From positions 1-58,149 of IMG/VR virus record IMGVR_UViG_3300020470_000561: 58,149 nt of DNA. One strand, 5' to 3'. Shown here in pieces: positions 1 to 58,149 of this stretch (its first letter is position 1; every line of letters starts with the position of its first letter). A program made the position numbers and the translations under genes. This DNA is from a virus. Its lineage: Duplodnaviria; Caudoviricetes. The notes below the pieces were generated by a model. That model was not told where the DNA came from. It made no database searches and saw only the letters and a list, made by a program, of their open reading frames with translations.

Positions 1-6
1 TAATAT

Positions 7-138
7 TTAATCCATTAACTTTTCAAAGAATGTTGATATTTCATTTGGTAGATCTTCAATCATACCAGTATCTCTTAGCAGATCATATAGTTTAATTAGT
101 TGATACTGCTCATCAAATGTTATTTCAAATTTATTCAT
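7..138 (-). CDS. small hypothetical protein (43 aa, MNKFEITFDEQ...)
   Basis: Translated by hand (below track cutoff); ATGA overlap with the upstream ORF and GAGGAG upstream. Confidence 0.65.
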   Translation of the reverse strand: MNKFEITFDEQYQLIKLYDLLRDTGMIEDLPNEISTFFEKLMD

Positions 139-263
139 TGGCATAACTCCTCAAATCTTGCTTTAGCAATAGTTTCACATTGCTCTTCACTAAATTGAGG
201 ATATTCTTCACATACTTCTTCAAATAATGTTTCAAGTATGCTCTCGTGATGTAAAACTGACAT
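135..263 (-). CDS. small acidic hypothetical protein (42 aa, MSVLHHESILETLFEEV...)
   Basis: Translated by hand; TAATG coupling to the ORF at 263..457. Confidence 0.7.
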   Translation of the reverse strand: MSVLHHESILETLFEEVCEEYPQFSEEQCETIAKARFEELCQ

Positions 264-457
264 TAGTAAGCAGACCTCCATAATTGTTGAATAGTTTCGA
301 TAGTCTCAGGAATATCTTTATTATATTCTGAGTCATCTTGGTCATCTTTAATATTATTTAAAGATGTAATAATTAGATCCCACTGATCTTCTGAGAAGAA
401 TTCCCAGATCTTGTTTACTTCTTTGTGAGAGTAATCCTTACCATTGATTGTAAACAT
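263..457 (-). CDS. hypothetical protein
   Basis: ORF track; GAGGT RBS; tight packing. Confidence 0.7.
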   Translation of the reverse strand: MFTINGKDYSHKEVNKIWEFFSEDQWDLIITSLNNIKDDQDDSEYNKDIPETIETIQQLWRSAY

Positions 458-459
458 GA

Positions 460-867
460 TTAGTTACCTCTATCGATAACTTTGTCCCAGACTGCTGAAA
501 AGTGGTCGTGGGTTGTGTCACCATCCTCAACAAGTCTTGTGTCAATGTCGAGTGATGCTGCACTGCTGAAGACTTGAGCGATTAGATCGAAATCTTCCTT
601 AGTGAGTTGAGATTGAGTCATTTTAAGGTTTAATTTCTTTGACTCTTCTATTATAGTAGAAAATGACCCATATGGTGACCAAGGTGGACACTTTGGAAAC
701 CGTCTCATTATCTCTGCTTCTACTTGAATGAATAAATCCTCTACATCATCATTCCATAAAATACCCTTAGGTACATTGGTATCACCTCTTTCTTCGTAAG
801 GTTTATAACACCTTTTGAGAGATAATACACCTCTTAAGTATTTTAATTGATTAAGATTTAGATTCAT
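460..867 (-). CDS. hypothetical protein; probable internal start at 621 (MTQSQLTKEDF..., 53 aa)
   Basis: ORF track; a promoter at 650-704 sits inside the ORF just upstream of an in-frame ATG at 619-621. Confidence 0.55.
   Translation of the reverse strand: MNLNLNQLKYLRGVLSLKRCYKPYEERGDTNVPKGILWNDDVEDLFIQVEAEIMRRFPKCPPWSPYGSFSTIIEESKKLNLKMTQSQLTKEDFDLIAQVFSSAASLDIDTRLVEDGDTTHDHFSAVWDKVIDRGN
650..704 (-). promoter_or_regulatory. early-type promoter: imperfect palindrome GACGGTT-N4-AAGTGTCCAC upstream of TATAAT
   Basis: Perfect TATAAT at 650-655; the upstream palindrome recurs at 4079-4096 and 51820-51839. Confidence 0.55.
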
Positions 868-971
868 TTATTATCATCGTCATCATAAACTCCCATGCTT
901 GAGAGTAATAAATTCAACCAAATTATACTAATTACTAATACTAATAACTCGAAAATAGGTGTAGGTATCAT
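864..971 (-). CDS. small membrane protein (35 aa, MIPTPIFELLVLVISIIWLNLLLSSMGVYDDDDNK)
   Basis: Translated by hand; one hydrophobic helix; start/stop overlaps at both ends. Confidence 0.7.
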   Translation of the reverse strand: MIPTPIFELLVLVISIIWLNLLLSSMGVYDDDDNK

Positions 972-1621
972 TATGCTGATGGTACAATATTTGCACTAAG
1001 TGTGATTAACTCGTTTGATGGGTTACTATCATAACCAAATGTAAGATTAGCAGGAAATGTAATAATATCTCCTTCTTTCATACTAAATGTTGCTTCAGTT
1101 AAATTATATGGTGATAACTGATTAGTTTCAACTTGCATTATTGGATAATGATTAGATGATACATTTTTTCTCCATTTAAGTGAACTATGCTTTTCAGGAT
1201 CATAGTTAATTAAATATATTGAATGATAAATGCAGTTACTAACTTCGTGAGGTGCATATATCGCTCCTTCATTTGCAATTTCTAAGTATGATTCATTGAC
1301 TGCTAAGTTACATTTATAGTGCATACTATTTTCATTATGTTGTACAATAGCAGTTTGAAATGCGTCTGCAACTTGTGGTAAATCTAATAATAATTTATTA
1401 CTTTCTCCAACTTGTACCACGTTATGTGTTATTGAAGATCTAACATGTTTCTGTAAAATATCACTAGAATTCATCCACTCAAGTATATCTTTCTTGAGTA
1501 AATCGTGGTTAGGTAATGTAAACTTAGAGATAGGTGTAGGAAATAAACCATATGTTTCATTGGTTATTTTATCTGTTAAACTATCACTTAGTGGATGCTT
1601 AGTTGTTGCTGAATCAGTCAT
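971..1621 (-). CDS. 2OG-Fe(II) oxygenase-fold protein (TIGR02466-like) with degenerate metal ligands
   Basis: LFPTPI start and EGDIITFPA segment match the family, but HxH is HEV and the distal His and Arg are missing. Confidence 0.7.
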   Translation of the reverse strand: MTDSATTKHPLSDSLTDKITNETYGLFPTPISKFTLPNHDLLKKDILEWMNSSDILQKHVRSSITHNVVQVGESNKLLLDLPQVADAFQTAIVQHNENSMHYKCNLAVNESYLEIANEGAIYAPHEVSNCIYHSIYLINYDPEKHSSLKWRKNVSSNHYPIMQVETNQLSPYNLTEATFSMKEGDIITFPANLTFGYDSNPSNELITLSANIVPSA

Positions 1622-2199
1622 TTTAATGTGTTTGGTAGTTGATTAGGTGTCATAACTTTGGTCAATTCATGTATAGGTTTTAGAGGATATACTGCACCTA
1701 AAGTTATTCTATATCCCTCAGTTGGTGCTTCTCCACGATGCCAAATACTGCTATTAAATATAACCATTCGACCACGTTTAAAGGATACTCGTTGTATATC
1801 TTCATCCCTACTATTAACTATAACTGTATCACCAGAAGTTCCACTCGCCATGTATATAATAGTTAGGTATTCTTCATAATCACTATCACAATGATTGCAT
1901 CCATTTTGTCCTGGTAATTGACCATTTAACAAAACTCGATGACAATTAGTGAGATTATATTCCTTACAAATATCATTATAAACGCAAAGATTGAAGTAGT
2001 CAAGGAACCACCAAGGTGGAAATCTCTCCATCCAGTTGTTATCAACCATGAGCAAATTACCAAAGAATCTTGCTTTATCAAAATCCATATATGGTGAGTT
2101 AGTATAAGTTACTGGCATATTTACGCAGTCTAAACTAACACGATCTACCATCCAATCTGGAAAATAATTATCAACAATTCGTACCTTATCTGCCAACAT
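1618..2199 (-). CDS. 2OG-Fe(II) oxygenase (prolyl-4-hydroxylase-like)
   Basis: HCD ... GDT ... GRMVIFNSSIWHRG ... R motifs. Confidence 0.85.
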   Translation of the reverse strand: MLADKVRIVDNYFPDWMVDRVSLDCVNMPVTYTNSPYMDFDKARFFGNLLMVDNNWMERFPPWWFLDYFNLCVYNDICKEYNLTNCHRVLLNGQLPGQNGCNHCDSDYEEYLTIIYMASGTSGDTVIVNSRDEDIQRVSFKRGRMVIFNSSIWHRGEAPTEGYRITLGAVYPLKPIHELTKVMTPNQLPNTLK

Positions 2200-2368
2200 T
2201 GTTCTTTGCTTTTAATAATATTTGCTTTAATTCTTCACTCGCATTGATGCGTTCACTGATTGCGTCCTTTAATTCATCACCATTCAATTCAGTATCGCTC
2301 ATCTTAGCAGTGATCTCCATTAATTTATTTAATGCCTCGGTTGCTCTCTGTCCTTCATTCATTAGCAT
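2186..2368 (-). CDS. hypothetical protein
   Basis: ORF track; overlaps both neighbours; GGAG RBS. Confidence 0.6.
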   Translation of the reverse strand: MLMNEGQRATEALNKLMEITAKMSDTELNGDELKDAISERINASEELKQILLKAKNNVGR

Positions 2369-2573
2369 CTCCTGTTAGTTCTTTATACTCCCAGTTATCA
2401 TCTTCTGGATAGTCTACCCAAAACCAATATTCAGGATCATCTAGTGCTGAGAAGAACCATCTATCCTTCCTCTTATGCTCTAGTCGTACAATATTCTTTG
2501 AGTTTAAATATTTAACAAACTTTTGTCGAGCATTATCACTCTTTGGTTTTACATATACTTTAGATCTAAGCAT
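2355..2573 (-). CDS. hypothetical protein
   Basis: ORF track; overlaps both neighbours. Confidence 0.65.
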   Translation of the reverse strand: MLRSKVYVKPKSDNARQKFVKYLNSKNIVRLEHKRKDRWFFSALDDPEYWFWVDYPEDDNWEYKELTGDANE

Positions 2574-3405
2574 CAGTTAACCTCGTAACTAAATTATCCT
2601 GGTATGGTTTAACTCTTTCAACACACATATTATAATACTCATCATCAATCTCAAAACCAATAAAATTTCTGAGCATTTCTAGGCAAATTTGGGCAGATGT
2701 GCCACTGCCCATAAAGGGATCTAGTATCAGGTCACCCTCGTTGCTCCATGTATGTATGTGTCCTCGTGCTAACTCCTCTGGCATGGTAGCAGGATGTTTG
2801 TACGATGTCTTACTTGACTGTCCAAACCCACCACTATTCTTTATCTTCCAGATGTTAGTCCTTACACCCCACTCCTTAATCTCTTTACTCTTCTTACCAG
2901 GATCATGTATTGATCCATCCTTCTTTCTAGTTTGTGCATTGCCCCATGACTGATGACCTGCCCACTTATTCTTTTTATCACATAATAAATTAACTGTCTT
3001 GGGTTTACCCTTAGATAATATAAAACAATACTCAAACTGTTGAGTATATCTTACTGAGTTAACACCACTAGCAAATGCTGTACCTGTCTTCTCATATATC
3101 ATAGTATCATGTAGTCTTAAACCTAACTCCATGAAATGTAATGCCTGTCGAAATGATGATCCAGACTCACTCCCCTTAATGGTAGCATCATTTACATTCC
3201 ACATGATGACACCACCAGGTTTTAATACTCTATTTAATTGTGCTGCTACACTATAAAATACATTGATATCCCATTTAGTATTATCATTATATGTACGTAA
3301 GTCATCGTATGGTGGTGATGTTACCACCAAATCAATGCACTCATCATCTAACTGCTGCATACCTGCAATGCAATTAACATGATAAGTTTTATTTACCTCT
3401 AGCAT
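2566..3405 (-). CDS. DNA amino-methyltransferase (N4-cytosine/N6-adenine, beta class)
   Basis: Catalytic TSPPY near the N-terminus, HPA, and SAM-binding DPFMGSGT near the C-terminus. Confidence 0.92.
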   Translation of the reverse strand: MLEVNKTYHVNCIAGMQQLDDECIDLVVTSPPYDDLRTYNDNTKWDINVFYSVAAQLNRVLKPGGVIMWNVNDATIKGSESGSSFRQALHFMELGLRLHDTMIYEKTGTAFASGVNSVRYTQQFEYCFILSKGKPKTVNLLCDKKNKWAGHQSWGNAQTRKKDGSIHDPGKKSKEIKEWGVRTNIWKIKNSGGFGQSSKTSYKHPATMPEELARGHIHTWSNEGDLILDPFMGSGTSAQICLEMLRNFIGFEIDDEYYNMCVERVKPYQDNLVTRLTDA

Positions 3406-4016
3406 ACAGTCTCTTTAACAAACTTCACCCAAGTTTTATTAGGTTTAATACTACCACTATACACCACTATGTCATTATAGTCAATGTCTGTCTTACATTT
3501 GAGAGCACTGAAGTTAGAGGATCCAGACTGATCGTTATACTCTGTCCACTTCCTTGCACTACCATCAATAGTAACTGTCTGCCACTCTGTGATTCTATCC
3601 TTAACAATAGTATATCTGAATACTAATGTTACCTCACATTTACTATCAAGTACTTTCAAGTTACCAATACATGCTGTGCTGCCATCCTTACCACCTGAGC
3701 ATTTAACTTCTAATGGTATAGTTTGACCATTGCCAACATATTTGTAATCCATACCCTTACCAATACCTTCCTTAGTAATTGGTAGATCCTTAATAATATG
3801 TGTGATGCAGTTGTTGATAGCATTCTGAATGATCTTAGTTGCTGCTTGTGTCTGCTGCTTACTGTCATTCTCACTATCTCCTACTAACTGCTCCCATGTA
3901 GTATGCTCACAATATGGTGCAGTAATGAAATGCTTGATGCACTCATTAATCATTGCAGGTAATTCTCTGTCAATTACTTGGATGCACTCTTCAAGTGTTT
4001 TGTCTCTTAGTTTCAT
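3399..4016 (-). CDS. putative PD-(D/E)xK endonuclease (restriction enzyme-like)
   Basis: GMDY...LEVK motif; lies between two MTases and overlaps the downstream one. Confidence 0.55.
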   Translation of the reverse strand: MKLRDKTLEECIQVIDRELPAMINECIKHFITAPYCEHTTWEQLVGDSENDSKQQTQAATKIIQNAINNCITHIIKDLPITKEGIGKGMDYKYVGNGQTIPLEVKCSGGKDGSTACIGNLKVLDSKCEVTLVFRYTIVKDRITEWQTVTIDGSARKWTEYNDQSGSSNFSALKCKTDIDYNDIVVYSGSIKPNKTWVKFVKETVC

Positions 4017-4039
4017 TGATCTTGGAATTCTATAGTACC

Positions 4040-4096
4040 ATTATAACTCAATCTGAGTCATCTGTATCAGCGACTCCACCAGTTCCTAAACTGGCA
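4040..4096 (-). promoter_or_regulatory. promoter for the nuclease/MTase pair: TGCCAGTT-N4-AACTGG palindrome upstream of TATAAT
   Basis: TATAAT at 4040-4045, 24 nt before the ATG; palindrome at 4079-4096 with about the same spacing as at 650-704. Confidence 0.55.
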
Positions 4097-4995
4097 TATA
4101 ATCCTAGTCTCTTATCTATTAAATTAGAATAGTCCTCATGCAATTCACATCCTATATAATTTCTTCCTAACTCTTTAGCAACCATCGCAGTAGTACCTGA
4201 TCCCATAAAAGGATCTAATACTATATCACCTCTCTGACTACCTGCAAGAATACATGGTACAATTAACTCTCTAGGATATGTAGCAAAGTGTGCACCTTTA
4301 TAAGGTTTCTTGTTTACCGACCAAACAGACCGTTTATTCCTCTTATCGTAGGATTTGGTAAGACCACTATGAGGTGATAGACCAGTGCCAGGATTGTGAT
4401 ACTTACCATTGCTGCGATCTCTTGTTCCCCAATCTTTTGCTGGTTCTTTGATTGCTTCATTGTCATAATAATAGTTTTTATTCTTACTCATTAAAAAGAT
4501 ATACTCATGTGCTTTAGTACATCTATCCTTGACACTTTCAGGCATTGGGTTAGGTTTGTGCCATATAATATCCTGCCTTAAATACCATCCATCTGCTCTC
4601 AATGCAAATGCTAACATCCATGGTATACCTATTAAATCTTTACTCTTTAATCCTTCTAGTTTATTACCTCTAACAGGTGTATTCATAGGTAGATCTTGTC
4701 TAGTCTTTGATACTGTCTGCTGTGGATAATTACCATCAGATCTATAATTATAATATGAGTCACCAATATTCAACCACAATGTACCATCATCAGTTAATAC
4801 ATCTCTAACATATCTAAATGTCTTAACTAACTCTTGTACATATTCTTCTGGTGATTGCTCCTGACCTATTTGACTATCCTCTCCACCATAATCTCTTAGA
4901 CCATAATAAGGTGGAGATGTAACACACATTCTTGCTTTAGATGTGATAGTGGGGAGAGTCTTGCGACAATCCCCAAATAAAATAGTATCCTTCAT
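4048..4995 (-). CDS. DNA amino-methyltransferase (beta class, probably N4-cytosine)
   Basis: TSPPY, DIIWHKPNPMPES, HFATYP and DPFMGSGTT motifs. Confidence 0.93.
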   Translation of the reverse strand: MKDTILFGDCRKTLPTITSKARMCVTSPPYYGLRDYGGEDSQIGQEQSPEEYVQELVKTFRYVRDVLTDDGTLWLNIGDSYYNYRSDGNYPQQTVSKTRQDLPMNTPVRGNKLEGLKSKDLIGIPWMLAFALRADGWYLRQDIIWHKPNPMPESVKDRCTKAHEYIFLMSKNKNYYYDNEAIKEPAKDWGTRDRSNGKYHNPGTGLSPHSGLTKSYDKRNKRSVWSVNKKPYKGAHFATYPRELIVPCILAGSQRGDIVLDPFMGSGTTAMVAKELGRNYIGCELHEDYSNLIDKRLGLYASLGTGGVADTDDSD

Positions 4996-6014
4996 TTAGT
5001 AATTCGTGCCCATTGTTCTGCATCTGGATGTGCAAATGCAGGATTTACTTTCTCTGCAATTTGCAGAGTTTGCTTACCTAGTGTAGGTGCACCAGACCCA
5101 TGTAAGTTGGTCATAATGTCATTGTACTTATCAATAACACGATATAATACCCAACGTGGTGAACCATAATTACCATGATTCTTTACAAGTTTTGCCTGTG
5201 AATAATGCTCCCTTAACTTAGTCTGCACAAATGTCTTGAATGACTCTTGCTTACCATTGGTAAGTGCTGTGTCTATAAACTTTTTAATGAATAAGATACA
5301 ACGGAATGCATTAGACTGTACTGACTTATCCTTACCATATATCTCATTATAAAATACATATCCTTCCTTTATCTCCTTAATACCAGCATAATCACAACTA
5401 TAATCACATTGTAATGTCTGGATGAAGTGAGAGAAGTTCTTAACTTCCTTAGCATCCTTCTCAAGAGATCCAAATCTATCTGATACTAGATTTAACTCAA
5501 GCATTACATTCTCTACATGTATTGCAAATGGATCACCAAATACTAATTGAGATCTTAACTCATCTAGTTTAGTTAATGCTTTACGATACTTGTTAAGTGA
5601 ATAGTATAATCTTGCTTCTGCCTCTTCCACCTCTTGTACTGTAGCATCATTATCATGCGTTAGTACTTTTACATTTAATGGAAACTGTTTAGGATCAATA
5701 CCTGAGTTTACATATAATTGTAAATGATGATGACCATCAATAACAGTATATGGTGTACCAGATATAATAGATTCTACGTTACTCCTATCTGATAGTATTA
5801 CATCTAGGCATAATCCTAGATCTAATTGACCCATACCTATTAAATTGTGCTCACTTAACTGTCTCTGAATCTTAACCACTAAACCTAGATCATCTAAGAT
5901 CTTCTGCATATCATCCAACTGTCTGGACTCTAGGGGTTTACCCTTCCATCCTGTTGGATAACTCTTCTTTAGTTCACAGTTCAACTGTCGAACTGTCTTG
6001 ATGCCTGTTGACAT
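4992..6014 (-). CDS. ParB/DGQHR-like domain protein
   Basis: VIDGHHH motif followed by EAEARLYYSLNKYRKAL; ATGA-coupled to the MTase. Confidence 0.6.
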   Translation of the reverse strand: MSTGIKTVRQLNCELKKSYPTGWKGKPLESRQLDDMQKILDDLGLVVKIQRQLSEHNLIGMGQLDLGLCLDVILSDRSNVESIISGTPYTVIDGHHHLQLYVNSGIDPKQFPLNVKVLTHDNDATVQEVEEAEARLYYSLNKYRKALTKLDELRSQLVFGDPFAIHVENVMLELNLVSDRFGSLEKDAKEVKNFSHFIQTLQCDYSCDYAGIKEIKEGYVFYNEIYGKDKSVQSNAFRCILFIKKFIDTALTNGKQESFKTFVQTKLREHYSQAKLVKNHGNYGSPRWVLYRVIDKYNDIMTNLHGSGAPTLGKQTLQIAEKVNPAFAHPDAEQWARITK

Positions 6015-6021
6015 AGTATAT

Positions 6022-6072
6022 CCACCCTAACTGGTGGTCTGAAAAAATATGAGCATCTTAACTGATGCCCAT
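6022..6072 (-). promoter_or_regulatory. twin RNA hairpins with matching AGUUA(A/G) loops; the first is followed by AUUUUUU (terminator/attenuator-like)
   Basis: ATGGGCATC-AGTTAA-GATGCTCAT (6049-6072) and CCACC-AGTTAG-GGTGG (6022-6037). Confidence 0.6.
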
Positions 6073-6079
6073 GTAAATT

Positions 6080-6108
6080 ACTATACCACTGCTGTCAACC
6101 CCTGTCAA
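6080..6108 (-). promoter_or_regulatory. sigma70-type promoter TTGACA-N17-TATAGT
   Basis: Consensus -35, 17-nt spacer, extended -10 TG. Confidence 0.75.
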
Positions 6109-6377
6109 CCCCCTTTCTTAGGATACGTTATATCATACTCAATCACGATCTTCTTAGACTGTCTACCTACTGAGTTACTGGTACAATACTGTGTCCACTC
6201 ACCCTTCAACAATGCTTCCATCGTATTCTTATCTAATCCACATAAATTTACAGCATTATCAACTGCTGCTCTAACAGACTCCAAACCATCAGGATATACT
6301 CGTTTAGCAAATCCATTAAGGTCAGTCTTCTTGGCATCCTCTAATGCCTTATCAATGTCAATATGAAATTCACTCAT
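6105..6377 (-). CDS. hypothetical protein
   Basis: ORF track; ATGA coupling. Confidence 0.7.
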   Translation of the reverse strand: MSEFHIDIDKALEDAKKTDLNGFAKRVYPDGLESVRAAVDNAVNLCGLDKNTMEALLKGEWTQYCTSNSVGRQSKKIVIEYDITYPKKGG

Positions 6378-6553
6378 TGCTTCGTTGTATTGCTACGAGT
6401 ACGGTTAATAATGCTAATAAATTTGTCGCCAGCAAAATGTCCACCAAGACACACATCGATCTCATCCCCATCTTTCCAATTAGTCTCACCATTCATCTTA
6501 GTATGTTGCATTAATACTGCAATCTTATCTATGACCTCTTGTGTTAATCTCAT
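6374..6553 (-). CDS. hypothetical protein (59 aa, MRLTQEVIDKI...)
   Basis: Track ORF trimmed to the ATG that overlaps the upstream stop (ATGA). Confidence 0.7.
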   Translation of the reverse strand: MRLTQEVIDKIAVLMQHTKMNGETNWKDGDEIDVCLGGHFAGDKFISIINRTRSNTTKQ

Positions 6554-6672
6554 TGTAAATAATCCACTATTTTGAGTATACCATATGCTGTGAATACCTG
6601 TGGTATAATAAATGCCACCATCGCAATCACCCAAAACACATAGTAGTAGTTTTCTTTATTTTGTGTTCTCAT
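6550..6672 (-). CDS. small membrane protein (40 aa, MRTQNKENYYYVFWVIAMVAFIIPQV...)
   Basis: Translated by hand; ATGA overlaps at both ends; hydrophobic helix. Confidence 0.75.
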   Translation of the reverse strand: MRTQNKENYYYVFWVIAMVAFIIPQVFTAYGILKIVDYLQ

Positions 6673-7007
6673 GATGACTTACCTGTGATATCATTTGGTA
6701 GATCTTCATTTCCTGGATGATCGTTTATCTTACCTTTATATGCTTTATGATTATAGAAATGCTCATCCTCTATTTCCATATCATCCCACTCATGTGGATA
6801 TACTAAGACGTTAGTTTCTTTATATCCGTGCATACTGTTAGGATCTTCCCTGCGATTCATACTAACAGTAATATATTGGTCACCAATAAAATTAATATGT
6901 CCTTCTTCACCACTCTTAAGTCTAACCTTCATACCTCTTTCAAGAGATTTAAGAATGTTTCTAACTTCCAATGGAATTGCCTCCGCTAAGAATATAGGAA
7001 TAGTCAT
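6669..7007 (-). CDS. hypothetical protein
   Basis: ORF track; overlaps both neighbours. Confidence 0.7.
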   Translation of the reverse strand: MTIPIFLAEAIPLEVRNILKSLERGMKVRLKSGEEGHINFIGDQYITVSMNRREDPNSMHGYKETNVLVYPHEWDDMEIEDEHFYNHKAYKGKINDHPGNEDLPNDITGKSS

Positions 7008-7627
7008 AATGTTAAAGCACTATCATCGTATCCAAATGCTCCTTTCATAAAGTAATTGAATGCCATAGAATAACGCTCTTCATCACTTTCATTAACACTT
7101 ATACTATGTGCTAAGTGTGATGGAAATAATATAATCATACCTTCACATGGTTCAATGCTAACCTCACGCATATTGTATACGTTAGATGTTGCTATGTCAG
7201 GTACAATAGTTTGTGTTACATATGTTGGGAACATTGACCCAACATGAAATCTTAACTCTCCACTATTAGGTGGTACTTTAAAATAGAGACAACCACTAAA
7301 CATACTATTTGTATGTGAGTGACCGTCTCCTTTATCTCCTTTGACATGCTTATTAACCCATGATGATTGATGAATTAATTGATGTCTTTGTCTGCTAATA
7401 CCTAGAATATTATATACATAATGATCCAGATATTCTTCTACTAAATTTCTTATCTCTGGTTGATCTTGCAACCATTGTGTACTACTCTGTCCACCATTAT
7501 TCTGTATTACATCTGCTGCTACATACTCACATTTTGTATTAATGACACTTTGCACCATTGAATCATCAAGGTTCATTGTATCAATATAAACTGGTTGCGA
7601 AAATAGAGGTAGTACTTCTCCGTTCAT
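7004..7627 (-). CDS. 2OG-Fe(II) oxygenase (TIGR02466-like)
   Basis: LFSQPV, SWVN, HSH, SGCLY, FPSHLAH, RYSMAFN. Confidence 0.88.
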   Translation of the reverse strand: MNGEVLPLFSQPVYIDTMNLDDSMVQSVINTKCEYVAADVIQNNGGQSSTQWLQDQPEIRNLVEEYLDHYVYNILGISRQRHQLIHQSSWVNKHVKGDKGDGHSHTNSMFSGCLYFKVPPNSGELRFHVGSMFPTYVTQTIVPDIATSNVYNMREVSIEPCEGMIILFPSHLAHSISVNESDEERYSMAFNYFMKGAFGYDDSALTL

Positions 7628-7797
7628 CTTAGATGTAATTTATCATAGATTGATTCAATTTCACTGCGTTGTTCTTTAGTAACACCGCCAAACTTCTTGT
7701 ACAATTGTCCTTGATAAATGAAAAGTGCTTTCCTTAATGTTTTCATTTCGGACGGAATTAATAACTGCCTAAAGCACCTAGGGTCTGATTCTTGCAT
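7624..7797 (-). CDS. hypothetical protein (57 aa, MQESDPRCFRQLL...)
   Basis: Translated by hand; fills the gap and is ATGA-coupled to the downstream gene. Confidence 0.6.
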   Translation of the reverse strand: MQESDPRCFRQLLIPSEMKTLRKALFIYQGQLYKKFGGVTKEQRSEIESIYDKLHLR

Positions 7798-8494
7798 TGG
7801 TCATAATTTGTTCTACTGTTGATGGGTTGAAACCTAGTATACCATGGTCGTTAACTGGTGGCAAGTTATTCATCTCGTGATCGTCAAATAACTTCTGCCT
7901 TGTCTTGGGATCCATATATTTGAATGCCATGATGTATCGGTTACTCTTGTACCGTGGGGTTGGTGGTCTACCTGAATGAGGTATGCGACCATCAAAAATT
8001 ACTACACGACCTGGTTTAGGACTCACAATATATTTAGCGTCTAGGTTGTGATCGTAGAATATAGTCTCTCCACCCCAGTTAGGATGCCACTCTGGGTTCA
8101 AATATAATAATACTGTCTGATTATCCTCTACAAAATATGGTGAATCTACATGCACACCAGGCATATCACCATCCTTAAGTACATTAACGTATGCACTATA
8201 TAAATTCTCTCTTTTGGGCATTTTTGGGCAAACTGCTTCCAAATAACCAAGGATATCTAAGTATATTGGATCCTCACTTGCTTGTAGTCCTGGATTCTGA
8301 AAGTAATTAGGATTAGATACTGGACAAAAATTATATAATTGATGTGTCCAATACATACCTGCCATATCTACATCAGGTTTCTTCTCTGTTGGTGGATCAT
8401 CAGTACGAGTAAACTTATAAGGTAGATACATTACCTTATAGAATAACTCCTCATTAGACATGCCAGTATCATATGTTTCAAGAAGCATACTCAT
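7778..8494 (-). CDS. 2OG-Fe(II) oxygenase (prolyl-4-hydroxylase-like)
   Basis: HVD, YLNPEWHPNWGGET, PKPGRVVIFDGRIPH, R; start is 8494 or 8488. Confidence 0.9.
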   Translation of the reverse strand: MSMLLETYDTGMSNEELFYKVMYLPYKFTRTDDPPTEKKPDVDMAGMYWTHQLYNFCPVSNPNYFQNPGLQASEDPIYLDILGYLEAVCPKMPKRENLYSAYVNVLKDGDMPGVHVDSPYFVEDNQTVLLYLNPEWHPNWGGETIFYDHNLDAKYIVSPKPGRVVIFDGRIPHSGRPPTPRYKSNRYIMAFKYMDPKTRQKLFDDHEMNNLPPVNDHGILGFNPSTVEQIMTNARIRP

Positions 8495-9101
8495 GTACCC
8501 CCACAACATTTAATGACATAATATATCTATCATTCTCTGCCTTATTGACTTCTGTCTTATGTGTCAACCATCCTGGAAAGAATAATACATCATTAGTTTT
8601 AACATCAATATAATCCCACTCATATTGATTAGGATAATAATCATATACTAATGGTTCATTCATTTTATATACTTGTAGTGGATTCTTCACCATAAACCTA
8701 CCACTACCTTCAGGTACATCAAGATAACATGATACTGCTATCTGTACATTCTGGTGATGATGCTCCTCTGTATATCCTCCAGTAGGATGCACATTTAACC
8801 ATGATGAATCTAATTGTCTTCGCATTGGCATCATTCGCCACATTGACCACAACTCATCTATCTTCTTATATAACCAATCTTCTCTAAATGATTTAAACTC
8901 TTCCCAATTATGTGGTGGATCCTCTTTGCATAATACAACAGTAGTTACAGCACCATCTTTCTCATGTGTGTTGATATTTTCCCTTTGTATCTTCTCATCA
9001 GCATGACGTATATAATCTTGTACCTTATTCTTTACTGTCTGAAAATTAAAGTCATAAGATGATTTGTATATGTATGGGTGTGGATTAAGAGGGGAGAGCA
9101 T
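8478..9101 (-). CDS. 2OG-Fe(II) oxygenase (TIGR02466-like)
   Basis: SWLN, EHHH, FPGWLTH, RYIMSLN. Confidence 0.88.
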   Translation of the reverse strand: MLSPLNPHPYIYKSSYDFNFQTVKNKVQDYIRHADEKIQRENINTHEKDGAVTTVVLCKEDPPHNWEEFKSFREDWLYKKIDELWSMWRMMPMRRQLDSSWLNVHPTGGYTEEHHHQNVQIAVSCYLDVPEGSGRFMVKNPLQVYKMNEPLVYDYYPNQYEWDYIDVKTNDVLFFPGWLTHKTEVNKAENDRYIMSLNVVGVHEYAS

Positions 9102-9798
9102 AATAATTTCTATCTACTTTATTCAAACTACACAAGTGCTGCATAGGTATACTCAAAGATAATCTCTTTGCTTTGGGTTGTGCACGATGATATGTCCTTG
9201 CTGGTATGTATATTATATCACCTGGTTTCATATTAACATCAATAGCAACCTCTAATTTACTTGGATCAACACCTTGTGATAAATCATTAGCATTAGCACT
9301 ATAATCTAACTGCTCAACTAAATTAGATGCACGATTATTATATACTGTCCAATGTGTTTCACCTTCAACCTGTATGATTAGATTGTTAGCATAATCCTCA
9401 TGTATATTAAATGATCTAGTATCACCTAAACCACAAAATACATGCATTGATGCATGTATATTAAATGTCTCTTCTAAATCTCTTAATATCTCTTTCTTAC
9501 TCTGATTAATATATTCAAACTTCTCTATTATACATGTATGACCCTCAGCAAATATATCCATGAGTTGTCGTACTTCTGGTTGTGCATGTGGATCCCATGC
9601 TCTCTCATGTTTAGGATAATCTATAAACTGATTAACAAACTTATTAATAAACTTTATATCAAACTGATTAGGATTATTCAAACAATATTCTATATCCTTC
9701 CATGTCACCAGACCAGTAGGATCTATTGCACTCTCCCAATAGTGTGGTGCATCATCATAATGCCAATCTTTATTTAAACTCGAAGAGATCTTCATCAC
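9085..9798 (-). CDS. JmjC/cupin-family oxygenase
   Basis: FNIHED, IIQVEGETHW, MKPGDIIYIPARTYH; resembles ribosomal-oxygenase-type cupins. Confidence 0.85.
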   Translation of the reverse strand: MMKISSSLNKDWHYDDAPHYWESAIDPTGLVTWKDIEYCLNNPNQFDIKFINKFVNQFIDYPKHERAWDPHAQPEVRQLMDIFAEGHTCIIEKFEYINQSKKEILRDLEETFNIHASMHVFCGLGDTRSFNIHEDYANNLIIQVEGETHWTVYNNRASNLVEQLDYSANANDLSQGVDPSKLEVAIDVNMKPGDIIYIPARTYHRAQPKAKRLSLSIPMQHLCSLNKVDRNYYALPS

Positions 9799-10420
9799 AA
9801 GTAAAGTTGAGGTTTAATACAATACGCCACTTGCTATCACCAGTAGGATTAGATGATGCGTGGAATGTGTGACCATCAAATACAAATAATTTATTTGCCT
9901 GTGGTTTCACTCTCAAATGCTCAGTATATTTTTGTGTCCTTGCTTTATACCATCTCTCTTCTACTGATCCATCTTTAGGATCATCATACTGTTCAAAGAA
10001 TACAGTGTCACCAGTAGAGTCATGCAAATAATATAATGCTGCATAATGATCCTTCTCACTATCTGTGTGTGGTGCATTATGATGTGTCTTACCATTATTT
10101 AATTGTAATGCTAGTCTAACTCGTAGAAACTGTACAGGGCATGGCAGGGCATCTTGCACAGTATATAATAACGGTTCAAACCTAGGTAACCAAGGTGACT
10201 CTACATTATCCTGATCTAATAGCACATGAGTGAATCCAATAGATTTCTCATCCTCTGGCATGTCTAGTAATGGTACATCACCAAACATAACATCACGAGT
10301 ACTGTAACTCACATCTTCTGATAAGAAATACCATGGGAATCCATTCATCCCATTTACCATATCAAATAACTTTGAGTGGTACGTTGGTGTTAGCAGATCG
10401 TTTACTTGGATATACTTCAT
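9770..10420 (-). CDS. 2OG-Fe(II) oxygenase
   Basis: FPWY, PHTD, YYLHDSTGDT, FDGHTFHAS, RIVLNLN; start trimmed to MKYIQVND. Confidence 0.87.
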   Translation of the reverse strand: MKYIQVNDLLTPTYHSKLFDMVNGMNGFPWYFLSEDVSYSTRDVMFGDVPLLDMPEDEKSIGFTHVLLDQDNVESPWLPRFEPLLYTVQDALPCPVQFLRVRLALQLNNGKTHHNAPHTDSEKDHYAALYYLHDSTGDTVFFEQYDDPKDGSVEERWYKARTQKYTEHLRVKPQANKLFVFDGHTFHASSNPTGDSKWRIVLNLNFTCDEDLFEFK

Positions 10421-11042
10421 TATCTTGATATATTTTAGAAAACACATGTAGATTGAATGATAGAGATATTCTCTCATCCTCACTACTACTTCTATCCACA
10501 CTATGTGGTAACCATGAGGGGAATACTACTAATTGATTCTCTTTAGGAGAATGATAGTGTTCTGTCTCATTTAGATGCTCCCATCTATCAAAGTTAGGAT
10601 CACATCCCCAACCCTCTTTAAGGTTTTGATCTTTAAAATCTCTTAGGAATTTAAGATCACCACTACAACAGGTTGGTACCTTAGCATAAAATACTCCAGA
10701 TAATACACTACCTGCATGTGTATGCACATGATTGTAGTTACCTCTGGTATTTACATTCATCCAGAGATTAGATACCTCAAGTATATAATGCTGGAATCCC
10801 CACTCGTCTGCTGCTTTATAACTTATCTCTAATATCTTTTCATACAACTCAGTGAGTGCGTGATCTTGTTTAATATATGGTGGTATAAAATCTTGCGATT
10901 GCCATCCACCATCATTAGACGCAACCCTACCATTAGGATCTGTCTCCTTAACAATCTTAACCCACTTTTGAATTCTCTCTAAATCTACACCACAATCATC
11001 CTCAACCCATACAGGTGTAGGAAATAACAATTTAGTCTCCAT
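10362..11042 (-). CDS. 2OG-Fe(II) oxygenase (TIGR02466-like)
   Basis: LFPTPVW, SNDGGWQS, HTH, SGVFY, FPSWLPH, RISLSFN. Confidence 0.9.
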   Translation of the reverse strand: METKLLFPTPVWVEDDCGVDLERIQKWVKIVKETDPNGRVASNDGGWQSQDFIPPYIKQDHALTELYEKILEISYKAADEWGFQHYILEVSNLWMNVNTRGNYNHVHTHAGSVLSGVFYAKVPTCCSGDLKFLRDFKDQNLKEGWGCDPNFDRWEHLNETEHYHSPKENQLVVFPSWLPHSVDRSSSEDERISLSFNLHVFSKIYQDNEVYPSKRSANTNVPLKVI

Positions 11043-11389
11043 CAGTCATCCGAAAATACAAAATCTCTCTCGGAACAATTTGGATCTACATGCTTCTTAT
11101 AAAGAGCAAGTGCTTCAACTGCTCCAGATAATTTATTAAGAAGGTCTTTCTTATTCTGCAACTCTTCAAGTGATATCTTAGTGATAGTACTTGTATAGTG
11201 CATATTATCTAATGCCTCTTGCAACTTCTGATACTCTTCTTTAGCAGTCTCATGCTGCTGTAAGAAATTCATTACCAATTCATCAAAGGTAATCAGACCC
11301 TCGATCTGCTTTTCCTCTTTCTCACTTGCTGGGGTTACACCTGCTTCATCAGCAAGATCAACCACCGCTACATCTTGTTCGTCTGCCAT
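11042..11389 (-). CDS. hypothetical coiled-coil protein
   Basis: ORF track; heptad-like helix; late promoter about 24 nt upstream. Confidence 0.7.
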   Translation of the reverse strand: MADEQDVAVVDLADEAGVTPASEKEEKQIEGLITFDELVMNFLQQHETAKEEYQKLQEALDNMHYTSTITKISLEELQNKKDLLNKLSGAVEALALYKKHVDPNCSERDFVFSDD

Positions 11390-12277
11390 TTAATTAAACC
11401 TCTCATTGTTTTTATTTAGCTTGAGAATCTTCTTTTGATTCTCTATCCTATCTTTTAAGGATGACATTTCCATAAAGTGCATGTACCTGTTATAGTCCAT
11501 CTGCTCATTATTCTTTTTATCATCCTCATTCATTTCCTCAATAACAATATCCCAGTCATTCTCTTTAGCATAGAAGAATGATCTATCAACAGGCATCCAT
11601 TGGCATAATGGGGTACCTGCTTTAATCAAATGCTCTCCTGGTGCTGTGTCATGCCAGAATAATTGTAGATTGATTTCAAATGAATAAGATGGATCCACAA
11701 GTCCTGTTGGTGGTGTGAATCTCTTCTCATCCCAATATGGTATAGGCATTTGAATGAATAACACATCAGGATGTGCCATCACTCTCCATGGTAGTTCTAA
11801 TTTAACAGTGTGTCTAAGTACATCTCTTTGTGGGTTAATTAACTCACGCATGAACTCAGTCTGCTCAGGTATATGTGCTTTAACATATGTCTGACCACCA
11901 CTATCAAATAGTAACTGTGCCATCCATTCAAAGTTATCACCACTACCATCAGTTTGTATAAGGATATCAGCAGGTGCTACCAACACAAAACCATGTTCCA
12001 TTATACCTGTAATAGCAGGGCAAGTGACGGCATGTTGGAACATAGCGTCCTCTGCTTTAACTTCACCCTGTCTCACTGAGTGGTACTTAGTCCACATCCT
12101 TTGTACTTTCTTATAAGGACACTGTGTCTCTTTAGTATAATACTTTTTGAGAGCATTCTTAACCCATGGTCTCTGCAATTTACTCGCAGGTATCCATGGG
12201 TTTAGATCAGCAACACCAGGATGCTGAGAATAGAATCTAATCCACTTCTTATTCTTCTTTTTAAACGGATTCCACAT
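11390..12277 (-). CDS. hypothetical protein, possible dUTPase-like beta fold
   Basis: CPAI...GF, KLELPW, GLVD and IKAGTPLCQ motifs of a family often seen next to cyanophage oxygenases (recalled, not searched). Confidence 0.55.
   Translation of the reverse strand: MWNPFKKKNKKWIRFYSQHPGVADLNPWIPASKLQRPWVKNALKKYYTKETQCPYKKVQRMWTKYHSVRQGEVKAEDAMFQHAVTCPAITGIMEHGFVLVAPADILIQTDGSGDNFEWMAQLLFDSGGQTYVKAHIPEQTEFMRELINPQRDVLRHTVKLELPWRVMAHPDVLFIQMPIPYWDEKRFTPPTGLVDPSYSFEINLQLFWHDTAPGEHLIKAGTPLCQWMPVDRSFFYAKENDWDIVIEEMNEDDKKNNEQMDYNRYMHFMEMSSLKDRIENQKKILKLNKNNERFN
11413..11418 (-). promoter_or_regulatory. candidate T4-type late promoter (TAAATA)
   Basis: CTAAATA about 24 nt upstream of the ATG at 11389. 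Confidence 0.5.
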
Positions 12278-13862
12278 AGATATTATCTTTAAGGTATTGG
12301 TAATGCGAAGGTTGATCTTTCACCCATTCTAGCATAAATTTTCTTTCTTGTTGCCAGTTAACATGTACTGATTCAACAACTGATCTCCGATCTTTATCAG
12401 ACCTCTCTTTATATAGTGTATCGGTTAGAGGACGGTTGTCCATACCTGCTGCAATATAAAGTAATCCCTCTAATTTATCAGGTGCATAGAAAGCATTCAT
12501 AACACTATCCATTAGAGCATATGTGTTTGCCAGTGATAACTGTCTAACATTACTATCGAGATCTTCCAATCTAGTAGGTACATCCACATCTTCTGTGCAT
12601 GATCTCCAGTATGGTGTATCGTCACGTTGAGACAACACCCAATGTAATACTATAAAGTTTCTCATCACTTCTGTCAAGTGGTCTACACTATAATTGTATG
12701 ATTGCCTATCGAAATTGTTCATCTTTCGTGACTTTCTTGCCTTAATAGCATCTACCAAGTAAATAAGATTCTCATGTGTGGTCATTAAACCAGTAGATTC
12801 TAATGGTTCAATAAACGCATATGATAATCCGATACCTACTACATTCTTAACCCATGCCTTCTCATGTTTACCATGTTTGATATCAATATGATGTACGTTA
12901 CTTATCTTTGGATACCTACCATATCTCTTCTTAAGATATGCATAAAATTCTTTTAATGCTTCTTCTGAACTAGGTTGGAATTTACTAGAATATACATAAC
13001 CAACACCAACATTAGACCACAGTGGTATATTCCATGCCCACCCATTATCTAATCCTGTGCAGTCAGTAACACATTCCATCTCCTTATCTTTATCACCATA
13101 CTCAATATGACCAGCAATTGCTTTGTCATTATATAATTGATTTTTGAATGATATAAATTCAGATCCACAATGCTGCTCAAGTAGTAATGATTTGAACCCA
13201 GTGCAATCTAAGAATAGATCTGCTCCAACATAATTACCCTCAGTAGTTACGATTGCTTCAATATAACCATCAGGTCTCTTAATAACATTTTTAACTGTAC
13301 CTTCTAGGTGCTTGACACCATTAGGTATAGCAATATTATTTTTTAAATACTCTCCAAACTTACCAGCATTCAAATGATATGCATAATCTTCCCTATGGTC
13401 AAATTTTGATTTAGGTATATCAGTTGCTATTTTATTATGCTCTGCTATCCATGTCTGGTTATTAACAAAACGAGAGAACTCCTCTGGTGGATATAACTCA
13501 TCACCATATTGACACTGCAATTCAAAGAACCGCATAATATTATCCTTATAGTCAATCATATCAAATTGACCAAATGGATACTGGAAGTTTTCTCCTTTAC
13601 CCTCTCTAAATGATGTGAATCCTATTGATGTTTTATAGGTAGCATCACACGATGGCATCCACTCTTTATCCTTATCAAATAGATCTATTCTCTTAAGAAA
13701 TCTATTGAAATGTCCTAAAGTAGACTCACCTACACCTATTGTTTTAATGTCACTAGACTCTATCAAGCATATTTCCATATCAGGAAATGTCTTGGCAAAG
13801 ATAGCAGCAGACATCCATCCACTACTACCACCTCCTACAATACATACCGATTCAATCAGCAT
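12261..13862 (-). CDS. flavin-dependent halogenase (tryptophan halogenase/PrnA family)
   Basis: GGGSSG, IGVGEST, catalytic Lys in ATYK, DCTGF, GWAWNIP, FIEPLESTG, RDDTPYW. Confidence 0.93.
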   Translation of the reverse strand: MLIESVCIVGGGSSGWMSAAIFAKTFPDMEICLIESSDIKTIGVGESTLGHFNRFLKRIDLFDKDKEWMPSCDATYKTSIGFTSFREGKGENFQYPFGQFDMIDYKDNIMRFFELQCQYGDELYPPEEFSRFVNNQTWIAEHNKIATDIPKSKFDHREDYAYHLNAGKFGEYLKNNIAIPNGVKHLEGTVKNVIKRPDGYIEAIVTTEGNYVGADLFLDCTGFKSLLLEQHCGSEFISFKNQLYNDKAIAGHIEYGDKDKEMECVTDCTGLDNGWAWNIPLWSNVGVGYVYSSKFQPSSEEALKEFYAYLKKRYGRYPKISNVHHIDIKHGKHEKAWVKNVVGIGLSYAFIEPLESTGLMTTHENLIYLVDAIKARKSRKMNNFDRQSYNYSVDHLTEVMRNFIVLHWVLSQRDDTPYWRSCTEDVDVPTRLEDLDSNVRQLSLANTYALMDSVMNAFYAPDKLEGLLYIAAGMDNRPLTDTLYKERSDKDRRSVVESVHVNWQQERKFMLEWVKDQPSHYQYLKDNIYVESV

Positions 13863-15321
13863 AGATAGTCCTCTTATAATACTCGTAAGGTGTTGGCATA
13901 TTATCTATATCAATATCCCATACTGGTCGCTCTAATGTAGTGAGCATTGGATCAGTTGGTCCAAAGAAATCAATCTCAGATTCTATCACACTATTAAATG
14001 GTGTCCAACCATGTCCTGCCATAATACACCACAATCCTTCATATAATGGATGCCATTGATACTTCTGACCAAAGTTACTTGACTCCTCCAAGAAATTAAT
14101 TTGTGCAGTCTGTATCATATGGTGGTTAGGGTATTTAATACTGCTAACATGCTTCCAATATGGTGAATCATCTCTCTGTGTACCAGCATAATGCATAGCA
14201 ACGAATGATGCAAATGCATCAAAGGTATACTTACAATTCTCATTGAAAGTATCTCTCATAAACTGAGTATGTACTGGTCTATCCTCTAGCACACGTACCA
14301 ACATCAGGAGATAGTTATGAATAGATAGTAATCCATTAGATTCTAATGGTTCAATAAACCCAGCAGATAGTCCAATCGATACTACATTATCCTTCCATAC
14401 TTCTTCCTTACGTCCTGTCTTCCATTTAAGTTGACGGAACAATTTGTCAGTATAACATCCACAATCAGATTGTACATTATTTGTTAAATGTTCCCTGAAT
14501 TCATTTCGGGCATCCTCTGGCGAAATGAACTTATCACAATAAACATATCCTGTACCTATAGTATCAAAGGTGGGTACATTCCATACCCATCCACTACTTA
14601 ATGCTGTGCAATCAGTAACAGGTTTGATTTGCTCATTCTTATCATCATAATGTACACGTGTTACCCATGCACTATTATTTGGTAGATAGTCCTCATAACT
14701 CACCCATGGTGAATCATTAAAGACTGACTTAAATCCTGTGCAATCAAATAATAGATCATGCTTAGGTAGTTTATTCTTATTAACTTTCTTCTTCTTATGC
14801 TTAATACCTTTAGGTAAACAATAGTTATCTCTCAACCATGCAGAGAATTTTACTGCATTAAAATGAAATCCACTATTATGTTTGACATTGAACCAAGGAT
14901 TATCAGTAACAGGTAGTTTATTTCTAGCACCACATTCTGCTGCTAAGTAATAGTCTCTTGCTAAACCATCTGAGGGCCATTTGTCCTTATATTGCTTATA
15001 AAACCACATATCAGGGGTATATGTGTCAGTCCTAGGCAATCCAAATGGATATTGCCATGGGATATCCCCTTTCTTATGGAAGTCGTGGAATTGTACACTA
15101 ATCTTATAGGTAGCATCACACTCCTTCATCCACTCTTCATCTTCTATTCCAACATAATATAACCACTTACGAAAAAACTGTGTAGTAGATTCCCCAACCC
15201 CAGTAGCAGGGGATTGTTCATCTTCGTACACAGTTATGTTTGCTTTTGGATATGCTTTTACCATGGTAGCAGCAGTCATCCAACCTGCGGTGCCACCTCC
15301 CACAACGACAATATCTTTCAT
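13852..15321 (-). CDS. flavin-dependent halogenase (tryptophan halogenase/PrnA family)
   Basis: GGGTAG, GVGEST, ATYK, DCTGF, GWVWNVP, FIEPLESNG, RDDSPYW. Confidence 0.93.
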   Translation of the reverse strand: MKDIVVVGGGTAGWMTAATMVKAYPKANITVYEDEQSPATGVGESTTQFFRKWLYYVGIEDEEWMKECDATYKISVQFHDFHKKGDIPWQYPFGLPRTDTYTPDMWFYKQYKDKWPSDGLARDYYLAAECGARNKLPVTDNPWFNVKHNSGFHFNAVKFSAWLRDNYCLPKGIKHKKKKVNKNKLPKHDLLFDCTGFKSVFNDSPWVSYEDYLPNNSAWVTRVHYDDKNEQIKPVTDCTALSSGWVWNVPTFDTIGTGYVYCDKFISPEDARNEFREHLTNNVQSDCGCYTDKLFRQLKWKTGRKEEVWKDNVVSIGLSAGFIEPLESNGLLSIHNYLLMLVRVLEDRPVHTQFMRDTFNENCKYTFDAFASFVAMHYAGTQRDDSPYWKHVSSIKYPNHHMIQTAQINFLEESSNFGQKYQWHPLYEGLWCIMAGHGWTPFNSVIESEIDFFGPTDPMLTTLERPVWDIDIDNMPTPYEYYKRTIYAD

Positions 15322-15342
15322 AACGAAGAGTTGCTCTGATTA

Positions 15343-15774
15343 TTATGCCACAGGCGGTACCCAGTTGTCAACCCATGGTTCCCATGCCTTACGTCCAACT
15401 AACTGGACTTTCTTAGGGTCTTCTACAAATGGTGGAATACTATCTGGTTTAGTGGTCGTTGCCTTTACATTAGCAACATGGTCTTTCCACTCAGTAGTAC
15501 CATTGACTGCATCTCGGTATTGCATGTCCATCTGCTCACCGAAATCACCATATGCCAAAATCCTATCAACAGTGGCATTAACTCTTAAATCTTCTGTTGT
15601 TGTTCTGTGAATTACTTCACCATTGCACATAAAATGTTCGTAGGTTGTGTCATCTGGTACATCTACCCACTTAAGTGTTGCATCTGGTCCCTCATAAATT
15701 GCAAACTTATCTGCTTCATCGCAGATGTCTGTGAGTTGACCTGATTCAGCGTTACAAATTGCTACTTTAGACAT
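15343..15774 (-). CDS. tail fibre assembly/chaperone-like protein
   Basis: R..AY...EQMD..Y.D...GT..WKD.V..VK....KP motif; directly follows fibre genes; late promoter upstream. Confidence 0.6.
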   Translation of the reverse strand: MSKVAICNAESGQLTDICDEADKFAIYEGPDATLKWVDVPDDTTYEHFMCNGEVIHRTTTEDLRVNATVDRILAYGDFGEQMDMQYRDAVNGTTEWKDHVANVKATTTKPDSIPPFVEDPKKVQLVGRKAWEPWVDNWVPPVA

Positions 15775-15796
15775 TGTTTTAATTAACTCCGTAATT

Positions 15797-15803
15797 TATT
15801 TAT
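15797..15803 (-). promoter_or_regulatory. T4-type late promoter (ATAAATA)
   Basis: Upstream of gene 15774. Similar TAAATA boxes precede genes at about 17451, 18286, 20011, 23609, 27191, 32417, 33058, 33312, 40652, 50592, 51777 and 56192. Confidence 0.75.
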
Positions 15804-16624
15804 TAACCGTAGTATTCATAAACTACGACTACACCTTCACGACCTCTCGCTCCTCTGTTACCAAACATGGATCCATTACCACCAGCACCCCACGCTGCAT
15901 GGGACTGATGTCTATGGGCATAGTTTGCTTGGTTGTGACTCGAAGGTTGAGATCCACCCATATATGATACTCCACAGTTGTGGTTACCATATCTACCCCA
16001 TGATCCATATCCGTTTCCACCTCCACCATAGATGTTGAGGTTTCCACCTGATCCATTACCACCGATACCTCCTGCATGTTGTGTCCTACAGTTGGCACCA
16101 TATCCACCTGATGCAGAGCAGTATCCTCCGAAGGAAGAACTGTTACCATTACCACCGCAACCTGAGTAGTTTGTACCACCACCTGGGTTACCAATACTTA
16201 CTGATACTGATGATACGTTGGTAACATCAATAACTCTTTGTGAGCATCCACCAGCACCTGCTGACTCACAATAACCAGATCCCCCGCCACCAGCACCGAC
16301 GACAACTACCTTGATGGACTTACAGTTACTTGGTTTATTCCAAGTACCATTAGATGTCCAGACCTGCATAGATCTGAAACCTGCTCCACCTCCACCACCT
16401 TCAAAATCTGTAGACCAAATCAAATTGGTACCATCAGTGCTTAGGAACCTACCTGATTGACCTGAAAGAGATGGGATATTGTAGTTTGATGACCCTGTTA
16501 TATCACCGTTGATATTAATATCTTGGACTCGTAGTGTTCCATTGGCAGTGATAGAACCTGAATTGAAGGAAAATCCTCCCAATCCAGCAAGGTCTGATAC
16601 TCCTGATACTTTAAGAACACTCAT
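15803..16624 (-). CDS. glycine-rich tail fibre/adhesin-like protein, paralogue 3
   Basis: RSMQVWTSNGTW..GAGGGGSG..GREGVVVV domain; late gene context. Confidence 0.75.
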   Translation of the reverse strand: MSVLKVSGVSDLAGLGGFSFNSGSITANGTLRVQDININGDITGSSNYNIPSLSGQSGRFLSTDGTNLIWSTDFEGGGGGAGFRSMQVWTSNGTWNKPSNCKSIKVVVVGAGGGGSGYCESAGAGGCSQRVIDVTNVSSVSVSIGNPGGGTNYSGCGGNGNSSSFGGYCSASGGYGANCRTQHAGGIGGNGSGGNLNIYGGGGNGYGSWGRYGNHNCGVSYMGGSQPSSHNQANYAHRHQSHAAWGAGGNGSMFGNRGARGREGVVVVYEYYG

Positions 16625-17430
16625 CCGAAGAACTCCTGAACGATAACGACACCTTCACGACCTCTGGCACCACGGTTACCGTGACCAGATCCATTACCAC
16701 CTGCACCCCAAGCACAGTGTGATTGATGCCTATGAGCATAATTCATTTGGTTATGGGATGATGGTTGCGAACCTCCCATTGAAGAAGCACCTGCTTGGTG
16801 TGATCCAAATGACCAATATGATCCATGACCGTTACCACCTCCACCGTAAATATTCAGAGTACCACCTGATCCGTTTCCTCCAATACCTCCTGCGTGTTGC
16901 TGTCTACAGTTTGCACCATACCCTCCTGAAGCAGAGCAATAACCACCAAAACTTGATGAGTTACCACTTCCTCCACATCCAGCGTAGTTTGTACCTCCGC
17001 CAGGATTACCTATTGATACTGATACTGAAGATACGTTGGTAACATCAATAACTCTCTCAGATGTACCACCAGCACCAGCAGATTCGCAGAATCCACTGCC
17101 ACCTCCACCAGCACCTACTACAGTAACAATAATACTCGTGACACCAGTTGGTTTAGTCCATGTACCATTAGATGTCCAAACTTGCATAGAGCGAATACCA
17201 GATGCTGCTGATACTTCTGCCCATTCAAATCCACTACCAGTAGATCTTAATGCCTTACCAGCATTACCACCCTGATCAGGCACGTTATAAGTAGATCCTC
17301 CACTTATAGTACCGTTGATGACCAAATTTGAAACAGTTAGAGTGGTCGTCGCAGTTATACCACCCCCTGAGAGCATAAACCCTTGGGATCCTGTTAAATC
17401 TTTTAGTGCTGCAACTTTTAGCTTAGACAT
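16621..17430 (-). CDS. glycine-rich tail fibre/adhesin-like protein, paralogue 2
   Basis: Same domain, near-identical to its neighbours. Confidence 0.75.
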   Translation of the reverse strand: MSKLKVAALKDLTGSQGFMLSGGGITATTTLTVSNLVINGTISGGSTYNVPDQGGNAGKALRSTGSGFEWAEVSAASGIRSMQVWTSNGTWTKPTGVTSIIVTVVGAGGGGSGFCESAGAGGTSERVIDVTNVSSVSVSIGNPGGGTNYAGCGGSGNSSSFGGYCSASGGYGANCRQQHAGGIGGNGSGGTLNIYGGGGNGHGSYWSFGSHQAGASSMGGSQPSSHNQMNYAHRHQSHCAWGAGGNGSGHGNRGARGREGVVIVQEFFG

Positions 17431-17453
17431 AAGTTAAATCTGTCCTGTGTTAT

Positions 17454-18263
17454 TTATCCGTAGAACTCATGCACTACGACGACTCCTTCACGTCCTCTAG
17501 CACCTCGACCACCATGCTGTGCTCCGTTACCACCTGATCCCCATGCACAATGACTTTGGTGTTGGTGTGCATAGTTTCTTTGTCCATGAGATGATGCTTG
17601 TGTACCACCCCAATAACTTGATCCAGCAGTATGGTTTCCATAACTGTGGTGAGAACCGTGACCGTTTCCTCCACCACCATAAACATTTAGAGACCCTCCA
17701 GATCCGTTACCTCCAATACCACCTGCATGTTGAGTTCTGCAGTTGGCTCCGTAACCTCCAGAGGCACTACAATACCCACCAAAACTTGATGAGTTACCAG
17801 ACCCACCGCAACCTGAGTAATTAGATCCTCCACCTGGATTACCTACTGTGACCGAAACTGACGAAACATTAGTAACATCAACCTGTCTCTGAGCAGTACC
17901 TCCAGCACCACCAGATTCAGTATATCCAGATCCACCACCCCCAGCACCAGTGACAGTAACCATAATGGTTTTAACACCATTCGGTCTACTCCATGTACCA
18001 TTAGATGTCCAGACCTGCATCGATCTCACACCTGAAGTTGTTGATAATGTACCCCACGTTAGGTTGGATCCATTATTGGTAACATACTTATCGGTTTGTC
18101 CTGATGGACTTGGGAGAATATATGCAGAAGATCCAGCAATATTGCCGTTGATAACCAGATCGTTAACAGTTAAGGTGCCGTTCGCTGTAATGCCACCAGA
18201 ACTGAAGGTGAAACCTCCGATCCCTGCCGTATCTTTAATAGCTCCCAGGTTTAACTGTGCCAT
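17454..18263 (-). CDS. glycine-rich tail fibre/adhesin-like protein, paralogue 1
   Basis: Same domain; late promoter at about 18286. Confidence 0.75.
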   Translation of the reverse strand: MAQLNLGAIKDTAGIGGFTFSSGGITANGTLTVNDLVINGNIAGSSAYILPSPSGQTDKYVTNNGSNLTWGTLSTTSGVRSMQVWTSNGTWSRPNGVKTIMVTVTGAGGGGSGYTESGGAGGTAQRQVDVTNVSSVSVTVGNPGGGSNYSGCGGSGNSSSFGGYCSASGGYGANCRTQHAGGIGGNGSGGSLNVYGGGGNGHGSHHSYGNHTAGSSYWGGTQASSHGQRNYAHQHQSHCAWGSGGNGAQHGGRGARGREGVVVVHEFYG

Positions 18264-18292
18264 GTGATTACTATCTTCCTATATGTATTTAT

Positions 18293-19123
18293 TTATGCGG
18301 TTCCTCTAAACACAAAGAAACTATAACTTGTTGATGAATACTGACCACCCCAGTAAAAATACTGTGAGGGACCAGATGAGTCACCAGCATGATAGTTTTC
18401 GCATCCATAACTATAACCTGAGTTGTTACTCAATCGAGGACCAGGTGAGTCACCGTTGACATCACCTATCATGTTACAACCCCAGACACCATCATCAGCA
18501 GAGAACCTGTTGTCCTGATAATATCCATTACTACCCTGCTGTCCATTATCTGAATAGTACGTCCTTGCACTACTACTACCTTCATCTCTTTCACTACCAT
18601 TAGCATTTATAGCAAATGTGTAGAGATTCCTCCATTGTACTGGATAGAATAGATTCTTCATTGAAGCGGTACTATAGTCACGATAAAAGTTAACTTGAAT
18701 ACCATAATAGGTATTATCTCGATAACCTACCATACCTAAGAAAGGTATACCATTATATGTTGGATTAGGAAAACCAGCAGAGTTTTCAATCTGGTTACCA
18801 CTTGCAAATTCTTGTCGATAGAAATAACCACCACCACTAATCGGGTTTTGTTGACCCATGGATTCTGCCATAGCACCGTATCTTGGTGTAGCAACTACCA
18901 TGAATTGATATTCCTGTATCCTATTAATGATACTACCGTAGTTATTATATGACCAACCTTGTCCTGCTAGTGATGAATTTAATAGAAGCATACGTCCATA
19001 TGCTCCCTGTGGACCACTTGGTCCTCCTCCACCACCAGTCGATCCATCACCACCCATACCACCAGTATGGGCCATACCCCTACCAGTTGGGACAAATATT
19101 GATTTAAAACCGAATGCCGACAT
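18293..19123 (-). CDS. putative virion/fibre-associated protein (Gly/Tyr/Asn-rich)
   Basis: Composition and position within the late fibre cluster. Confidence 0.55.
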   Translation of the reverse strand: MSAFGFKSIFVPTGRGMAHTGGMGGDGSTGGGGGPSGPQGAYGRMLLLNSSLAGQGWSYNNYGSIINRIQEYQFMVVATPRYGAMAESMGQQNPISGGGYFYRQEFASGNQIENSAGFPNPTYNGIPFLGMVGYRDNTYYGIQVNFYRDYSTASMKNLFYPVQWRNLYTFAINANGSERDEGSSSARTYYSDNGQQGSNGYYQDNRFSADDGVWGCNMIGDVNGDSPGPRLSNNSGYSYGCENYHAGDSSGPSQYFYWGGQYSSTSYSFFVFRGTA

Positions 19124-19125
19124 GG

Positions 19126-19989
19126 TTAACCTGCGTAGTTAACACCTGATGCAAATACAGTGTATGACTCACCAGTATCAGCATTTTCAGGTGGTTTATC
19201 AACTATACCGAAGGATACTACAATCAAAGTCTCATTATGTCCTGGTGGTGATCCTCCAGCCCAGTGTATACTATGTGATACACCGTTGATATTAAGTGCA
19301 CTTGGTATACCTGATCCACCAGCATTCTCTACTATAACTGTTATACCATATCCACAACCATTTGCTGGTACATCTGTCAGAGATAATGTCCAGTCTCCGT
19401 CAGATGATTTAACTACCCAAATAGTATTATTGTTATCAAAATCGTGGGAAACATTACCACTAGCATTATAATATGTGATACTCTCTTTCGTCTCTGAGAA
19501 ATGAAGTATACCTGTTGAGTTTATATCTACTGCTGTTACTGACGCTGCTTCAAAGTTAACATCACCATCACCTCCAATGATGTTCCATGATGCACCGTTT
19601 TCAATAGTTACTGTAAATCCGTTCGCAATCGTAATAGGACCTGCACTGAAACCGTTGGTAAATTCTACACCACCGTTAGCAACTGGACCTATTGTTAAAT
19701 TCTCTGATATTGTGGTACCATTAGTTCTGATTATACTATTCTCACCAACTGAAGGACCACCTCCACCTACGTCTGTCCAACCTGGCACACCTTGAGCAGC
19801 ATCTTGTTTATAAATCTGTGCCATGTCCTCCGTAGAGTTGTACACAATAGTACCATAGGCAGGTGCACCGAGTGCTGTTACTGCTGCTTGGTTAAGGGCT
19901 GGAAGATTCAGTTGCTCTGTTAACTGCAACGCCTCCATAATTGCTCTAGTTGTGGCATCAATCTGATTACCAATTATTTTGGTGGACAT
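19126..19989 (-). CDS. tail fibre-related virion protein
   Basis: IIRTNGTTISENLTI...NGFSAGPITI...VTIENGASWNI segment typical of marine phage fibres. Confidence 0.65.
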   Translation of the reverse strand: MSTKIIGNQIDATTRAIMEALQLTEQLNLPALNQAAVTALGAPAYGTIVYNSTEDMAQIYKQDAAQGVPGWTDVGGGGPSVGENSIIRTNGTTISENLTIGPVANGGVEFTNGFSAGPITIANGFTVTIENGASWNIIGGDGDVNFEAASVTAVDINSTGILHFSETKESITYYNASGNVSHDFDNNNTIWVVKSSDGDWTLSLTDVPANGCGYGITVIVENAGGSGIPSALNINGVSHSIHWAGGSPPGHNETLIVVSFGIVDKPPENADTGESYTVFASGVNYAG

Positions 19990-20013
19990 TAATCACCCTC
20001 CTTATAGTACTAT

Positions 20014-23000
20014 TTAGATGACCAATTCACGAATTTGAATGTTGTCTCCTGTCTGAGGTGTGGTACCAACTGAGAAGTCACATGCGTTAGATGAGACTGT
20101 ATAGTCAATTCCTGGTCTCTGACAGACACCATTTAAAAATACCATTAATGAATATGCTGTGTGTCCTGGAGATATAGCGAAGGAAGTTGTAATACCATCT
20201 CCTGCATACATCACCCCGTTATTTCCTAAGTTTACACCCGTAGCGAGTGAATACTTATCTGCACAACCATACTTACCAGTTACGTCAATATCACCAGTAA
20301 CTTTAACATTACCTGTAATCTTCATTCTATTGAGTGCATCTGGTGGTTCGCCAATACCATAATGTGTTACACCACTAAACCTACTAGAGGTTATTGGTGC
20401 AGTATCACTAAGACCAAACTTATACCAAACACCTGCATCATATATCCATCCCATAAACGTGCCTGGTGTCCAGTCTACGTTATATGCTATATCACCACTA
20501 TTATATGCTGCCCCTACCTCTGTTACTGGGTTACCAGTACCATCATCTTCAGCAAGGAAAGTATTTCTCAAAACAGTACCATCATCGTTAGATAAGGTAA
20601 AGTTTAGAGTCTGGAATATATCCTGAACCGTTACTTTCTTCTGGAATGTAACAGGACCAGAGAATACAGATTCCAACTGGTTAGATGCACCACCAATAAC
20701 AGTCAATTTATCGGTAAGCACAATCTCTGAGAAGGTTTCAATAGTGGTACCTTCCTCACCCAACACGTTAAGTTGAGCAATATCTTCGTTAGTGATCTGA
20801 CCTGTAACTGGGTTGATAACCTGGTTACCAACAAACAACTCACCATCACTGTTAACACCAGAGTAGTATGCAACACCTGCTGCTTCTTTCAGTGACTGTG
20901 ATAGTCTGACTGCTGCTGGCGTTAGTACTTCTACCTGTGTAGATGGGAATGCAGTTGAGTAGTTACCTGGACCAAATCCTAGGTATTCAAACGTGTGACC
21001 TGATGCTCTGAGGATTGAGTATCTTCGCAATTCACAGAGTATAGGTTGTACTGAGTTATCAGCATTCAACTTCAGTGCGATCTTACGATCTTCTGCATCA
21101 CCTAGTCGTGCTGTAACTGAGATACCATTCAATACGTTTGAAGTAGTATTATATCCTAAGTTGTTCTCTGTCTCTAGTAATAGGAACTGAGATGTTTCCT
21201 TAGTGATAGATCTTTGTGTGTCCTCATTAGGTGTAGGAGATGCACCGTCAGTAGTAGTAACAACTCCAAGAGTTTCGTTACTTGCTATGGATACTGAAGC
21301 GGTTGGGTCTGCTACTGGATTGTCTCTGTCAAATGCAGGGTAGAGGTCAACCGTTGCCTGTGAGAATGCAAACTCATTGAAGTTAGATGTTGATGGTGAC
21401 ACTGACGCATTAAGAATAGTCAGATAATAGATACCATCCGTCACACCTCTTTCAAATACTTGATGTGTTTCTACAGAATATATGTAATAGGTTTTACTAT
21501 ATGCTGGAGAGTTGGTTTCACTACTTCGTGGCTGAAGAACGAAACCAGTAATGGGCTGTCTTGGAACAGGGAATGCATCCTTGTCCAATACATAGCGATA
21601 CCTGTATAACCTATCAACCAAGTTTCTAGCATCGGGAATCCTTCTAATGAATGTGGTAGGTGTAAATCCTAGGTTCTGGTATAGTGACTGTGCCTGTAAT
21701 GTAGTATAGATGGTATTCTGTGCTCCATCTACTTGTATATACCACTGACTATTTGTAGCATCCCATTTAATTGGTGAATCATCATCACCTGCTCTAGTAC
21801 CTGTAACTGTGGTACCACTTGGGTTAATCTCAGCATAGTGTGTAGTAGGTTCAGACGCACCAGAGGCAATCAAGAGCACATATAGTCTATCAGGGGTATT
21901 AACATCATCCCTTCTAGCACCTACAGTATATCCTTGAATCTTACTTGGTGGTCGGCCTGTCTCTACCGTATAACCGTAGAGAAATAGTTTTGTTGGGTCT
22001 GCAACACTTCTTGTCTTTGTGATATCAATGGTCACCCAGTTGATAGATATCTCCTCGACATCATCTAATGATTTTGGTGGTATAACGTGAGTTAATTGTC
22101 CAGCTTTATCCTTCGTGAATGCTGCTGCTTTAAAGCCTTTAGATCGGAGAGAAGTGTTACCAAAGTTTGAGTTCGAGTTGGTAATCGAGAGGTCTCCTCC
22201 TGAGTCAGAGAAGAAATGATCCCCGAATCCAACTGCGAAGACCGAGACGACCTGAATGAATGCGTCGTTGGACGCTTTAATGTGTCTGTGTCTCCATCCT
22301 TTTCGGTATTTGGCGAGTCCATTAATGTGAGCACCAGATCCCGAAGCCTGGGGTTCATACGCCCCAGTAGTTTGGTTGTAAAGTACGAACGCTCTGTCAT
22401 CTTTCTGAAGCGATATACCCGTAAACTGGGCAACAACCATAGATTTGAATCCAGTTGCCTTTGCTCCATCTGCATGCATACCATTTATACCCCATACAGA
22501 TCGTAAGGAGTTGTTGAAGACGTATGGTGATGCAGAGTCAACTGTATCAATCTCGACCTTAACTAGGACGTTGTTACCTAGTGCGTTACCAGATGGCTCA
22601 GCAGACATCTGGTACGTAAATTGGTTTCCTTGTGCACTGGTTACCAAGAATGATCCATTATAGAGGAGAGCATCTTGGTCAGTAGGACCAGTAACACCAG
22701 ATATATTAACAGCGACACCCACGGAGAATCCATGATTCTTCGGGTTGCCAAGCTCATCGACTGTAAATGCTGTTGCAGTTTGTCCATTTCTTATGATCTG
22801 TGATACAGCAAATTCATCAGAAATTGGACCAACGATTCTGTTTTCTTCAACCCTTGGTTGCATCTGGTCTTGTGAGATGATACCAGAGGTGTCAGGGATA
22901 ACTGCGTATCCTTTTGAAATCTTTTGATAGTATAACTCTAAGTCTGGTACATCAGCAAACTCAAAGCAAGTCAGTTTATGATGTGAGAAGTTTGGTGCTA

Positions 23001-23586
23001 TCTGTGATAGGTCATCACGATAGTATACACCAGTGTTATCTCCATCAAAGAATGACATCTGCCAGAAATAACAACCACCAGTGAGTTTGAATATAGCAGA
23101 CTCAACTGGTTCGTTAGCAGCAGTGATACCTAGGGATCCTTGTACTGTTGGATACGGTACATACTTAGGTACAATCTTAGTTCTTCTGAGGTCGGATCCC
23201 ACGACTGAACAACCTCTGGGTACGACAACGCCACCAGAAGTTGAATTGAACTTATGAAGCTCGTTACTAGGGGATGTGAGGTCAAAGTTAGTATTCTCAT
23301 TAAATGGTTGAATCTGATTATAATCAGCTAAACCAGGTCTATTATCTATCACATACTCGGATGGATAGAGGTAGATAGAGAAAGCATCAAACTCGTCGTT
23401 TGATAGACCCACTCTATATGAAAATCTTGCTACTTCTAGGAATGCACGTTGTAACGTCTTAAACGGACGCAAAGCAGAGTTACCTCGGTTATCATATGCA
23501 TCCGATGCATCAAAATCGTCGGGGTTGACGTATATAATACGTCCAGTCCTCGACGTAATGATATTTTTAAGACGAGTTAGTGCCAT
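20014..23586 (-). CDS. large virion structural protein (fibre/baseplate-associated, beta-helix-like)
   Basis: RPFKTLQRAFLE N-terminus and C-terminal GDG.TT.F...VFLNGV.Q.P..DY domain; late promoter at 23609. Confidence 0.75.
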   Translation of the reverse strand: MALTRLKNIITSRTGRIIYVNPDDFDASDAYDNRGNSALRPFKTLQRAFLEVARFSYRVGLSNDEFDAFSIYLYPSEYVIDNRPGLADYNQIQPFNENTNFDLTSPSNELHKFNSTSGGVVVPRGCSVVGSDLRRTKIVPKYVPYPTVQGSLGITAANEPVESAIFKLTGGCYFWQMSFFDGDNTGVYYRDDLSQIAPNFSHHKLTCFEFADVPDLELYYQKISKGYAVIPDTSGIISQDQMQPRVEENRIVGPISDEFAVSQIIRNGQTATAFTVDELGNPKNHGFSVGVAVNISGVTGPTDQDALLYNGSFLVTSAQGNQFTYQMSAEPSGNALGNNVLVKVEIDTVDSASPYVFNNSLRSVWGINGMHADGAKATGFKSMVVAQFTGISLQKDDRAFVLYNQTTGAYEPQASGSGAHINGLAKYRKGWRHRHIKASNDAFIQVVSVFAVGFGDHFFSDSGGDLSITNSNSNFGNTSLRSKGFKAAAFTKDKAGQLTHVIPPKSLDDVEEISINWVTIDITKTRSVADPTKLFLYGYTVETGRPPSKIQGYTVGARRDDVNTPDRLYVLLIASGASEPTTHYAEINPSGTTVTGTRAGDDDSPIKWDATNSQWYIQVDGAQNTIYTTLQAQSLYQNLGFTPTTFIRRIPDARNLVDRLYRYRYVLDKDAFPVPRQPITGFVLQPRSSETNSPAYSKTYYIYSVETHQVFERGVTDGIYYLTILNASVSPSTSNFNEFAFSQATVDLYPAFDRDNPVADPTASVSIASNETLGVVTTTDGASPTPNEDTQRSITKETSQFLLLETENNLGYNTTSNVLNGISVTARLGDAEDRKIALKLNADNSVQPILCELRRYSILRASGHTFEYLGFGPGNYSTAFPSTQVEVLTPAAVRLSQSLKEAAGVAYYSGVNSDGELFVGNQVINPVTGQITNEDIAQLNVLGEEGTTIETFSEIVLTDKLTVIGGASNQLESVFSGPVTFQKKVTVQDIFQTLNFTLSNDDGTVLRNTFLAEDDGTGNPVTEVGAAYNSGDIAYNVDWTPGTFMGWIYDAGVWYKFGLSDTAPITSSRFSGVTHYGIGEPPDALNRMKITGNVKVTGDIDVTGKYGCADKYSLATGVNLGNNGVMYAGDGITTSFAISPGHTAYSLMVFLNGVCQRPGIDYTVSSNACDFSVGTTPQTGDNIQIRELVI

Positions 23587-23613
23587 TCTTTTAGAATCCT
23601 ATATTGTTATTTA

Positions 23614-25812
23614 TTAGGCTGCTCCACCGCCACCTGCACTAGAGCTCACTTTCGTCATGTTAACCACAGGGAAGTCATCGGACTGTGTTTCAAATCCATT
23701 AACTGAATAACTAATGTCTGCTGCACTAGAATATACAAGTAAATTCTGTCCAGGTCCAACTATAATAGATGTATTCTTATCAGTTGTATTTGCAGCAAGT
23801 GCTTTATCGTAGAATAGATAATCTTCTCCATCATATATTCCTGTCTGAGGTGTGGTCACACCTGTGCTAATTGTTGCAACATCAAATGTTAATGCAGCAC
23901 CTCCACCACCACCTAGTTGTGCATCATTAATGGTGAGTGTATCAGATACAGCATGTCCAAATCCACCATCGATGACAGTGATAGTTGCTGCTCCAGATCC
24001 ATCAACTACAACAGTAAACTTAGAAGTCGTTAGATCTCCAGATCCACCTGTTGAGTTGGGTGAAATGCTTGCATAGGTACCAGCACTACGAGAGGCATCA
24101 GCACCACCGATATTATTCAGTGTCAATGCTTTACCAGTCCTAACTGTAGTCATGGTACGTGTGCCATTATTTAATGTAGGTGAATCATAGAATGAATCAT
24201 CTGCTGCAAATGCAGTTGATCCTACACCTAATGATACTTTCAAATGACATTGATCAGCATCATATGACTGGACATATCCAAATGCTCCAGGTGTAACACC
24301 ATTTGCTTGGACAGTCTGAGTGATCTGGTTAATAGTAAAGGTGTCTCCTTGTACTATAGTCTCACCAGATACATCATAGATGTATATCTCTTCATAAGAA
24401 GGAGTGGTATCTGTGTTTGCTTGGAAACCAATACCAGTAGTTGATCCAGCAGGTGTGCCATCTGCATATGCAAATAGTGACGTTGCGGTATTCTCTGTCA
24501 CCTCAATAGATGTATATGCTCCAGCAGTGCCAGCAGTACCTACCTTACTGACTCCAGCAGTATACTCAGTACCTGTTCCGTTAGTACCTTCAGCATCATC
24601 TGCTGAGAATTTTAATGGATAGTTATTACAAGAAGCATCACTTAGATCCCACTTATAAGTCCTGTCTATCTGTATCTGTTGAATGCCATTGTATAGATGG
24701 TCAGTAGCAGATGGTCCAGTTGAAGTAGTAAGATACTTAGTAACGATAGTAGCAGCAGAACTGACACTAAAGTTTAGAGATGCAGATGCATTGGACTGTG
24801 CTCCAGTAATTGTTTCACCTTCTGTGAAATAGTTTAGGAGATATAATCCATTGTCTGTTAATAGAGTTACACCAACACCATTGTTATGGTCAACGTCAGC
24901 AGTACCATAACGTCCTCTCTCTACAGTGAGGTCATTACCTGCGACATCAGTAATTGCTAGTAACTCATTATCAATCTTTATGATACCACCAGTAATGAAT
25001 CCAGTAGAGTCTACAACTGTTAATGTGCCATCACCTGCAACATAAGTACCACCTTCATCAATAGTGGTTGTAGTTGCCGATTCAGACCAAGCATTTACTG
25101 CGGTACCTGCTTTGATAGCAACAGCAGTAGTGCCTAGTGCACCTCTAGTGATTGTTAATTCATTAGTGGAAGTGTTAATACCACCAGCATTGATAGTTGC
25201 AATTTCAGTATCAGCAGATGCAGCAGGACCAATGTTGATATACATCCCGTCAGCAAGACCCGTATTACGAGAGATACTAACTGAAGTGGCGTTTGATGCT
25301 GCGTCGGTATACTGTAACCATGTCTGAGTAGTACCAACGATACCTCTGAATATAGCAGTAAAACTTGAAGTTGATCCTGTTAGTGTCTCACCCCCTGTAA
25401 ATGTACCTGCAAGTGAGTCAGCACCTAAGTCGGTCTGACTAATTTCTTTAACTATGGTATAAAGATTAACGTCTGAAGTAGGTTTGAATACATCAAGTAT
25501 CTTTGCCTTTGCGTTATTAGTTGTAGTAAACTCAGTACCTGGAATCGCTTCCGAATATTGGAATCCTGGTTGTAACTGAATCTTATAAGCGGTAATAGGA
25601 TTACCCTTTGCAAACTTATAAGCGGATTGGTTTAAACCATCCAAGTGAAGGACTTGATCGTAGTCCCTGAGAGCAGCCCTATACGTTACACCTGATCCAG
25701 ATTGATTGCACACATTCAAGACTGTGCTACCACTGAGTGTCGGTGGACACGAATATAAAACTGTATTTGTTGTTGCTCCTGGTTTGTCAGCAGCTAGTCT
25801 TCCTGCGGTCAT
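23614..25812 (-). CDS. virion structural protein
   Basis: Thr/Gly-rich beta repeats (IKIDNE..LTVERG..GT); late cluster. Confidence 0.7.
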   Translation of the reverse strand: MTAGRLAADKPGATTNTVLYSCPPTLSGSTVLNVCNQSGSGVTYRAALRDYDQVLHLDGLNQSAYKFAKGNPITAYKIQLQPGFQYSEAIPGTEFTTTNNAKAKILDVFKPTSDVNLYTIVKEISQTDLGADSLAGTFTGGETLTGSTSSFTAIFRGIVGTTQTWLQYTDAASNATSVSISRNTGLADGMYINIGPAASADTEIATINAGGINTSTNELTITRGALGTTAVAIKAGTAVNAWSESATTTTIDEGGTYVAGDGTLTVVDSTGFITGGIIKIDNELLAITDVAGNDLTVERGRYGTADVDHNNGVGVTLLTDNGLYLLNYFTEGETITGAQSNASASLNFSVSSAATIVTKYLTTSTGPSATDHLYNGIQQIQIDRTYKWDLSDASCNNYPLKFSADDAEGTNGTGTEYTAGVSKVGTAGTAGAYTSIEVTENTATSLFAYADGTPAGSTTGIGFQANTDTTPSYEEIYIYDVSGETIVQGDTFTINQITQTVQANGVTPGAFGYVQSYDADQCHLKVSLGVGSTAFAADDSFYDSPTLNNGTRTMTTVRTGKALTLNNIGGADASRSAGTYASISPNSTGGSGDLTTSKFTVVVDGSGAATITVIDGGFGHAVSDTLTINDAQLGGGGGAALTFDVATISTGVTTPQTGIYDGEDYLFYDKALAANTTDKNTSIIVGPGQNLLVYSSAADISYSVNGFETQSDDFPVVNMTKVSSSAGGGGAA

Positions 25813-25819
25813 TGTTTAC

Positions 25820-27163
25820 TTACCATCCTGACATAAAGTGTTGTTGTAGTCTAATTTGCCCACCTAGGACAGGTGCTGCGAGTGCTCCACCGAAACTAAT
25901 AGCAACATCACTAATGTTATTAGTTGAAAGTAGCGTTGCATCGGCATTTGGGAATTGAATTGATACCCCATCTGTAATATTAGACATGTCAAGGGTCACT
26001 AAACCGTTGACGTTATCTGGGTTATTTATCTTCATCAATTCCATCGTCTTATTGTAGAGGAATTGAGTCTTCCTCTCAGCGACGAGGACGTTTGACGCTG
26101 TACCATTATTTAATGGTGCAGCAGGATCATCATCTGGGAAACTAAACTGATAAGTCTTGTTATCCTCGATATTTGATAGATCAAACTGTATCTTACGACC
26201 TAGACCATCAGCAGGGTCGGTATCGCAGAATACTGCTCCTTTGTAAACCTTATTCTCAATAGTCTGAGACGATGCCTCACCAACAACCTTTATATTAAGG
26301 TCTGGCCATGTAACTTGTCTATCCTGTGTGAGTTCTGATGAATCAAAGATTACGTACTTCGTAGGATTGTTCTCATCATCGGAAGGTGTATTAGAGAATG
26401 TGGGGTTAACCATATTCTTATTGAAGACATTCTGATTAGAAATGTCATCAAGGAGTGTAGATTGTGTTTGTGCTGCTCCGAAGTCTGGTAACTTATATGT
26501 GTGTGCACCAGGTGATTCCCATGCGTCGCACTCAAACTTAGCGATCTTTGCGGTATCTGTGGTACCTGTGATCTGTAACTCAGCATCCTTAATAAGGATA
26601 GTCTTGTTAGTTAGAGTTTGGAATGTGTCGTTAGCAACTAGAGTAGTGCTGGTGTTTGTCCCTACGTTAGGTAAATCAAAACGTCTTGTCCCTGACTGTG
26701 TAGAAATAGTATCTACGTTAAAATGTGCTCTCTTAGCAGGGTTTTGGTCACCCTGTAGATAAAATTGCACGTCAGTCTGGATAATAGGTCCAGCGACTGT
26801 GAAATAACCACTACCTTGAGGGGTCATTTCGATACTTGATGTAGCTGATGCAGTATCAATCGCTCTGATTAACAGAGTAGATGATCCATCAGTGTTTTCC
26901 CTTCTACTATTATAGAACGCAGCAGTACCAAAAGTTAGACCAATTTCATTGATCGCACTTTGATACACTCCAGAATCTCGGTCAAGGTCAAAAGCTAGTC
27001 CTGGTGCAGTCTGACTACCTGCACTAAGTCCACGGAAAAGCTGGTTAATCTTCGCTTTTCTATTAGGTATTAGAGGGTCAGAGATAACAATAGGAAGAAT
27101 AGCTTCGCCAGTTACCAGATCATTAGAGATTGTTTCTAACTGGGATATTCTTTTAGTTGCCAC
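25820..27163 (-). CDS. virion structural/tail fibre protein (GTG start)
   Basis: KRISQL N-terminus, GS..APGLAF..D.DSG and repeated QTLTNKT-type fibre motifs; TATAAATA at 27191-27198. Confidence 0.7.
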   Translation of the reverse strand: MATKRISQLETISNDLVTGEAILPIVISDPLIPNRKAKINQLFRGLSAGSQTAPGLAFDLDRDSGVYQSAINEIGLTFGTAAFYNSRRENTDGSSTLLIRAIDTASATSSIEMTPQGSGYFTVAGPIIQTDVQFYLQGDQNPAKRAHFNVDTISTQSGTRRFDLPNVGTNTSTTLVANDTFQTLTNKTILIKDAELQITGTTDTAKIAKFECDAWESPGAHTYKLPDFGAAQTQSTLLDDISNQNVFNKNMVNPTFSNTPSDDENNPTKYVIFDSSELTQDRQVTWPDLNIKVVGEASSQTIENKVYKGAVFCDTDPADGLGRKIQFDLSNIEDNKTYQFSFPDDDPAAPLNNGTASNVLVAERKTQFLYNKTMELMKINNPDNVNGLVTLDMSNITDGVSIQFPNADATLLSTNNISDVAISFGGALAAPVLGGQIRLQQHFMSGW

Positions 27164-27189
27164 AGAATTTCAACACAATTCTTACAGTT

Positions 27190-27354
27190 TTATTTATAAC
27201 CGTTATCAACCTGTCTATCTTTATTGCGTATTATTATACGATCTTTGGCGTAATCTACTGAGAAATCAAGTTCGTCATCAGGATCCCACATGAGTTCCTC
27301 ATACATTGCGTTCAACTTGTCCATGTCTTCCCATAATTGGTTTGGATTAGGCAT
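27190..27354 (-). CDS. small hypothetical protein (54 aa, MPNPNQLWEDMDKLNAMYEELMWDPDDELDF...), possibly AbrB-like
   Basis: Translated by hand; AGGAG RBS; L.W...DEL.F motif. Confidence 0.75.
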   Translation of the reverse strand: MPNPNQLWEDMDKLNAMYEELMWDPDDELDFSVDYAKDRIIIRNKDRQVDNGYK

Positions 27355-27382
27355 ATTCTCCTAGGCAATAATATTTGTAAAT

Positions 27383-27427
27383 TGTATCAGTGATTACACA
27401 CATAAACCTTATAAATAGTGGTAGAAT
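27383..27427 (+). promoter_or_regulatory. NtcA-type palindrome TGTA-N8-TACA, late box TATAAATA and extended -10 TGGTAGAAT
   Basis: tGTAtcagtgatTACa at 27383-27398; TATAAATA 27410-27417; TAGAAT 27422-27427. Confidence 0.6.
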
Positions 27428-27485
27428 TGGGGAATATAAATGAGTTAAAACTTATTTATTATGTTTTCAAATCTAGGGAGATACC

Positions 27486-27647
27486 ATGATCAATATGCCA
27501 CAAAATCAATTAGCTGAGTGGAAGCACTTTAAGGATGACCGTTGCCTATCAACACCACAAGACGAATTAATCGATGATTACTTCGCTTGCATGCTTCAGA
27601 GTAACGGCAAAGAAGAGGAAAGGATATGTCAAGATCTTCTTTGTTAG
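27486..27647 (+). CDS. small Cys-containing protein (53 aa, MINMPQNQLAEW...DDYFAC...RICQDLLC)
   Basis: Translated by hand; GGGAG RBS, own promoter and terminator; NQLxxW and DYFxC motifs. Confidence 0.8.
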   Translation: MINMPQNQLAEWKHFKDDRCLSTPQDELIDDYFACMLQSNGKEEERICQDLLC

Positions 27648-27698
27648 ATCCAAAAGTGTTTCAAACTTTTCCACACTAAACGAGTGGCTCTGGTATCT

Positions 27699-27724
27699 TC
27701 CCCCTTTTATAGGGGGATTTTTTT
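27699..27724 (+). terminator. rho-independent terminator
   Basis: TCCCCCT-TTTAT-AGGGGGA followed by T7, between convergent genes. Confidence 0.85.
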
Positions 27725-27729
27725 ATGTA

Positions 27730-27921
27730 CTAATAGAATCTAGGTTGGTTGATTTCTACTTCAATAGTATCAAACAATCTATTCAAAGAATTTGCAAACT
27801 GTCTATATCCTGATCCAACGTATAATTGACCAATGAATACTGATACTGTGGCAGCACCCCAGAAGATATAATAAAACCTACTCTTCACTTGTGCTCTTCT
27901 TTTCTCTGTCTTTAGTGTCAT
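27730..27921 (-). CDS. small membrane protein
   Basis: Hydrophobic segment FYYIFWGAATVSVFIGQLYVG; own promoter. Confidence 0.75.
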   Translation of the reverse strand: MTLKTEKRRAQVKSRFYYIFWGAATVSVFIGQLYVGSGYRQFANSLNRLFDTIEVEINQPRFY

Positions 27922-27941
27922 CTGTTCTCATATTTTGGACT

Positions 27942-27969
27942 ATTCTATCATAGTCTGACGCACTGTCAA
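27942..27969 (-). promoter_or_regulatory. sigma70-type promoter TTGACA-N16-TAGAAT
   Basis: Consensus -35 and extended -10. Confidence 0.6.
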
Positions 27970-28001
27970 GCAGTGCCTTTTTTAGATCTTCGTAACTCCA
28001 T

Positions 28002-28469
28002 TTAATCTCTTCCATAGGTTGAAAAACTTAATGAACATCGAGGTCCATGATTAAAAGGATGATGATAAACATAGGAAGGTATGAAGATAGCATCTCCAGG
28101 TTCCAGTCTATGACACACTCCTGTGTCAAATTTATAGGATGTCTCCCCTATTGCTTGTACAATAAAAACATCCATATCATCATTATGTCGGCCAAATGTA
28201 TCTGATAACTTAGAAAAAGAAATATAGGTATGCATACAAGTCATACCTATATCCTCTCTCACTGCTTCATATATCGGACGTATATTCTCAGGGATATAAC
28301 GTCCAGTGCCAACTATTACTGGTAAAATTTCATCGGGGTACTTATCATTAGAATATCCCCAATCACCATCTAAAACATCTTCATCGAGCTTGTTGATAAC
28401 ATCATCCCATGTCACATCAGGAATGGGATAATATTGTTTAATAAATTCAACTCCCTCTTCAGAAAGCAT
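28002..28469 (-). CDS. JmjC/cupin-family oxygenase
   Basis: FGRHNDDMDVFIVQAIG and LEPGDAIFIPSYVYH. Confidence 0.85.
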   Translation of the reverse strand: MLSEEGVEFIKQYYPIPDVTWDDVINKLDEDVLDGDWGYSNDKYPDEILPVIVGTGRYIPENIRPIYEAVREDIGMTCMHTYISFSKLSDTFGRHNDDMDVFIVQAIGETSYKFDTGVCHRLEPGDAIFIPSYVYHHPFNHGPRCSLSFSTYGRD

Positions 28470-29181
28470 CTAGATCTCCACCATGTCTTACTTGTTGTGC
28501 AATAGCAGGTGGTTCAAACACCTGTCTCTGTGCAATTTGTGCTTGCACTTCTGCCCAATCTTCATCAAATTTATCTAATCCAGCATCAGTAAGGACATGC
28601 TTATACATGTTACCTAAGATCTTAGGTGGCATAGTAACAACATGTGCACCATTCCAGAATGCTCTAGTTACTTTATATGCATCACGAATAGATGCAGCAA
28701 GTATCTGTGTAGGTACATTCTGTACTTTATATACTTCTGCTATTGATCTGATAACCTCCAACCCAGCAACGCTATTGTCGTCCAACCTCCCAATAAAAGG
28801 AGAGACGTACGTAGCACCTGCCTTTGAAGATAGGATAGCCTGAGCAGCATTGAATATAAGCGTAACATTAACTTTAATTCCATCCTCCGATAGTAATTTA
28901 CATGCAGCGAGTCCTCCTCGTGTGCATGGTACTTTAATTGTAGCGACATCTCCAAACTTTTGAGCTAAACGACGACCCTCGCTTAACATTTCGTCACCAG
29001 TCCCTACAACCTCCATAGAGATATCTTGTAGACCAATGTCTGCTAACTCAGAATAGACATCCTCTGGATCTCTACCTGATTTCATAATAAGTGTAGGGTT
29101 TGTAGTGACCCCATCAACTAGACCTGTCGCAAAGTACTCTCTAATAACAGATGTCTCGGCAGTATCTAAAAATATTCTCAT
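28459..29181 (-). CDS. talC: transaldolase (TalC/MipB family)
   Basis: IFLDTA, GVTTNPTL, Schiff-base Lys in TIKVP, NVTLIF, YVSPFIGRLDD, LAASIR. Confidence 0.96.
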   Translation of the reverse strand: MRIFLDTAETSVIREYFATGLVDGVTTNPTLIMKSGRDPEDVYSELADIGLQDISMEVVGTGDEMLSEGRRLAQKFGDVATIKVPCTRGGLAACKLLSEDGIKVNVTLIFNAAQAILSSKAGATYVSPFIGRLDDNSVAGLEVIRSIAEVYKVQNVPTQILAASIRDAYKVTRAFWNGAHVVTMPPKILGNMYKHVLTDAGLDKFDEDWAEVQAQIAQRQVFEPPAIAQQVRHGGDLDAF

Positions 29182-29441
29182 ATTGGAAAACCTTGTGCGT
29201 TTGTCATTTCACCCAGTGCTTCCTCCACAAACTGTCGTGTCCCAACAGGATCTGGTTTGAATTCTTCTGGACTTGGTATATCTATATTAGGATCTTCTCT
29301 AGTAACTGACGCAACAGGTGAGACAATACACACAATTCCGTTATTCGTAGTTACTCTTAAGGTATGTCCTTTCTCTACTAATTTAAGTGAGAATGGTACA
29401 CTCTCTTCAAATTCTGTTTGTGATAAATCTATAATATTCAT
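29178..29441 (-). CDS. hypothetical protein, Phd/YefM-like N-terminus
   Basis: Pattern I..TEF......LVEKG.TL.VT..NG.V.IV.P. Confidence 0.45.
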   Translation of the reverse strand: MNIIDLSQTEFEESVPFSLKLVEKGHTLRVTTNNGIVCIVSPVASVTREDPNIDIPSPEEFKPDPVGTRQFVEEALGEMTNAQGFPI

Positions 29442-29638
29442 GGTAGATACGTTATCATCTCCTCTGGTATGTATTCTTTAAATGTAGCTAGAGTCTCAGT
29501 GAAACCTTCACACCCCTCCTCATTGAAATTCCATTGTATAACTTCGTCTGCCCCATCGTCTGCCATAATCTTGACAGTCCTCTTAGGGATGTCCACCCAG
29601 ATGTGCTCTAGGTATTGGTTCTCATCGTAGTCATTCAT
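29438..29638 (-). CDS. hypothetical protein
   Basis: ORF track; own promoter upstream. Confidence 0.7.
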   Translation of the reverse strand: MNDYDENQYLEHIWVDIPKRTVKIMADDGADEVIQWNFNEEGCEGFTETLATFKEYIPEEMITYLP

Positions 29639-29662
29639 GGTGTAGAGAGTCGCTTCCTACCA

Positions 29663-29691
29663 AGTATACACTAGTTCAGGAGAACTGGCAA
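29663..29691 (-). promoter_or_regulatory. sigma70-type promoter TTGCCA-N17-TATACT
   Basis: 17-nt spacer, at the 3' end of gp5, ahead of the talC operon. Confidence 0.65.
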
Positions 29692-32397
29692 GCCATAGAT
29701 CTGACAAGGACCGAAACCACAACCAGCAGCAAGGTATCCAGTTGCACATGAGTAGGATGCCATCCCAGTGACCACCTGGTTTATCAGGGATCCTGAAGGC
29801 ACAAACTCAGCGATGACCCCAGTGGGTGCAGCTACGAAAGTGGCATGTAATGCGTTTTGTGAACCTGCTAGGATGTCTGCCATACTGGATGGGACTTGAG
29901 TACCAATCGAGATCCTAACCTGTGATGGTGGTGCAGCAGCAGGGAATGGTAGGTCACATGTGATATCCACAATAGCACCCTTAACCATAGTAAACTGACC
30001 AGTTAATGCAGCAAATGGATTGAATAGTGCAATAAACTCAAATCTACCTGCATTTAGGAATGATGTAATAAAGTTTGCTTGGTTAACTATCTCACCATCA
30101 GCAATATTTTCAATGGTATTACCTTCTATCTTAACGTTTTGTGAGTTAATCATTAACGATTCGATAGCAGCAATACTAACCTTAGCACCCTGTATCTTAA
30201 CCTCACCAGTATATGCTATATCATGGTCTCCTTCTTTTCTAGCAGCAGACTTCTGCTCAGTAGTATCATTAAGTTTACCAGTTAATTGTGGACCTGTTGG
30301 TGTCCTACCAAATCTATCAGCATCAGGTGCATATGGTATCTTATCTACTGGATAGAATCCACCTATATTCTGCTCTTTAAGGACTCTATTCCTCTCCATT
30401 GTTACAGCAGACCTATAGTTTAGGAAATTACCACCTGACCCTAGATTGTTTGCATTTGCTTGTTTCTGGGTATCATCAGATATCTGACCTGAAGTTACGT
30501 TAGTATCTGTACTATCAACAGCACCACCTGTACCACTGGTATCTGGACTATCAGACTCACCACCAGACTCAGACTGTGGTCCTTGTGAGTTATGCTCATT
30601 CTTAGCACCAGTTATCTCTTCATGGTAGTTACCCATGACCTTAAGATAGAAATCACCCTCAACTGTTAGACAGTAGTTACCTTTAATAGTCTCACACTTA
30701 TCTCTAGCAATAATCTTAGTCTGGTTGTTTGGTACGTTAATGTGCTCATTACCATGAGAGTCTTGGAAACTCGTTACACCACCTGGACCTGACGTTATCT
30801 GTTTCTCTTTACCTGGCGTAGCATCATTAATAACCTTAGACCCATTAAGAGTTGTCTTAGTCTCCATTAGATATGGGTTAATGTTTTGGAACATCTTATC
30901 GATGTAACTACCACTTTCTTTTCCTCCTCCACCAAACTGTCCTTGAGAAGAGGTGATACTAACATCATATAGATTATCTACATCAGCAAATGGAGTACCT
31001 CTAAGAGCATCATTGATGTTATCGCATGGCGTGGACCCTATCAGTGGGAACCACGCTTTAGACTTCGGCCTCTTTATCTTCCTATTACAACTCTTTTTAA
31101 ATAGAGCACCTAGAATTGCCATTAGGATCTGTAAAAGAGATCCCCAATCCAATGATGTGAAGTCAAACTCCATAATCATCTGGACTGTATCACCTAACGC
31201 CCTTGCTGCCCCTGCCATACCTTTAGCAGTACTAACAGCACTTATGACATCACCCGCAACATCTCTTACACGATTCATTGATGAAGTGATACCAGAAAGG
31301 ATACGGTTGCTTAATCCTTTAACAGCAGAATCGATTGCTGTTCCAATTGCAGACGTAGCTATCTTATTGACAGCTAACGCTGCCATCTGGTTCGCAAAGT
31401 TCACCGTATCCGACAACGCACTCTGCACCAGTCCCAACCACATTGGTTTCTTAGCACAGAATAAATCAAAGATCTGTGATAAGAATGACATCAACATGTT
31501 GATGACAACAATAGGAATGAACTGAGATACAATCTTAACAAGTATCGCTACAATCTCAGCAATTAGTTTTGCTAGTAATTCTTTTAGAGGTGCAAGGATA
31601 CCAGAGATACCACTGGATAGGAAGTTAATAATCTTACCTAGATGCTCCCTTACCTTATCTCCTGCCATCTTATTACCTGTGGCAACAGAAACAAATCCAC
31701 CTGGACCTGATGCCATGGTAGATGCCATCTCACCTAACTCAGTTAACATCCTTGTTAGGTCAGTTTCAAATCCTTTACCTGCTGGACCTGCAACACCATC
31801 ACCAATACCATTAGCATTAACTGGTGGTTTAAATGGGTTAGTTACAGCATTACCTGGTAATACTTGTACCGCAGTGCTGATACCACCTCTTGCTTCTTCA
31901 ATAGCACCCTTTGCATCGCCTGGTGTACTACTCTGAACTTTAGGGAAAGGATTCCCATTCATTTTATCCTTACCATCTAACCCTTTTTGTGAGTTAGTAT
32001 TAGTCTTATTCTTCTCAGCGTTTTTAGCGTCTGCAATAGTGGTCTTCTTATCTTCCTTATCTTGTTGGAAACCTCTGAACGCACCTAAAACGCATGGCAT
32101 CTGTGCTCCCTCACCATCGAGGAAGAAACCTAATACCCATGCACCTGGTTGTAATTCTGTTGTTGAACCTGCACCTTTAGTCTGTGGTTTGTCACAAGGT
32201 AACAGTACAGTAGCCCAAGGAAGAATCTCCGTTGGGACATCTTTAGTATATGCTTCTTTACTCTTACTACCTGTATACCAACCAAGGATACGCACCTTGA
32301 CACGACCCAGCTGTGAGGGGTCATCGATCTCTTCGACCTCACCTACCCACCAGGTGTATCCATCTTTTCCTAAAAAATCGGTACCAGATCTACTCAT
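29671..32397 (-). CDS. gp5: baseplate hub/central spike protein gp5
   Basis: N-terminal OB fold (WWVGEVE..DDP..LGRVKVRILG..LPWA..GFFLDG..Q.P) and C-terminal beta-helix repeats; no lysozyme domain recognised. Confidence 0.88.
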   Translation of the reverse strand: MSRSGTDFLGKDGYTWWVGEVEEIDDPSQLGRVKVRILGWYTGSKSKEAYTKDVPTEILPWATVLLPCDKPQTKGAGSTTELQPGAWVLGFFLDGEGAQMPCVLGAFRGFQQDKEDKKTTIADAKNAEKNKTNTNSQKGLDGKDKMNGNPFPKVQSSTPGDAKGAIEEARGGISTAVQVLPGNAVTNPFKPPVNANGIGDGVAGPAGKGFETDLTRMLTELGEMASTMASGPGGFVSVATGNKMAGDKVREHLGKIINFLSSGISGILAPLKELLAKLIAEIVAILVKIVSQFIPIVVINMLMSFLSQIFDLFCAKKPMWLGLVQSALSDTVNFANQMAALAVNKIATSAIGTAIDSAVKGLSNRILSGITSSMNRVRDVAGDVISAVSTAKGMAGAARALGDTVQMIMEFDFTSLDWGSLLQILMAILGALFKKSCNRKIKRPKSKAWFPLIGSTPCDNINDALRGTPFADVDNLYDVSITSSQGQFGGGGKESGSYIDKMFQNINPYLMETKTTLNGSKVINDATPGKEKQITSGPGGVTSFQDSHGNEHINVPNNQTKIIARDKCETIKGNYCLTVEGDFYLKVMGNYHEEITGAKNEHNSQGPQSESGGESDSPDTSGTGGAVDSTDTNVTSGQISDDTQKQANANNLGSGGNFLNYRSAVTMERNRVLKEQNIGGFYPVDKIPYAPDADRFGRTPTGPQLTGKLNDTTEQKSAARKEGDHDIAYTGEVKIQGAKVSIAAIESLMINSQNVKIEGNTIENIADGEIVNQANFITSFLNAGRFEFIALFNPFAALTGQFTMVKGAIVDITCDLPFPAAAPPSQVRISIGTQVPSSMADILAGSQNALHATFVAAPTGVIAEFVPSGSLINQVVTGMASYSCATGYLAAGCGFGPCQIYGLPVLLN

Positions 32398-32415
32398 TGT
32401 ATATAATGTTTTCTT

Positions 32416-32892
32416 TTATTTAGCAAGCCTTGTAAAAAGAAATTCACCTTCTGTCTCTTCTTTTCCCCAACGAAAGGCACCAGTCTCTAAATCATAACCA
32501 GTATCTATTGCTCTATACTCCTGTCCGTTGAATCTTATCTTTGAGACCATCCTTGTCTTACCCTGTATGCATTCTCCATCAAGATTCCCATGCCACCAGT
32601 TGTCCACATACTGCCATATGAAAGGACAAGAAGGCTTATCAGTAAGAATATTATACGTTTTGGAGTAGATAAGATTTTCATTTACCTCCTCCAAATCGTA
32701 TCTAATGATATTATAAGGGTCTTCCTCACCCTTATATTTGTACCAAGACTTCGCTTCAATCTGCCGTTCCGACAACATCGAAAGACGAATATCGATTTGA
32801 GGCCACCTTGAAGGGTTGCTCATCGCTTGTCTTTGGTTGCGATAATGACCTTCCATCAGGTCTATGAATTTCACAGTAGCAGCAGTCATCAC
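32416..32892 (-). CDS. cpeT: CpeT/CpcT-like phycobilin lyase
   Basis: GHY.N..QA..NP..WP.I, KSWY.Y....PY and D.G.D......WG motifs. Confidence 0.85.
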   Translation of the reverse strand: MMTAATVKFIDLMEGHYRNQRQAMSNPSRWPQIDIRLSMLSERQIEAKSWYKYKGEEDPYNIIRYDLEEVNENLIYSKTYNILTDKPSCPFIWQYVDNWWHGNLDGECIQGKTRMVSKIRFNGQEYRAIDTGYDLETGAFRWGKEETEGEFLFTRLAK

Positions 32893-33043
32893 AAGAATAT
32901 TGTTCCGTATACTTATCTATCTTCCTAATCAAATTATCATATTCACGTATCTGAAATGATGACCCTGCGTATTGTTGAAATTTAATACAAGCTTCTCTCA
33001 TTTGGTGAAGCTCTTGCTCATTAAACTGCATGCCGAATAACAT
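32756..33043 (-). CDS. hypothetical protein with CDDCCYC cluster
   Basis: ORF track; TAAATA box at 33058; overlaps cpeT by 137 nt. Confidence 0.55.
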   Translation of the reverse strand: MLFGMQFNEQELHQMREACIKFQQYAGSSFQIREYDNLIRKIDKYTEQYSCDDCCYCEIHRPDGRSLSQPKTSDEQPFKVASNRYSSFDVVGTAD

Positions 33044-33059
33044 CGTGACTCCAGTCTAT

Positions 33060-33287
33060 TTAGTCGTCGTAAACTAAGCACTCTGGCTCGTCTGGATGCA
33101 TTTCGCAAAATAGTTCAATAGCATTTGGATCGTGATGGTCACCTGCTGCGATCTCCGCTTTATGGTGCTCTGCATACACTTCGAGTTCATGAAGTTCTTC
33201 CTTGAAGTGACGACGTGCAGCAGGATTCAATTGCGGATCGTCAAGGATTTCGAGATCTCTCTGAATGTGCTGTTCGATTGTTTGCAT
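33060..33287 (-). CDS. cp12: CP12 Calvin cycle inhibitor
   Basis: C-terminal ELFCEMHPDEPECLVYDD. Confidence 0.95.
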   Translation of the reverse strand: MQTIEQHIQRDLEILDDPQLNPAARRHFKEELHELEVYAEHHKAEIAAGDHHDPNAIELFCEMHPDEPECLVYDD

Positions 33288-33311
33288 GGTTCCTATCCCA
33301 AGCTGTATAGT

Positions 33312-33333
33312 TATTTATACTAATATTATAGCA
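33312..33333 (-). promoter_or_regulatory. cp12 promoter: TGCTATAAT extended -10 and TATAAATA late box
   Basis: Both motifs lie in the intergenic gap. Confidence 0.65.
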
Positions 33334-33339
33334 AATATA

Positions 33340-34737
33340 CTATTCGTTGCCACTACGAGGTAGGGAATCCCTGACTAATTCTAGATCTGTTGTTATACCA
33401 TTTCTCTTGTAAGTATGCTTCAAACCTGCGATTACATACTTTCCACTAAACTTTTTATCTTGTTTTACGTTAGCACCTTTCTGTCTTGATCCTGGAATAA
33501 TAAGTTTAATTAAAGATCCAGCAACTAATCCAACGTTACCAGGAACTGTAATGTTTAACTTAATAGCACTCATTAATGTATAACGTGCAGATGCATACTC
33601 TGCTACTGACATATAATCATCATCAGATCTGGTACCATTATTAGGCATCGAATTGTTAGACTGATTCTTTAGTCCAGGTAATGCACGAAACTTAATCCTA
33701 GTTGGCTCTGATTCTTTTAAAAATTCTGGTGTCTTAAATGGTGGTACCTTCTCAACAGTAGATGCCTTTCCAAATAGTTCTTCATATGTCATCACCATAG
33801 CTTCATTCATAGTGCCACCTGGTTGATCTTCAGTCTTAGCAGACTTTGGTGCACGTGCATCTTTAGGTACTGGTAATGCTACACCTATAGCAGCAGACTT
33901 ATAGACACCCATCCTCATACTCTTCAGATGATTTGCCTTATCTGGATACTGTATATTCTCTATAGTAAATAATTTGTTTCCTGGATCAGTACCTTTCTGG
34001 ACATAATTGTATGTGTATATGTTTTTAGTAGCACCACCCTCACATATAGAATCAACAGATCTAAAATTAAATCCATGTCCATTCTCCCAGAAGAAGAAAC
34101 CAGATTGTTTCTTACTACCCTTGCTCTTATCTAGTCTGGTGATCTTATCACTAAGGAACATTATAGTATCTACTGGTTTCCAGCTAGGGGATATAAAAGT
34201 ATACTTTGAATGATTCTCAAAACCATCCTCCTTAATCTTCTTATCTCCTTTAAGATACTCTTTACAAATAAACTTAGGGATATTATCTACATCCTTAGCA
34301 CCCTTACCTGGTCCAAATGCTCTGAATACTTTAAACTGTTCATTATTATACATCTCTGGTGAGACAGTATGAAGAATATACATCTGTCCTCTCTCAGACT
34401 TAACAATACTACCTATCTTATAGACCTGCATTGTTACATCTAACTTCTCACCCTCCAGTGCACTATCAGTCGTAATATTAATACTAATCTTCTCACCACC
34501 TTGAAGCATTAAATTAAAATCAACTGCGTCTAAGATAGTAAAATCACAACGAAGGAAAGGAGACTCAATGGATTCTAGATACTCAAAATCCATTACCATC
34601 TCTTCTATATTCCACTTCTTATCATCCATGGTAACAAGTTCAATCTTGTTTACCGTCATCCCTCTGGAATTTTGGGATGCCTGACCCTTCAACGCTACTG
34701 TATTAGGGGGTGGGGATGAGAATGCTACAGTACTCAT
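33340..34737 (-). CDS. baseplate hub protein (gp27-like)
   Basis: ESIESPF, FFFWEN..GFNFRS, VPGN..L.AG, FSGKYVI..LKH motifs; follows the tape-measure genes. Confidence 0.75.
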   Translation of the reverse strand: MSTVAFSSPPPNTVALKGQASQNSRGMTVNKIELVTMDDKKWNIEEMVMDFEYLESIESPFLRCDFTILDAVDFNLMLQGGEKISINITTDSALEGEKLDVTMQVYKIGSIVKSERGQMYILHTVSPEMYNNEQFKVFRAFGPGKGAKDVDNIPKFICKEYLKGDKKIKEDGFENHSKYTFISPSWKPVDTIMFLSDKITRLDKSKGSKKQSGFFFWENGHGFNFRSVDSICEGGATKNIYTYNYVQKGTDPGNKLFTIENIQYPDKANHLKSMRMGVYKSAAIGVALPVPKDARAPKSAKTEDQPGGTMNEAMVMTYEELFGKASTVEKVPPFKTPEFLKESEPTRIKFRALPGLKNQSNNSMPNNGTRSDDDYMSVAEYASARYTLMSAIKLNITVPGNVGLVAGSLIKLIIPGSRQKGANVKQDKKFSGKYVIAGLKHTYKRNGITTDLELVRDSLPRSGNE

Positions 34738-34738
34738 A

Positions 34739-37171
34739 TCACATTAACTCCGAAGGATTAACTAAGAACTCATGTATAAGTCCAAACTTAGGTAACATAT
34801 ACTCGTGTGAATCATGCTTATCTTCACCTGGAATTGCTATTGGTACATCTTCTCCACCACCACCTGTCTGTATAGGTGGTGCATTAACTACATTAACACC
34901 TCCACCACCACTTAATGCTGCTGCTTGTAACTCTTTCTTCTTAGTAGTTTCATCTTGCTTTGCACTCTCTAACTTAGCACCTGTTTCCATAAAGGAACTA
35001 TCAAAAGAAGAATGTCCTTTAACCTTTTCTGCTCCTGTTGCAGGATCTTTATATACAAGTTGATGCTTCTCTAAGTATGCCTTATTCCTTTCTCTCATCC
35101 TCTCTTTAGTTGCAGCATGTGCATCACTAGACTCTAGGATCTGAGCAAGTTTCCTCTGATCTATATCAATAGTTTGCTTATTAATAAGCATATCTATTGT
35201 CGTACCTTCTGGTAACTGCTCCAATATCTGATCCTTATGCTCATGTAGATGATTAACATCTATAGCATAGGTATGCTTAATCTTTTCCTTCTCCTTCTGT
35301 GGCTCCTGTCCTGGTATCGTAGTAGTCTTAGTTATAAACTCCTTATAAGATCCAACTAACTGAGGTGGTTCTACTTCACCACCCTCTGACTTCTGTGGTA
35401 AGAAACCACCCATCAATGCCTGACGCATCCTCATGGCTGTCAGACCCTTATTCTTTCTAGTTGCTGGTGTATCAAATGGAACTACAAATGCACCACCACT
35501 AGACTTCTGTGCAACATACTCCCTACCATGTCCTATGAAACTGGTTGACTTACCACCATCAAGACTAACTGGGTAACCTGACATAGGACCATTAATCCAA
35601 CCACCCTTAGCAAGTTCCTGATACCATCCACCAGCTGACAAATGAGGGTTTCTATCTTTGTGAGCATCTCTTATAGTCTCGTGCCCATCAACTAATTTAG
35701 ATCTATCATAACCTTCTTCGCCTGGTTTCTTACCATTAACCGTAGCATATTCACTAACATCCATCACATCTTGGTCTTGACCATCTATATCAATATCACT
35801 AGCGTCAGCACCACCTCCTTTGGGAGTAAAGAATTTCAATACAGTAGTTAATGCCTTCATTCCTAAGAATAAGGGGAAGAACATTGTCTTGACACCTATC
35901 GACATTATCTTGGTTATCATCGGTAGATGAGGTTCCAATGCCGTAAGTATACCACTCATAAAGTCACCCAATACAACAAAGAATTGACTAAGATTCTTCT
36001 GTATAGGCTCCATTACCTTATTAAAGATCTCACCTACCTTTCCAATGAAGTCCTTAATAGGTGCAATAACTGGCTCTAATGCTCCACCTATTGCTTTACC
36101 TGCTTTACCTCCTAAAAATCCTCCAGCAGCACCTGCAATCATACCCATTCCAGGTATACCAGTAGCAGCACCCAACGCAGATCCTATTGCAGCACCTGCA
36201 CCTGCACCAACACCAGCACCTGCTACTTCTGCTCCACTACCACCTTCTGCTGACACTTGCATAGCAGCAGCAGATCCAGCAGCTAGTGACCCTAGCATCA
36301 TGCCACCTTTACCACTCATAAACTTACCCACCTTGGGTAAGAGTGATTTAGCTACACCTTTTATACCACCAGCAGCACCCTTGAACAGTTGAAATCCTTT
36401 CTTTATACCTGTTAGGGCTGCCTTCTTCATTCCTCCAAAGGCACCACCTAGTTTAGATATTACCCATCCTACCGCTTTTACTGTACCTATAGGATTCTTA
36501 AGGAATGCCAATCCTAAGAATAGTGGTGCTGCTGATAAAAGGAACTGTAATGCTCCAAACAATCCTTTCAGACTAATAGGATTCTCTAGGAATTTAGTCA
36601 ACCCATCTAAGGATGACCCTGCTAAGAACCCTACTATCTTAAATACAAACTTACCTATTCGTGCAAGACCTTTGAATAATGCTTCTACCTTATCAGGATT
36701 CTTCTCAATCCATTCAAAGACTTTCCACCCTGCCATGAGAGTGAATAACCAACTAGCAACCTTGACTATTCCACTGAATAGACCACCAAATGCTTTAGTA
36801 CTTCCCTTCTTAAATGCCTCTGCTATCTTCTTGAGTGCTGGTTGTGTCTCTGACTTATTCTCAGCATCATCTCTTGCTGCCTTACCTCTTCTCTTCTTCT
36901 CATCTACTTGCTTTGCTTTATCTCTCTTCTCCTCATTCTGAGCTATCTGCTCTTCTTTCTTAATTAATGCTTTGTTATTAGATATCTGTGTGGCAATGTT
37001 AGTCCTCCATCCCTCAACCATTGCTTGAGAGTTCAAGGAAATACTATTAAGGGTCTGACCCAAAGAGTTCATACCAGAGATGACAGCCTGCATACCAGTA
37101 TTGGTACCCTTATAAGATACCATCTTATACAGTGCTGCCCTCTTTACTTTAATAGTAGGTGCGTCTGCCAT
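34739..37171 (-). CDS. tape measure-like protein 2
   Basis: Long Gly/Ala/Lys-rich amphipathic helices and xxGG motifs; paralogous to the upstream gene. Confidence 0.65.
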   Translation of the reverse strand: MADAPTIKVKRAALYKMVSYKGTNTGMQAVISGMNSLGQTLNSISLNSQAMVEGWRTNIATQISNNKALIKKEEQIAQNEEKRDKAKQVDEKKRRGKAARDDAENKSETQPALKKIAEAFKKGSTKAFGGLFSGIVKVASWLFTLMAGWKVFEWIEKNPDKVEALFKGLARIGKFVFKIVGFLAGSSLDGLTKFLENPISLKGLFGALQFLLSAAPLFLGLAFLKNPIGTVKAVGWVISKLGGAFGGMKKAALTGIKKGFQLFKGAAGGIKGVAKSLLPKVGKFMSGKGGMMLGSLAAGSAAAMQVSAEGGSGAEVAGAGVGAGAGAAIGSALGAATGIPGMGMIAGAAGGFLGGKAGKAIGGALEPVIAPIKDFIGKVGEIFNKVMEPIQKNLSQFFVVLGDFMSGILTALEPHLPMITKIMSIGVKTMFFPLFLGMKALTTVLKFFTPKGGGADASDIDIDGQDQDVMDVSEYATVNGKKPGEEGYDRSKLVDGHETIRDAHKDRNPHLSAGGWYQELAKGGWINGPMSGYPVSLDGGKSTSFIGHGREYVAQKSSGGAFVVPFDTPATRKNKGLTAMRMRQALMGGFLPQKSEGGEVEPPQLVGSYKEFITKTTTIPGQEPQKEKEKIKHTYAIDVNHLHEHKDQILEQLPEGTTIDMLINKQTIDIDQRKLAQILESSDAHAATKERMRERNKAYLEKHQLVYKDPATGAEKVKGHSSFDSSFMETGAKLESAKQDETTKKKELQAAALSGGGGVNVVNAPPIQTGGGGEDVPIAIPGEDKHDSHEYMLPKFGLIHEFLVNPSELM

Positions 37172-37172
37172 A

Positions 37173-39734
37173 CTAAGTTAACATTGGTGACGTAGGTGAG
37201 TACACAGGAATAACATTAGTACCACCACTGTTATTTATTACCTGTTCAGTAACAACTGTGGTTTCACCCTTCATGACTAATGGCATCATCTCCTCATCCT
37301 TATCCCTGAATGCTTTCTCTTTTATTTTCTTAGCAATACGCTTCAGATTAGCATGCTTAGGATCGATCTTGAGTTGAGGAATAACCTTCCCATAACTCTT
37401 ATTCCAAAGACCAACAAGACCATCAAGTGCTTTCTTTGCACCATCTTTAATAGGTTCTATTACATGTGGTGGATCAAAAGATAATTCCTTAGCTGGTTGA
37501 GGTTGATCACCACCACCTGATCCAAATGGTGCTTCCTTATCATAGAAATCAAGTGGATTTACCCTTGATAATACATTTGTCTTAGGTCTACCAGTGTCTG
37601 CTGGATTCAATGCCATCTCCCAGTGAAGATGGGGTCCAGATGATCTACCAGTATTACCTGTATATCCTAATATTGTACCTTTAGATGTCTTATCCCCCTT
37701 CTTAAGTGTTGGCATCTTATCAAGATGAGCAAAGAAATGACCATATCCTTTACTATCTACCCAACTAATCCAGAATCCATATCCAGAATCCTTACCTACT
37801 GCATCAACGAATCCATCTGACATTGCGTGTAATGCTTCACCTACCTCTGTAGCAATATCAACTCCCATGTGCATACCAGGAGATAAAGCGAATCCCCTTT
37901 GACCCATCTCTGAAGTTACTATGTGTCCTCCTTCTGCCATTGCTGGTGCAAATAATGCACTACCTGCCAGCATTGCTCCTGCTATACCTGATACTAAACC
38001 GCCCATACTATAAGACTCCTGTGGTGTTGTTACTGGATAAATGTCTTTCATTGTACCATAAACTGGTACGGCACCGCCCTCTGATTTTTCTTGTCCTACT
38101 TGTAGGACTTTACCTCTAGTCCTTATGACCTTCCACGCAAACCCTATAGGGTTCTTAGCGAATGCCACAAGATTCTTCACACCATTGATAACTCTTTCAA
38201 TGATCCATTTAATTGCATCAACAGCAGCACCAAAAACGAAAGCGACAAAATCCCCTAACATTTTAGCACCTTTCATCAATAAGTCACCTATTCCACTAAG
38301 GAATCCCATCAATGCATCAAAGGTCTCTTTAAATGGTGCAAAGACCTCCTTCATAACACCCCATACAACCGTGTAATACATCTTAAATGCCTTACCAATA
38401 GGTCCAAATATAGGTTCTATGATTGGTCCTATCTTCTTTCCTGCCCATTCACCTAAGAAACCACCAATAGCATTACCAACGATAGGTGCAAATGGACCTA
38501 GGAATGGACCTAGTAACGCAGTACCTACTGCACCACCTATCAAACCACCTGCTGCCTGTCCAACACCTGCACCTATAGCAGCAGACTTCTTCTCACCTGA
38601 TGCTATACCTGTTGCTATACGTGTGGCACCACCTAATACCGATAGACCTCCTGCTGCTGCACCTGGTCTTGCCTTTGCAAACTTACCTATCTTACCAAAA
38701 CCTTTCTTGCCGAATTTGAGTCCTTTCTTACCCATTATTCGACCACGTTGCTTCAACTTACTGAGTGGTCCTTTGTTTGCCCCTTTAAATTGTCCTTGGA
38801 ATCTATCTTGTGCTTTTTTCTGATATAGATCAGACTTAAACCCTTTACCTGCACCCTTAGCTCTCTTAGCATCTGCTCTCTTAGCAGACTTCTGGATCTG
38901 ATCGTACTCTTCCTTACTGTATATTACACCTGTCTTCTTATCTCTATATCCTGTACGTCTTGCAGCAGCACTCTGCTTTATCTCTTCTTGTGTTTGAGTA
39001 TTCCTAGCAAATGTCTCTCTAACACCATTAAAATCTTGTATTGCCTTCCATGGCATTATTAAGTATTGTGCTGTCTTAAATGCAGCAATACCACCTAATA
39101 ACTGGAGTACTCCTAATACTCCCCTTAGTCCTCTCTTAACAGGATTCTCATCAAATGCACCAAATATATTGGTGAGTCCATTCATTATGCCATTGATACC
39201 AAATCCCAGTATCGCAAACGCAAACTTACCAATAGCAAATACCAATTTGAATATCTTCTCTGCCGACCCTGGCATCTTATCCATCCAGTCGAAGATACCG
39301 TACAATATAAAACCGCTTATAATGGCATCTAAAAACCCAAAGATCCTTTTCAGGAATCCTTGCAATGGTCCTTTAATCTCCCTAAAGCGTTTCTTTACAG
39401 GTTTATCTGCTTCCTTCTCTGCTTCCTCTAATGTCTTCTCTACCTTATCTCTCTTCTTCTTTCGGAACATCTTCCGAAATGAATCAACACTCTTCTGCCA
39501 TAAATTCTTCTTCTTTTTATCCTTAGTATCTAATGCCTCGGTCTTCTCTGCTATATCCTTGCGGAGCCAGTCACGTTGAAACTCAATGATAGTATTGGTT
39601 TCAAAGAAATTATTAGCAATGCCCTCTGTTACAACACCTGTACGATTGATTCCCTTACGGATCTCATTGAAGTCTGCATCTAACTTGCTAGAAATCTTAA
39701 ATGGTTTAATTGTAACAAACGATTTAATTGCCAT
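37173..39734 (-). CDS. tape measure-like protein 1 with C-terminal M23 peptidase domain
   Basis: Helical Gly/Ala repeats; HMGVD, GYG, FAHL and GNTGRSSGPHLHWE. Confidence 0.8.
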   Translation of the reverse strand: MAIKSFVTIKPFKISSKLDADFNEIRKGINRTGVVTEGIANNFFETNTIIEFQRDWLRKDIAEKTEALDTKDKKKKNLWQKSVDSFRKMFRKKKRDKVEKTLEEAEKEADKPVKKRFREIKGPLQGFLKRIFGFLDAIISGFILYGIFDWMDKMPGSAEKIFKLVFAIGKFAFAILGFGINGIMNGLTNIFGAFDENPVKRGLRGVLGVLQLLGGIAAFKTAQYLIMPWKAIQDFNGVRETFARNTQTQEEIKQSAAARRTGYRDKKTGVIYSKEEYDQIQKSAKRADAKRAKGAGKGFKSDLYQKKAQDRFQGQFKGANKGPLSKLKQRGRIMGKKGLKFGKKGFGKIGKFAKARPGAAAGGLSVLGGATRIATGIASGEKKSAAIGAGVGQAAGGLIGGAVGTALLGPFLGPFAPIVGNAIGGFLGEWAGKKIGPIIEPIFGPIGKAFKMYYTVVWGVMKEVFAPFKETFDALMGFLSGIGDLLMKGAKMLGDFVAFVFGAAVDAIKWIIERVINGVKNLVAFAKNPIGFAWKVIRTRGKVLQVGQEKSEGGAVPVYGTMKDIYPVTTPQESYSMGGLVSGIAGAMLAGSALFAPAMAEGGHIVTSEMGQRGFALSPGMHMGVDIATEVGEALHAMSDGFVDAVGKDSGYGFWISWVDSKGYGHFFAHLDKMPTLKKGDKTSKGTILGYTGNTGRSSGPHLHWEMALNPADTGRPKTNVLSRVNPLDFYDKEAPFGSGGGDQPQPAKELSFDPPHVIEPIKDGAKKALDGLVGLWNKSYGKVIPQLKIDPKHANLKRIAKKIKEKAFRDKDEEMMPLVMKGETTVVTEQVINNSGGTNVIPVYSPTSPMLT

Positions 39735-39920
39735 TTAAAGGGACATCTTGTTTTCTTCTGATTTTTGTCTTCTTTCTTCCTCTTGTATATGAGCAATAAG
39801 AAGATTCACATAAACATCACGTTCCCAAGGCATCATATTTTCCAACTCTGTTAGAGAATACTTGTGGTGTTGCATTAATGCAAAGTTAGTCTTGTAGTAA
39901 TTCTCAAGACTATCATGCAT
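39735..39920 (-). CDS. gp51: gp51-like baseplate hub assembly protein; probably made as the -1 frameshift extension of gp26
   Basis: SLENYYKTNFALMQHHKYSLTELENMMPWERDVY motif; no SD, and the ATG is buried in a hairpin. Confidence 0.85.
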   Translation of the reverse strand: MHDSLENYYKTNFALMQHHKYSLTELENMMPWERDVYVNLLIAHIQEEERRQKSEENKMSL

Positions 39921-39938
39921 TAGGGCTACTCGAAAAAA
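39876..39938 (-). other. candidate -1 programmed ribosomal frameshift signal (T TTT TTC plus downstream hairpin)
   Basis: Heptamer at 39932-39938; the -1 frame reads F-F-R-V-A-L-M into gp51; 7+8 bp hairpin at 39876-39922 starting 9 nt downstream. Confidence 0.7.
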
Positions 39939-40630
39939 GATGCTAGACCTTCTAACTGTAGCTCACTGGTGACCTTAGTTTTAGGGTTATAAACTGGAAT
40001 AGTATACGATAACTTAGGCATTGTTTGGAAGAAATCTTGTACCTTCTGGAATTGCTCAGAGTTGAGTCCTTCTAAGAAGTCAAGTGCTTCTGCCTTAGTA
40101 AAGGTATCATATACCTCTTCTTTATCCCATACTTGGTCTATACAACCAGCAGCAAGTTTAAAGATATCATCAATGTCTGGATTTTCAGTAAGATTCTGTT
40201 GAATGAATACATCCAATGATGGATATTTCATTTTAATACCTACACTATCATCTAACTGAATTTTGCTAGTATGACCTTCTGGTACAACTACTCCTACCTT
40301 CTCCAATGGTATACTCACATCGACCTTTGTTTCATCATCATCTGGTGCAGTAATCTTAAATTCACTGACCTCACCAACTGCCTTAGATCTGATCTTAAGG
40401 AAGATATATTCAATCTCGAAAGTTGCGAGATCTTCAACTTTTCCTTTCAAACTGGTGCAGTTTTTAATAATTGTCTTCACTGCTTTAATCATCTCTTTGT
40501 CGTTATTCGACTCCATAGCGAGATAAAGCAATTTCTCCTCTTTCACTAGAAAGGGACGGTATGTTAATTTCTTGCCTGTAATAGGCAGTTCCATTTCATA
40601 CTCAGGTATGGCTAACTTGGGTAAAGGCAT
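39926..40630 (-). CDS. gp26: baseplate hub subunit gp26-like (candidate tail assembly chaperone)
   Basis: MPLPKL..P.Y, YRPFLVKEEK, EYIFLKIRSKAVGE, MKYP, FFQTMPKL, LEGLASFF. Confidence 0.9.
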   Translation of the reverse strand: MPLPKLAIPEYEMELPITGKKLTYRPFLVKEEKLLYLAMESNNDKEMIKAVKTIIKNCTSLKGKVEDLATFEIEYIFLKIRSKAVGEVSEFKITAPDDDETKVDVSIPLEKVGVVVPEGHTSKIQLDDSVGIKMKYPSLDVFIQQNLTENPDIDDIFKLAAGCIDQVWDKEEVYDTFTKAEALDFLEGLNSEQFQKVQDFFQTMPKLSYTIPVYNPKTKVTSELQLEGLASFFE

Positions 40631-40654
40631 AACGATTAATTATATTATCTTTAT

Positions 40655-41383
40655 TTAGACACCATATCGAGCAACATCTTTTTGCTCAACATCATATCCC
40701 ATTATATTGGCACTTTCATTGAAGAAGTTGATATGACGATCACCTGAATCAAATCTAGTACCTTCACCACCAATAGTGTCAAATCTATATCTCTCGTAGT
40801 AGAAAGATACATCTAACTTTAACATATCAGTTTGTCCATTATTAAAACTAAGTGCTGACATATCATATGGGAATGCCCCAAACATCTGCCAAACACCTGT
40901 TGCTCTATTTAATCTCTGTTGATAAGGTTTCCCTAATTGTGTACGTCCATTCCATACTATATTAGATCCTAACTCCCACTTACATATTAATATATTAGTT
41001 ACATATTCGTCGTATATTGTTACTCTATTCTCTGCATCACTAGCAGTATATTGCATCCACTTCTCAAATAATTCTCTATGTATTAAATCTTTTGTAACGA
41101 TAAATGACACGTTAAGATCTGTAGCAGCAGTATCAGTAGCAAAATTACGTTGCTGTCCTACATCTCTTATCTGACCAGTAGTAATTCTTTTTCCTGGTAC
41201 TGTTACATCATCAGCGAAGTAATTAATAGACTCAAATACATCCCTGCCTCTTGATCTCAATACCCTATCGTTCAGCATAAGTGCTTGGGGTAAATCCATC
41301 CTCACTGAGTATAGATTACTCCTTGCTGGCTCTTTAGCTCCACTCGCTACTAACTCACGGAACTTGGTAAAACTATTTGCCAT
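40655..41383 (-). CDS. tail-tube-family baseplate protein (gp54-like tube initiator)
   Basis: ARSNLY, VTVPG, FEKW, AFP, L.VSF.Y motifs of gp19/gp54-fold proteins. Confidence 0.7.
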   Translation of the reverse strand: MANSFTKFRELVASGAKEPARSNLYSVRMDLPQALMLNDRVLRSRGRDVFESINYFADDVTVPGKRITTGQIRDVGQQRNFATDTAATDLNVSFIVTKDLIHRELFEKWMQYTASDAENRVTIYDEYVTNILICKWELGSNIVWNGRTQLGKPYQQRLNRATGVWQMFGAFPYDMSALSFNNGQTDMLKLDVSFYYERYRFDTIGGEGTRFDSGDRHINFFNESANIMGYDVEQKDVARYGV

Positions 41384-41862
41384 TACTTAAGTCTACTCCA
41401 TATAATCCGACTAGGTACCTCCAATGTTTTCCCTAATCCAGGCGGTTGTATAACAAACTGTTCAACAGGTAGTGGAGTCATCTCCTCCAACTCATTTTGA
41501 GGGACATTGTACACACTTGTACATGAATTCATAAAGTATTTATGATGGCAACGCATAGGATATGAAATACTACCAGCAGCCCATGTATTTGCCATACTTT
41601 TCCTACTACTAGGTCTTAAATAATGTAAATTACCACCTGAAAATTGCATCTTATCGTAGTCTACATCAGTAATCCTGACCATAGGGAATGTATCCCAAAA
41701 TGGTAAGTTAGGTGTCTGTGCTGAATAATTGAAAAATATAATATCACCCACAGTAAAGAAACCAGTATATGATTCCAATCCATACTGCAACTGCTCTCGG
41801 TACCATGACTTACTCTGCACGGCACCTCCTGCTAAATCTTTAATGTCTGTGAAAATACTCAT
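41383..41862 (-). CDS. gp2: DNA end protector protein gp2
   Basis: WY, F.Y.A....LPFWDTFP, GNLHYL, H.Y, LPVEQF. Confidence 0.85.
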   Translation of the reverse strand: MSIFTDIKDLAGGAVQSKSWYREQLQYGLESYTGFFTVGDIIFFNYSAQTPNLPFWDTFPMVRITDVDYDKMQFSGGNLHYLRPSSRKSMANTWAAGSISYPMRCHHKYFMNSCTSVYNVPQNELEEMTPLPVEQFVIQPPGLGKTLEVPSRIIWSRLK

Positions 41863-42293
41863 ACTCCTAGATGATGCTCCGTCAGTACCAAGAATGTCAT
41901 TCTACGGTCTGCACAATATGCCCTCGCTGCTCTCCATTTTGCCTGATTCACAGTATATGTCTTTACCTCAGTTAAAAAGGTCTTAGACTTCTGTTTTTTA
42001 CGTTTCGGTGGGAGAGTTTGTTTATAAGGTTTAATTTCGATAATGCTCTTTGCGAGTCTTCCGTCCTTTGTCCTCGCTTTAACATAGAAATCGGGATAAT
42101 ACCTATGAGGACGATTATCCACAGGACTACGGTAAGGGATGATAATTTCTTCACTGCCCCACTCCAATACGTTTACATTCTTATCACACCAGTGCATGAA
42201 TTTTTTTTCCCACAAACTCCTATAAATAATCCTAGTGGGATCACCTTTATACTTATGTCTATTTTGAGGTCTGTAGATTCCTTTATAAGCCAT
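41859..42293 (-). CDS. gp4: head completion protein gp4
   Basis: MAYKG.Y.P.N..KYKGD...I.YRSLWE, WGSEE..IPY, HRYYPDF, EIKP, NQAKW; start trimmed to 42293. Confidence 0.93.
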   Translation of the reverse strand: MAYKGIYRPQNRHKYKGDPTRIIYRSLWEKKFMHWCDKNVNVLEWGSEEIIIPYRSPVDNRPHRYYPDFYVKARTKDGRLAKSIIEIKPYKQTLPPKRKKQKSKTFLTEVKTYTVNQAKWRAARAYCADRRMTFLVLTEHHLGV

Positions 42294-43413
42294 GACGTTA
42301 GTATTCCCAACAGCCAAACCGTTAGGAGCCAATAATCGTAATAGCAGAGAAGCTATTAAAGATGAAGCAGCTTTCCCGACGAGAGTGGTTGACTACCTTA
42401 AAATAGATATTTATGGTCACGAGCACGATGAAATGCTTGATACCATATATTTGTATCTTCCCAACAAGTTAAGTGAAAAATATACAGCAGAATATGCAAA
42501 TGTCCAATTAGGTCCAGCAGGTGCAGCAGCAGTTGGTGCAGCACAGAAAATAGTCCAATCTGGTGGTGATTTTGAAGGTACATCATTTAAAGGTGAATTG
42601 AAACAATTCGCAAAAGCAGCAAAACCATCATTAGCATTTGGTGCTGGAGCAAAAGCAATTAGTGCAACAGTTGGTGTAACAGGACAAGGAATGCAAGGGA
42701 TGGATGCAAATGCTCTATCCGCACTTACACAGGGTAAGATCTTTAACCCTTATGAGGAAGCAATATTCAAAGGAACAAGTTTCAGGAATCACTCGTTCTC
42801 CTTCAAGATGCAACCAAGGAGTACTACTGATGTCCAGACCATATACCAAATAATCGACACATTCAGGAAAGCAATGCTTCCTGGAAAGGATGGTAATAAC
42901 TGGTTGACACTACCCGAGTACTTTAGAATCGCTGTGGTACGATATACCGATAATGGTAGAGATGAGACCATAGCAAACCCAGGATATGGTTCAGGTGGGG
43001 GTATGTTAAGTGCATTAATGCAATTCCCAACCAAAATGGTACTAAAAGGTGTAGATGTAGATCTATCACCTGATGGAAATTACTCATCACTACAATCTTG
43101 GACTCCAGGCAATAATTTAACCGATTTTGGTCCTGCGTCATATAATATGACCCTGAATTTCCAAGAGACATCCTTCCTTACAAAGGAATCTTTTGATAGT
43201 GTCACATCAAGGAATAGTGGTTATTTCAACATTGGAACTAACTCATTCCCATATCCAACAAATACCCCTCCTGGAACTCCTGCCCCAGCAAGGGAAAATC
43301 CCAATAATCCCAGATCTAGGTCAAATCCTAATTATTGGGCAAATCGTAGAGCATGGAGAAGGGGTGGCAGACGCAGAGTCGCTCCAGGAGCAACATCGAG
43401 GAGTGATACCTAA
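42292..43413 (+). CDS. gp48: baseplate tail tube cap gp48
   Basis: IYLYLP, NPYEE.IFKG..FR.HSFSFKM.PRS, I..FRK.M.P, L.FQE; precedes gp53. Confidence 0.85.
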   Translation: MTLVFPTAKPLGANNRNSREAIKDEAAFPTRVVDYLKIDIYGHEHDEMLDTIYLYLPNKLSEKYTAEYANVQLGPAGAAAVGAAQKIVQSGGDFEGTSFKGELKQFAKAAKPSLAFGAGAKAISATVGVTGQGMQGMDANALSALTQGKIFNPYEEAIFKGTSFRNHSFSFKMQPRSTTDVQTIYQIIDTFRKAMLPGKDGNNWLTLPEYFRIAVVRYTDNGRDETIANPGYGSGGGMLSALMQFPTKMVLKGVDVDLSPDGNYSSLQSWTPGNNLTDFGPASYNMTLNFQETSFLTKESFDSVTSRNSGYFNIGTNSFPYPTNTPPGTPAPARENPNNPRSRSNPNYWANRRAWRRGGRRRVAPGATSRSDT

Positions 43414-44288
43414 TGTCAAATTACTTCAAATTTCTACCTGATGTCTATGTAAGGACATCCAGTTATAGACAGAATAATGTAGATCCTTATACTTTAGGTA
43501 AGAATCTCTTTAGAAGAATTAAAATCAAAGATAACCTAGAAGACTCTATTTTAGGTTTTACGCAATATACGATTCCAAACGGTTTAAGACCAGATCAGGT
43601 TGCATTGGAATTCTATGGTGATATGTCAATGGACTGGGTGGTACTACTGACCAATAATATCATCAATGTGTATGAAGATTGGCCCATGGAAGAAAATGAG
43701 TTATATGAGTATCTTGTAAGTACCTATGGAAGTGAGGATGCAGCAAATGATATACATCACTGGGAAACTCAAAGAATTAAGGATCCTAGAGGAAGAGTGG
43801 TTTTAAAAGATGGTATTCAAGTACCAGAAAACTTCACATATCGCTTTGCTGACGGTACTCTCTATGATAAGGAAGCAACCGTTAGACCTGTTTCTAACTA
43901 TGAATACCATGCTGAGATAAATGAGCAAAAACGCAATATTTACCTTTTAAAGCGAGAATACCTAGGAGCGTTTGTAGAGGAATTTGAGACATTAGTCCAA
44001 TATCTTCCAAATCAAGAAACTGAAGAATTCGAGCAAATCAAGCTTTCTAGAGATACTGTCCAAGAGCAGTTTATCAACGTTAAACCAACATATAGCACAA
44101 ATATCGGTCAGACCAGTTCTATCGAATTTGCTGCTCAAGAGGATTACTCATCTAGGATATTTGACACTAATGGTGATACTATCCAAGAAGGTGACGTATT
44201 AGCAGATGGAAGCACAGTGGCAGTAACCACAGCAGGTCAAGTGGACAATACTACCAGTCAGAATGCATTTGGGTCTAGTGGGTATTAA
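43413..44288 (+). CDS. gp53: baseplate wedge subunit gp53
   Basis: YFKFLP, NLFRR, RPDQVA..FYG...DWVVLL.NNI.N...DWP, HHWET, NEQKRNI.LLK. Confidence 0.92.
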   Translation: MSNYFKFLPDVYVRTSSYRQNNVDPYTLGKNLFRRIKIKDNLEDSILGFTQYTIPNGLRPDQVALEFYGDMSMDWVVLLTNNIINVYEDWPMEENELYEYLVSTYGSEDAANDIHHWETQRIKDPRGRVVLKDGIQVPENFTYRFADGTLYDKEATVRPVSNYEYHAEINEQKRNIYLLKREYLGAFVEEFETLVQYLPNQETEEFEQIKLSRDTVQEQFINVKPTYSTNIGQTSSIEFAAQEDYSSRIFDTNGDTIQEGDVLADGSTVAVTTAGQVDNTTSQNAFGSSGY

Positions 44289-44309
44289 TACTTAGCGACC
44301 CCTACAGAC

Positions 44310-44342
44310 AAAAAAATACCCCCGATTTTTTCGGGGGTTTTG
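44310..44342. terminator. bidirectional rho-independent terminator
   Basis: ACCCCCGA-TTTTT-TCGGGGGT flanked by A and T runs, between convergent genes. Confidence 0.85.
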
Positions 44343-44367
44343 CTTGTTCAAAAAGTCGAATAATATA

Positions 44368-44706
44368 TCAACATCTGTACCAACGAATCTCAGACCACGA
44401 CTTCATGTACCCATCCTGATAATACTCATCACCATTGGATAGCCTGCCCCAATGACCAGGCACCCACTTCTCATAATCTACTACTCTTTCACACTTCCTG
44501 TATCTTGGTCTGTGACGATGACGATGACCATCATGCCAGTGCCCACCTCCATTCCAATCATAGAATTGTCCATGATGGTGTCCATGAGCATGTCCATGGT
44601 GGTATGATTCCGCAAATGGCTCCCAAAACTCTTTCCAGGTCAATGCCTCTGCTCTGGCAGGTGCTGCTAGGGGGAATAATAGGAGCAAAAATGCGAATCG
44701 TTTCAT
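44368..44706 (-). CDS. secreted His-rich protein
   Basis: Signal peptide MKRFAFLLLLFPLAAPARA; HHGHAHGHHH, HRHRH and WVPGHW. Confidence 0.75.
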   Translation of the reverse strand: MKRFAFLLLLFPLAAPARAEALTWKEFWEPFAESYHHGHAHGHHHGQFYDWNGGGHWHDGHRHRHRPRYRKCERVVDYEKWVPGHWGRLSNGDEYYQDGYMKSWSEIRWYRC

Positions 44707-45623
44707 CAGTCTTCGTTGGCTAGGGATGCGAAGTAAGAAAGGTCGGGAGAATCCTCTGCCCCTTCTAACTCTTCTACTTTAGCACCAAACCCTGTGGTTT
44801 TGGTGGGAGTAGGGTCCGCTTTAACAACTGGACTAGCAAGAGGTACTAAATCCTCTTCTTCCTCGTTGGTTTGTACTACAGGTCTTGTTGACTTGTTAAG
44901 CACAATATTCAGACGTGCTGATAACTCCTCATAACTCTTGAAGTTCTTAAGGTCAGTAAACTCTTTAAGAGAATACTGTGACTTCCAGACCTTCTCAAGT
45001 GCATCATCTTCTAGTCCACCTAGGACTGATGGTGCATCAAATTCACTCTTATCATAGTTCCAGTATCCACCAATGGTCTGGATTTTAATCTTAAAGTTAG
45101 CACCCTTCCATAGATCGAAAGGATTTATTGGAGTTTCATCTTCAAACTGTGGTTGCATTGCTGATGCAATCTTGTCATGAATTTTCTTACCATACTTATA
45201 TAAGAATACTTTACCTTCATTCTCAGGATGAAGTTGATCCTTAACAACATAGATGTTACTATAATAAGAAAGCTTACGCTTTTGCTTACGTGCAGTATCT
45301 TTATCTGCATCTAGTCCACTATTCCATAGTGTCCTATTCAATTCACCTACAGGATCCTTTTGGTTAAGTGTGGTGAGAGAATTCTCAATGTACCAACCAC
45401 CTGGTCCTTGAAATGCATGACTCCATACCTGTGCCCAAGGGAGATCTTCTCCATCTGGCTCTGGTAGGAAACGAATAACGGCATAACCGTTACCACTCTT
45501 ATCTACCTCTGGTTTCCAGAGTCTTTCATCTGGACCACGCCCCTGAGGCTTGGACATGTTTTCAATCTGTTGTGTAAGCTTAGCAAACTTACCAGACTTG
45601 CTCTTTAAAGATGCGAATGACAT
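44706..45623 (-). CDS. gp32: single-stranded DNA-binding protein gp32
   Basis: DERLWK, GNGYAVIRFLP, GGWYIENSLTT, KRKLSYYSNI, NYDKSEF; acidic tail. Confidence 0.96.
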   Translation of the reverse strand: MSFASLKSKSGKFAKLTQQIENMSKPQGRGPDERLWKPEVDKSGNGYAVIRFLPEPDGEDLPWAQVWSHAFQGPGGWYIENSLTTLNQKDPVGELNRTLWNSGLDADKDTARKQKRKLSYYSNIYVVKDQLHPENEGKVFLYKYGKKIHDKIASAMQPQFEDETPINPFDLWKGANFKIKIQTIGGYWNYDKSEFDAPSVLGGLEDDALEKVWKSQYSLKEFTDLKNFKSYEELSARLNIVLNKSTRPVVQTNEEEEDLVPLASPVVKADPTPTKTTGFGAKVEELEGAEDSPDLSYFASLANED

Positions 45624-45667
45624 TAGTATTTGTCTCCGAAGTTGTATTGTGATATTGCCACTGGATT

Positions 45668-45696
45668 ATAGTAGCATACTATTTAGGCTGTGTCAA
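45668..45696 (-). promoter_or_regulatory. gp32 promoter TTGACA-N17-TACTAT with nested late box TAAATA
   Basis: Motifs read directly. Confidence 0.7.
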
Positions 45697-46045
45697 CACC
45701 CTGTTCTCTGAGATCCTTTCTCCATCCTCTTAGCTTCTCTTCCATGTGATCCAGTATCATAGTGAGGTTCATACCACCACTGAATTGACCTGACATCACT
45801 TCGATCCTTTCTTTGATTGCCTTTGCTGAGTCATCATCTTGTAACTCATTTGCTGCTAGTTGTAGTCTAGCATAGAATACTTTTTGTTTAGCAACCAACT
45901 CTAGTGTCTTCTCAATGTGATCTAGTCTCTCTTTAGGTGAGAAATCTGCTAGTCCTGAAGACATCTTCAGTAGTTCAGTATAACACTCTTGGATTTGCTC
46001 CAACTCTTTTTGTACTACATGTGATTTGAAAAAGTCGTCAGTCAT
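45683..46045 (-). CDS. conserved cyanophage hypothetical protein
   Basis: FFKS..VQKEL, KQKVFYARL; position between gp33 and gp32. Confidence 0.75.
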   Translation of the reverse strand: MTDDFFKSHVVQKELEQIQECYTELLKMSSGLADFSPKERLDHIEKTLELVAKQKVFYARLQLAANELQDDDSAKAIKERIEVMSGQFSGGMNLTMILDHMEEKLRGWRKDLREQGVDTA

Positions 46046-46287
46046 AGGTTTAATACCCCTCTACTTGTTCGTTTTATATAATTTAATTGTTGTGCATCCC
46101 ATTTAATTTTATCCTTGAGTGGTTTAGATATCAGTTTACCTACTGTCTCCACCTCAATCTCAAACTCTTCACAAACAGATGCTACTGCTTCTATGTAGTT
46201 GATCAATCCATTACTGGCTTTAACTCTATCTTCAACAAGGGAAGTAAACTTTCCTTGGGTCATAAATTTTTCTTCAATTTCCTTCAT
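46042..46287 (-). CDS. gp33: late transcription coactivator gp33
   Basis: NYIEAV..VCEE..IEVE...KLISKPLKDKI..DA..LNY.K; start trimmed to MKEIEEKF with GAGGAG RBS. Confidence 0.9.
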   Translation of the reverse strand: MKEIEEKFMTQGKFTSLVEDRVKASNGLINYIEAVASVCEEFEIEVETVGKLISKPLKDKIKWDAQQLNYIKRTSRGVLNL

Positions 46288-46945
46288 TGATCTCCTCATG
46301 ATATATGTTTATCCAATCGACAAGGGTATCCATGTAAGGATTCTTATCATATCTCTGCTCTACTTGCATAGTACCATCTTCAGCAACAGATAGAGTGACA
46401 AGTTTGTCTACTTCTATACCTGTTAACTCATAATACATGTAAGCATACGCTGCTTCTTGCACAAAGAATTTCTCTAAGTGCTCCACCTTCTTGAGATTCT
46501 TGGTGGTTTTGAAGTCTATAATAGCAAGTTCGTTATCAAACTCAGCAATACAATCAACACGCCCAGCAATCCGTAGAGTGCGAGAGTAAAGAGGGGCTTC
46601 AATAGCATGAATATTGTCAATCCGATCAAGAGTCTCACGAGCAGACCTAAAAAGGTACGTGGGAAGACCCTCGCTCTTTTCAACTTCTTCCAATTCATTT
46701 TTGAGATAATGCTCCACTAAATTATGGTATTGAGTGCCTCGCCATGCAGCAGCACGTCGTACCTTTTCTGCTTCAGCAAAACCTACACGGTTCTGCCACT
46801 CTAGTATACCATGTTTTGACTGGTGGCCAACCACCGTTGTAACACTAGGCATCCAAAGGTCATCGATCTTATAGAAGCGACCATGATCCAACGTCCTACT
46901 CGTCACCTCCTTAAGAGGTTTAGCAGGACCAACATAATTAAACAT
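46274..46945 (-). CDS. PD-(D/E)xK exonuclease
   Basis: PSVTTV, RGT..H, AGRVDCIAE, IIDFKT, QEAAY. Confidence 0.9.
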   Translation of the reverse strand: MFNYVGPAKPLKEVTSRTLDHGRFYKIDDLWMPSVTTVVGHQSKHGILEWQNRVGFAEAEKVRRAAAWRGTQYHNLVEHYLKNELEEVEKSEGLPTYLFRSARETLDRIDNIHAIEAPLYSRTLRIAGRVDCIAEFDNELAIIDFKTTKNLKKVEHLEKFFVQEAAYAYMYYELTGIEVDKLVTLSVAEDGTMQVEQRYDKNPYMDTLVDWINIYHEEINEGN

Positions 46946-47706
46946 TAATCAAATCCCATTTCAATTTTAGTGATGAGGTATTCTCTTATGAAACCAGACC
47001 TCACGATGTCACTGATACCAAACTCTACACATTCAAACGATGGCATAGCTTGTACAATCTTCATAAAGTCTAGCACACCAGACCTCTCATTTGATTTAGT
47101 GAGATCTGATTGTGAATAATCACCTGAGAATATAATCCTGCTATCCTCTCCAACACGAGTGACAATACTGTCTAACTCATGGAAGTTTAGATTGGAGAAC
47201 TCATCTACTATTATAATGGACTTGTCAAGGGTTACACCACGCAAGAATGATGTGGACCAGAAATCTATTGTCTCTTGTCCTCTTAGGTTATCATATAATA
47301 CTTTAAATGATGCTTCATCAGGCATATGGAACATGTATTGTACCATATTTCTGTATGGTATTTGATACAAGTCACTCTTATCCTCATGATCTCCTGGTAG
47401 GAATCCAATCTCCCTTGTAGGGACTAGAGACCTTACCATGTATACCTTTTCATAAGGTGTCTCTGGATTCAATACTGATTGGAGTGCGAGATACAAACTA
47501 ATGAATGTCTTACCAGTACCAGCAGCACCATGCAACACCAAATGTTTACCCTGTTTGTAGGCATCAAATGCTGTTGTTTGGTTATCTGTTAATGGATCTA
47601 TAGTCTTGAGGTGATCAAGATTTATAGGTGGTTTCCTCTTCATTCGTCTGTTGGTCCCGTTACCGTTACCATTTCCGTTGCCGTTCTTTTTCTTACGTGC
47701 TGGCAT
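46945..47706 (-). CDS. phoH: PhoH-family ATPase
   Basis: GAAGTGKT, IGFLPG, LRGVT, IIVDE, GDYSQSD, DIVRSG. Confidence 0.95.
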   Translation of the reverse strand: MPARKKKNGNGNGNGNGTNRRMKRKPPINLDHLKTIDPLTDNQTTAFDAYKQGKHLVLHGAAGTGKTFISLYLALQSVLNPETPYEKVYMVRSLVPTREIGFLPGDHEDKSDLYQIPYRNMVQYMFHMPDEASFKVLYDNLRGQETIDFWSTSFLRGVTLDKSIIIVDEFSNLNFHELDSIVTRVGEDSRIIFSGDYSQSDLTKSNERSGVLDFMKIVQAMPSFECVEFGISDIVRSGFIREYLITKIEMGFD

Positions 47707-47709
47707 GAT

Positions 47710-47940
47710 TTAAGTATACCTCGATAGGTTCGCACCTGGGTGCTTCTCTTGGACTTTGGACATCACTTCTTTGAAACCGTCTGATTGCTTAGGCATTCCG
47801 TAGGTTATACCTCCAGTACCTGCTGACCAGTCCTTGTCCCAATCGGGATTGTCCTTTCTCCATTCATCATATTTTAGCATACTCATGGAGAGTTCTTTCT
47901 TCTCTCCTGTATTCTTATTTATTACTGGATATGTTGGCAT
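47710..47940 (-). CDS. conserved hypothetical protein (FmdB-like MPTY N-terminus)
   Basis: MPTYPV.N..TGE; TAATG coupling to thyX. Confidence 0.75.
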   Translation of the reverse strand: MPTYPVINKNTGEKKELSMSMLKYDEWRKDNPDWDKDWSAGTGGITYGMPKQSDGFKEVMSKVQEKHPGANLSRYT

Positions 47941-48647
47941 TAGTCTATTCGTAAACAAGGTTGAGTGTCACCCCAATCATTATCATAACGACAATCACAG
48001 TCGTCTACATCAGGACACCATCCTAATGCTTTAGATGTGATGGGGAAGTTACAGATGAAGTGGTCACGACATAGGTTTGCTATGTCCATGTGCTCCTTCT
48101 GTGTACCATTGGCAGTGCGTAGTTGTATATAGTGCATCCAACTCCTTACAGAACCAGACATATAGATACGAGTACTAGTAGCCAAGGGGAGCACAAATCT
48201 CGCACACTCTTTTGCAATCCCGCTAGAAAGTAAGTCATTGTAGAGGGCTTGTCCTTCATCAAAGTATTGTTTAATTCGGCCTTGTAAAAAGGCTCGCTCG
48301 GTTTCTGGGATGTCATCTATACTATTCTGTCTATTTTTACTGTCTTGTCTCCTTAACTCAGGTATAACTGGTGGGTCAAGAAGATTAGTGTCTGCATATC
48401 TCTGACTAAACTCTTGGAATGTGAAGCTACGATGCCTTAGTATCTGTGCTGCAATACCACGAGTAGTTTCTATCTGCAAGGTCATGTGTGCTTGCTCAAA
48501 GATAGACCAGTGTCCATGCTTAATACAATACTTTAACAACCCCTCTACTTTAGGGTTGTCTTGATTGTTAGGGTTGGATACTCTTGCTATGTATCCTATA
48601 GTTTTTTCAGCGTCAGGTGTTACCGTGACGAGACATACTTTAGTCAT
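47940..48647 (-). CDS. thyX: flavin-dependent thymidylate synthase
   Basis: HWSIFE, RHRSFTFQEFSQRY, KECARFVLP, TQKEH. Confidence 0.96.
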   Translation of the reverse strand: MTKVCLVTVTPDAEKTIGYIARVSNPNNQDNPKVEGLLKYCIKHGHWSIFEQAHMTLQIETTRGIAAQILRHRSFTFQEFSQRYADTNLLDPPVIPELRRQDSKNRQNSIDDIPETERAFLQGRIKQYFDEGQALYNDLLSSGIAKECARFVLPLATSTRIYMSGSVRSWMHYIQLRTANGTQKEHMDIANLCRDHFICNFPITSKALGWCPDVDDCDCRYDNDWGDTQPCLRID

Positions 48648-48807
48648 TCCAGTGTCTGATTACTCCGCTAATAATAAAACAATTAGTAATGAGATAAGAA
48701 AGGAATATAAGAGTGCGTACGATAACAACGTTGTTGTCATAACGTTTGGTTCTTTCATCAGAGAAACTACCCAACGCATACTTCCATATTCTCCATAATC
48801 TAGTCAT
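48640..48807 (-). CDS. small membrane protein (55 aa, MTRLWRIWKYALGSFSD...IRHWND)
   Basis: Translated by hand; fills the gap and overlaps both neighbours. Confidence 0.75.
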   Translation of the reverse strand: MTRLWRIWKYALGSFSDERTKRYDNNVVIVRTLIFLSYLITNCFIISGVIRHWND

Positions 48808-49045
48808 TCTTCTTCAATAAGATCCTTGAAATTATATACAGTCCCATTGCCGACCAATATCCTAGAGTACCTACTCCAAATAGTCCAGGCATCACTGCAT
48901 TCCAAACTAAGAATAGTATAACAGGAGATATGAATAAGTTTGCTACTGCTGTCACGATTTGCTTACCTAACTCATAATTTTTTTCTTCCTCAGTCATCTC
49001 AGAAGGATCCTTCTTTGGTTTCCTTGGATCAAAGTATACTGTCAT
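48800..49045 (-). CDS. membrane protein
   Basis: Two hydrophobic helices. Confidence 0.75.
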   Translation of the reverse strand: MTVYFDPRKPKKDPSEMTEEEKNYELGKQIVTAVANLFISPVILFLVWNAVMPGLFGVGTLGYWSAMGLYIISRILLKKND

Positions 49046-49587
49046 TCTATAATGTCCTCCAACTTAAAGAGCGATACAAACTCAATCTTATTATGATCCC
49101 AGATCTCATGGTCTTCCATACGATCTACGATAGCAACCACTCTATTAACTGTGAAACCTGCACCACGTAAGACATTAACTGCCTTCATAGCACTGCCACC
49201 TGTAGTAGTTACATCCTCTAGCACTGTAACAACAGCACCCTTCTCAGGTTTATGTCCTTCGATAACTTCCTTTGTACCATATCCTTTAGGATTCTTTCTG
49301 ACAATAAGAGCATCGATGTGACCACCCTTATAGTATGCTCGTTGTGCAACACCACAGACTAATGGGTCACCACCTAGGGTAAGACCACCAACTGCTACTG
49401 ACTTAGGATCTAATTGTTTAAACATCAGTGCTGATAACAATGCGTTACCCTCACATGAAAGAGTTACAGGTTTACAGTTGACATAATGCTCTGACTCCTT
49501 GCCAGATGATAATGTATATTGTCCTCTCTTATATGCTCTCTCCTTTAACAGTTTGAGCAGTGTCGCTCTATGCATACTATCTGTCAT
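49042..49587 (-). CDS. pyrE: orotate phosphoribosyltransferase
   Basis: TLSSG..S..YVN, VRK.PKGYG, PRPP loop VLEDVTTTGGS, VDR. Confidence 0.95.
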   Translation of the reverse strand: MTDSMHRATLLKLLKERAYKRGQYTLSSGKESEHYVNCKPVTLSCEGNALLSALMFKQLDPKSVAVGGLTLGGDPLVCGVAQRAYYKGGHIDALIVRKNPKGYGTKEVIEGHKPEKGAVVTVLEDVTTTGGSAMKAVNVLRGAGFTVNRVVAIVDRMEDHEIWDHNKIEFVSLFKLEDIIE

Positions 49588-49886
49588 TTTTTCTTCTTCT
49601 TTGGAGGTTTGGGTTGAAGATTAAAAAGTGTAGGGTTTACTTGTCCCTTAGTGTATGACATCTTCTTCATACAATCACCGAATACATCATAATAATTGTC
49701 AAAGATAGATACTGATCCACCCATGACAATATCAAACCAAGTATCTCCATCCTTCTCTAATGTGAGAAGCCATGAGTTAGTTGGCAATGATTTATCCTCA
49801 GCAGCATCAGGTGTAACACATGTCTTAATGACAGTGCATCCTTTACCTGAGCTAAGCTGTTCCAGTTGCTCTGGAGTATGTTTCAT
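49584..49886 (-). CDS. conserved hypothetical protein
   Basis: ORF track; ATGA couplings. Confidence 0.75.
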   Translation of the reverse strand: MKHTPEQLEQLSSGKGCTVIKTCVTPDAAEDKSLPTNSWLLTLEKDGDTWFDIVMGGSVSIFDNYYDVFGDCMKKMSYTKGQVNPTLFNLQPKPPKKKKK

Positions 49887-50323
49887 CTACCTCTGTCACC
49901 CCATTGGATGCTAGGGAATGCTTCTTTAACTACAGCATGTGTAATACGATACTTCTTATGAAGTGTCTTATTAACTGCCTTAATTACAACCTCTGCCTCA
50001 TCAGCATGAAGTCCTTCAAGCATTTGAATAAACATATTCTCTACCTTCATGTTAGGTAGTGTATCATCACCACCCTTAAAGAATCGATAGAGTTTTACTG
50101 CTTCCTTTTCTAATAGTGTATGCTCTGTGCCCTTTGGTGCCTCATTCTTACGGTAAGGTACATCCTCACCGAGAGGTACACGTGGTGTCAGACTATCATC
50201 AAAGTTACAGACAAACAAAGACCTCAACGCAGGAGTATTGTTATCCTGTAGGATTTCAATCTTCTTCGCTTTGGTCTTAGCATTATGTGCCTTCTGAAGC
50301 ACTTCAGAAATCATTAATTTCAT
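49883..50323 (-). CDS. conserved T4-like cyanophage hypothetical protein
   Basis: LY.F.KGG and E.MFIQMLEGLH..EAE motifs. Confidence 0.8.
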   Translation of the reverse strand: MKLMISEVLQKAHNAKTKAKKIEILQDNNTPALRSLFVCNFDDSLTPRVPLGEDVPYRKNEAPKGTEHTLLEKEAVKLYRFFKGGDDTLPNMKVENMFIQMLEGLHADEAEVVIKAVNKTLHKKYRITHAVVKEAFPSIQWGDRGR

Positions 50324-50326
50324 AAC

Positions 50327-50572
50327 TTACTCGTCTTCATCATCTACTATATCATCTTCGTCGTGAATACGCAAGTATATTAACTCACCAGGATCAACAG
50401 GACCGTCTTCGTCATACATTTCTGGGTGCATAACCATCGCAGCATACTCTGCTCTCTCCTTCCACTGATCAAAGACATCTTTTATGTTCCATGCTACCAC
50501 AAAACCTAAAAGAAAACTACCTATTGTAAGGAAGAAAGAGATGTAATAAAATTCTACATCGGACATAAGCAT
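50327..50572 (-). CDS. membrane-anchored hypothetical protein
   Basis: Transmembrane segment followed by HPEMYDEDG. Confidence 0.75.
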   Translation of the reverse strand: MLMSDVEFYYISFFLTIGSFLLGFVVAWNIKDVFDQWKERAEYAAMVMHPEMYDEDGPVDPGELIYLRIHDEDDIVDDEDE

Positions 50573-50590
50573 TCCCCCTTACTATTTTTT

Positions 50591-50944
50591 TTATTTAGCA
50601 GACTTTCTGGGTCTCCCAGGTCTACGGTTATCATAATATTCTTGGGCATCATTTATAAGTGTCTCATAATACTTCCTAATCTTACGTGCCTGTGGTTTAG
50701 GCACGTTACTATAGGCTTCAGACATATACTTATCCCTTGCAATGTATTGAGATAACTCATCCACTGCTTGATTTAACTCTCCCATTGAACTTGATTCAAG
50801 TAATTCACCTGTTTGTTTTCGTGTCCACTTGTTACCAGTGAGATACGATTTCATATTAAGAAGGAATCTACCATTAAACATCGCTTCATCGATAGCTCTG
50901 TCAATAATAGTATAAAGTTCCTCTGGGTTAGCGTCACTCATCAT
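50591..50944 (-). CDS. conserved hypothetical protein
   Basis: EAY..V.KPQARKI..Y and RPGR motifs. Confidence 0.75.
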   Translation of the reverse strand: MMSDANPEELYTIIDRAIDEAMFNGRFLLNMKSYLTGNKWTRKQTGELLESSSMGELNQAVDELSQYIARDKYMSEAYSNVPKPQARKIRKYYETLINDAQEYYDNRRPGRPRKSAK

Positions 50945-51195
50945 ACGAATTGATTTTCTCGAAGGTATTTAACAGTTTCGGTACACCCACCCTTTTTTTG
51001 TCCGTTAATGATAACTTGAGGGAAGGTAGCTTGTTGTCCAAACTCACCTTTGAACTGCTCTCTTGTAAAGTTAACATCTAATTTGTATTCTGCATAGCCC
51101 CACCCCTTAGATCTGTAAACTTCTTTAATCTTTGTGCAGTAGGGACACCCTTCTCTAGTATAGATGGCGGTGTTACCAGGAGACTTTTCGGCCAT
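50941..51195 (-). CDS. glutaredoxin
   Basis: CPYC, TFPQV, GGC. Confidence 0.93.
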   Translation of the reverse strand: MAEKSPGNTAIYTREGCPYCTKIKEVYRSKGWGYAEYKLDVNFTREQFKGEFGQQATFPQVIINGQKKGGCTETVKYLRENQFV

Positions 51196-51211
51196 AGTTT
51201 TAATAGTGGAA

Positions 51212-51241
51212 AGAAAAAAGGGTCACCTTAAGTGACCCTTT
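51212..51241 (-). terminator. rho-independent terminator after the porin-like gene
   Basis: AAGGGTCAC-TTAAG-GTGACCCTT followed by TTTTCTTT. Confidence 0.85.
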
Positions 51242-51267
51242 ATATAGTGTGATATTAACCTTCTGTT

Positions 51268-51654
51268 TTAGAATGTGAATTTAACACCAGCCTTAGCACC
51301 CCAGTTAACTAGAGAGTCACCATTGGTGTCCTCATCAGTAGCACCAGAAAGCTCACCGTAAAGAGAAGTTGCGTCAGCAATAGCATAAGATGCACCAACC
51401 TTACCAGAGAAGTCAAGATCTGTATCATCAGCTGCTTCGCTGTGATTAAGAGCAGGACCACCTTGTACGTAGTATGCAAGCTTGCCACCGTTAGTTCCTT
51501 CATAACCTACATGAACGTCTGTAGATGCTGAAGAATACTCTCCATCAGGATAGGAAAGGTTAGTTTCTACATTCACATATGGACCAGCAAAAGCTGCACC
51601 AGCGAGAAGGAATGGAGATGCTGCTACCGCAGCGATTGTTGATTTGATAGACAT
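51268..51654 (-). CDS. small outer-membrane beta-barrel (porin-like) protein
   Basis: Signal peptide MSIKSTIAAVAAS...AAFA, alternating beta strands, C-terminal KAGVKFTF; start trimmed to 51654. Confidence 0.85.
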   Translation of the reverse strand: MSIKSTIAAVAASPFLLAGAAFAGPYVNVETNLSYPDGEYSSASTDVHVGYEGTNGGKLAYYVQGGPALNHSEAADDTDLDFSGKVGASYAIADATSLYGELSGATDEDTNGDSLVNWGAKAGVKFTF

Positions 51655-51667
51655 GTTTTTGTTTAAA

Positions 51668-51770
51668 GTGTCTCGCAAGGATACAAAAAGACCCTGCGGA
51701 TGATAGAAACCCCCGACATGGGGTTCTGTTTTTTCCAACACAGGGTTACGATTGTTTCGAGTCCTTTGTT
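51668..51770 (-). ncRNA. structured 5' leader RNA of the porin-like gene
   Basis: Nested stems ACCCTGTG/CGCAGGGT and AGAACCCC/GGGGGTTTCT, plus crossing pairings AAGGA/TCCTT and CTCG/CGAG. Confidence 0.55.
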
Positions 51771-51776
51771 AAGAAG

Positions 51777-51839
51777 TATTTATAATATCAGGACTTGCGG
51801 TTATCCGTCAACCCCCCTTGTGCCAGTTCTCGAAGTGCA
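51777..51839 (-). promoter_or_regulatory. composite promoter: TTGACG-N18-TATTAT, TATAAATA and upstream palindrome GCACTT-N4-AACTGGCAC
   Basis: Motifs read directly. Confidence 0.65.
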
Positions 51840-52030
51840 TGCATCTTCACAAACTGATCGTTGAGATTGTAGTAGAGTTTATAGTTTACAGTAGTTACAT
51901 AATACCCTGTAATGTCATTGCCATCACAGCAGTATCCATATCCCTGTAGTGGTTCCTCTACACCGTCTATGCGAAAGGTCTTAGTCTTACTACCAAGGTA
52001 GTCATGAAATTTTTCATCGAGATTAATCAT
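51788..52030 (-). CDS. hypothetical protein (MINLDEKF...)
   Basis: Track ORF trimmed to the ATG with an AAGG RBS overlapping the upstream gene end. Confidence 0.7.
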   Translation of the reverse strand: MINLDEKFHDYLGSKTKTFRIDGVEEPLQGYGYCCDGNDITGYYVTTVNYKLYYNLNDQFVKMHALRELAQGGLTDNRKS

Positions 52031-52391
52031 CCTTGTCCTGAGTTTTTGAAAGTTTATCACGTAATTCTGCTTCTTGGTCAGCCGTTAGTGACAATTCTTG
52101 ATCTGGATCGCCCTCTTCCTTTCGTGGATCAATATATTCGGCCATTTTGCCCAGATCTGACTGCAAATCTTCAGGTAGTACGTAGTCATCACCCTTCGGT
52201 TTGTAATCGAGACCTTTGATCTCAGCGATTGGACTCTTCCAGTACCTCTTCATCTTCTTGAGCATCTTTTTCTTACCCTTGGGGTCGTCTTTGTACTGCT
52301 CAATAACTTTCCGAAGCATCTTCAATTGCTTTGAAGACTTCTCAAGAGATCGCTCTGCGTTTGCTTCCCTCGTGTTGAATCCTTGTGACAT
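52023..52391 (-). CDS. hypothetical protein
   Basis: ORF track. Confidence 0.7.
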   Translation of the reverse strand: MSQGFNTREANAERSLEKSSKQLKMLRKVIEQYKDDPKGKKKMLKKMKRYWKSPIAEIKGLDYKPKGDDYVLPEDLQSDLGKMAEYIDPRKEEGDPDQELSLTADQEAELRDKLSKTQDKDD

Positions 52392-52413
52392 AATTATGTA
52401 TGCGTTTCCTGAC

Positions 52414-55400
52414 TTAAGTAGTTACGGATGTGATTATGATCTTAAATTTCACCCTGAATTTGTTTCTATCAGTGGTGAAGTACCATACTGGTGAGGATTT
52501 GTTGTGTGATTCTTGATAGAATGCTTCCTTCGCTGTCCTCTTAACTAGATCATCATCCTCAAACCATGCAACCAGAGGTCGTCCAGGTATCTTAAAGTTT
52601 GATTCGTAGTCAGGATAGTATGGTGTTGTGAGTTGATCCTCTGTCACTGGGTCTCTTATTGGAGGCCATGTGCAGACAAACTCCATCGCTTCAGTGTATC
52701 CTTTACCAGGAGATATAATCTCTAAGATATGTATAGCTGCTTGCCAGTAGTGTACATTTCTAGAGTTAGCACTGAAACTTGCTACGACTGGGTAGAATGT
52801 TATTCCTACTCGTATCTTAGCAGCGTTAGCAAAGTTACTAGCACCTGTGCCAGCAAAATTATCCAGTGTGTAGTCATGTATAAAGGTTACTGGGTTGAAG
52901 TATGTGTCTCTCCATGTTGGAGTGACCTTCCATCCATCCCAGAGATTATCTACAACTGACTGATAACCTGGAGTGCCTTGCTCACCAAGAGTATACCATG
53001 GGACAGCACCCTTTGCAAACGTGGTGGGTGCTGCTTGTAACAATACATCTTTATTAGCAGCAGAGAACTCTCCCACTAGGGTCTCAAACCTAGTGACCAA
53101 GTGGTTCTCTAGAAGGTGATTGTATACACCTGTAAGTTGTCTGTAATTATATGTTGGTAAGATACTATCACTAAAGTATTCATTCTCATCTAGGACATAA
53201 CCTGTATCAATGTATCCGCCAGGTAAGTTAGGCATCAGTGGGTTATTAATATACCTAGACTCGCCTGGTATCTCAGCAGGTATCTGATTGGTACCATGCA
53301 TTGCTACCTTAGTATTACCCACCCATACATTAGTCATTGGATCACCAGGATCTGGTGGTGATAGATCTATCCAACTGTGTGTTGCCTTTGCTCCAGGCTC
53401 CCACTCAAACTCACCCTTATTAGTAGGACGGAATTGCATTGCCAACCCAGTGATCTCTCCAACGTTTGAAGTATTATCTTGGAGATCATTACCTACTGGT
53501 GCACCTTGAGTAGATCCTTGGACATCATCATGTGGAGTGGTACCTAACTGTAACTTAAATACACTGTCAAAGTTAGTGGTCTTCATATCATACAGTCCTA
53601 CCTGTAATGCTATGTCACCTGTAACAGGTCCAACATCTATACTTACTACCTCAAAGGTAAGGTTGTCACCTGACGTTAATACTATGTCAGAAGCATACAA
53701 ATCCTGTCCTATCTTAGGCCAATACGCTGCTTCAAATTGTTTTGTCCAGAGATCTACTCCATTCTTCTTTACCTTCAAGGTAAACTTCATACACTCACCA
53801 AACAATCCACCAGCAATACCACCCATGGATACAAACCTAAAGGTGCCACCAACCTGTGCAGGTATAGTCTGCTCCTTGTTTATCTTAATAGTATATCCCC
53901 CAGTACATTGTGCACACTCATAGTCCACATCATTTGAGTTGATGGTTGGCATCTTCTCACCACAGTCTGTCCTCCTTAGAGTGATATCCCTGAAAGAATA
54001 CTTAAGTATCCTAGAGTCACAAGGACTTTCATTCTGTATCTTCCTCATGATCTTAGGTGGTGCTGCCTTACCATACACATAACATTGGATACCTTCATAG
54101 AAGTAACCACCAAACGACCATGTTAAGTTATGCCATAGTCTTAGGTCATCATAGTCATCGTCACCATTGATAAGGTCTTCCCACATCTGTGAGTTTTTCC
54201 CATGCCACTTAGTCTGATCTTTATCAGTAGGATTCCATCTCTTATCAGAGAAGAGACAGTAATTACTTTGTGCTGTGCTGATACCTACAGCACTATACCC
54301 ATCATTCAATGGAGAGAAGGTCATCTCTTGTGCCACTGACAATGAGTTCTGTCCTCCACCATCAGGTATGAGATAGAAACCCATCGTGCCACCAGCATAT
54401 GGTTCTAGTGTTGCCTTGGGAACGATTGCTCTATAAAGATTGGTACCATTCCTAGCACTTGTTACTACAACTCTACCTACCTTTGGACCTGTATCATCTG
54501 CTAAGTATATTCCTAAAGCGTTATCATATCCTGCTGATCCTTTCTCTACATCCATCTCAATGGTTAGATCAGCAGTAGGATTAGTTGGTACACGATAAGC
54601 AAAGTAATCTGGTATCTTGACAGGGAATCCAGATTCCTCAAAGTTATCGATACTATACATGTGATCGAATGGATTGCTGCAATGATACCTATGTAATGCT
54701 TCTGCTTGCTCATCAGGAGCAAGATAACTTCTCATAACAGTAGCATTAGGGAAGACATGTCCTAATATCTCCCTGAATACCATACCTGAAGCATTCATAG
54801 TTGCTCTCTCACCTGCACCATCAGTGTCAGGCATACCAGGGTTGGTAGTGAGGAATGTATCAGTCTTAGAAGTTGAGTAGTACTTAAAGAGTGGTACCGT
54901 TACACTTGGTATCTCATTCTTTAGTATATAAAATGCATGTCCGTCTGATGTATTGGTATAACCTGCACCAGGCACAGCTGATTGATCGTATGCATGGTCA
55001 CCAGCAGAGATCGCTGCTTCTATTTTAAAGTTACCATTACAATCATTACCATCATAGTCCTTCACACATAGTCTAGTAGCACTATCTTCTACTGTGAAAC
55101 CACCAGTCAATCCATTGTAAGTAACAGATGTGGTACCTGGCACACTGATAGTAATAGTCTCTGTCTGTGACCCACTTCTACCTGACTGGGTAAAAGTGGT
55201 ACCATTAACTACGATAGTAGATAGAGCAGTGCCAGCAGTGCTTGGTCTATCATTCCACCAATACCTCAGCACTACAGTAGCAGTACCTGCAGTACCTGTA
55301 GCAACTAGGTTACCTCCTGAATCAAAGGTTACATTAGCAGGTTGTGCTGCATCTAACTTGGATTCATAGATAGGTATCCTATCTGGATAACAATTCTCTA

Positions 55401-56169
55401 CACATACCTCAGTCCTGTTACCACTCCACCCATTCATTGAGTGGGTACTACAGTCTGCCTTCGGTGGTGTCCATGCAGCACCAAAGTAAGGTCTAAACAA
55501 ACACTCAAGTGAATTTCTTACACACCTTTCCCAATCTATATTCTTCTCGCCATCATCAGGACACCAATACTTCTCACCTGTCTGTATATGTTCCCAGTAT
55601 CCGTTGTTTAAATTCTTAAGTAAATTCTTTACTCTTAACCTGACAACCTCAGCACACTGATCATCGCTACCACCCCATGTAATCTTCTCGTCGGGGTCGT
55701 TAGGATCAGGTAATTTAATAGTTATCTTACCATTCTTTAGAGGGTTAGGATCTATTAGAGGATCAATAAACTCTATGATAGGAGTAAAGTCCCAGATAAG
55801 ACCACTCGTATCTACCTCTGGGATATCTGGTGGTGGTTGTATCTTTGGTAGACCTGGATAACAACGACCAACTAGATTCTGTATCACCTCAGCAGGTGAT
55901 GGGTCTGGCTCTACTACAGCAGGTACAAAAGGTACCGTTGGAAACTGTGAGTCTAATGCGTTGGGAGAGTTAGGTACAGGTCCACCATAACATCTACCAA
56001 CTAAGTTTTGAATGATCTCAGCAGGACTAGGTGCTGGTACTGGACCAGATGTTGTTGCTTGGTTTGGATTCGCTGGATACACACCATCTAATGCGTTGGG
56101 TTGTAATACATTACCCATCACATTACCGTAACAACGGTCAACTAAATCTCTAATCTCCTGAGATGCCAT
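52414..56169 (-). CDS. large virion/surface protein with N-terminal repeats and a DUF4114-like Ca-binding segment
   Basis: Three E(I/V)xxLVxRCY repeats; AGYDNALG and WEDLINGDDDYDD; late box at 56192-56197. Confidence 0.7.
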   Translation of the reverse strand: MASQEIRDLVDRCYGNVMGNVLQPNALDGVYPANPNQATTSGPVPAPSPAEIIQNLVGRCYGGPVPNSPNALDSQFPTVPFVPAVVEPDPSPAEVIQNLVGRCYPGLPKIQPPPDIPEVDTSGLIWDFTPIIEFIDPLIDPNPLKNGKITIKLPDPNDPDEKITWGGSDDQCAEVVRLRVKNLLKNLNNGYWEHIQTGEKYWCPDDGEKNIDWERCVRNSLECLFRPYFGAAWTPPKADCSTHSMNGWSGNRTEVCVENCYPDRIPIYESKLDAAQPANVTFDSGGNLVATGTAGTATVVLRYWWNDRPSTAGTALSTIVVNGTTFTQSGRSGSQTETITISVPGTTSVTYNGLTGGFTVEDSATRLCVKDYDGNDCNGNFKIEAAISAGDHAYDQSAVPGAGYTNTSDGHAFYILKNEIPSVTVPLFKYYSTSKTDTFLTTNPGMPDTDGAGERATMNASGMVFREILGHVFPNATVMRSYLAPDEQAEALHRYHCSNPFDHMYSIDNFEESGFPVKIPDYFAYRVPTNPTADLTIEMDVEKGSAGYDNALGIYLADDTGPKVGRVVVTSARNGTNLYRAIVPKATLEPYAGGTMGFYLIPDGGGQNSLSVAQEMTFSPLNDGYSAVGISTAQSNYCLFSDKRWNPTDKDQTKWHGKNSQMWEDLINGDDDYDDLRLWHNLTWSFGGYFYEGIQCYVYGKAAPPKIMRKIQNESPCDSRILKYSFRDITLRRTDCGEKMPTINSNDVDYECAQCTGGYTIKINKEQTIPAQVGGTFRFVSMGGIAGGLFGECMKFTLKVKKNGVDLWTKQFEAAYWPKIGQDLYASDIVLTSGDNLTFEVVSIDVGPVTGDIALQVGLYDMKTTNFDSVFKLQLGTTPHDDVQGSTQGAPVGNDLQDNTSNVGEITGLAMQFRPTNKGEFEWEPGAKATHSWIDLSPPDPGDPMTNVWVGNTKVAMHGTNQIPAEIPGESRYINNPLMPNLPGGYIDTGYVLDENEYFSDSILPTYNYRQLTGVYNHLLENHLVTRFETLVGEFSAANKDVLLQAAPTTFAKGAVPWYTLGEQGTPGYQSVVDNLWDGWKVTPTWRDTYFNPVTFIHDYTLDNFAGTGASNFANAAKIRVGITFYPVVASFSANSRNVHYWQAAIHILEIISPGKGYTEAMEFVCTWPPIRDPVTEDQLTTPYYPDYESNFKIPGRPLVAWFEDDDLVKRTAKEAFYQESHNKSSPVWYFTTDRNKFRVKFKIIITSVTT

Positions 56170-56194
56170 TCATTTATAATATCCTACTCAATAT

Positions 56195-56275
56195 TTAGGG
56201 GTTAAAGTTAGGGTCATAATAGCAAAGCATTGCTGTAGTAGTGACAAGTGCACCAAGTATAAGAAGAATAGGCAT
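56195..56275 (-). CDS. 26-aa hydrophobic peptide MPILLILGALVTTTAMLCYYDPNFNP
   Basis: Translated by hand; GGAGG SD; starts 1 nt after the halogenase stop; its stop overlaps a TAAATA box. Confidence 0.7.
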   Translation of the reverse strand: MPILLILGALVTTTAMLCYYDPNFNP

Positions 56276-56276
56276 G

Positions 56277-57395
56277 TTACCTCCAATTAGTTTTTAATAA
56301 TGTCTCATAGTCATTACCTACCAGATTATGATGGGCAGACATCAGAGAGATGAAAGAGTAATAAGAGTATCCTTCTGACTGATTCCACTTACAATACTCA
56401 CCCTCATCAATCTTATTATACAACTCAGGGTCATCTACTGTCAAGGTTTCAACATATTTCCAGAAGGTACTTTTATATTTAGACCCATGGAGGTAATGAT
56501 AGAGAAGAAAGTTTGCATTCTCCTTAATCTTTCGTAAATTATTCTCAATAATATATTCTCTCGACCTAGCACCCCAGATATACTGCAAGGTATACTCCAA
56601 CCATACAAGGTAGCCAGTAATACTACTTGCTTCCATTGGTTCAATAAAGAAATACTTGTTGCCATTAAGAAAGACTCTACCCTCCTTATCAACAGGTGTC
56701 TTTGCACAATAGTTTGCAAAAGATCTATGACCTGTAAACTCGGCCACTTTAAATTGGTCTCGGAAGTTTTCTTCAGCTGTCTCTGTTTTGGTACATGTAC
56801 TGTTATAAAGGTACCCCAAGGTAGTACAACTACGAAGTGGTATCACAAAGCACCATCCATCTGGTGTTGCAACAGTCCGTGTCACTGTTGAGTTAGTCGG
56901 TGGTAACTCTGCAAGTATGACACTGTTGAGTGGGTTAGGTAGGATGAAGTAATCATCGTAGTTAGTAGGTGACCCACCACAATCATACACATAAGTGGCA
57001 TCAACATCATAAGGTGTTACCCTCCCCTCTATCATGTTGAAGATACCACTGCTACAAATATCGTCCTGAAATTTCTTAGGGTTGAAGTGCATTGCAAAAC
57101 TATTGATTGCAAACTCATGGAACCATCTGTGATTCTTACCCCACCCTTCATATAATATACCTGTCTTAGGTGTGGAGTCCCACCCCATACTATCCCATGT
57201 CCTCCATAGGGTAGGGTGTTGGTCAGCAACATCACCTAATAATTGTAGTAAGTTAGGCCACGATCCAGATCCTACAGGTTCAGTAGGTTGTGAGGAATCG
57301 TAATACATATCTACTTCTGCGTCTGGAAAATACTTCTTCCATACCAGACCAGTTAAGACACCTGCTAACCCCTTACCTATAATACCAACTCGCAT
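56277..57395 (-). CDS. divergent flavin-dependent halogenase-family protein
   Basis: GKGLAG, PVGSG, TPK (catalytic Lys position), DCGG, GWCFVIP, FIEPMEASS. Confidence 0.8.
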   Translation of the reverse strand: MRVGIIGKGLAGVLTGLVWKKYFPDAEVDMYYDSSQPTEPVGSGSWPNLLQLLGDVADQHPTLWRTWDSMGWDSTPKTGILYEGWGKNHRWFHEFAINSFAMHFNPKKFQDDICSSGIFNMIEGRVTPYDVDATYVYDCGGSPTNYDDYFILPNPLNSVILAELPPTNSTVTRTVATPDGWCFVIPLRSCTTLGYLYNSTCTKTETAEENFRDQFKVAEFTGHRSFANYCAKTPVDKEGRVFLNGNKYFFIEPMEASSITGYLVWLEYTLQYIWGARSREYIIENNLRKIKENANFLLYHYLHGSKYKSTFWKYVETLTVDDPELYNKIDEGEYCKWNQSEGYSYYSFISLMSAHHNLVGNDYETLLKTNWR

Positions 57396-57424
57396 AAAGA
57401 ATAATCAATCCATAATAGTTATAA

Positions 57425-57497
57425 TAGGAGTGGTGGGATTCGAACCCACACTGTAGAGATTTTAAGTCTCCTGTCTCTGCCGTTGGACTACACTCCC
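57425..57497 (-). tRNA. trnL: tRNA-Leu(TAA) with short variable loop
   Basis: GGGAGTG/CACTCCT acceptor stem, GGAGA-CTTAAAA-TCTCT anticodon arm, GTTCGAATC T-loop; 73 nt. Confidence 0.9.
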
Positions 57498-57574
57498 TGG
57501 CGACTCAGGTAGGATTCGAACCTACGACCAACGCTTTAGAAGAGCGATGCTCTTGTCCACTGAGCTACTGAGTC
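57498..57574 (-). tRNA. trnR: tRNA-Arg(TCT), CCA encoded
   Basis: GACTCAG/CTGAGTC-G-CCA; anticodon loop CTTCTAA; GTTCGAATC. Confidence 0.92.
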
Positions 57575-57579
57575 AAAGG

Positions 57580-57651
57580 TAGGACTGTCGGGAATTGAAC
57601 CCGATTCACACCGTTATAAGCAGTGGGCCTTAACCAATAGGCGACAGTCCC
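57580..57651 (-). tRNA. trnI: tRNA-Ile(TAT)
   Basis: GGGACTG/CAGTCCT-A; CACTG-CTTATAA-CGGTG anticodon arm; GTTCAATTC. Confidence 0.88.
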
Positions 57652-57676
57652 TTCACCGACTTCCATAATATAGCAC

Positions 57677-57704
57677 AAAAAAAGAGACCCCCGAAGGAGT
57701 CTCT
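57677..57704 (-). terminator. psbA terminator with cUUCGg tetraloop; overlaps an extended -10 (TGCTATATT) for the tRNAs
   Basis: AGAGACTCC-TTCG-GGGGTCTCT followed by a T run. Confidence 0.88.
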
Positions 57705-57726
57705 GATTAGGATGTCTTATTAAAGA

Positions 57727-58149
57727 TTATCCGATAGAAGGAGCAAGTAATGCAACCTCACTGGTCTCAGCAGCAGCCAAGTCAAGTGGGAAGTTGTGAG
57801 CATTACGCTCGTGCATTACTTCCATACCTAAGTTTGCACGGTTAAGCACGTCACCCCATGTAGGAACAACCTTACCATTAGCGTCCACTACAGACTGGTT
57901 GAAGTTGAAACCGTTAAGGTTGAATGCCATTGTGCAGATACCCATAGAGGTTAACCATACACATACAACAGGGAATGTTGCTAGGAAGAAGTGAAGACTT
58001 CTTGAGTTGTTGAATGATGCATACTGGAAGATAAGTCTACCGAAGTACCCATGGGCAGCAACGATATTGTATGTCTCTTCCTCTTGTCCAAACTTATATC
58101 CGTAGTTTTGTGACTCATTTTCTGTAGTCTCACGGATAAGTGAAGATGT
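57727..58149 (-). CDS. psbA: photosystem II D1 protein, 3' part (truncated by window edge)
   Basis: [65 protein letters not shown]. Confidence 0.99.

Follow-up and report, generated by a model that had tools for sequence, protein, structure and literature searches.

We found that the block of enzyme and small genes between 15.8 and 6.1 kb of the window (the whole 58,149-nt stretch analysed, a marine cyanophage contig) belongs to a cassette that is conserved and mobile among T4-like cyanophages. The fibre half of this cassette carries two or three glycine-rich paralogues, likely fibre-tip proteins, and a small 143-aa factor; its enzyme half carries one or two VirX1-type halogenases, a dUTPase-fold protein, a 115-aa protein and five to ten non-orthologous 2OG/JmjC oxygenases. 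We tentatively propose, with less than even confidence, that these enzymes modify a peptide or protein substrate, for which the glycine-rich fibre proteins would be the leading candidates.

Gene content of the enzyme half

Open reading frames together with Pfam and PHROG matches place six oxygenases and two halogenases in one block, with the gene content that an earlier, sequence-only reading of this DNA had listed. All genes and signals given with coordinates below lie on the minus strand. That reading had also put the spacing at 21 nt or less, which holds for all gaps but one, that of 34 nt separating 6669 from 6634 (in order from 15774 to 6105 the values are +21, -11, -17, 0, -1, -140, -29, -17, -32, -20, -4, -4, +34 and -4 nt, negative values being overlaps). 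Given the 140-nt overlap, the true start of ORF 9770-10501 probably sits further downstream.

Halogenase B (12261..13862, 533 aa; PF04820, E 1.1e-98) is the VirX1 orthologue and aligns with PDB 6qgm over residues 3-529 on 4-527 (E 2.4e-141). Its paralogue, halogenase A (13852..15321, 489 aa; PF04820, E 5.8e-82; against VirX1, E 4.1e-82), is optional in relatives, being missing from about 19-20 of 56 judged loci. Judged by their retained catalytic motifs, both predicted flavin-dependent halogenases are intact, and across 27 sequences the invariant residues of halogenase B are G10-G12, G15, K77, W275, I279, P280 and E352-S356. The entries for VirX1 in a review describe a trimer whose large, open active site takes bulky substrates, and an enzyme that halogenates many small aromatics in vitro; the review's table gives it no biosynthetic cluster, in keeping with the earlier statement that natural substrates are largely unknown. 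No flavin reductase had been recognised before, and PF01613 and PF03358 indeed have no match anywhere in the contig, which represents about 31% of the genome by the CheckV figure.

The gene of a 295-aa beta-rich protein (11390..12277) overlaps that of halogenase B by 17 nt. Its AlphaFold2 model (pLDDT 76) has a predicted dUTPase fold: every top match in a Foldseek search of the PDB was a dUTPase or dCTP deaminase, and VIA-align gave Z up to 9.4 across 128-138 residues, covering whole dUTPase chains. C86 is invariant among homologues, and the conserved stretches APADIL, GLVDPSYSFEIN and GTPLxQW resemble dUTPase motifs 1, 3 and 4. The modelled C-terminus is helical and is not a motif-5 arm, and Pfam dUTPase was unmatched at E 0.01. 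This protein adjoins a VirX1-type halogenase in 14 of 16 phage records and is missing in three phages that have the module (P-RSM6, S-SZBM1 and S-WAM1). The acidic 115-aa protein that follows (11042..11389), the first of the oxygenase array, is kept in related loci at 46-83% identity and has no significant family match in Pfam or PHROGs.

The array itself (7004..11042; Pfam and PHROG matches) comprises five 2OG-Fe(II) oxygenases (10362-11042, 9770-10501, 8478-9101, 7778-8509 and 7004-7627) and a JmjC oxygenase (9085-9798; best Pfam match PF08007, scoring 60.9 bits where the cut-off is 22), with a 57-aa gene (7624-7797) among them. The HxD/E/H...H pattern is found in all six oxygenases. The nearest solved chains to the JmjC protein are YxbC/asparaginyl hydroxylase, NO66 and MINA (E 3e-5); the NO66 and MINA structure entries bear the title histidyl-hydroxylases, and the substrates of both are ribosomal proteins. 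The oxygenase at 7778-8509 matches HIF prolyl hydroxylase weakly (E 5e-4), and the Pfam and PHROG scans gave no nucleic-acid oxygenase family for any oxygenase of the array. Three small genes close the unit (6105..7007: 6669-7007, 6374-6634 and 6105-6377), matching phrog_8681, phrog_475 and phrog_618, which are families without a function label; the 112-aa gene among them is kept at the array end in relatives. Just downstream of the block lie two DNA methyltransferase genes, and more 2OG oxygenases and a cupin adjoin metabolic genes elsewhere in the window.

Fibre half, regulatory signals and inheritance

The upstream anchor of the block is a 1190-aa tail fibre protein (20014..23586; phrog_529, E 0), followed by a 287-aa fibre-associated protein (19126..19989; phrog_29506); each gene has a TAAATA box 21 nt ahead of its ATG. 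Next comes a 276-aa protein rich in Gly and Tyr (18293..19123; 17% Gly, 9.4% Tyr), which has neither a Pfam nor a PHROG match and is present in just 2 of 47 IMG/VR loci, the nearest ones (L015 and L016). The three glycine-rich paralogues (15803..18263: 17454-18263, 16621-17430 and 15803-16624) are 69-70% identical to one another, and late-type boxes precede the genes starting at 18263 and 17430. They score 29.7, 22.7 and 42 bits against PF21722 Gly_rich_2 (cut-off 24.3), and match phrog_863 "tail fiber assembly" (E 1e-54 to 1e-60) as well as the C-terminal ends of tail-fibre PHROGs, which together make them likely fibre-tip proteins. His, Tyr, Trp and Asn abound in their variable C-terminal segments, and the His/Tyr/Trp content of these proteins is the same in one- and two-halogenase genomes.

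Invariably between the glycine-rich genes and the halogenase is the gene of the 143-aa protein (15343-15774; phrog_1787). Among the 24 phage records with homologues, 20 are cyanophages with the same halogenase clade. Its AlphaFold2 model (pLDDT 92) has no fold match in the PDB; in BFVD it matches Syn9 gp40 (E 2e-9) and then, weakly, "tail fiber assembly protein" (E 0.015-0.5), so that it is possibly a fibre-assembly factor. The sole virion proteome table examined, that of S-SZBM1 (30 proteins), contains orthologues of the 1190-aa fibre (S-SZBM1_52, 82% identical) and of the 287-aa protein (S-SZBM1_51); neither of the two glycine-rich orthologues was detected in it, nor were the small protein, the halogenase or the oxygenases. 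The glycine-rich proteins of the window have 3-8 tryptic peptides of usable size, so poor digestion alone is insufficient to explain their absence.

Two late-type boxes that the sequence-only reading had picked out, at 15797 and 11413, are real, given their fixed distance from the start codon and their conservation in relatives. The first, AATAAATA (15804-15797), lies 22 nt ahead of the ATG at 15774 of the 143-aa gene, and TAAATA stands 22-27 nt ahead of this gene in 52 of 55 related loci with 36 distinct upstream sequences. The second, CTAAATAA (11419-11412), is 23 nt ahead of the ATG at 11389 of the 115-aa gene, where 37 of 39 loci have TAAATA at a distance of 22-25 nt. It sits within the final codons of the 295-aa gene, and the invariant C-terminal residues N288, K289, N290, R293 and F294 of that protein are encoded just where the box and ribosome-binding site lie. 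Throughout the window, TAAATA ends 17-29 nt upstream of 13 of 74 minus-strand starts, against 0-2 at seven control offsets of equal width and a mean of 1.36 (maximum 6) in 1000 shuffles. The remaining late-type boxes sit before structural genes, and none is found in the window ahead of ssb, thyX, phoH, talC, cpeT or the methylases.

Where the fibre half meets the halogenases lies a predicted regulatory boundary. A sigma70-type promoter-like site, TTGACA-18-CATAAT with TGn (15371-15342; 11 of 12 matches), lies 20 nt ahead of the halogenase A ATG, and another is found upstream of the 57-aa gene (7864-7836); neither had been reported in the earlier reading. The pattern TTGAC[AG]-N16-19-TAnnnT precedes the first halogenase in 23 of 31 two-halogenase loci, a conservation that is ambiguous for the -35 hexamer, since this lies inside the conserved codons W-V-D-N-W. 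Single-halogenase relatives have a terminator-like hairpin and T-run abutting the halogenase ATG in 11 of 22 loci, and a late-type box ahead of the first halogenase occurs in 0 of 53 loci. As the junction has no late box and instead a sigma70-type promoter or hairpin, expression is predicted to be mixed, early/middle as well as late; the late expression suggested earlier keeps its two conserved boxes and loses the claim to be late only. At the other end (6049..6108), the best terminator-like site, a 9-bp hairpin followed by ATTTTTT (6072-6049), immediately follows the last gene, within the widest gap (90 nt), with a tandem TTGACA, 17 nt and TATAGT with TGn at 6108-6080.

From 65 halogenase-bearing records we fetched 13 isolate loci, one per phage type. 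The order of two or three glycine-rich genes, small gene, one or two halogenases and oxygenases including JmjC is found in eight of them, at merely 28-55% protein identity. When IMG/VR loci were seeded with the small gene, a glycine-rich gene was directly upstream in 47/47 and, where the locus reached far enough, a halogenase downstream in 45/45; seeding with the glycine-rich protein gave enzymes in 12/12 informative new loci. Collinearity of the enzymes with the glycine-rich paralogues and small gene thus extends to 57 of 57 informative contigs, most of them relatives, so that these counts are not independent events, and common descent rather than selection could account for the adjacency. 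A tblastn search of 50,697 phage records, run with the low-complexity filter on, found the glycine-rich protein in 12, each of which has the cassette. S-RIM44 isolates either carry the entire block or lack it as one unit: KX349292 is without the JmjC and dUTPase-fold genes, the halogenases, the small gene and the glycine-rich genes, retains one oxygenase at the site, and has a downstream flank 96-97% identical to that of the cassette-bearing KX349294. The cassette occurs in two contexts, either following the 1190-aa fibre or placed between the neck gene gp13 and a giant structural protein, and an extra oxygenase lies amid the fibre genes in P-RSM6 and 9 of 47 IMG/VR loci. The proposed linkage to fibre genes is therefore strong for this halogenase clade, and fails for other cyanophage clades (S-B64, S-MbCM6, S-PM2 and Syn1). 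Sf-CH11 has a related halogenase and oxygenases at the same hot spot, with LamG-like/GspG-like neighbours and no glycine-rich genes.

Candidate substrates

In our tentative proposal, halogenation and hydroxylation would run serially on one peptide or protein. The co-inherited glycine-rich proteins would be the leading candidates because of their variable C-terminal segments; the host would supply reduced flavin, and transcription from sigma70-type and late promoters would have the enzymes present while fibre proteins are made. The similarity of the JmjC protein and one oxygenase to protein hydroxylases suggests such a role, as do the late-type boxes before the small gene and the oxygenase array, the linkage to fibre genes, the loss as a unit, the open active site of VirX1 and a 2OG oxygenase found in CsCl-purified virions of another cyanomyovirus. 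Several observations point the other way: the putative regulatory boundary before the halogenases, the undetected glycine-rich orthologues in S-SZBM1 virions, a His/Tyr/Trp content unrelated to halogenase number, the fibre-unlinked halogenases of other clades and Sf-CH11, and the published account of the array, which favours secondary-metabolite synthesis.

According to that account (Iyer et al., 2010), halogenases and unrelated oxygenases modify a small peptide or a free amino acid in series; the product would be a halogenated, hydroxylated antibiotic, siderophore or signal during infection, with the fibre genes mere neighbours. We consider this only slightly less probable than our own proposal. 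In the bacterial neighbourhoods that it describes, JOR/JmjC proteins and peptide synthetases occur together with TonB receptors, classical 2OG oxygenases and one to three Trp-type halogenases; Syn9 gp52- and gp54-type oxygenases recur there, and the oxygenases are non-orthologous as in cephamycin-type pathways (PMC2938197). The small aromatics accepted by VirX1, the S-SZBM1 virion table and auxiliary-gene-like expression, which the sigma70-type site before the halogenases would fit, are in line with it. The scanned ORFs, however, include no peptide synthetase, ATP-grasp, carrier protein, transporter or recognisable precursor, and a free metabolite leaves unexplained both the strict co-inheritance and one-unit loss with the glycine-rich and small genes and the late-type box ahead of the array. 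Those same fibre couplings and late boxes make it unlikely that the targets are in the host, with oxygenases hydroxylating the ribosome, EF-Tu or envelope proteins or draining 2-oxoglutarate to alter nitrogen signalling, and halogenases working on a host metabolite or surface component. Modulation of 2OG/NtcA signalling by cyanophage 2OG oxygenases was proposed by Sullivan et al. (2010), and the NO66 and MINA affinity of the JmjC protein, the sigma70-like sites upstream of two cassette genes and the oxygenases and cupin next to metabolic genes would suit a host target; plain 2OG drawdown, though, needs no fixed-order array of six to ten non-orthologous oxygenases and halogenases besides.

It is similarly improbable that the cassette is a frozen accident of a fibre-to-neck recombination hot spot, gathering genes with several unrelated functions. 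The Sf-CH11 locus, the single oxygenase left in the cassette-free S-RIM44 isolate, the gain and loss of halogenase A and several oxygenases between relatives, and the origin of most counted loci in a few lineages are what such a site would give, but gene order is maintained across named genera and two genomic contexts at 28-45% protein identity, reading frames overlap throughout the array, and conserved promoter boxes lie inside coding sequence. Least probable by far, in our view, is a pyrimidine or deazapurine nucleotide bound by the dUTPase-fold protein and modified by halogenase and oxygenases, for DNA hypermodification or nucleotide-pool sanitation. The modelled fold, the dUTPase-like motifs, the overlap and co-occurrence with the VirX1-type halogenase gene and the neighbouring methyltransferase pair speak for it; against it stand the lack of a Pfam dUTPase match, the helical C-terminus, the scans for nucleic-acid oxygenases, the modules that do without the 295-aa protein and a unit without transferase or glycosylase.

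Comparison with known systems

The enzyme array is not new. It was described in Syn9, with halogenated secondary metabolites proposed, by Iyer et al. (2010, NAR, PMC2938197), a publication and interpretation missing from the sequence-only reading. The passages on Syn9 gp38-gp54 report two Trp-type halogenases, a protein of dUTPase fold in which a cysteine is conserved, a MINA/NO66-clade JmjC (gp49) and unrelated 2OG oxygenases arrayed in tandem; gp38/39, gp40, gp41, gp42, gp43 and gp49 align one to one with genes of the window, at 35-54% protein identity. The window differs in having six oxygenases rather than ten and three glycine-rich genes rather than two. Those passages of the 2010 account make no mention of the glycine-rich genes, gp40 or promoter layout, and our analysis adds the fibre-gene collinearity, the behaviour of the block as a unit in S-RIM44 and the putative regulatory boundary at the junction.

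Halogenase B aligns end to end with VirX1, a flavin-dependent halogenase from cyanophage Syn10 that carries out iodination. The two share the same cassette position, and halogenase B retains GxGxxG, the motif lysine, WxWxIP and FIEPLES; it is about 45% identical to the Syn9/Syn10 orthologues. In the NAI-107 lantibiotic pathway, the flavin-dependent halogenase MibH acts on tryptophan within a ribosomal peptide, a precedent for such chemistry in this class of enzyme; MibH-like peptide halogenases sit in RiPP clusters with a precursor peptide, and the likeness to them is one of enzyme class.

Bacterial JOR/JmjC and Trp-halogenase neighbourhoods with a TonB receptor and SapC, as outlined by Iyer et al. 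(2010), share with the window a JmjC protein, one to three halogenases and a Syn9-gp52-type oxygenase; they have receptors or peptide synthetases and no fibre-like proteins, whereas the window has the reverse. In the bacterial beta-hydroxylase/PhyH operons treated in the same paper, oxygenases are co-encoded with collagen-like or tail-collar proteins, which were proposed as their substrates (PMC2938197). Although these operons are cellular, include sulfotransferases and have no halogenases, they are by analogy the nearest published counterpart of the virion decoration that we tentatively propose.

Gene content of the fibre and enzyme halves

The window is a fragment of a T4-like cyanomyovirus with a completeness of about 31%, and nearly all of its genes lie on the minus strand. 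PHROG matches include a baseplate hub, a gp5-like hub-lysozyme, tail tube, ssDNA-binding protein, thymidylate synthase, PhoH, transaldolase and CpeT. Among cultured phages, Prochlorococcus phage P-TIM40 is closest to this region (45-86% protein identity), and a megablast search against the phage collection found no near-identical record.

ORF, Pfam and PHROG scans recovered the gene content as the sequence-only reading had described it. All on the minus strand, the block starts upstream with a 1190-aa tail fibre gene (20014-23586), followed by a 287-aa gene, a Gly/Tyr-rich 276-aa gene and three glycine-rich paralogues of 269-273 aa (PF21722; phrog_863 for the paralogues). Then come a small 143-aa gene (15343-15774), halogenase A (13852-15321, 489 aa), halogenase B (12261-13862, 533 aa), a 295-aa gene (11390-12277) and a 115-aa gene (11042-11389). 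Five 2OG-Fe(II) oxygenase genes (10362-11042, 9770-10501, 8478-9101, 7778-8509 and 7004-7627) complete the enzyme half, with a JmjC gene (9085-9798) between the second and third, and small genes close the unit down to 6105. The genes are packed with small or negative gaps, as had been claimed, but one gap of 34 nt exceeds the proposed limit of 21 nt. The unit ends at a gap of 90 nt, the largest one, which contains a 9-bp hairpin and T-run at 6072-6049, preceded by a sigma70-type site at 6108-6080 (11 of 12 matches). Directly past this terminator-like site, a gene for a 340-aa phrog_2558 protein (4992-6014, minus strand) shares 4 nt with an N6/N4 DNA methyltransferase gene (4048-4995), to which it is thereby coupled. 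A second N6/N4 methylase gene (2566-3405, minus strand) follows 1.5 kb further along, and both methylase units have sigma70-like sites upstream.

The two halogenases match PF04820 with 331.6 and 276.4 bits (cut-off 21), over profile positions 2-411 and 1-444 of 458. The claim of two intact halogenases was borne out; GxGxxG, the motif lysine, WxWx[IV]P and FIEPLES are retained in both. With GxGxxG and WxWxIP taken as halogenase motifs from a review, halogenase B carries GGGSSG and WAWNIP (G10-12, G15, W275, I279 and P280 invariant in 27 sequences) and halogenase A carries GGGTAG and WVWNVP, in which Val replaces Ile. The Lys of ATYK in both proteins aligns with that of the VirX1 ATYK, and K77, E352 and E355 of halogenase B are invariant in the 27 sequences; we infer that this Lys is the catalytic 'K79' of the review, whose numbering is shifted by a few residues. 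Halogenase B aligns with VirX1 (6qgm; E 2.4e-141) over residues 3-529 on 4-527, and holds the second-halogenase slot with the dUTPase-fold 295-aa gene following it, as in Syn9 and Syn10. This end-to-end similarity and gene position identify it as the VirX1 orthologue. According to the review, VirX1 of Syn10 is an iodide-preferring trimer whose active site is open and for which no cluster is known. A predicted complex of halogenase B with the 295-aa protein scored 0.00, which we counted neither for nor against. Searches of the contig (about 31% of the genome) for the flavin reductase families PF01613 and PF03358 found none, upholding the statement that no flavin reductase is recognisable in the window. 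A third, shorter halogenase-like gene (56277-57395, minus strand; 372 aa) matches phrog_2928 (E 2.3e-67) and PF04820 over profile positions 249-442 only. It adjoins, on the upstream side, a gene for a 1251-aa structural-like protein (52414-56169, minus strand), which carries a separate TAAATA box 22 nt ahead of its ATG.

Four of the five oxygenases score above the 2OG-Fe(II) oxygenase Pfam cut-off of 27 (80.6, 56.5, 43.3 and 76.8 bits); the fifth (9770-10501), at 23.4-23.7 bits, is slightly under the Pfam cut-offs and matches phrog_274 with E 1.9e-33. A pattern search placed their iron-binding patterns at HVH105, HTD145, HHH114, HVD120 and HSH103, each with a distal His 40-120 residues past the HxD/E/H. 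The JmjC protein (PF08007, 60.9 bits, cut-off 22) has H133-E-D and the distal His candidates H204 and H221, and the HxD/E/H...H pattern is present in all six oxygenases. The solved chains closest to the JmjC protein are YxbC, NO66 and MINA, and it is 37% identical to its Syn9 gp49 orthologue, the protein for which the MINA/NO66 clade was assigned (Iyer et al., 2010); carried over from that orthologue, the window enzyme would be of the MINA/NO66-clade type. The longest ORF at 9770-10501 (minus strand) shares 140 nt with the upstream oxygenase gene and matches its family from residue 25 on, so its true start is probably an internal ATG at residue 28 or later. Two additional 2OG oxygenase genes (971-1621 and 1618-2199, minus strand) lie past the methylase genes, and a small JmjC-like cupin (28002-28469, minus strand; PF08007 E 6.8e-9) adjoins the transaldolase. 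With these and the gene at 56277-57395, the window totals seven 2OG oxygenases, two JmjC-type proteins and three halogenase-like genes.

The 295-aa protein has no Pfam match at E 0.01. Its model (pLDDT 76) shows a dUTPase-like barrel with helical extensions and a helical C-terminus; the top Foldseek PDB matches are all dUTPase or dCTP deaminase (E from 5.8e-4), and VIA-align gives Z 8.5-9.4, 170 chains reaching at least Z 8. Cysteine C86 is invariant in the alignment, and conserved stretches resemble what we take to be dUTPase motifs 1, 3 and 4. The 143-aa protein is modelled with confidence (pLDDT 92) and has no solved relative in the PDB by Foldseek. Its only named look-alikes are BFVD models of 'tail fiber assembly protein', which are weak (E 0.015-0.5). 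The best VIA-wide Z is 4.4, a cyanophage Pam3 fibre chain reaches Z 3.8 across 96 residues, and the Atlas leads, DUF2977 and XkdW, score below 0.9. We rejected the idea that it is a hidden flavin reductase, as no such fold occurs among the structure-search matches.

Two of the three glycine-rich paralogues score above the PF21722 cut-off. They match the C-terminal ends of the tail-fibre profiles phrog_21412 and phrog_6202, and Atlas clusters contain PF21722 fused with DUF5907 and Mtd_N. By sequence, these proteins appear to be of the fibre-tip or receptor-binding type with a Gly_rich_2 domain. Their N-terminal third is conserved, and in their C-terminal region poly-Gly blocks alternate with His/Tyr/Trp/Asn/Cys-rich segments; a profile of the three paralogues matched nothing among PDB sequences at E 10. 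The 276-aa protein (18293-19123, minus strand), with 17% Gly, 9.4% Tyr and a short G-X-Y stretch of collagen-like type, matches no family and was found in only the two nearest loci (L015 and L016) of 47.

Late boxes and the fibre/halogenase junction

The T4-type late consensus in cyanophages is NATAAATA (Clokie et al., 2010). The box at 15804-15797 (minus strand), AATAAATA, matches it in full, and the box at 11419-11412 (minus strand), CTAAATAA, has the TAAATA core only. On the minus strand, 15 of 40 TAAATA copies are found 19-35 nt upstream of a start, ahead of 14 genes. The motif ends 17-29 nt upstream of 13 of 74 starts, as against 0-2 at seven control offsets and a maximum of 6 in 1000 shuffles. 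It stands before the fibre gene, the 287-, 143- and 115-aa genes, two of the glycine-rich genes and the genes for a baseplate hub, the gp5-like hub and a virion structural protein, among others; in the window, none was found before ssb, exonuclease, PhoH, thymidylate synthase, transaldolase, CpeT or the methylases. Both their position and the genes that they precede fit the late consensus. Among relatives, TAAATA lies 22-27 nt ahead of the small gene in 52 of 55 loci and 22-25 nt ahead of the 115-aa gene in 37 of 39. The boxes proposed at 15797 and 11413 are thus real signals, above chance in position and conserved.

At 11390-11420 (minus strand), the final codons of the 295-aa gene double as a late box, CTAAATAAAAAC, and as the ribosome-binding site for the gene that follows. 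At the C-terminus, residues N288, K289, N290, R293 and F294 (LNKN..ERF) are invariant in 30 sequences in a tail that is otherwise loose; because the box sits in these last codons, this protein conservation reflects nucleotide-level constraint. The genes starting at 51741 and 33287 (minus strand) each lie downstream of both a sigma70-like site and a complete TATAAATA box (51777-51811 and 33312-33353), a possible dual early/late promoter arrangement.

No late box precedes the first halogenase in any of 53 loci. In the window, TTGACA-18-CATAAT with a TGn ends 20 nt ahead of the halogenase A start, and TTGAC[AG]-N16-19-TAnnnT is present in 23 of the 31 loci where the halogenase A type comes first. 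The -35 hexamer of this junction site falls within conserved codons, the -10 hexamer over the stop codon and untranslated bases. Half of the halogenase-B-first loci (11 of 22) instead show a hairpin with compensatory arm changes and a T-run abutting the ATG. Nine of the 27 strong sigma70-like sites on the minus strand sit 5-70 nt before a start, in zones that make up 8.5% of positions, among them those of ssb, the two methylase units, halogenase A and a 57-aa gene. The total count of sigma70-like sites in the window is not above shuffles (84 against 77.4 +/- 9.4), so individual sites draw their support from position and conservation only.

From these signals, the fibre/halogenase junction appears to be a regulatory boundary. 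In our reading, the enzyme half would bear both host-type and late-type signals, a pattern described for 'middle' genes in S-PM2 and Syn9 (Clokie et al., 2010). The proposed late expression of the cluster is therefore supported in part only: conserved late boxes precede the small gene and the 115-aa gene, but the first halogenase has none and a sigma70-type site in its place. Two marine metatranscriptome runs contain about 5% of the region's words, and metatranscriptome contigs overlap parts of fibre, glycine-rich and enzyme genes; these contigs come from RNA libraries and are uninformative on timing, ends and transcription.

One layout recurs, consisting of a sigma70-type -10, then about 20-30 nt on a hairpin and T-run, then the next gene. 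It is seen at 6049-6108 of the window (minus strand) and before halogenase B in L017, L021, L027, L033, L043-L045 and L047, all compared cassette loci. The hairpin arms covary across loci (GCAG/CTGC, GGTG/CACC, GGAG/CTCC), and the layout may end the upstream unit and also give the next transcript a 5' hairpin.

Distribution of the cassette

A tblastn search found halogenase relatives in 64-65 phage records, and we compared 13 isolate loci of our choosing, one per phage type. In eight (P-TIM40, Syn9, S-RIM44 KX349294, P-RSM6, Sf-FP1, S-CREM1, S-SZBM1 and S-WAM1) the order is two or three glycine-rich genes, the small gene, one or two halogenases, and oxygenases including the JmjC orthologue. 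The linkage to fibre genes assumed earlier therefore stands for the cassette phages but not for other halogenases: in S-B64 the gene lies within the replication module, in S-MbCM6, S-PM2 and Syn1 amid hli/psbA/talC genes, and in Sf-CH11 with oxygenases but without glycine-rich genes. The halogenases of these five are 28-40% identical to those of the window.

Other members of the cassette were searched separately. The 143-aa protein has homologues in 24 records, of which 20 are cassette phages; the JmjC protein in 27, including 19 cassette phages; and the 295-aa protein in 16, in 14 of which the gene adjoins a VirX1-type halogenase. With the low-complexity filter on, glycine-rich homologues were found in 12 records, all cassette phages. 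In IMG/VR, seeding on the small gene gave 47 loci, all of them collinear, and the two without a halogenase stop right after the small gene. Seeding on glycine-rich genes gave 54 loci with 13 new contigs; enzymes are present in 12, and the 13th terminates within a glycine-rich gene.

Two halogenases occur in 36 of 56 judged loci and one in 20, a number that includes L015, an incomplete locus that carries both; halogenase A is an optional member of the cassette. The cassette occupies two contexts, one following the 1190-aa fibre, the other flanked by a giant structural protein and the neck gene gp13. An extra 2OG oxygenase lies between the 287-aa gene and the first glycine-rich gene in P-RSM6 (L004, 7366-8109) and, at the same position, in L026, L029, L032, L035, L039-L042 and L060; P-RSM6 and 9 of the 47 IMG/VR loci thus carry an oxygenase amid the fibre genes. 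S-RIM44 KX349292 lacks all cassette genes but one oxygenase, and in the neck-terminase flank it is 96-97% identical to KX349294. These two isolates (KX349294, L003; KX349292, L111), filed as one species, differ by an 11-kb cassette; their giant structural protein genes have also diverged, with 75% nucleotide identity in the sole matching part.

Possible substrates and relation to known systems

A functional tie between the fibre and enzyme halves is suggested by their collinearity at low identity, in two genomic contexts, and by their loss as a unit, together with the extra oxygenase amid fibre genes, the protein-hydroxylase affinities and the late boxes. Against it stand the apparent regulatory boundary at the junction, the lack of a clear correlation between the His/Tyr/Trp columns of the glycine-rich proteins and the presence of one or two halogenases, and the S-SZBM1 virion table, whose 30 proteins include the neighbours _51 to _54 and no glycine-rich orthologues. 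The compared loci are also not independent, which weakens the tie; that the association is an accident of a hot spot seems improbable to us. A 2OG oxygenase was found in purified S-SCSM2R virions, which shows merely that such enzymes can be abundant late.

Modification of proteins, namely those of the fibre, is our tentative reading of what the cassette enzymes do. In its fullest form, the cassette would be a self-contained system for post-translational halogenation and hydroxylation of the phage's own glycine-rich receptor-binding proteins, a virion protein would be the natural substrate of VirX1-type enzymes, and whole-cassette swaps between related phages would change host recognition; we consider this extended version rather unlikely. 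Synthesis of a secondary metabolite is conceivable, if somewhat doubtful. Halogenated, hydroxylated secondary metabolites have been proposed as the products of the array (Iyer et al., 2010), and Pfam/PHROG scans of the submitted ORFs found no peptide synthetase, precursor peptide, carrier or export gene in the unit, which also includes small ORFs of 57-115 aa that lack a family assignment. Action directed at the host has little probability in our judgement. Nucleotide chemistry is very improbable. By its modelled fold, the 295-aa protein would belong to the dUTPase/dCTP deaminase superfamily, and we do not file it as a dUTPase. Decoration of the virion by these enzymes is a plausible interpretation and is testable in cultured phages.

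The observation is real, and the enzyme array is already of a known kind, described in phage Syn9 (Iyer et al., 2010). Halogenase genes have been reported in cyanophages since 2005, and VirX1 has been a biocatalysis tool from 2019, with no natural substrate named to date in the accounts consulted. Labels given to the cyanophage halogenase gene in other papers are transient acquisition, antibiotic gene and auxiliary metabolic gene. The idea of virion decoration in cyanophages was not found in the literature searched. The halogenases move together with a particular group of fibre-tip genes, and within one species some cultured isolates have the whole cassette and others lack it, which reduces the question to a small number of experiments on cultured phages, among them Syn9, Syn10, P-TIM40 and S-RIM44 pairs. 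Should the enzymes act on fibre proteins, they would provide the first example of a halogenated virion protein, and phages would have a new route to diversify receptor binding. The nearest precedent is in bacterial operons, where collagen-like and tail-collar proteins have been proposed as oxygenase substrates (Iyer et al., 2010).
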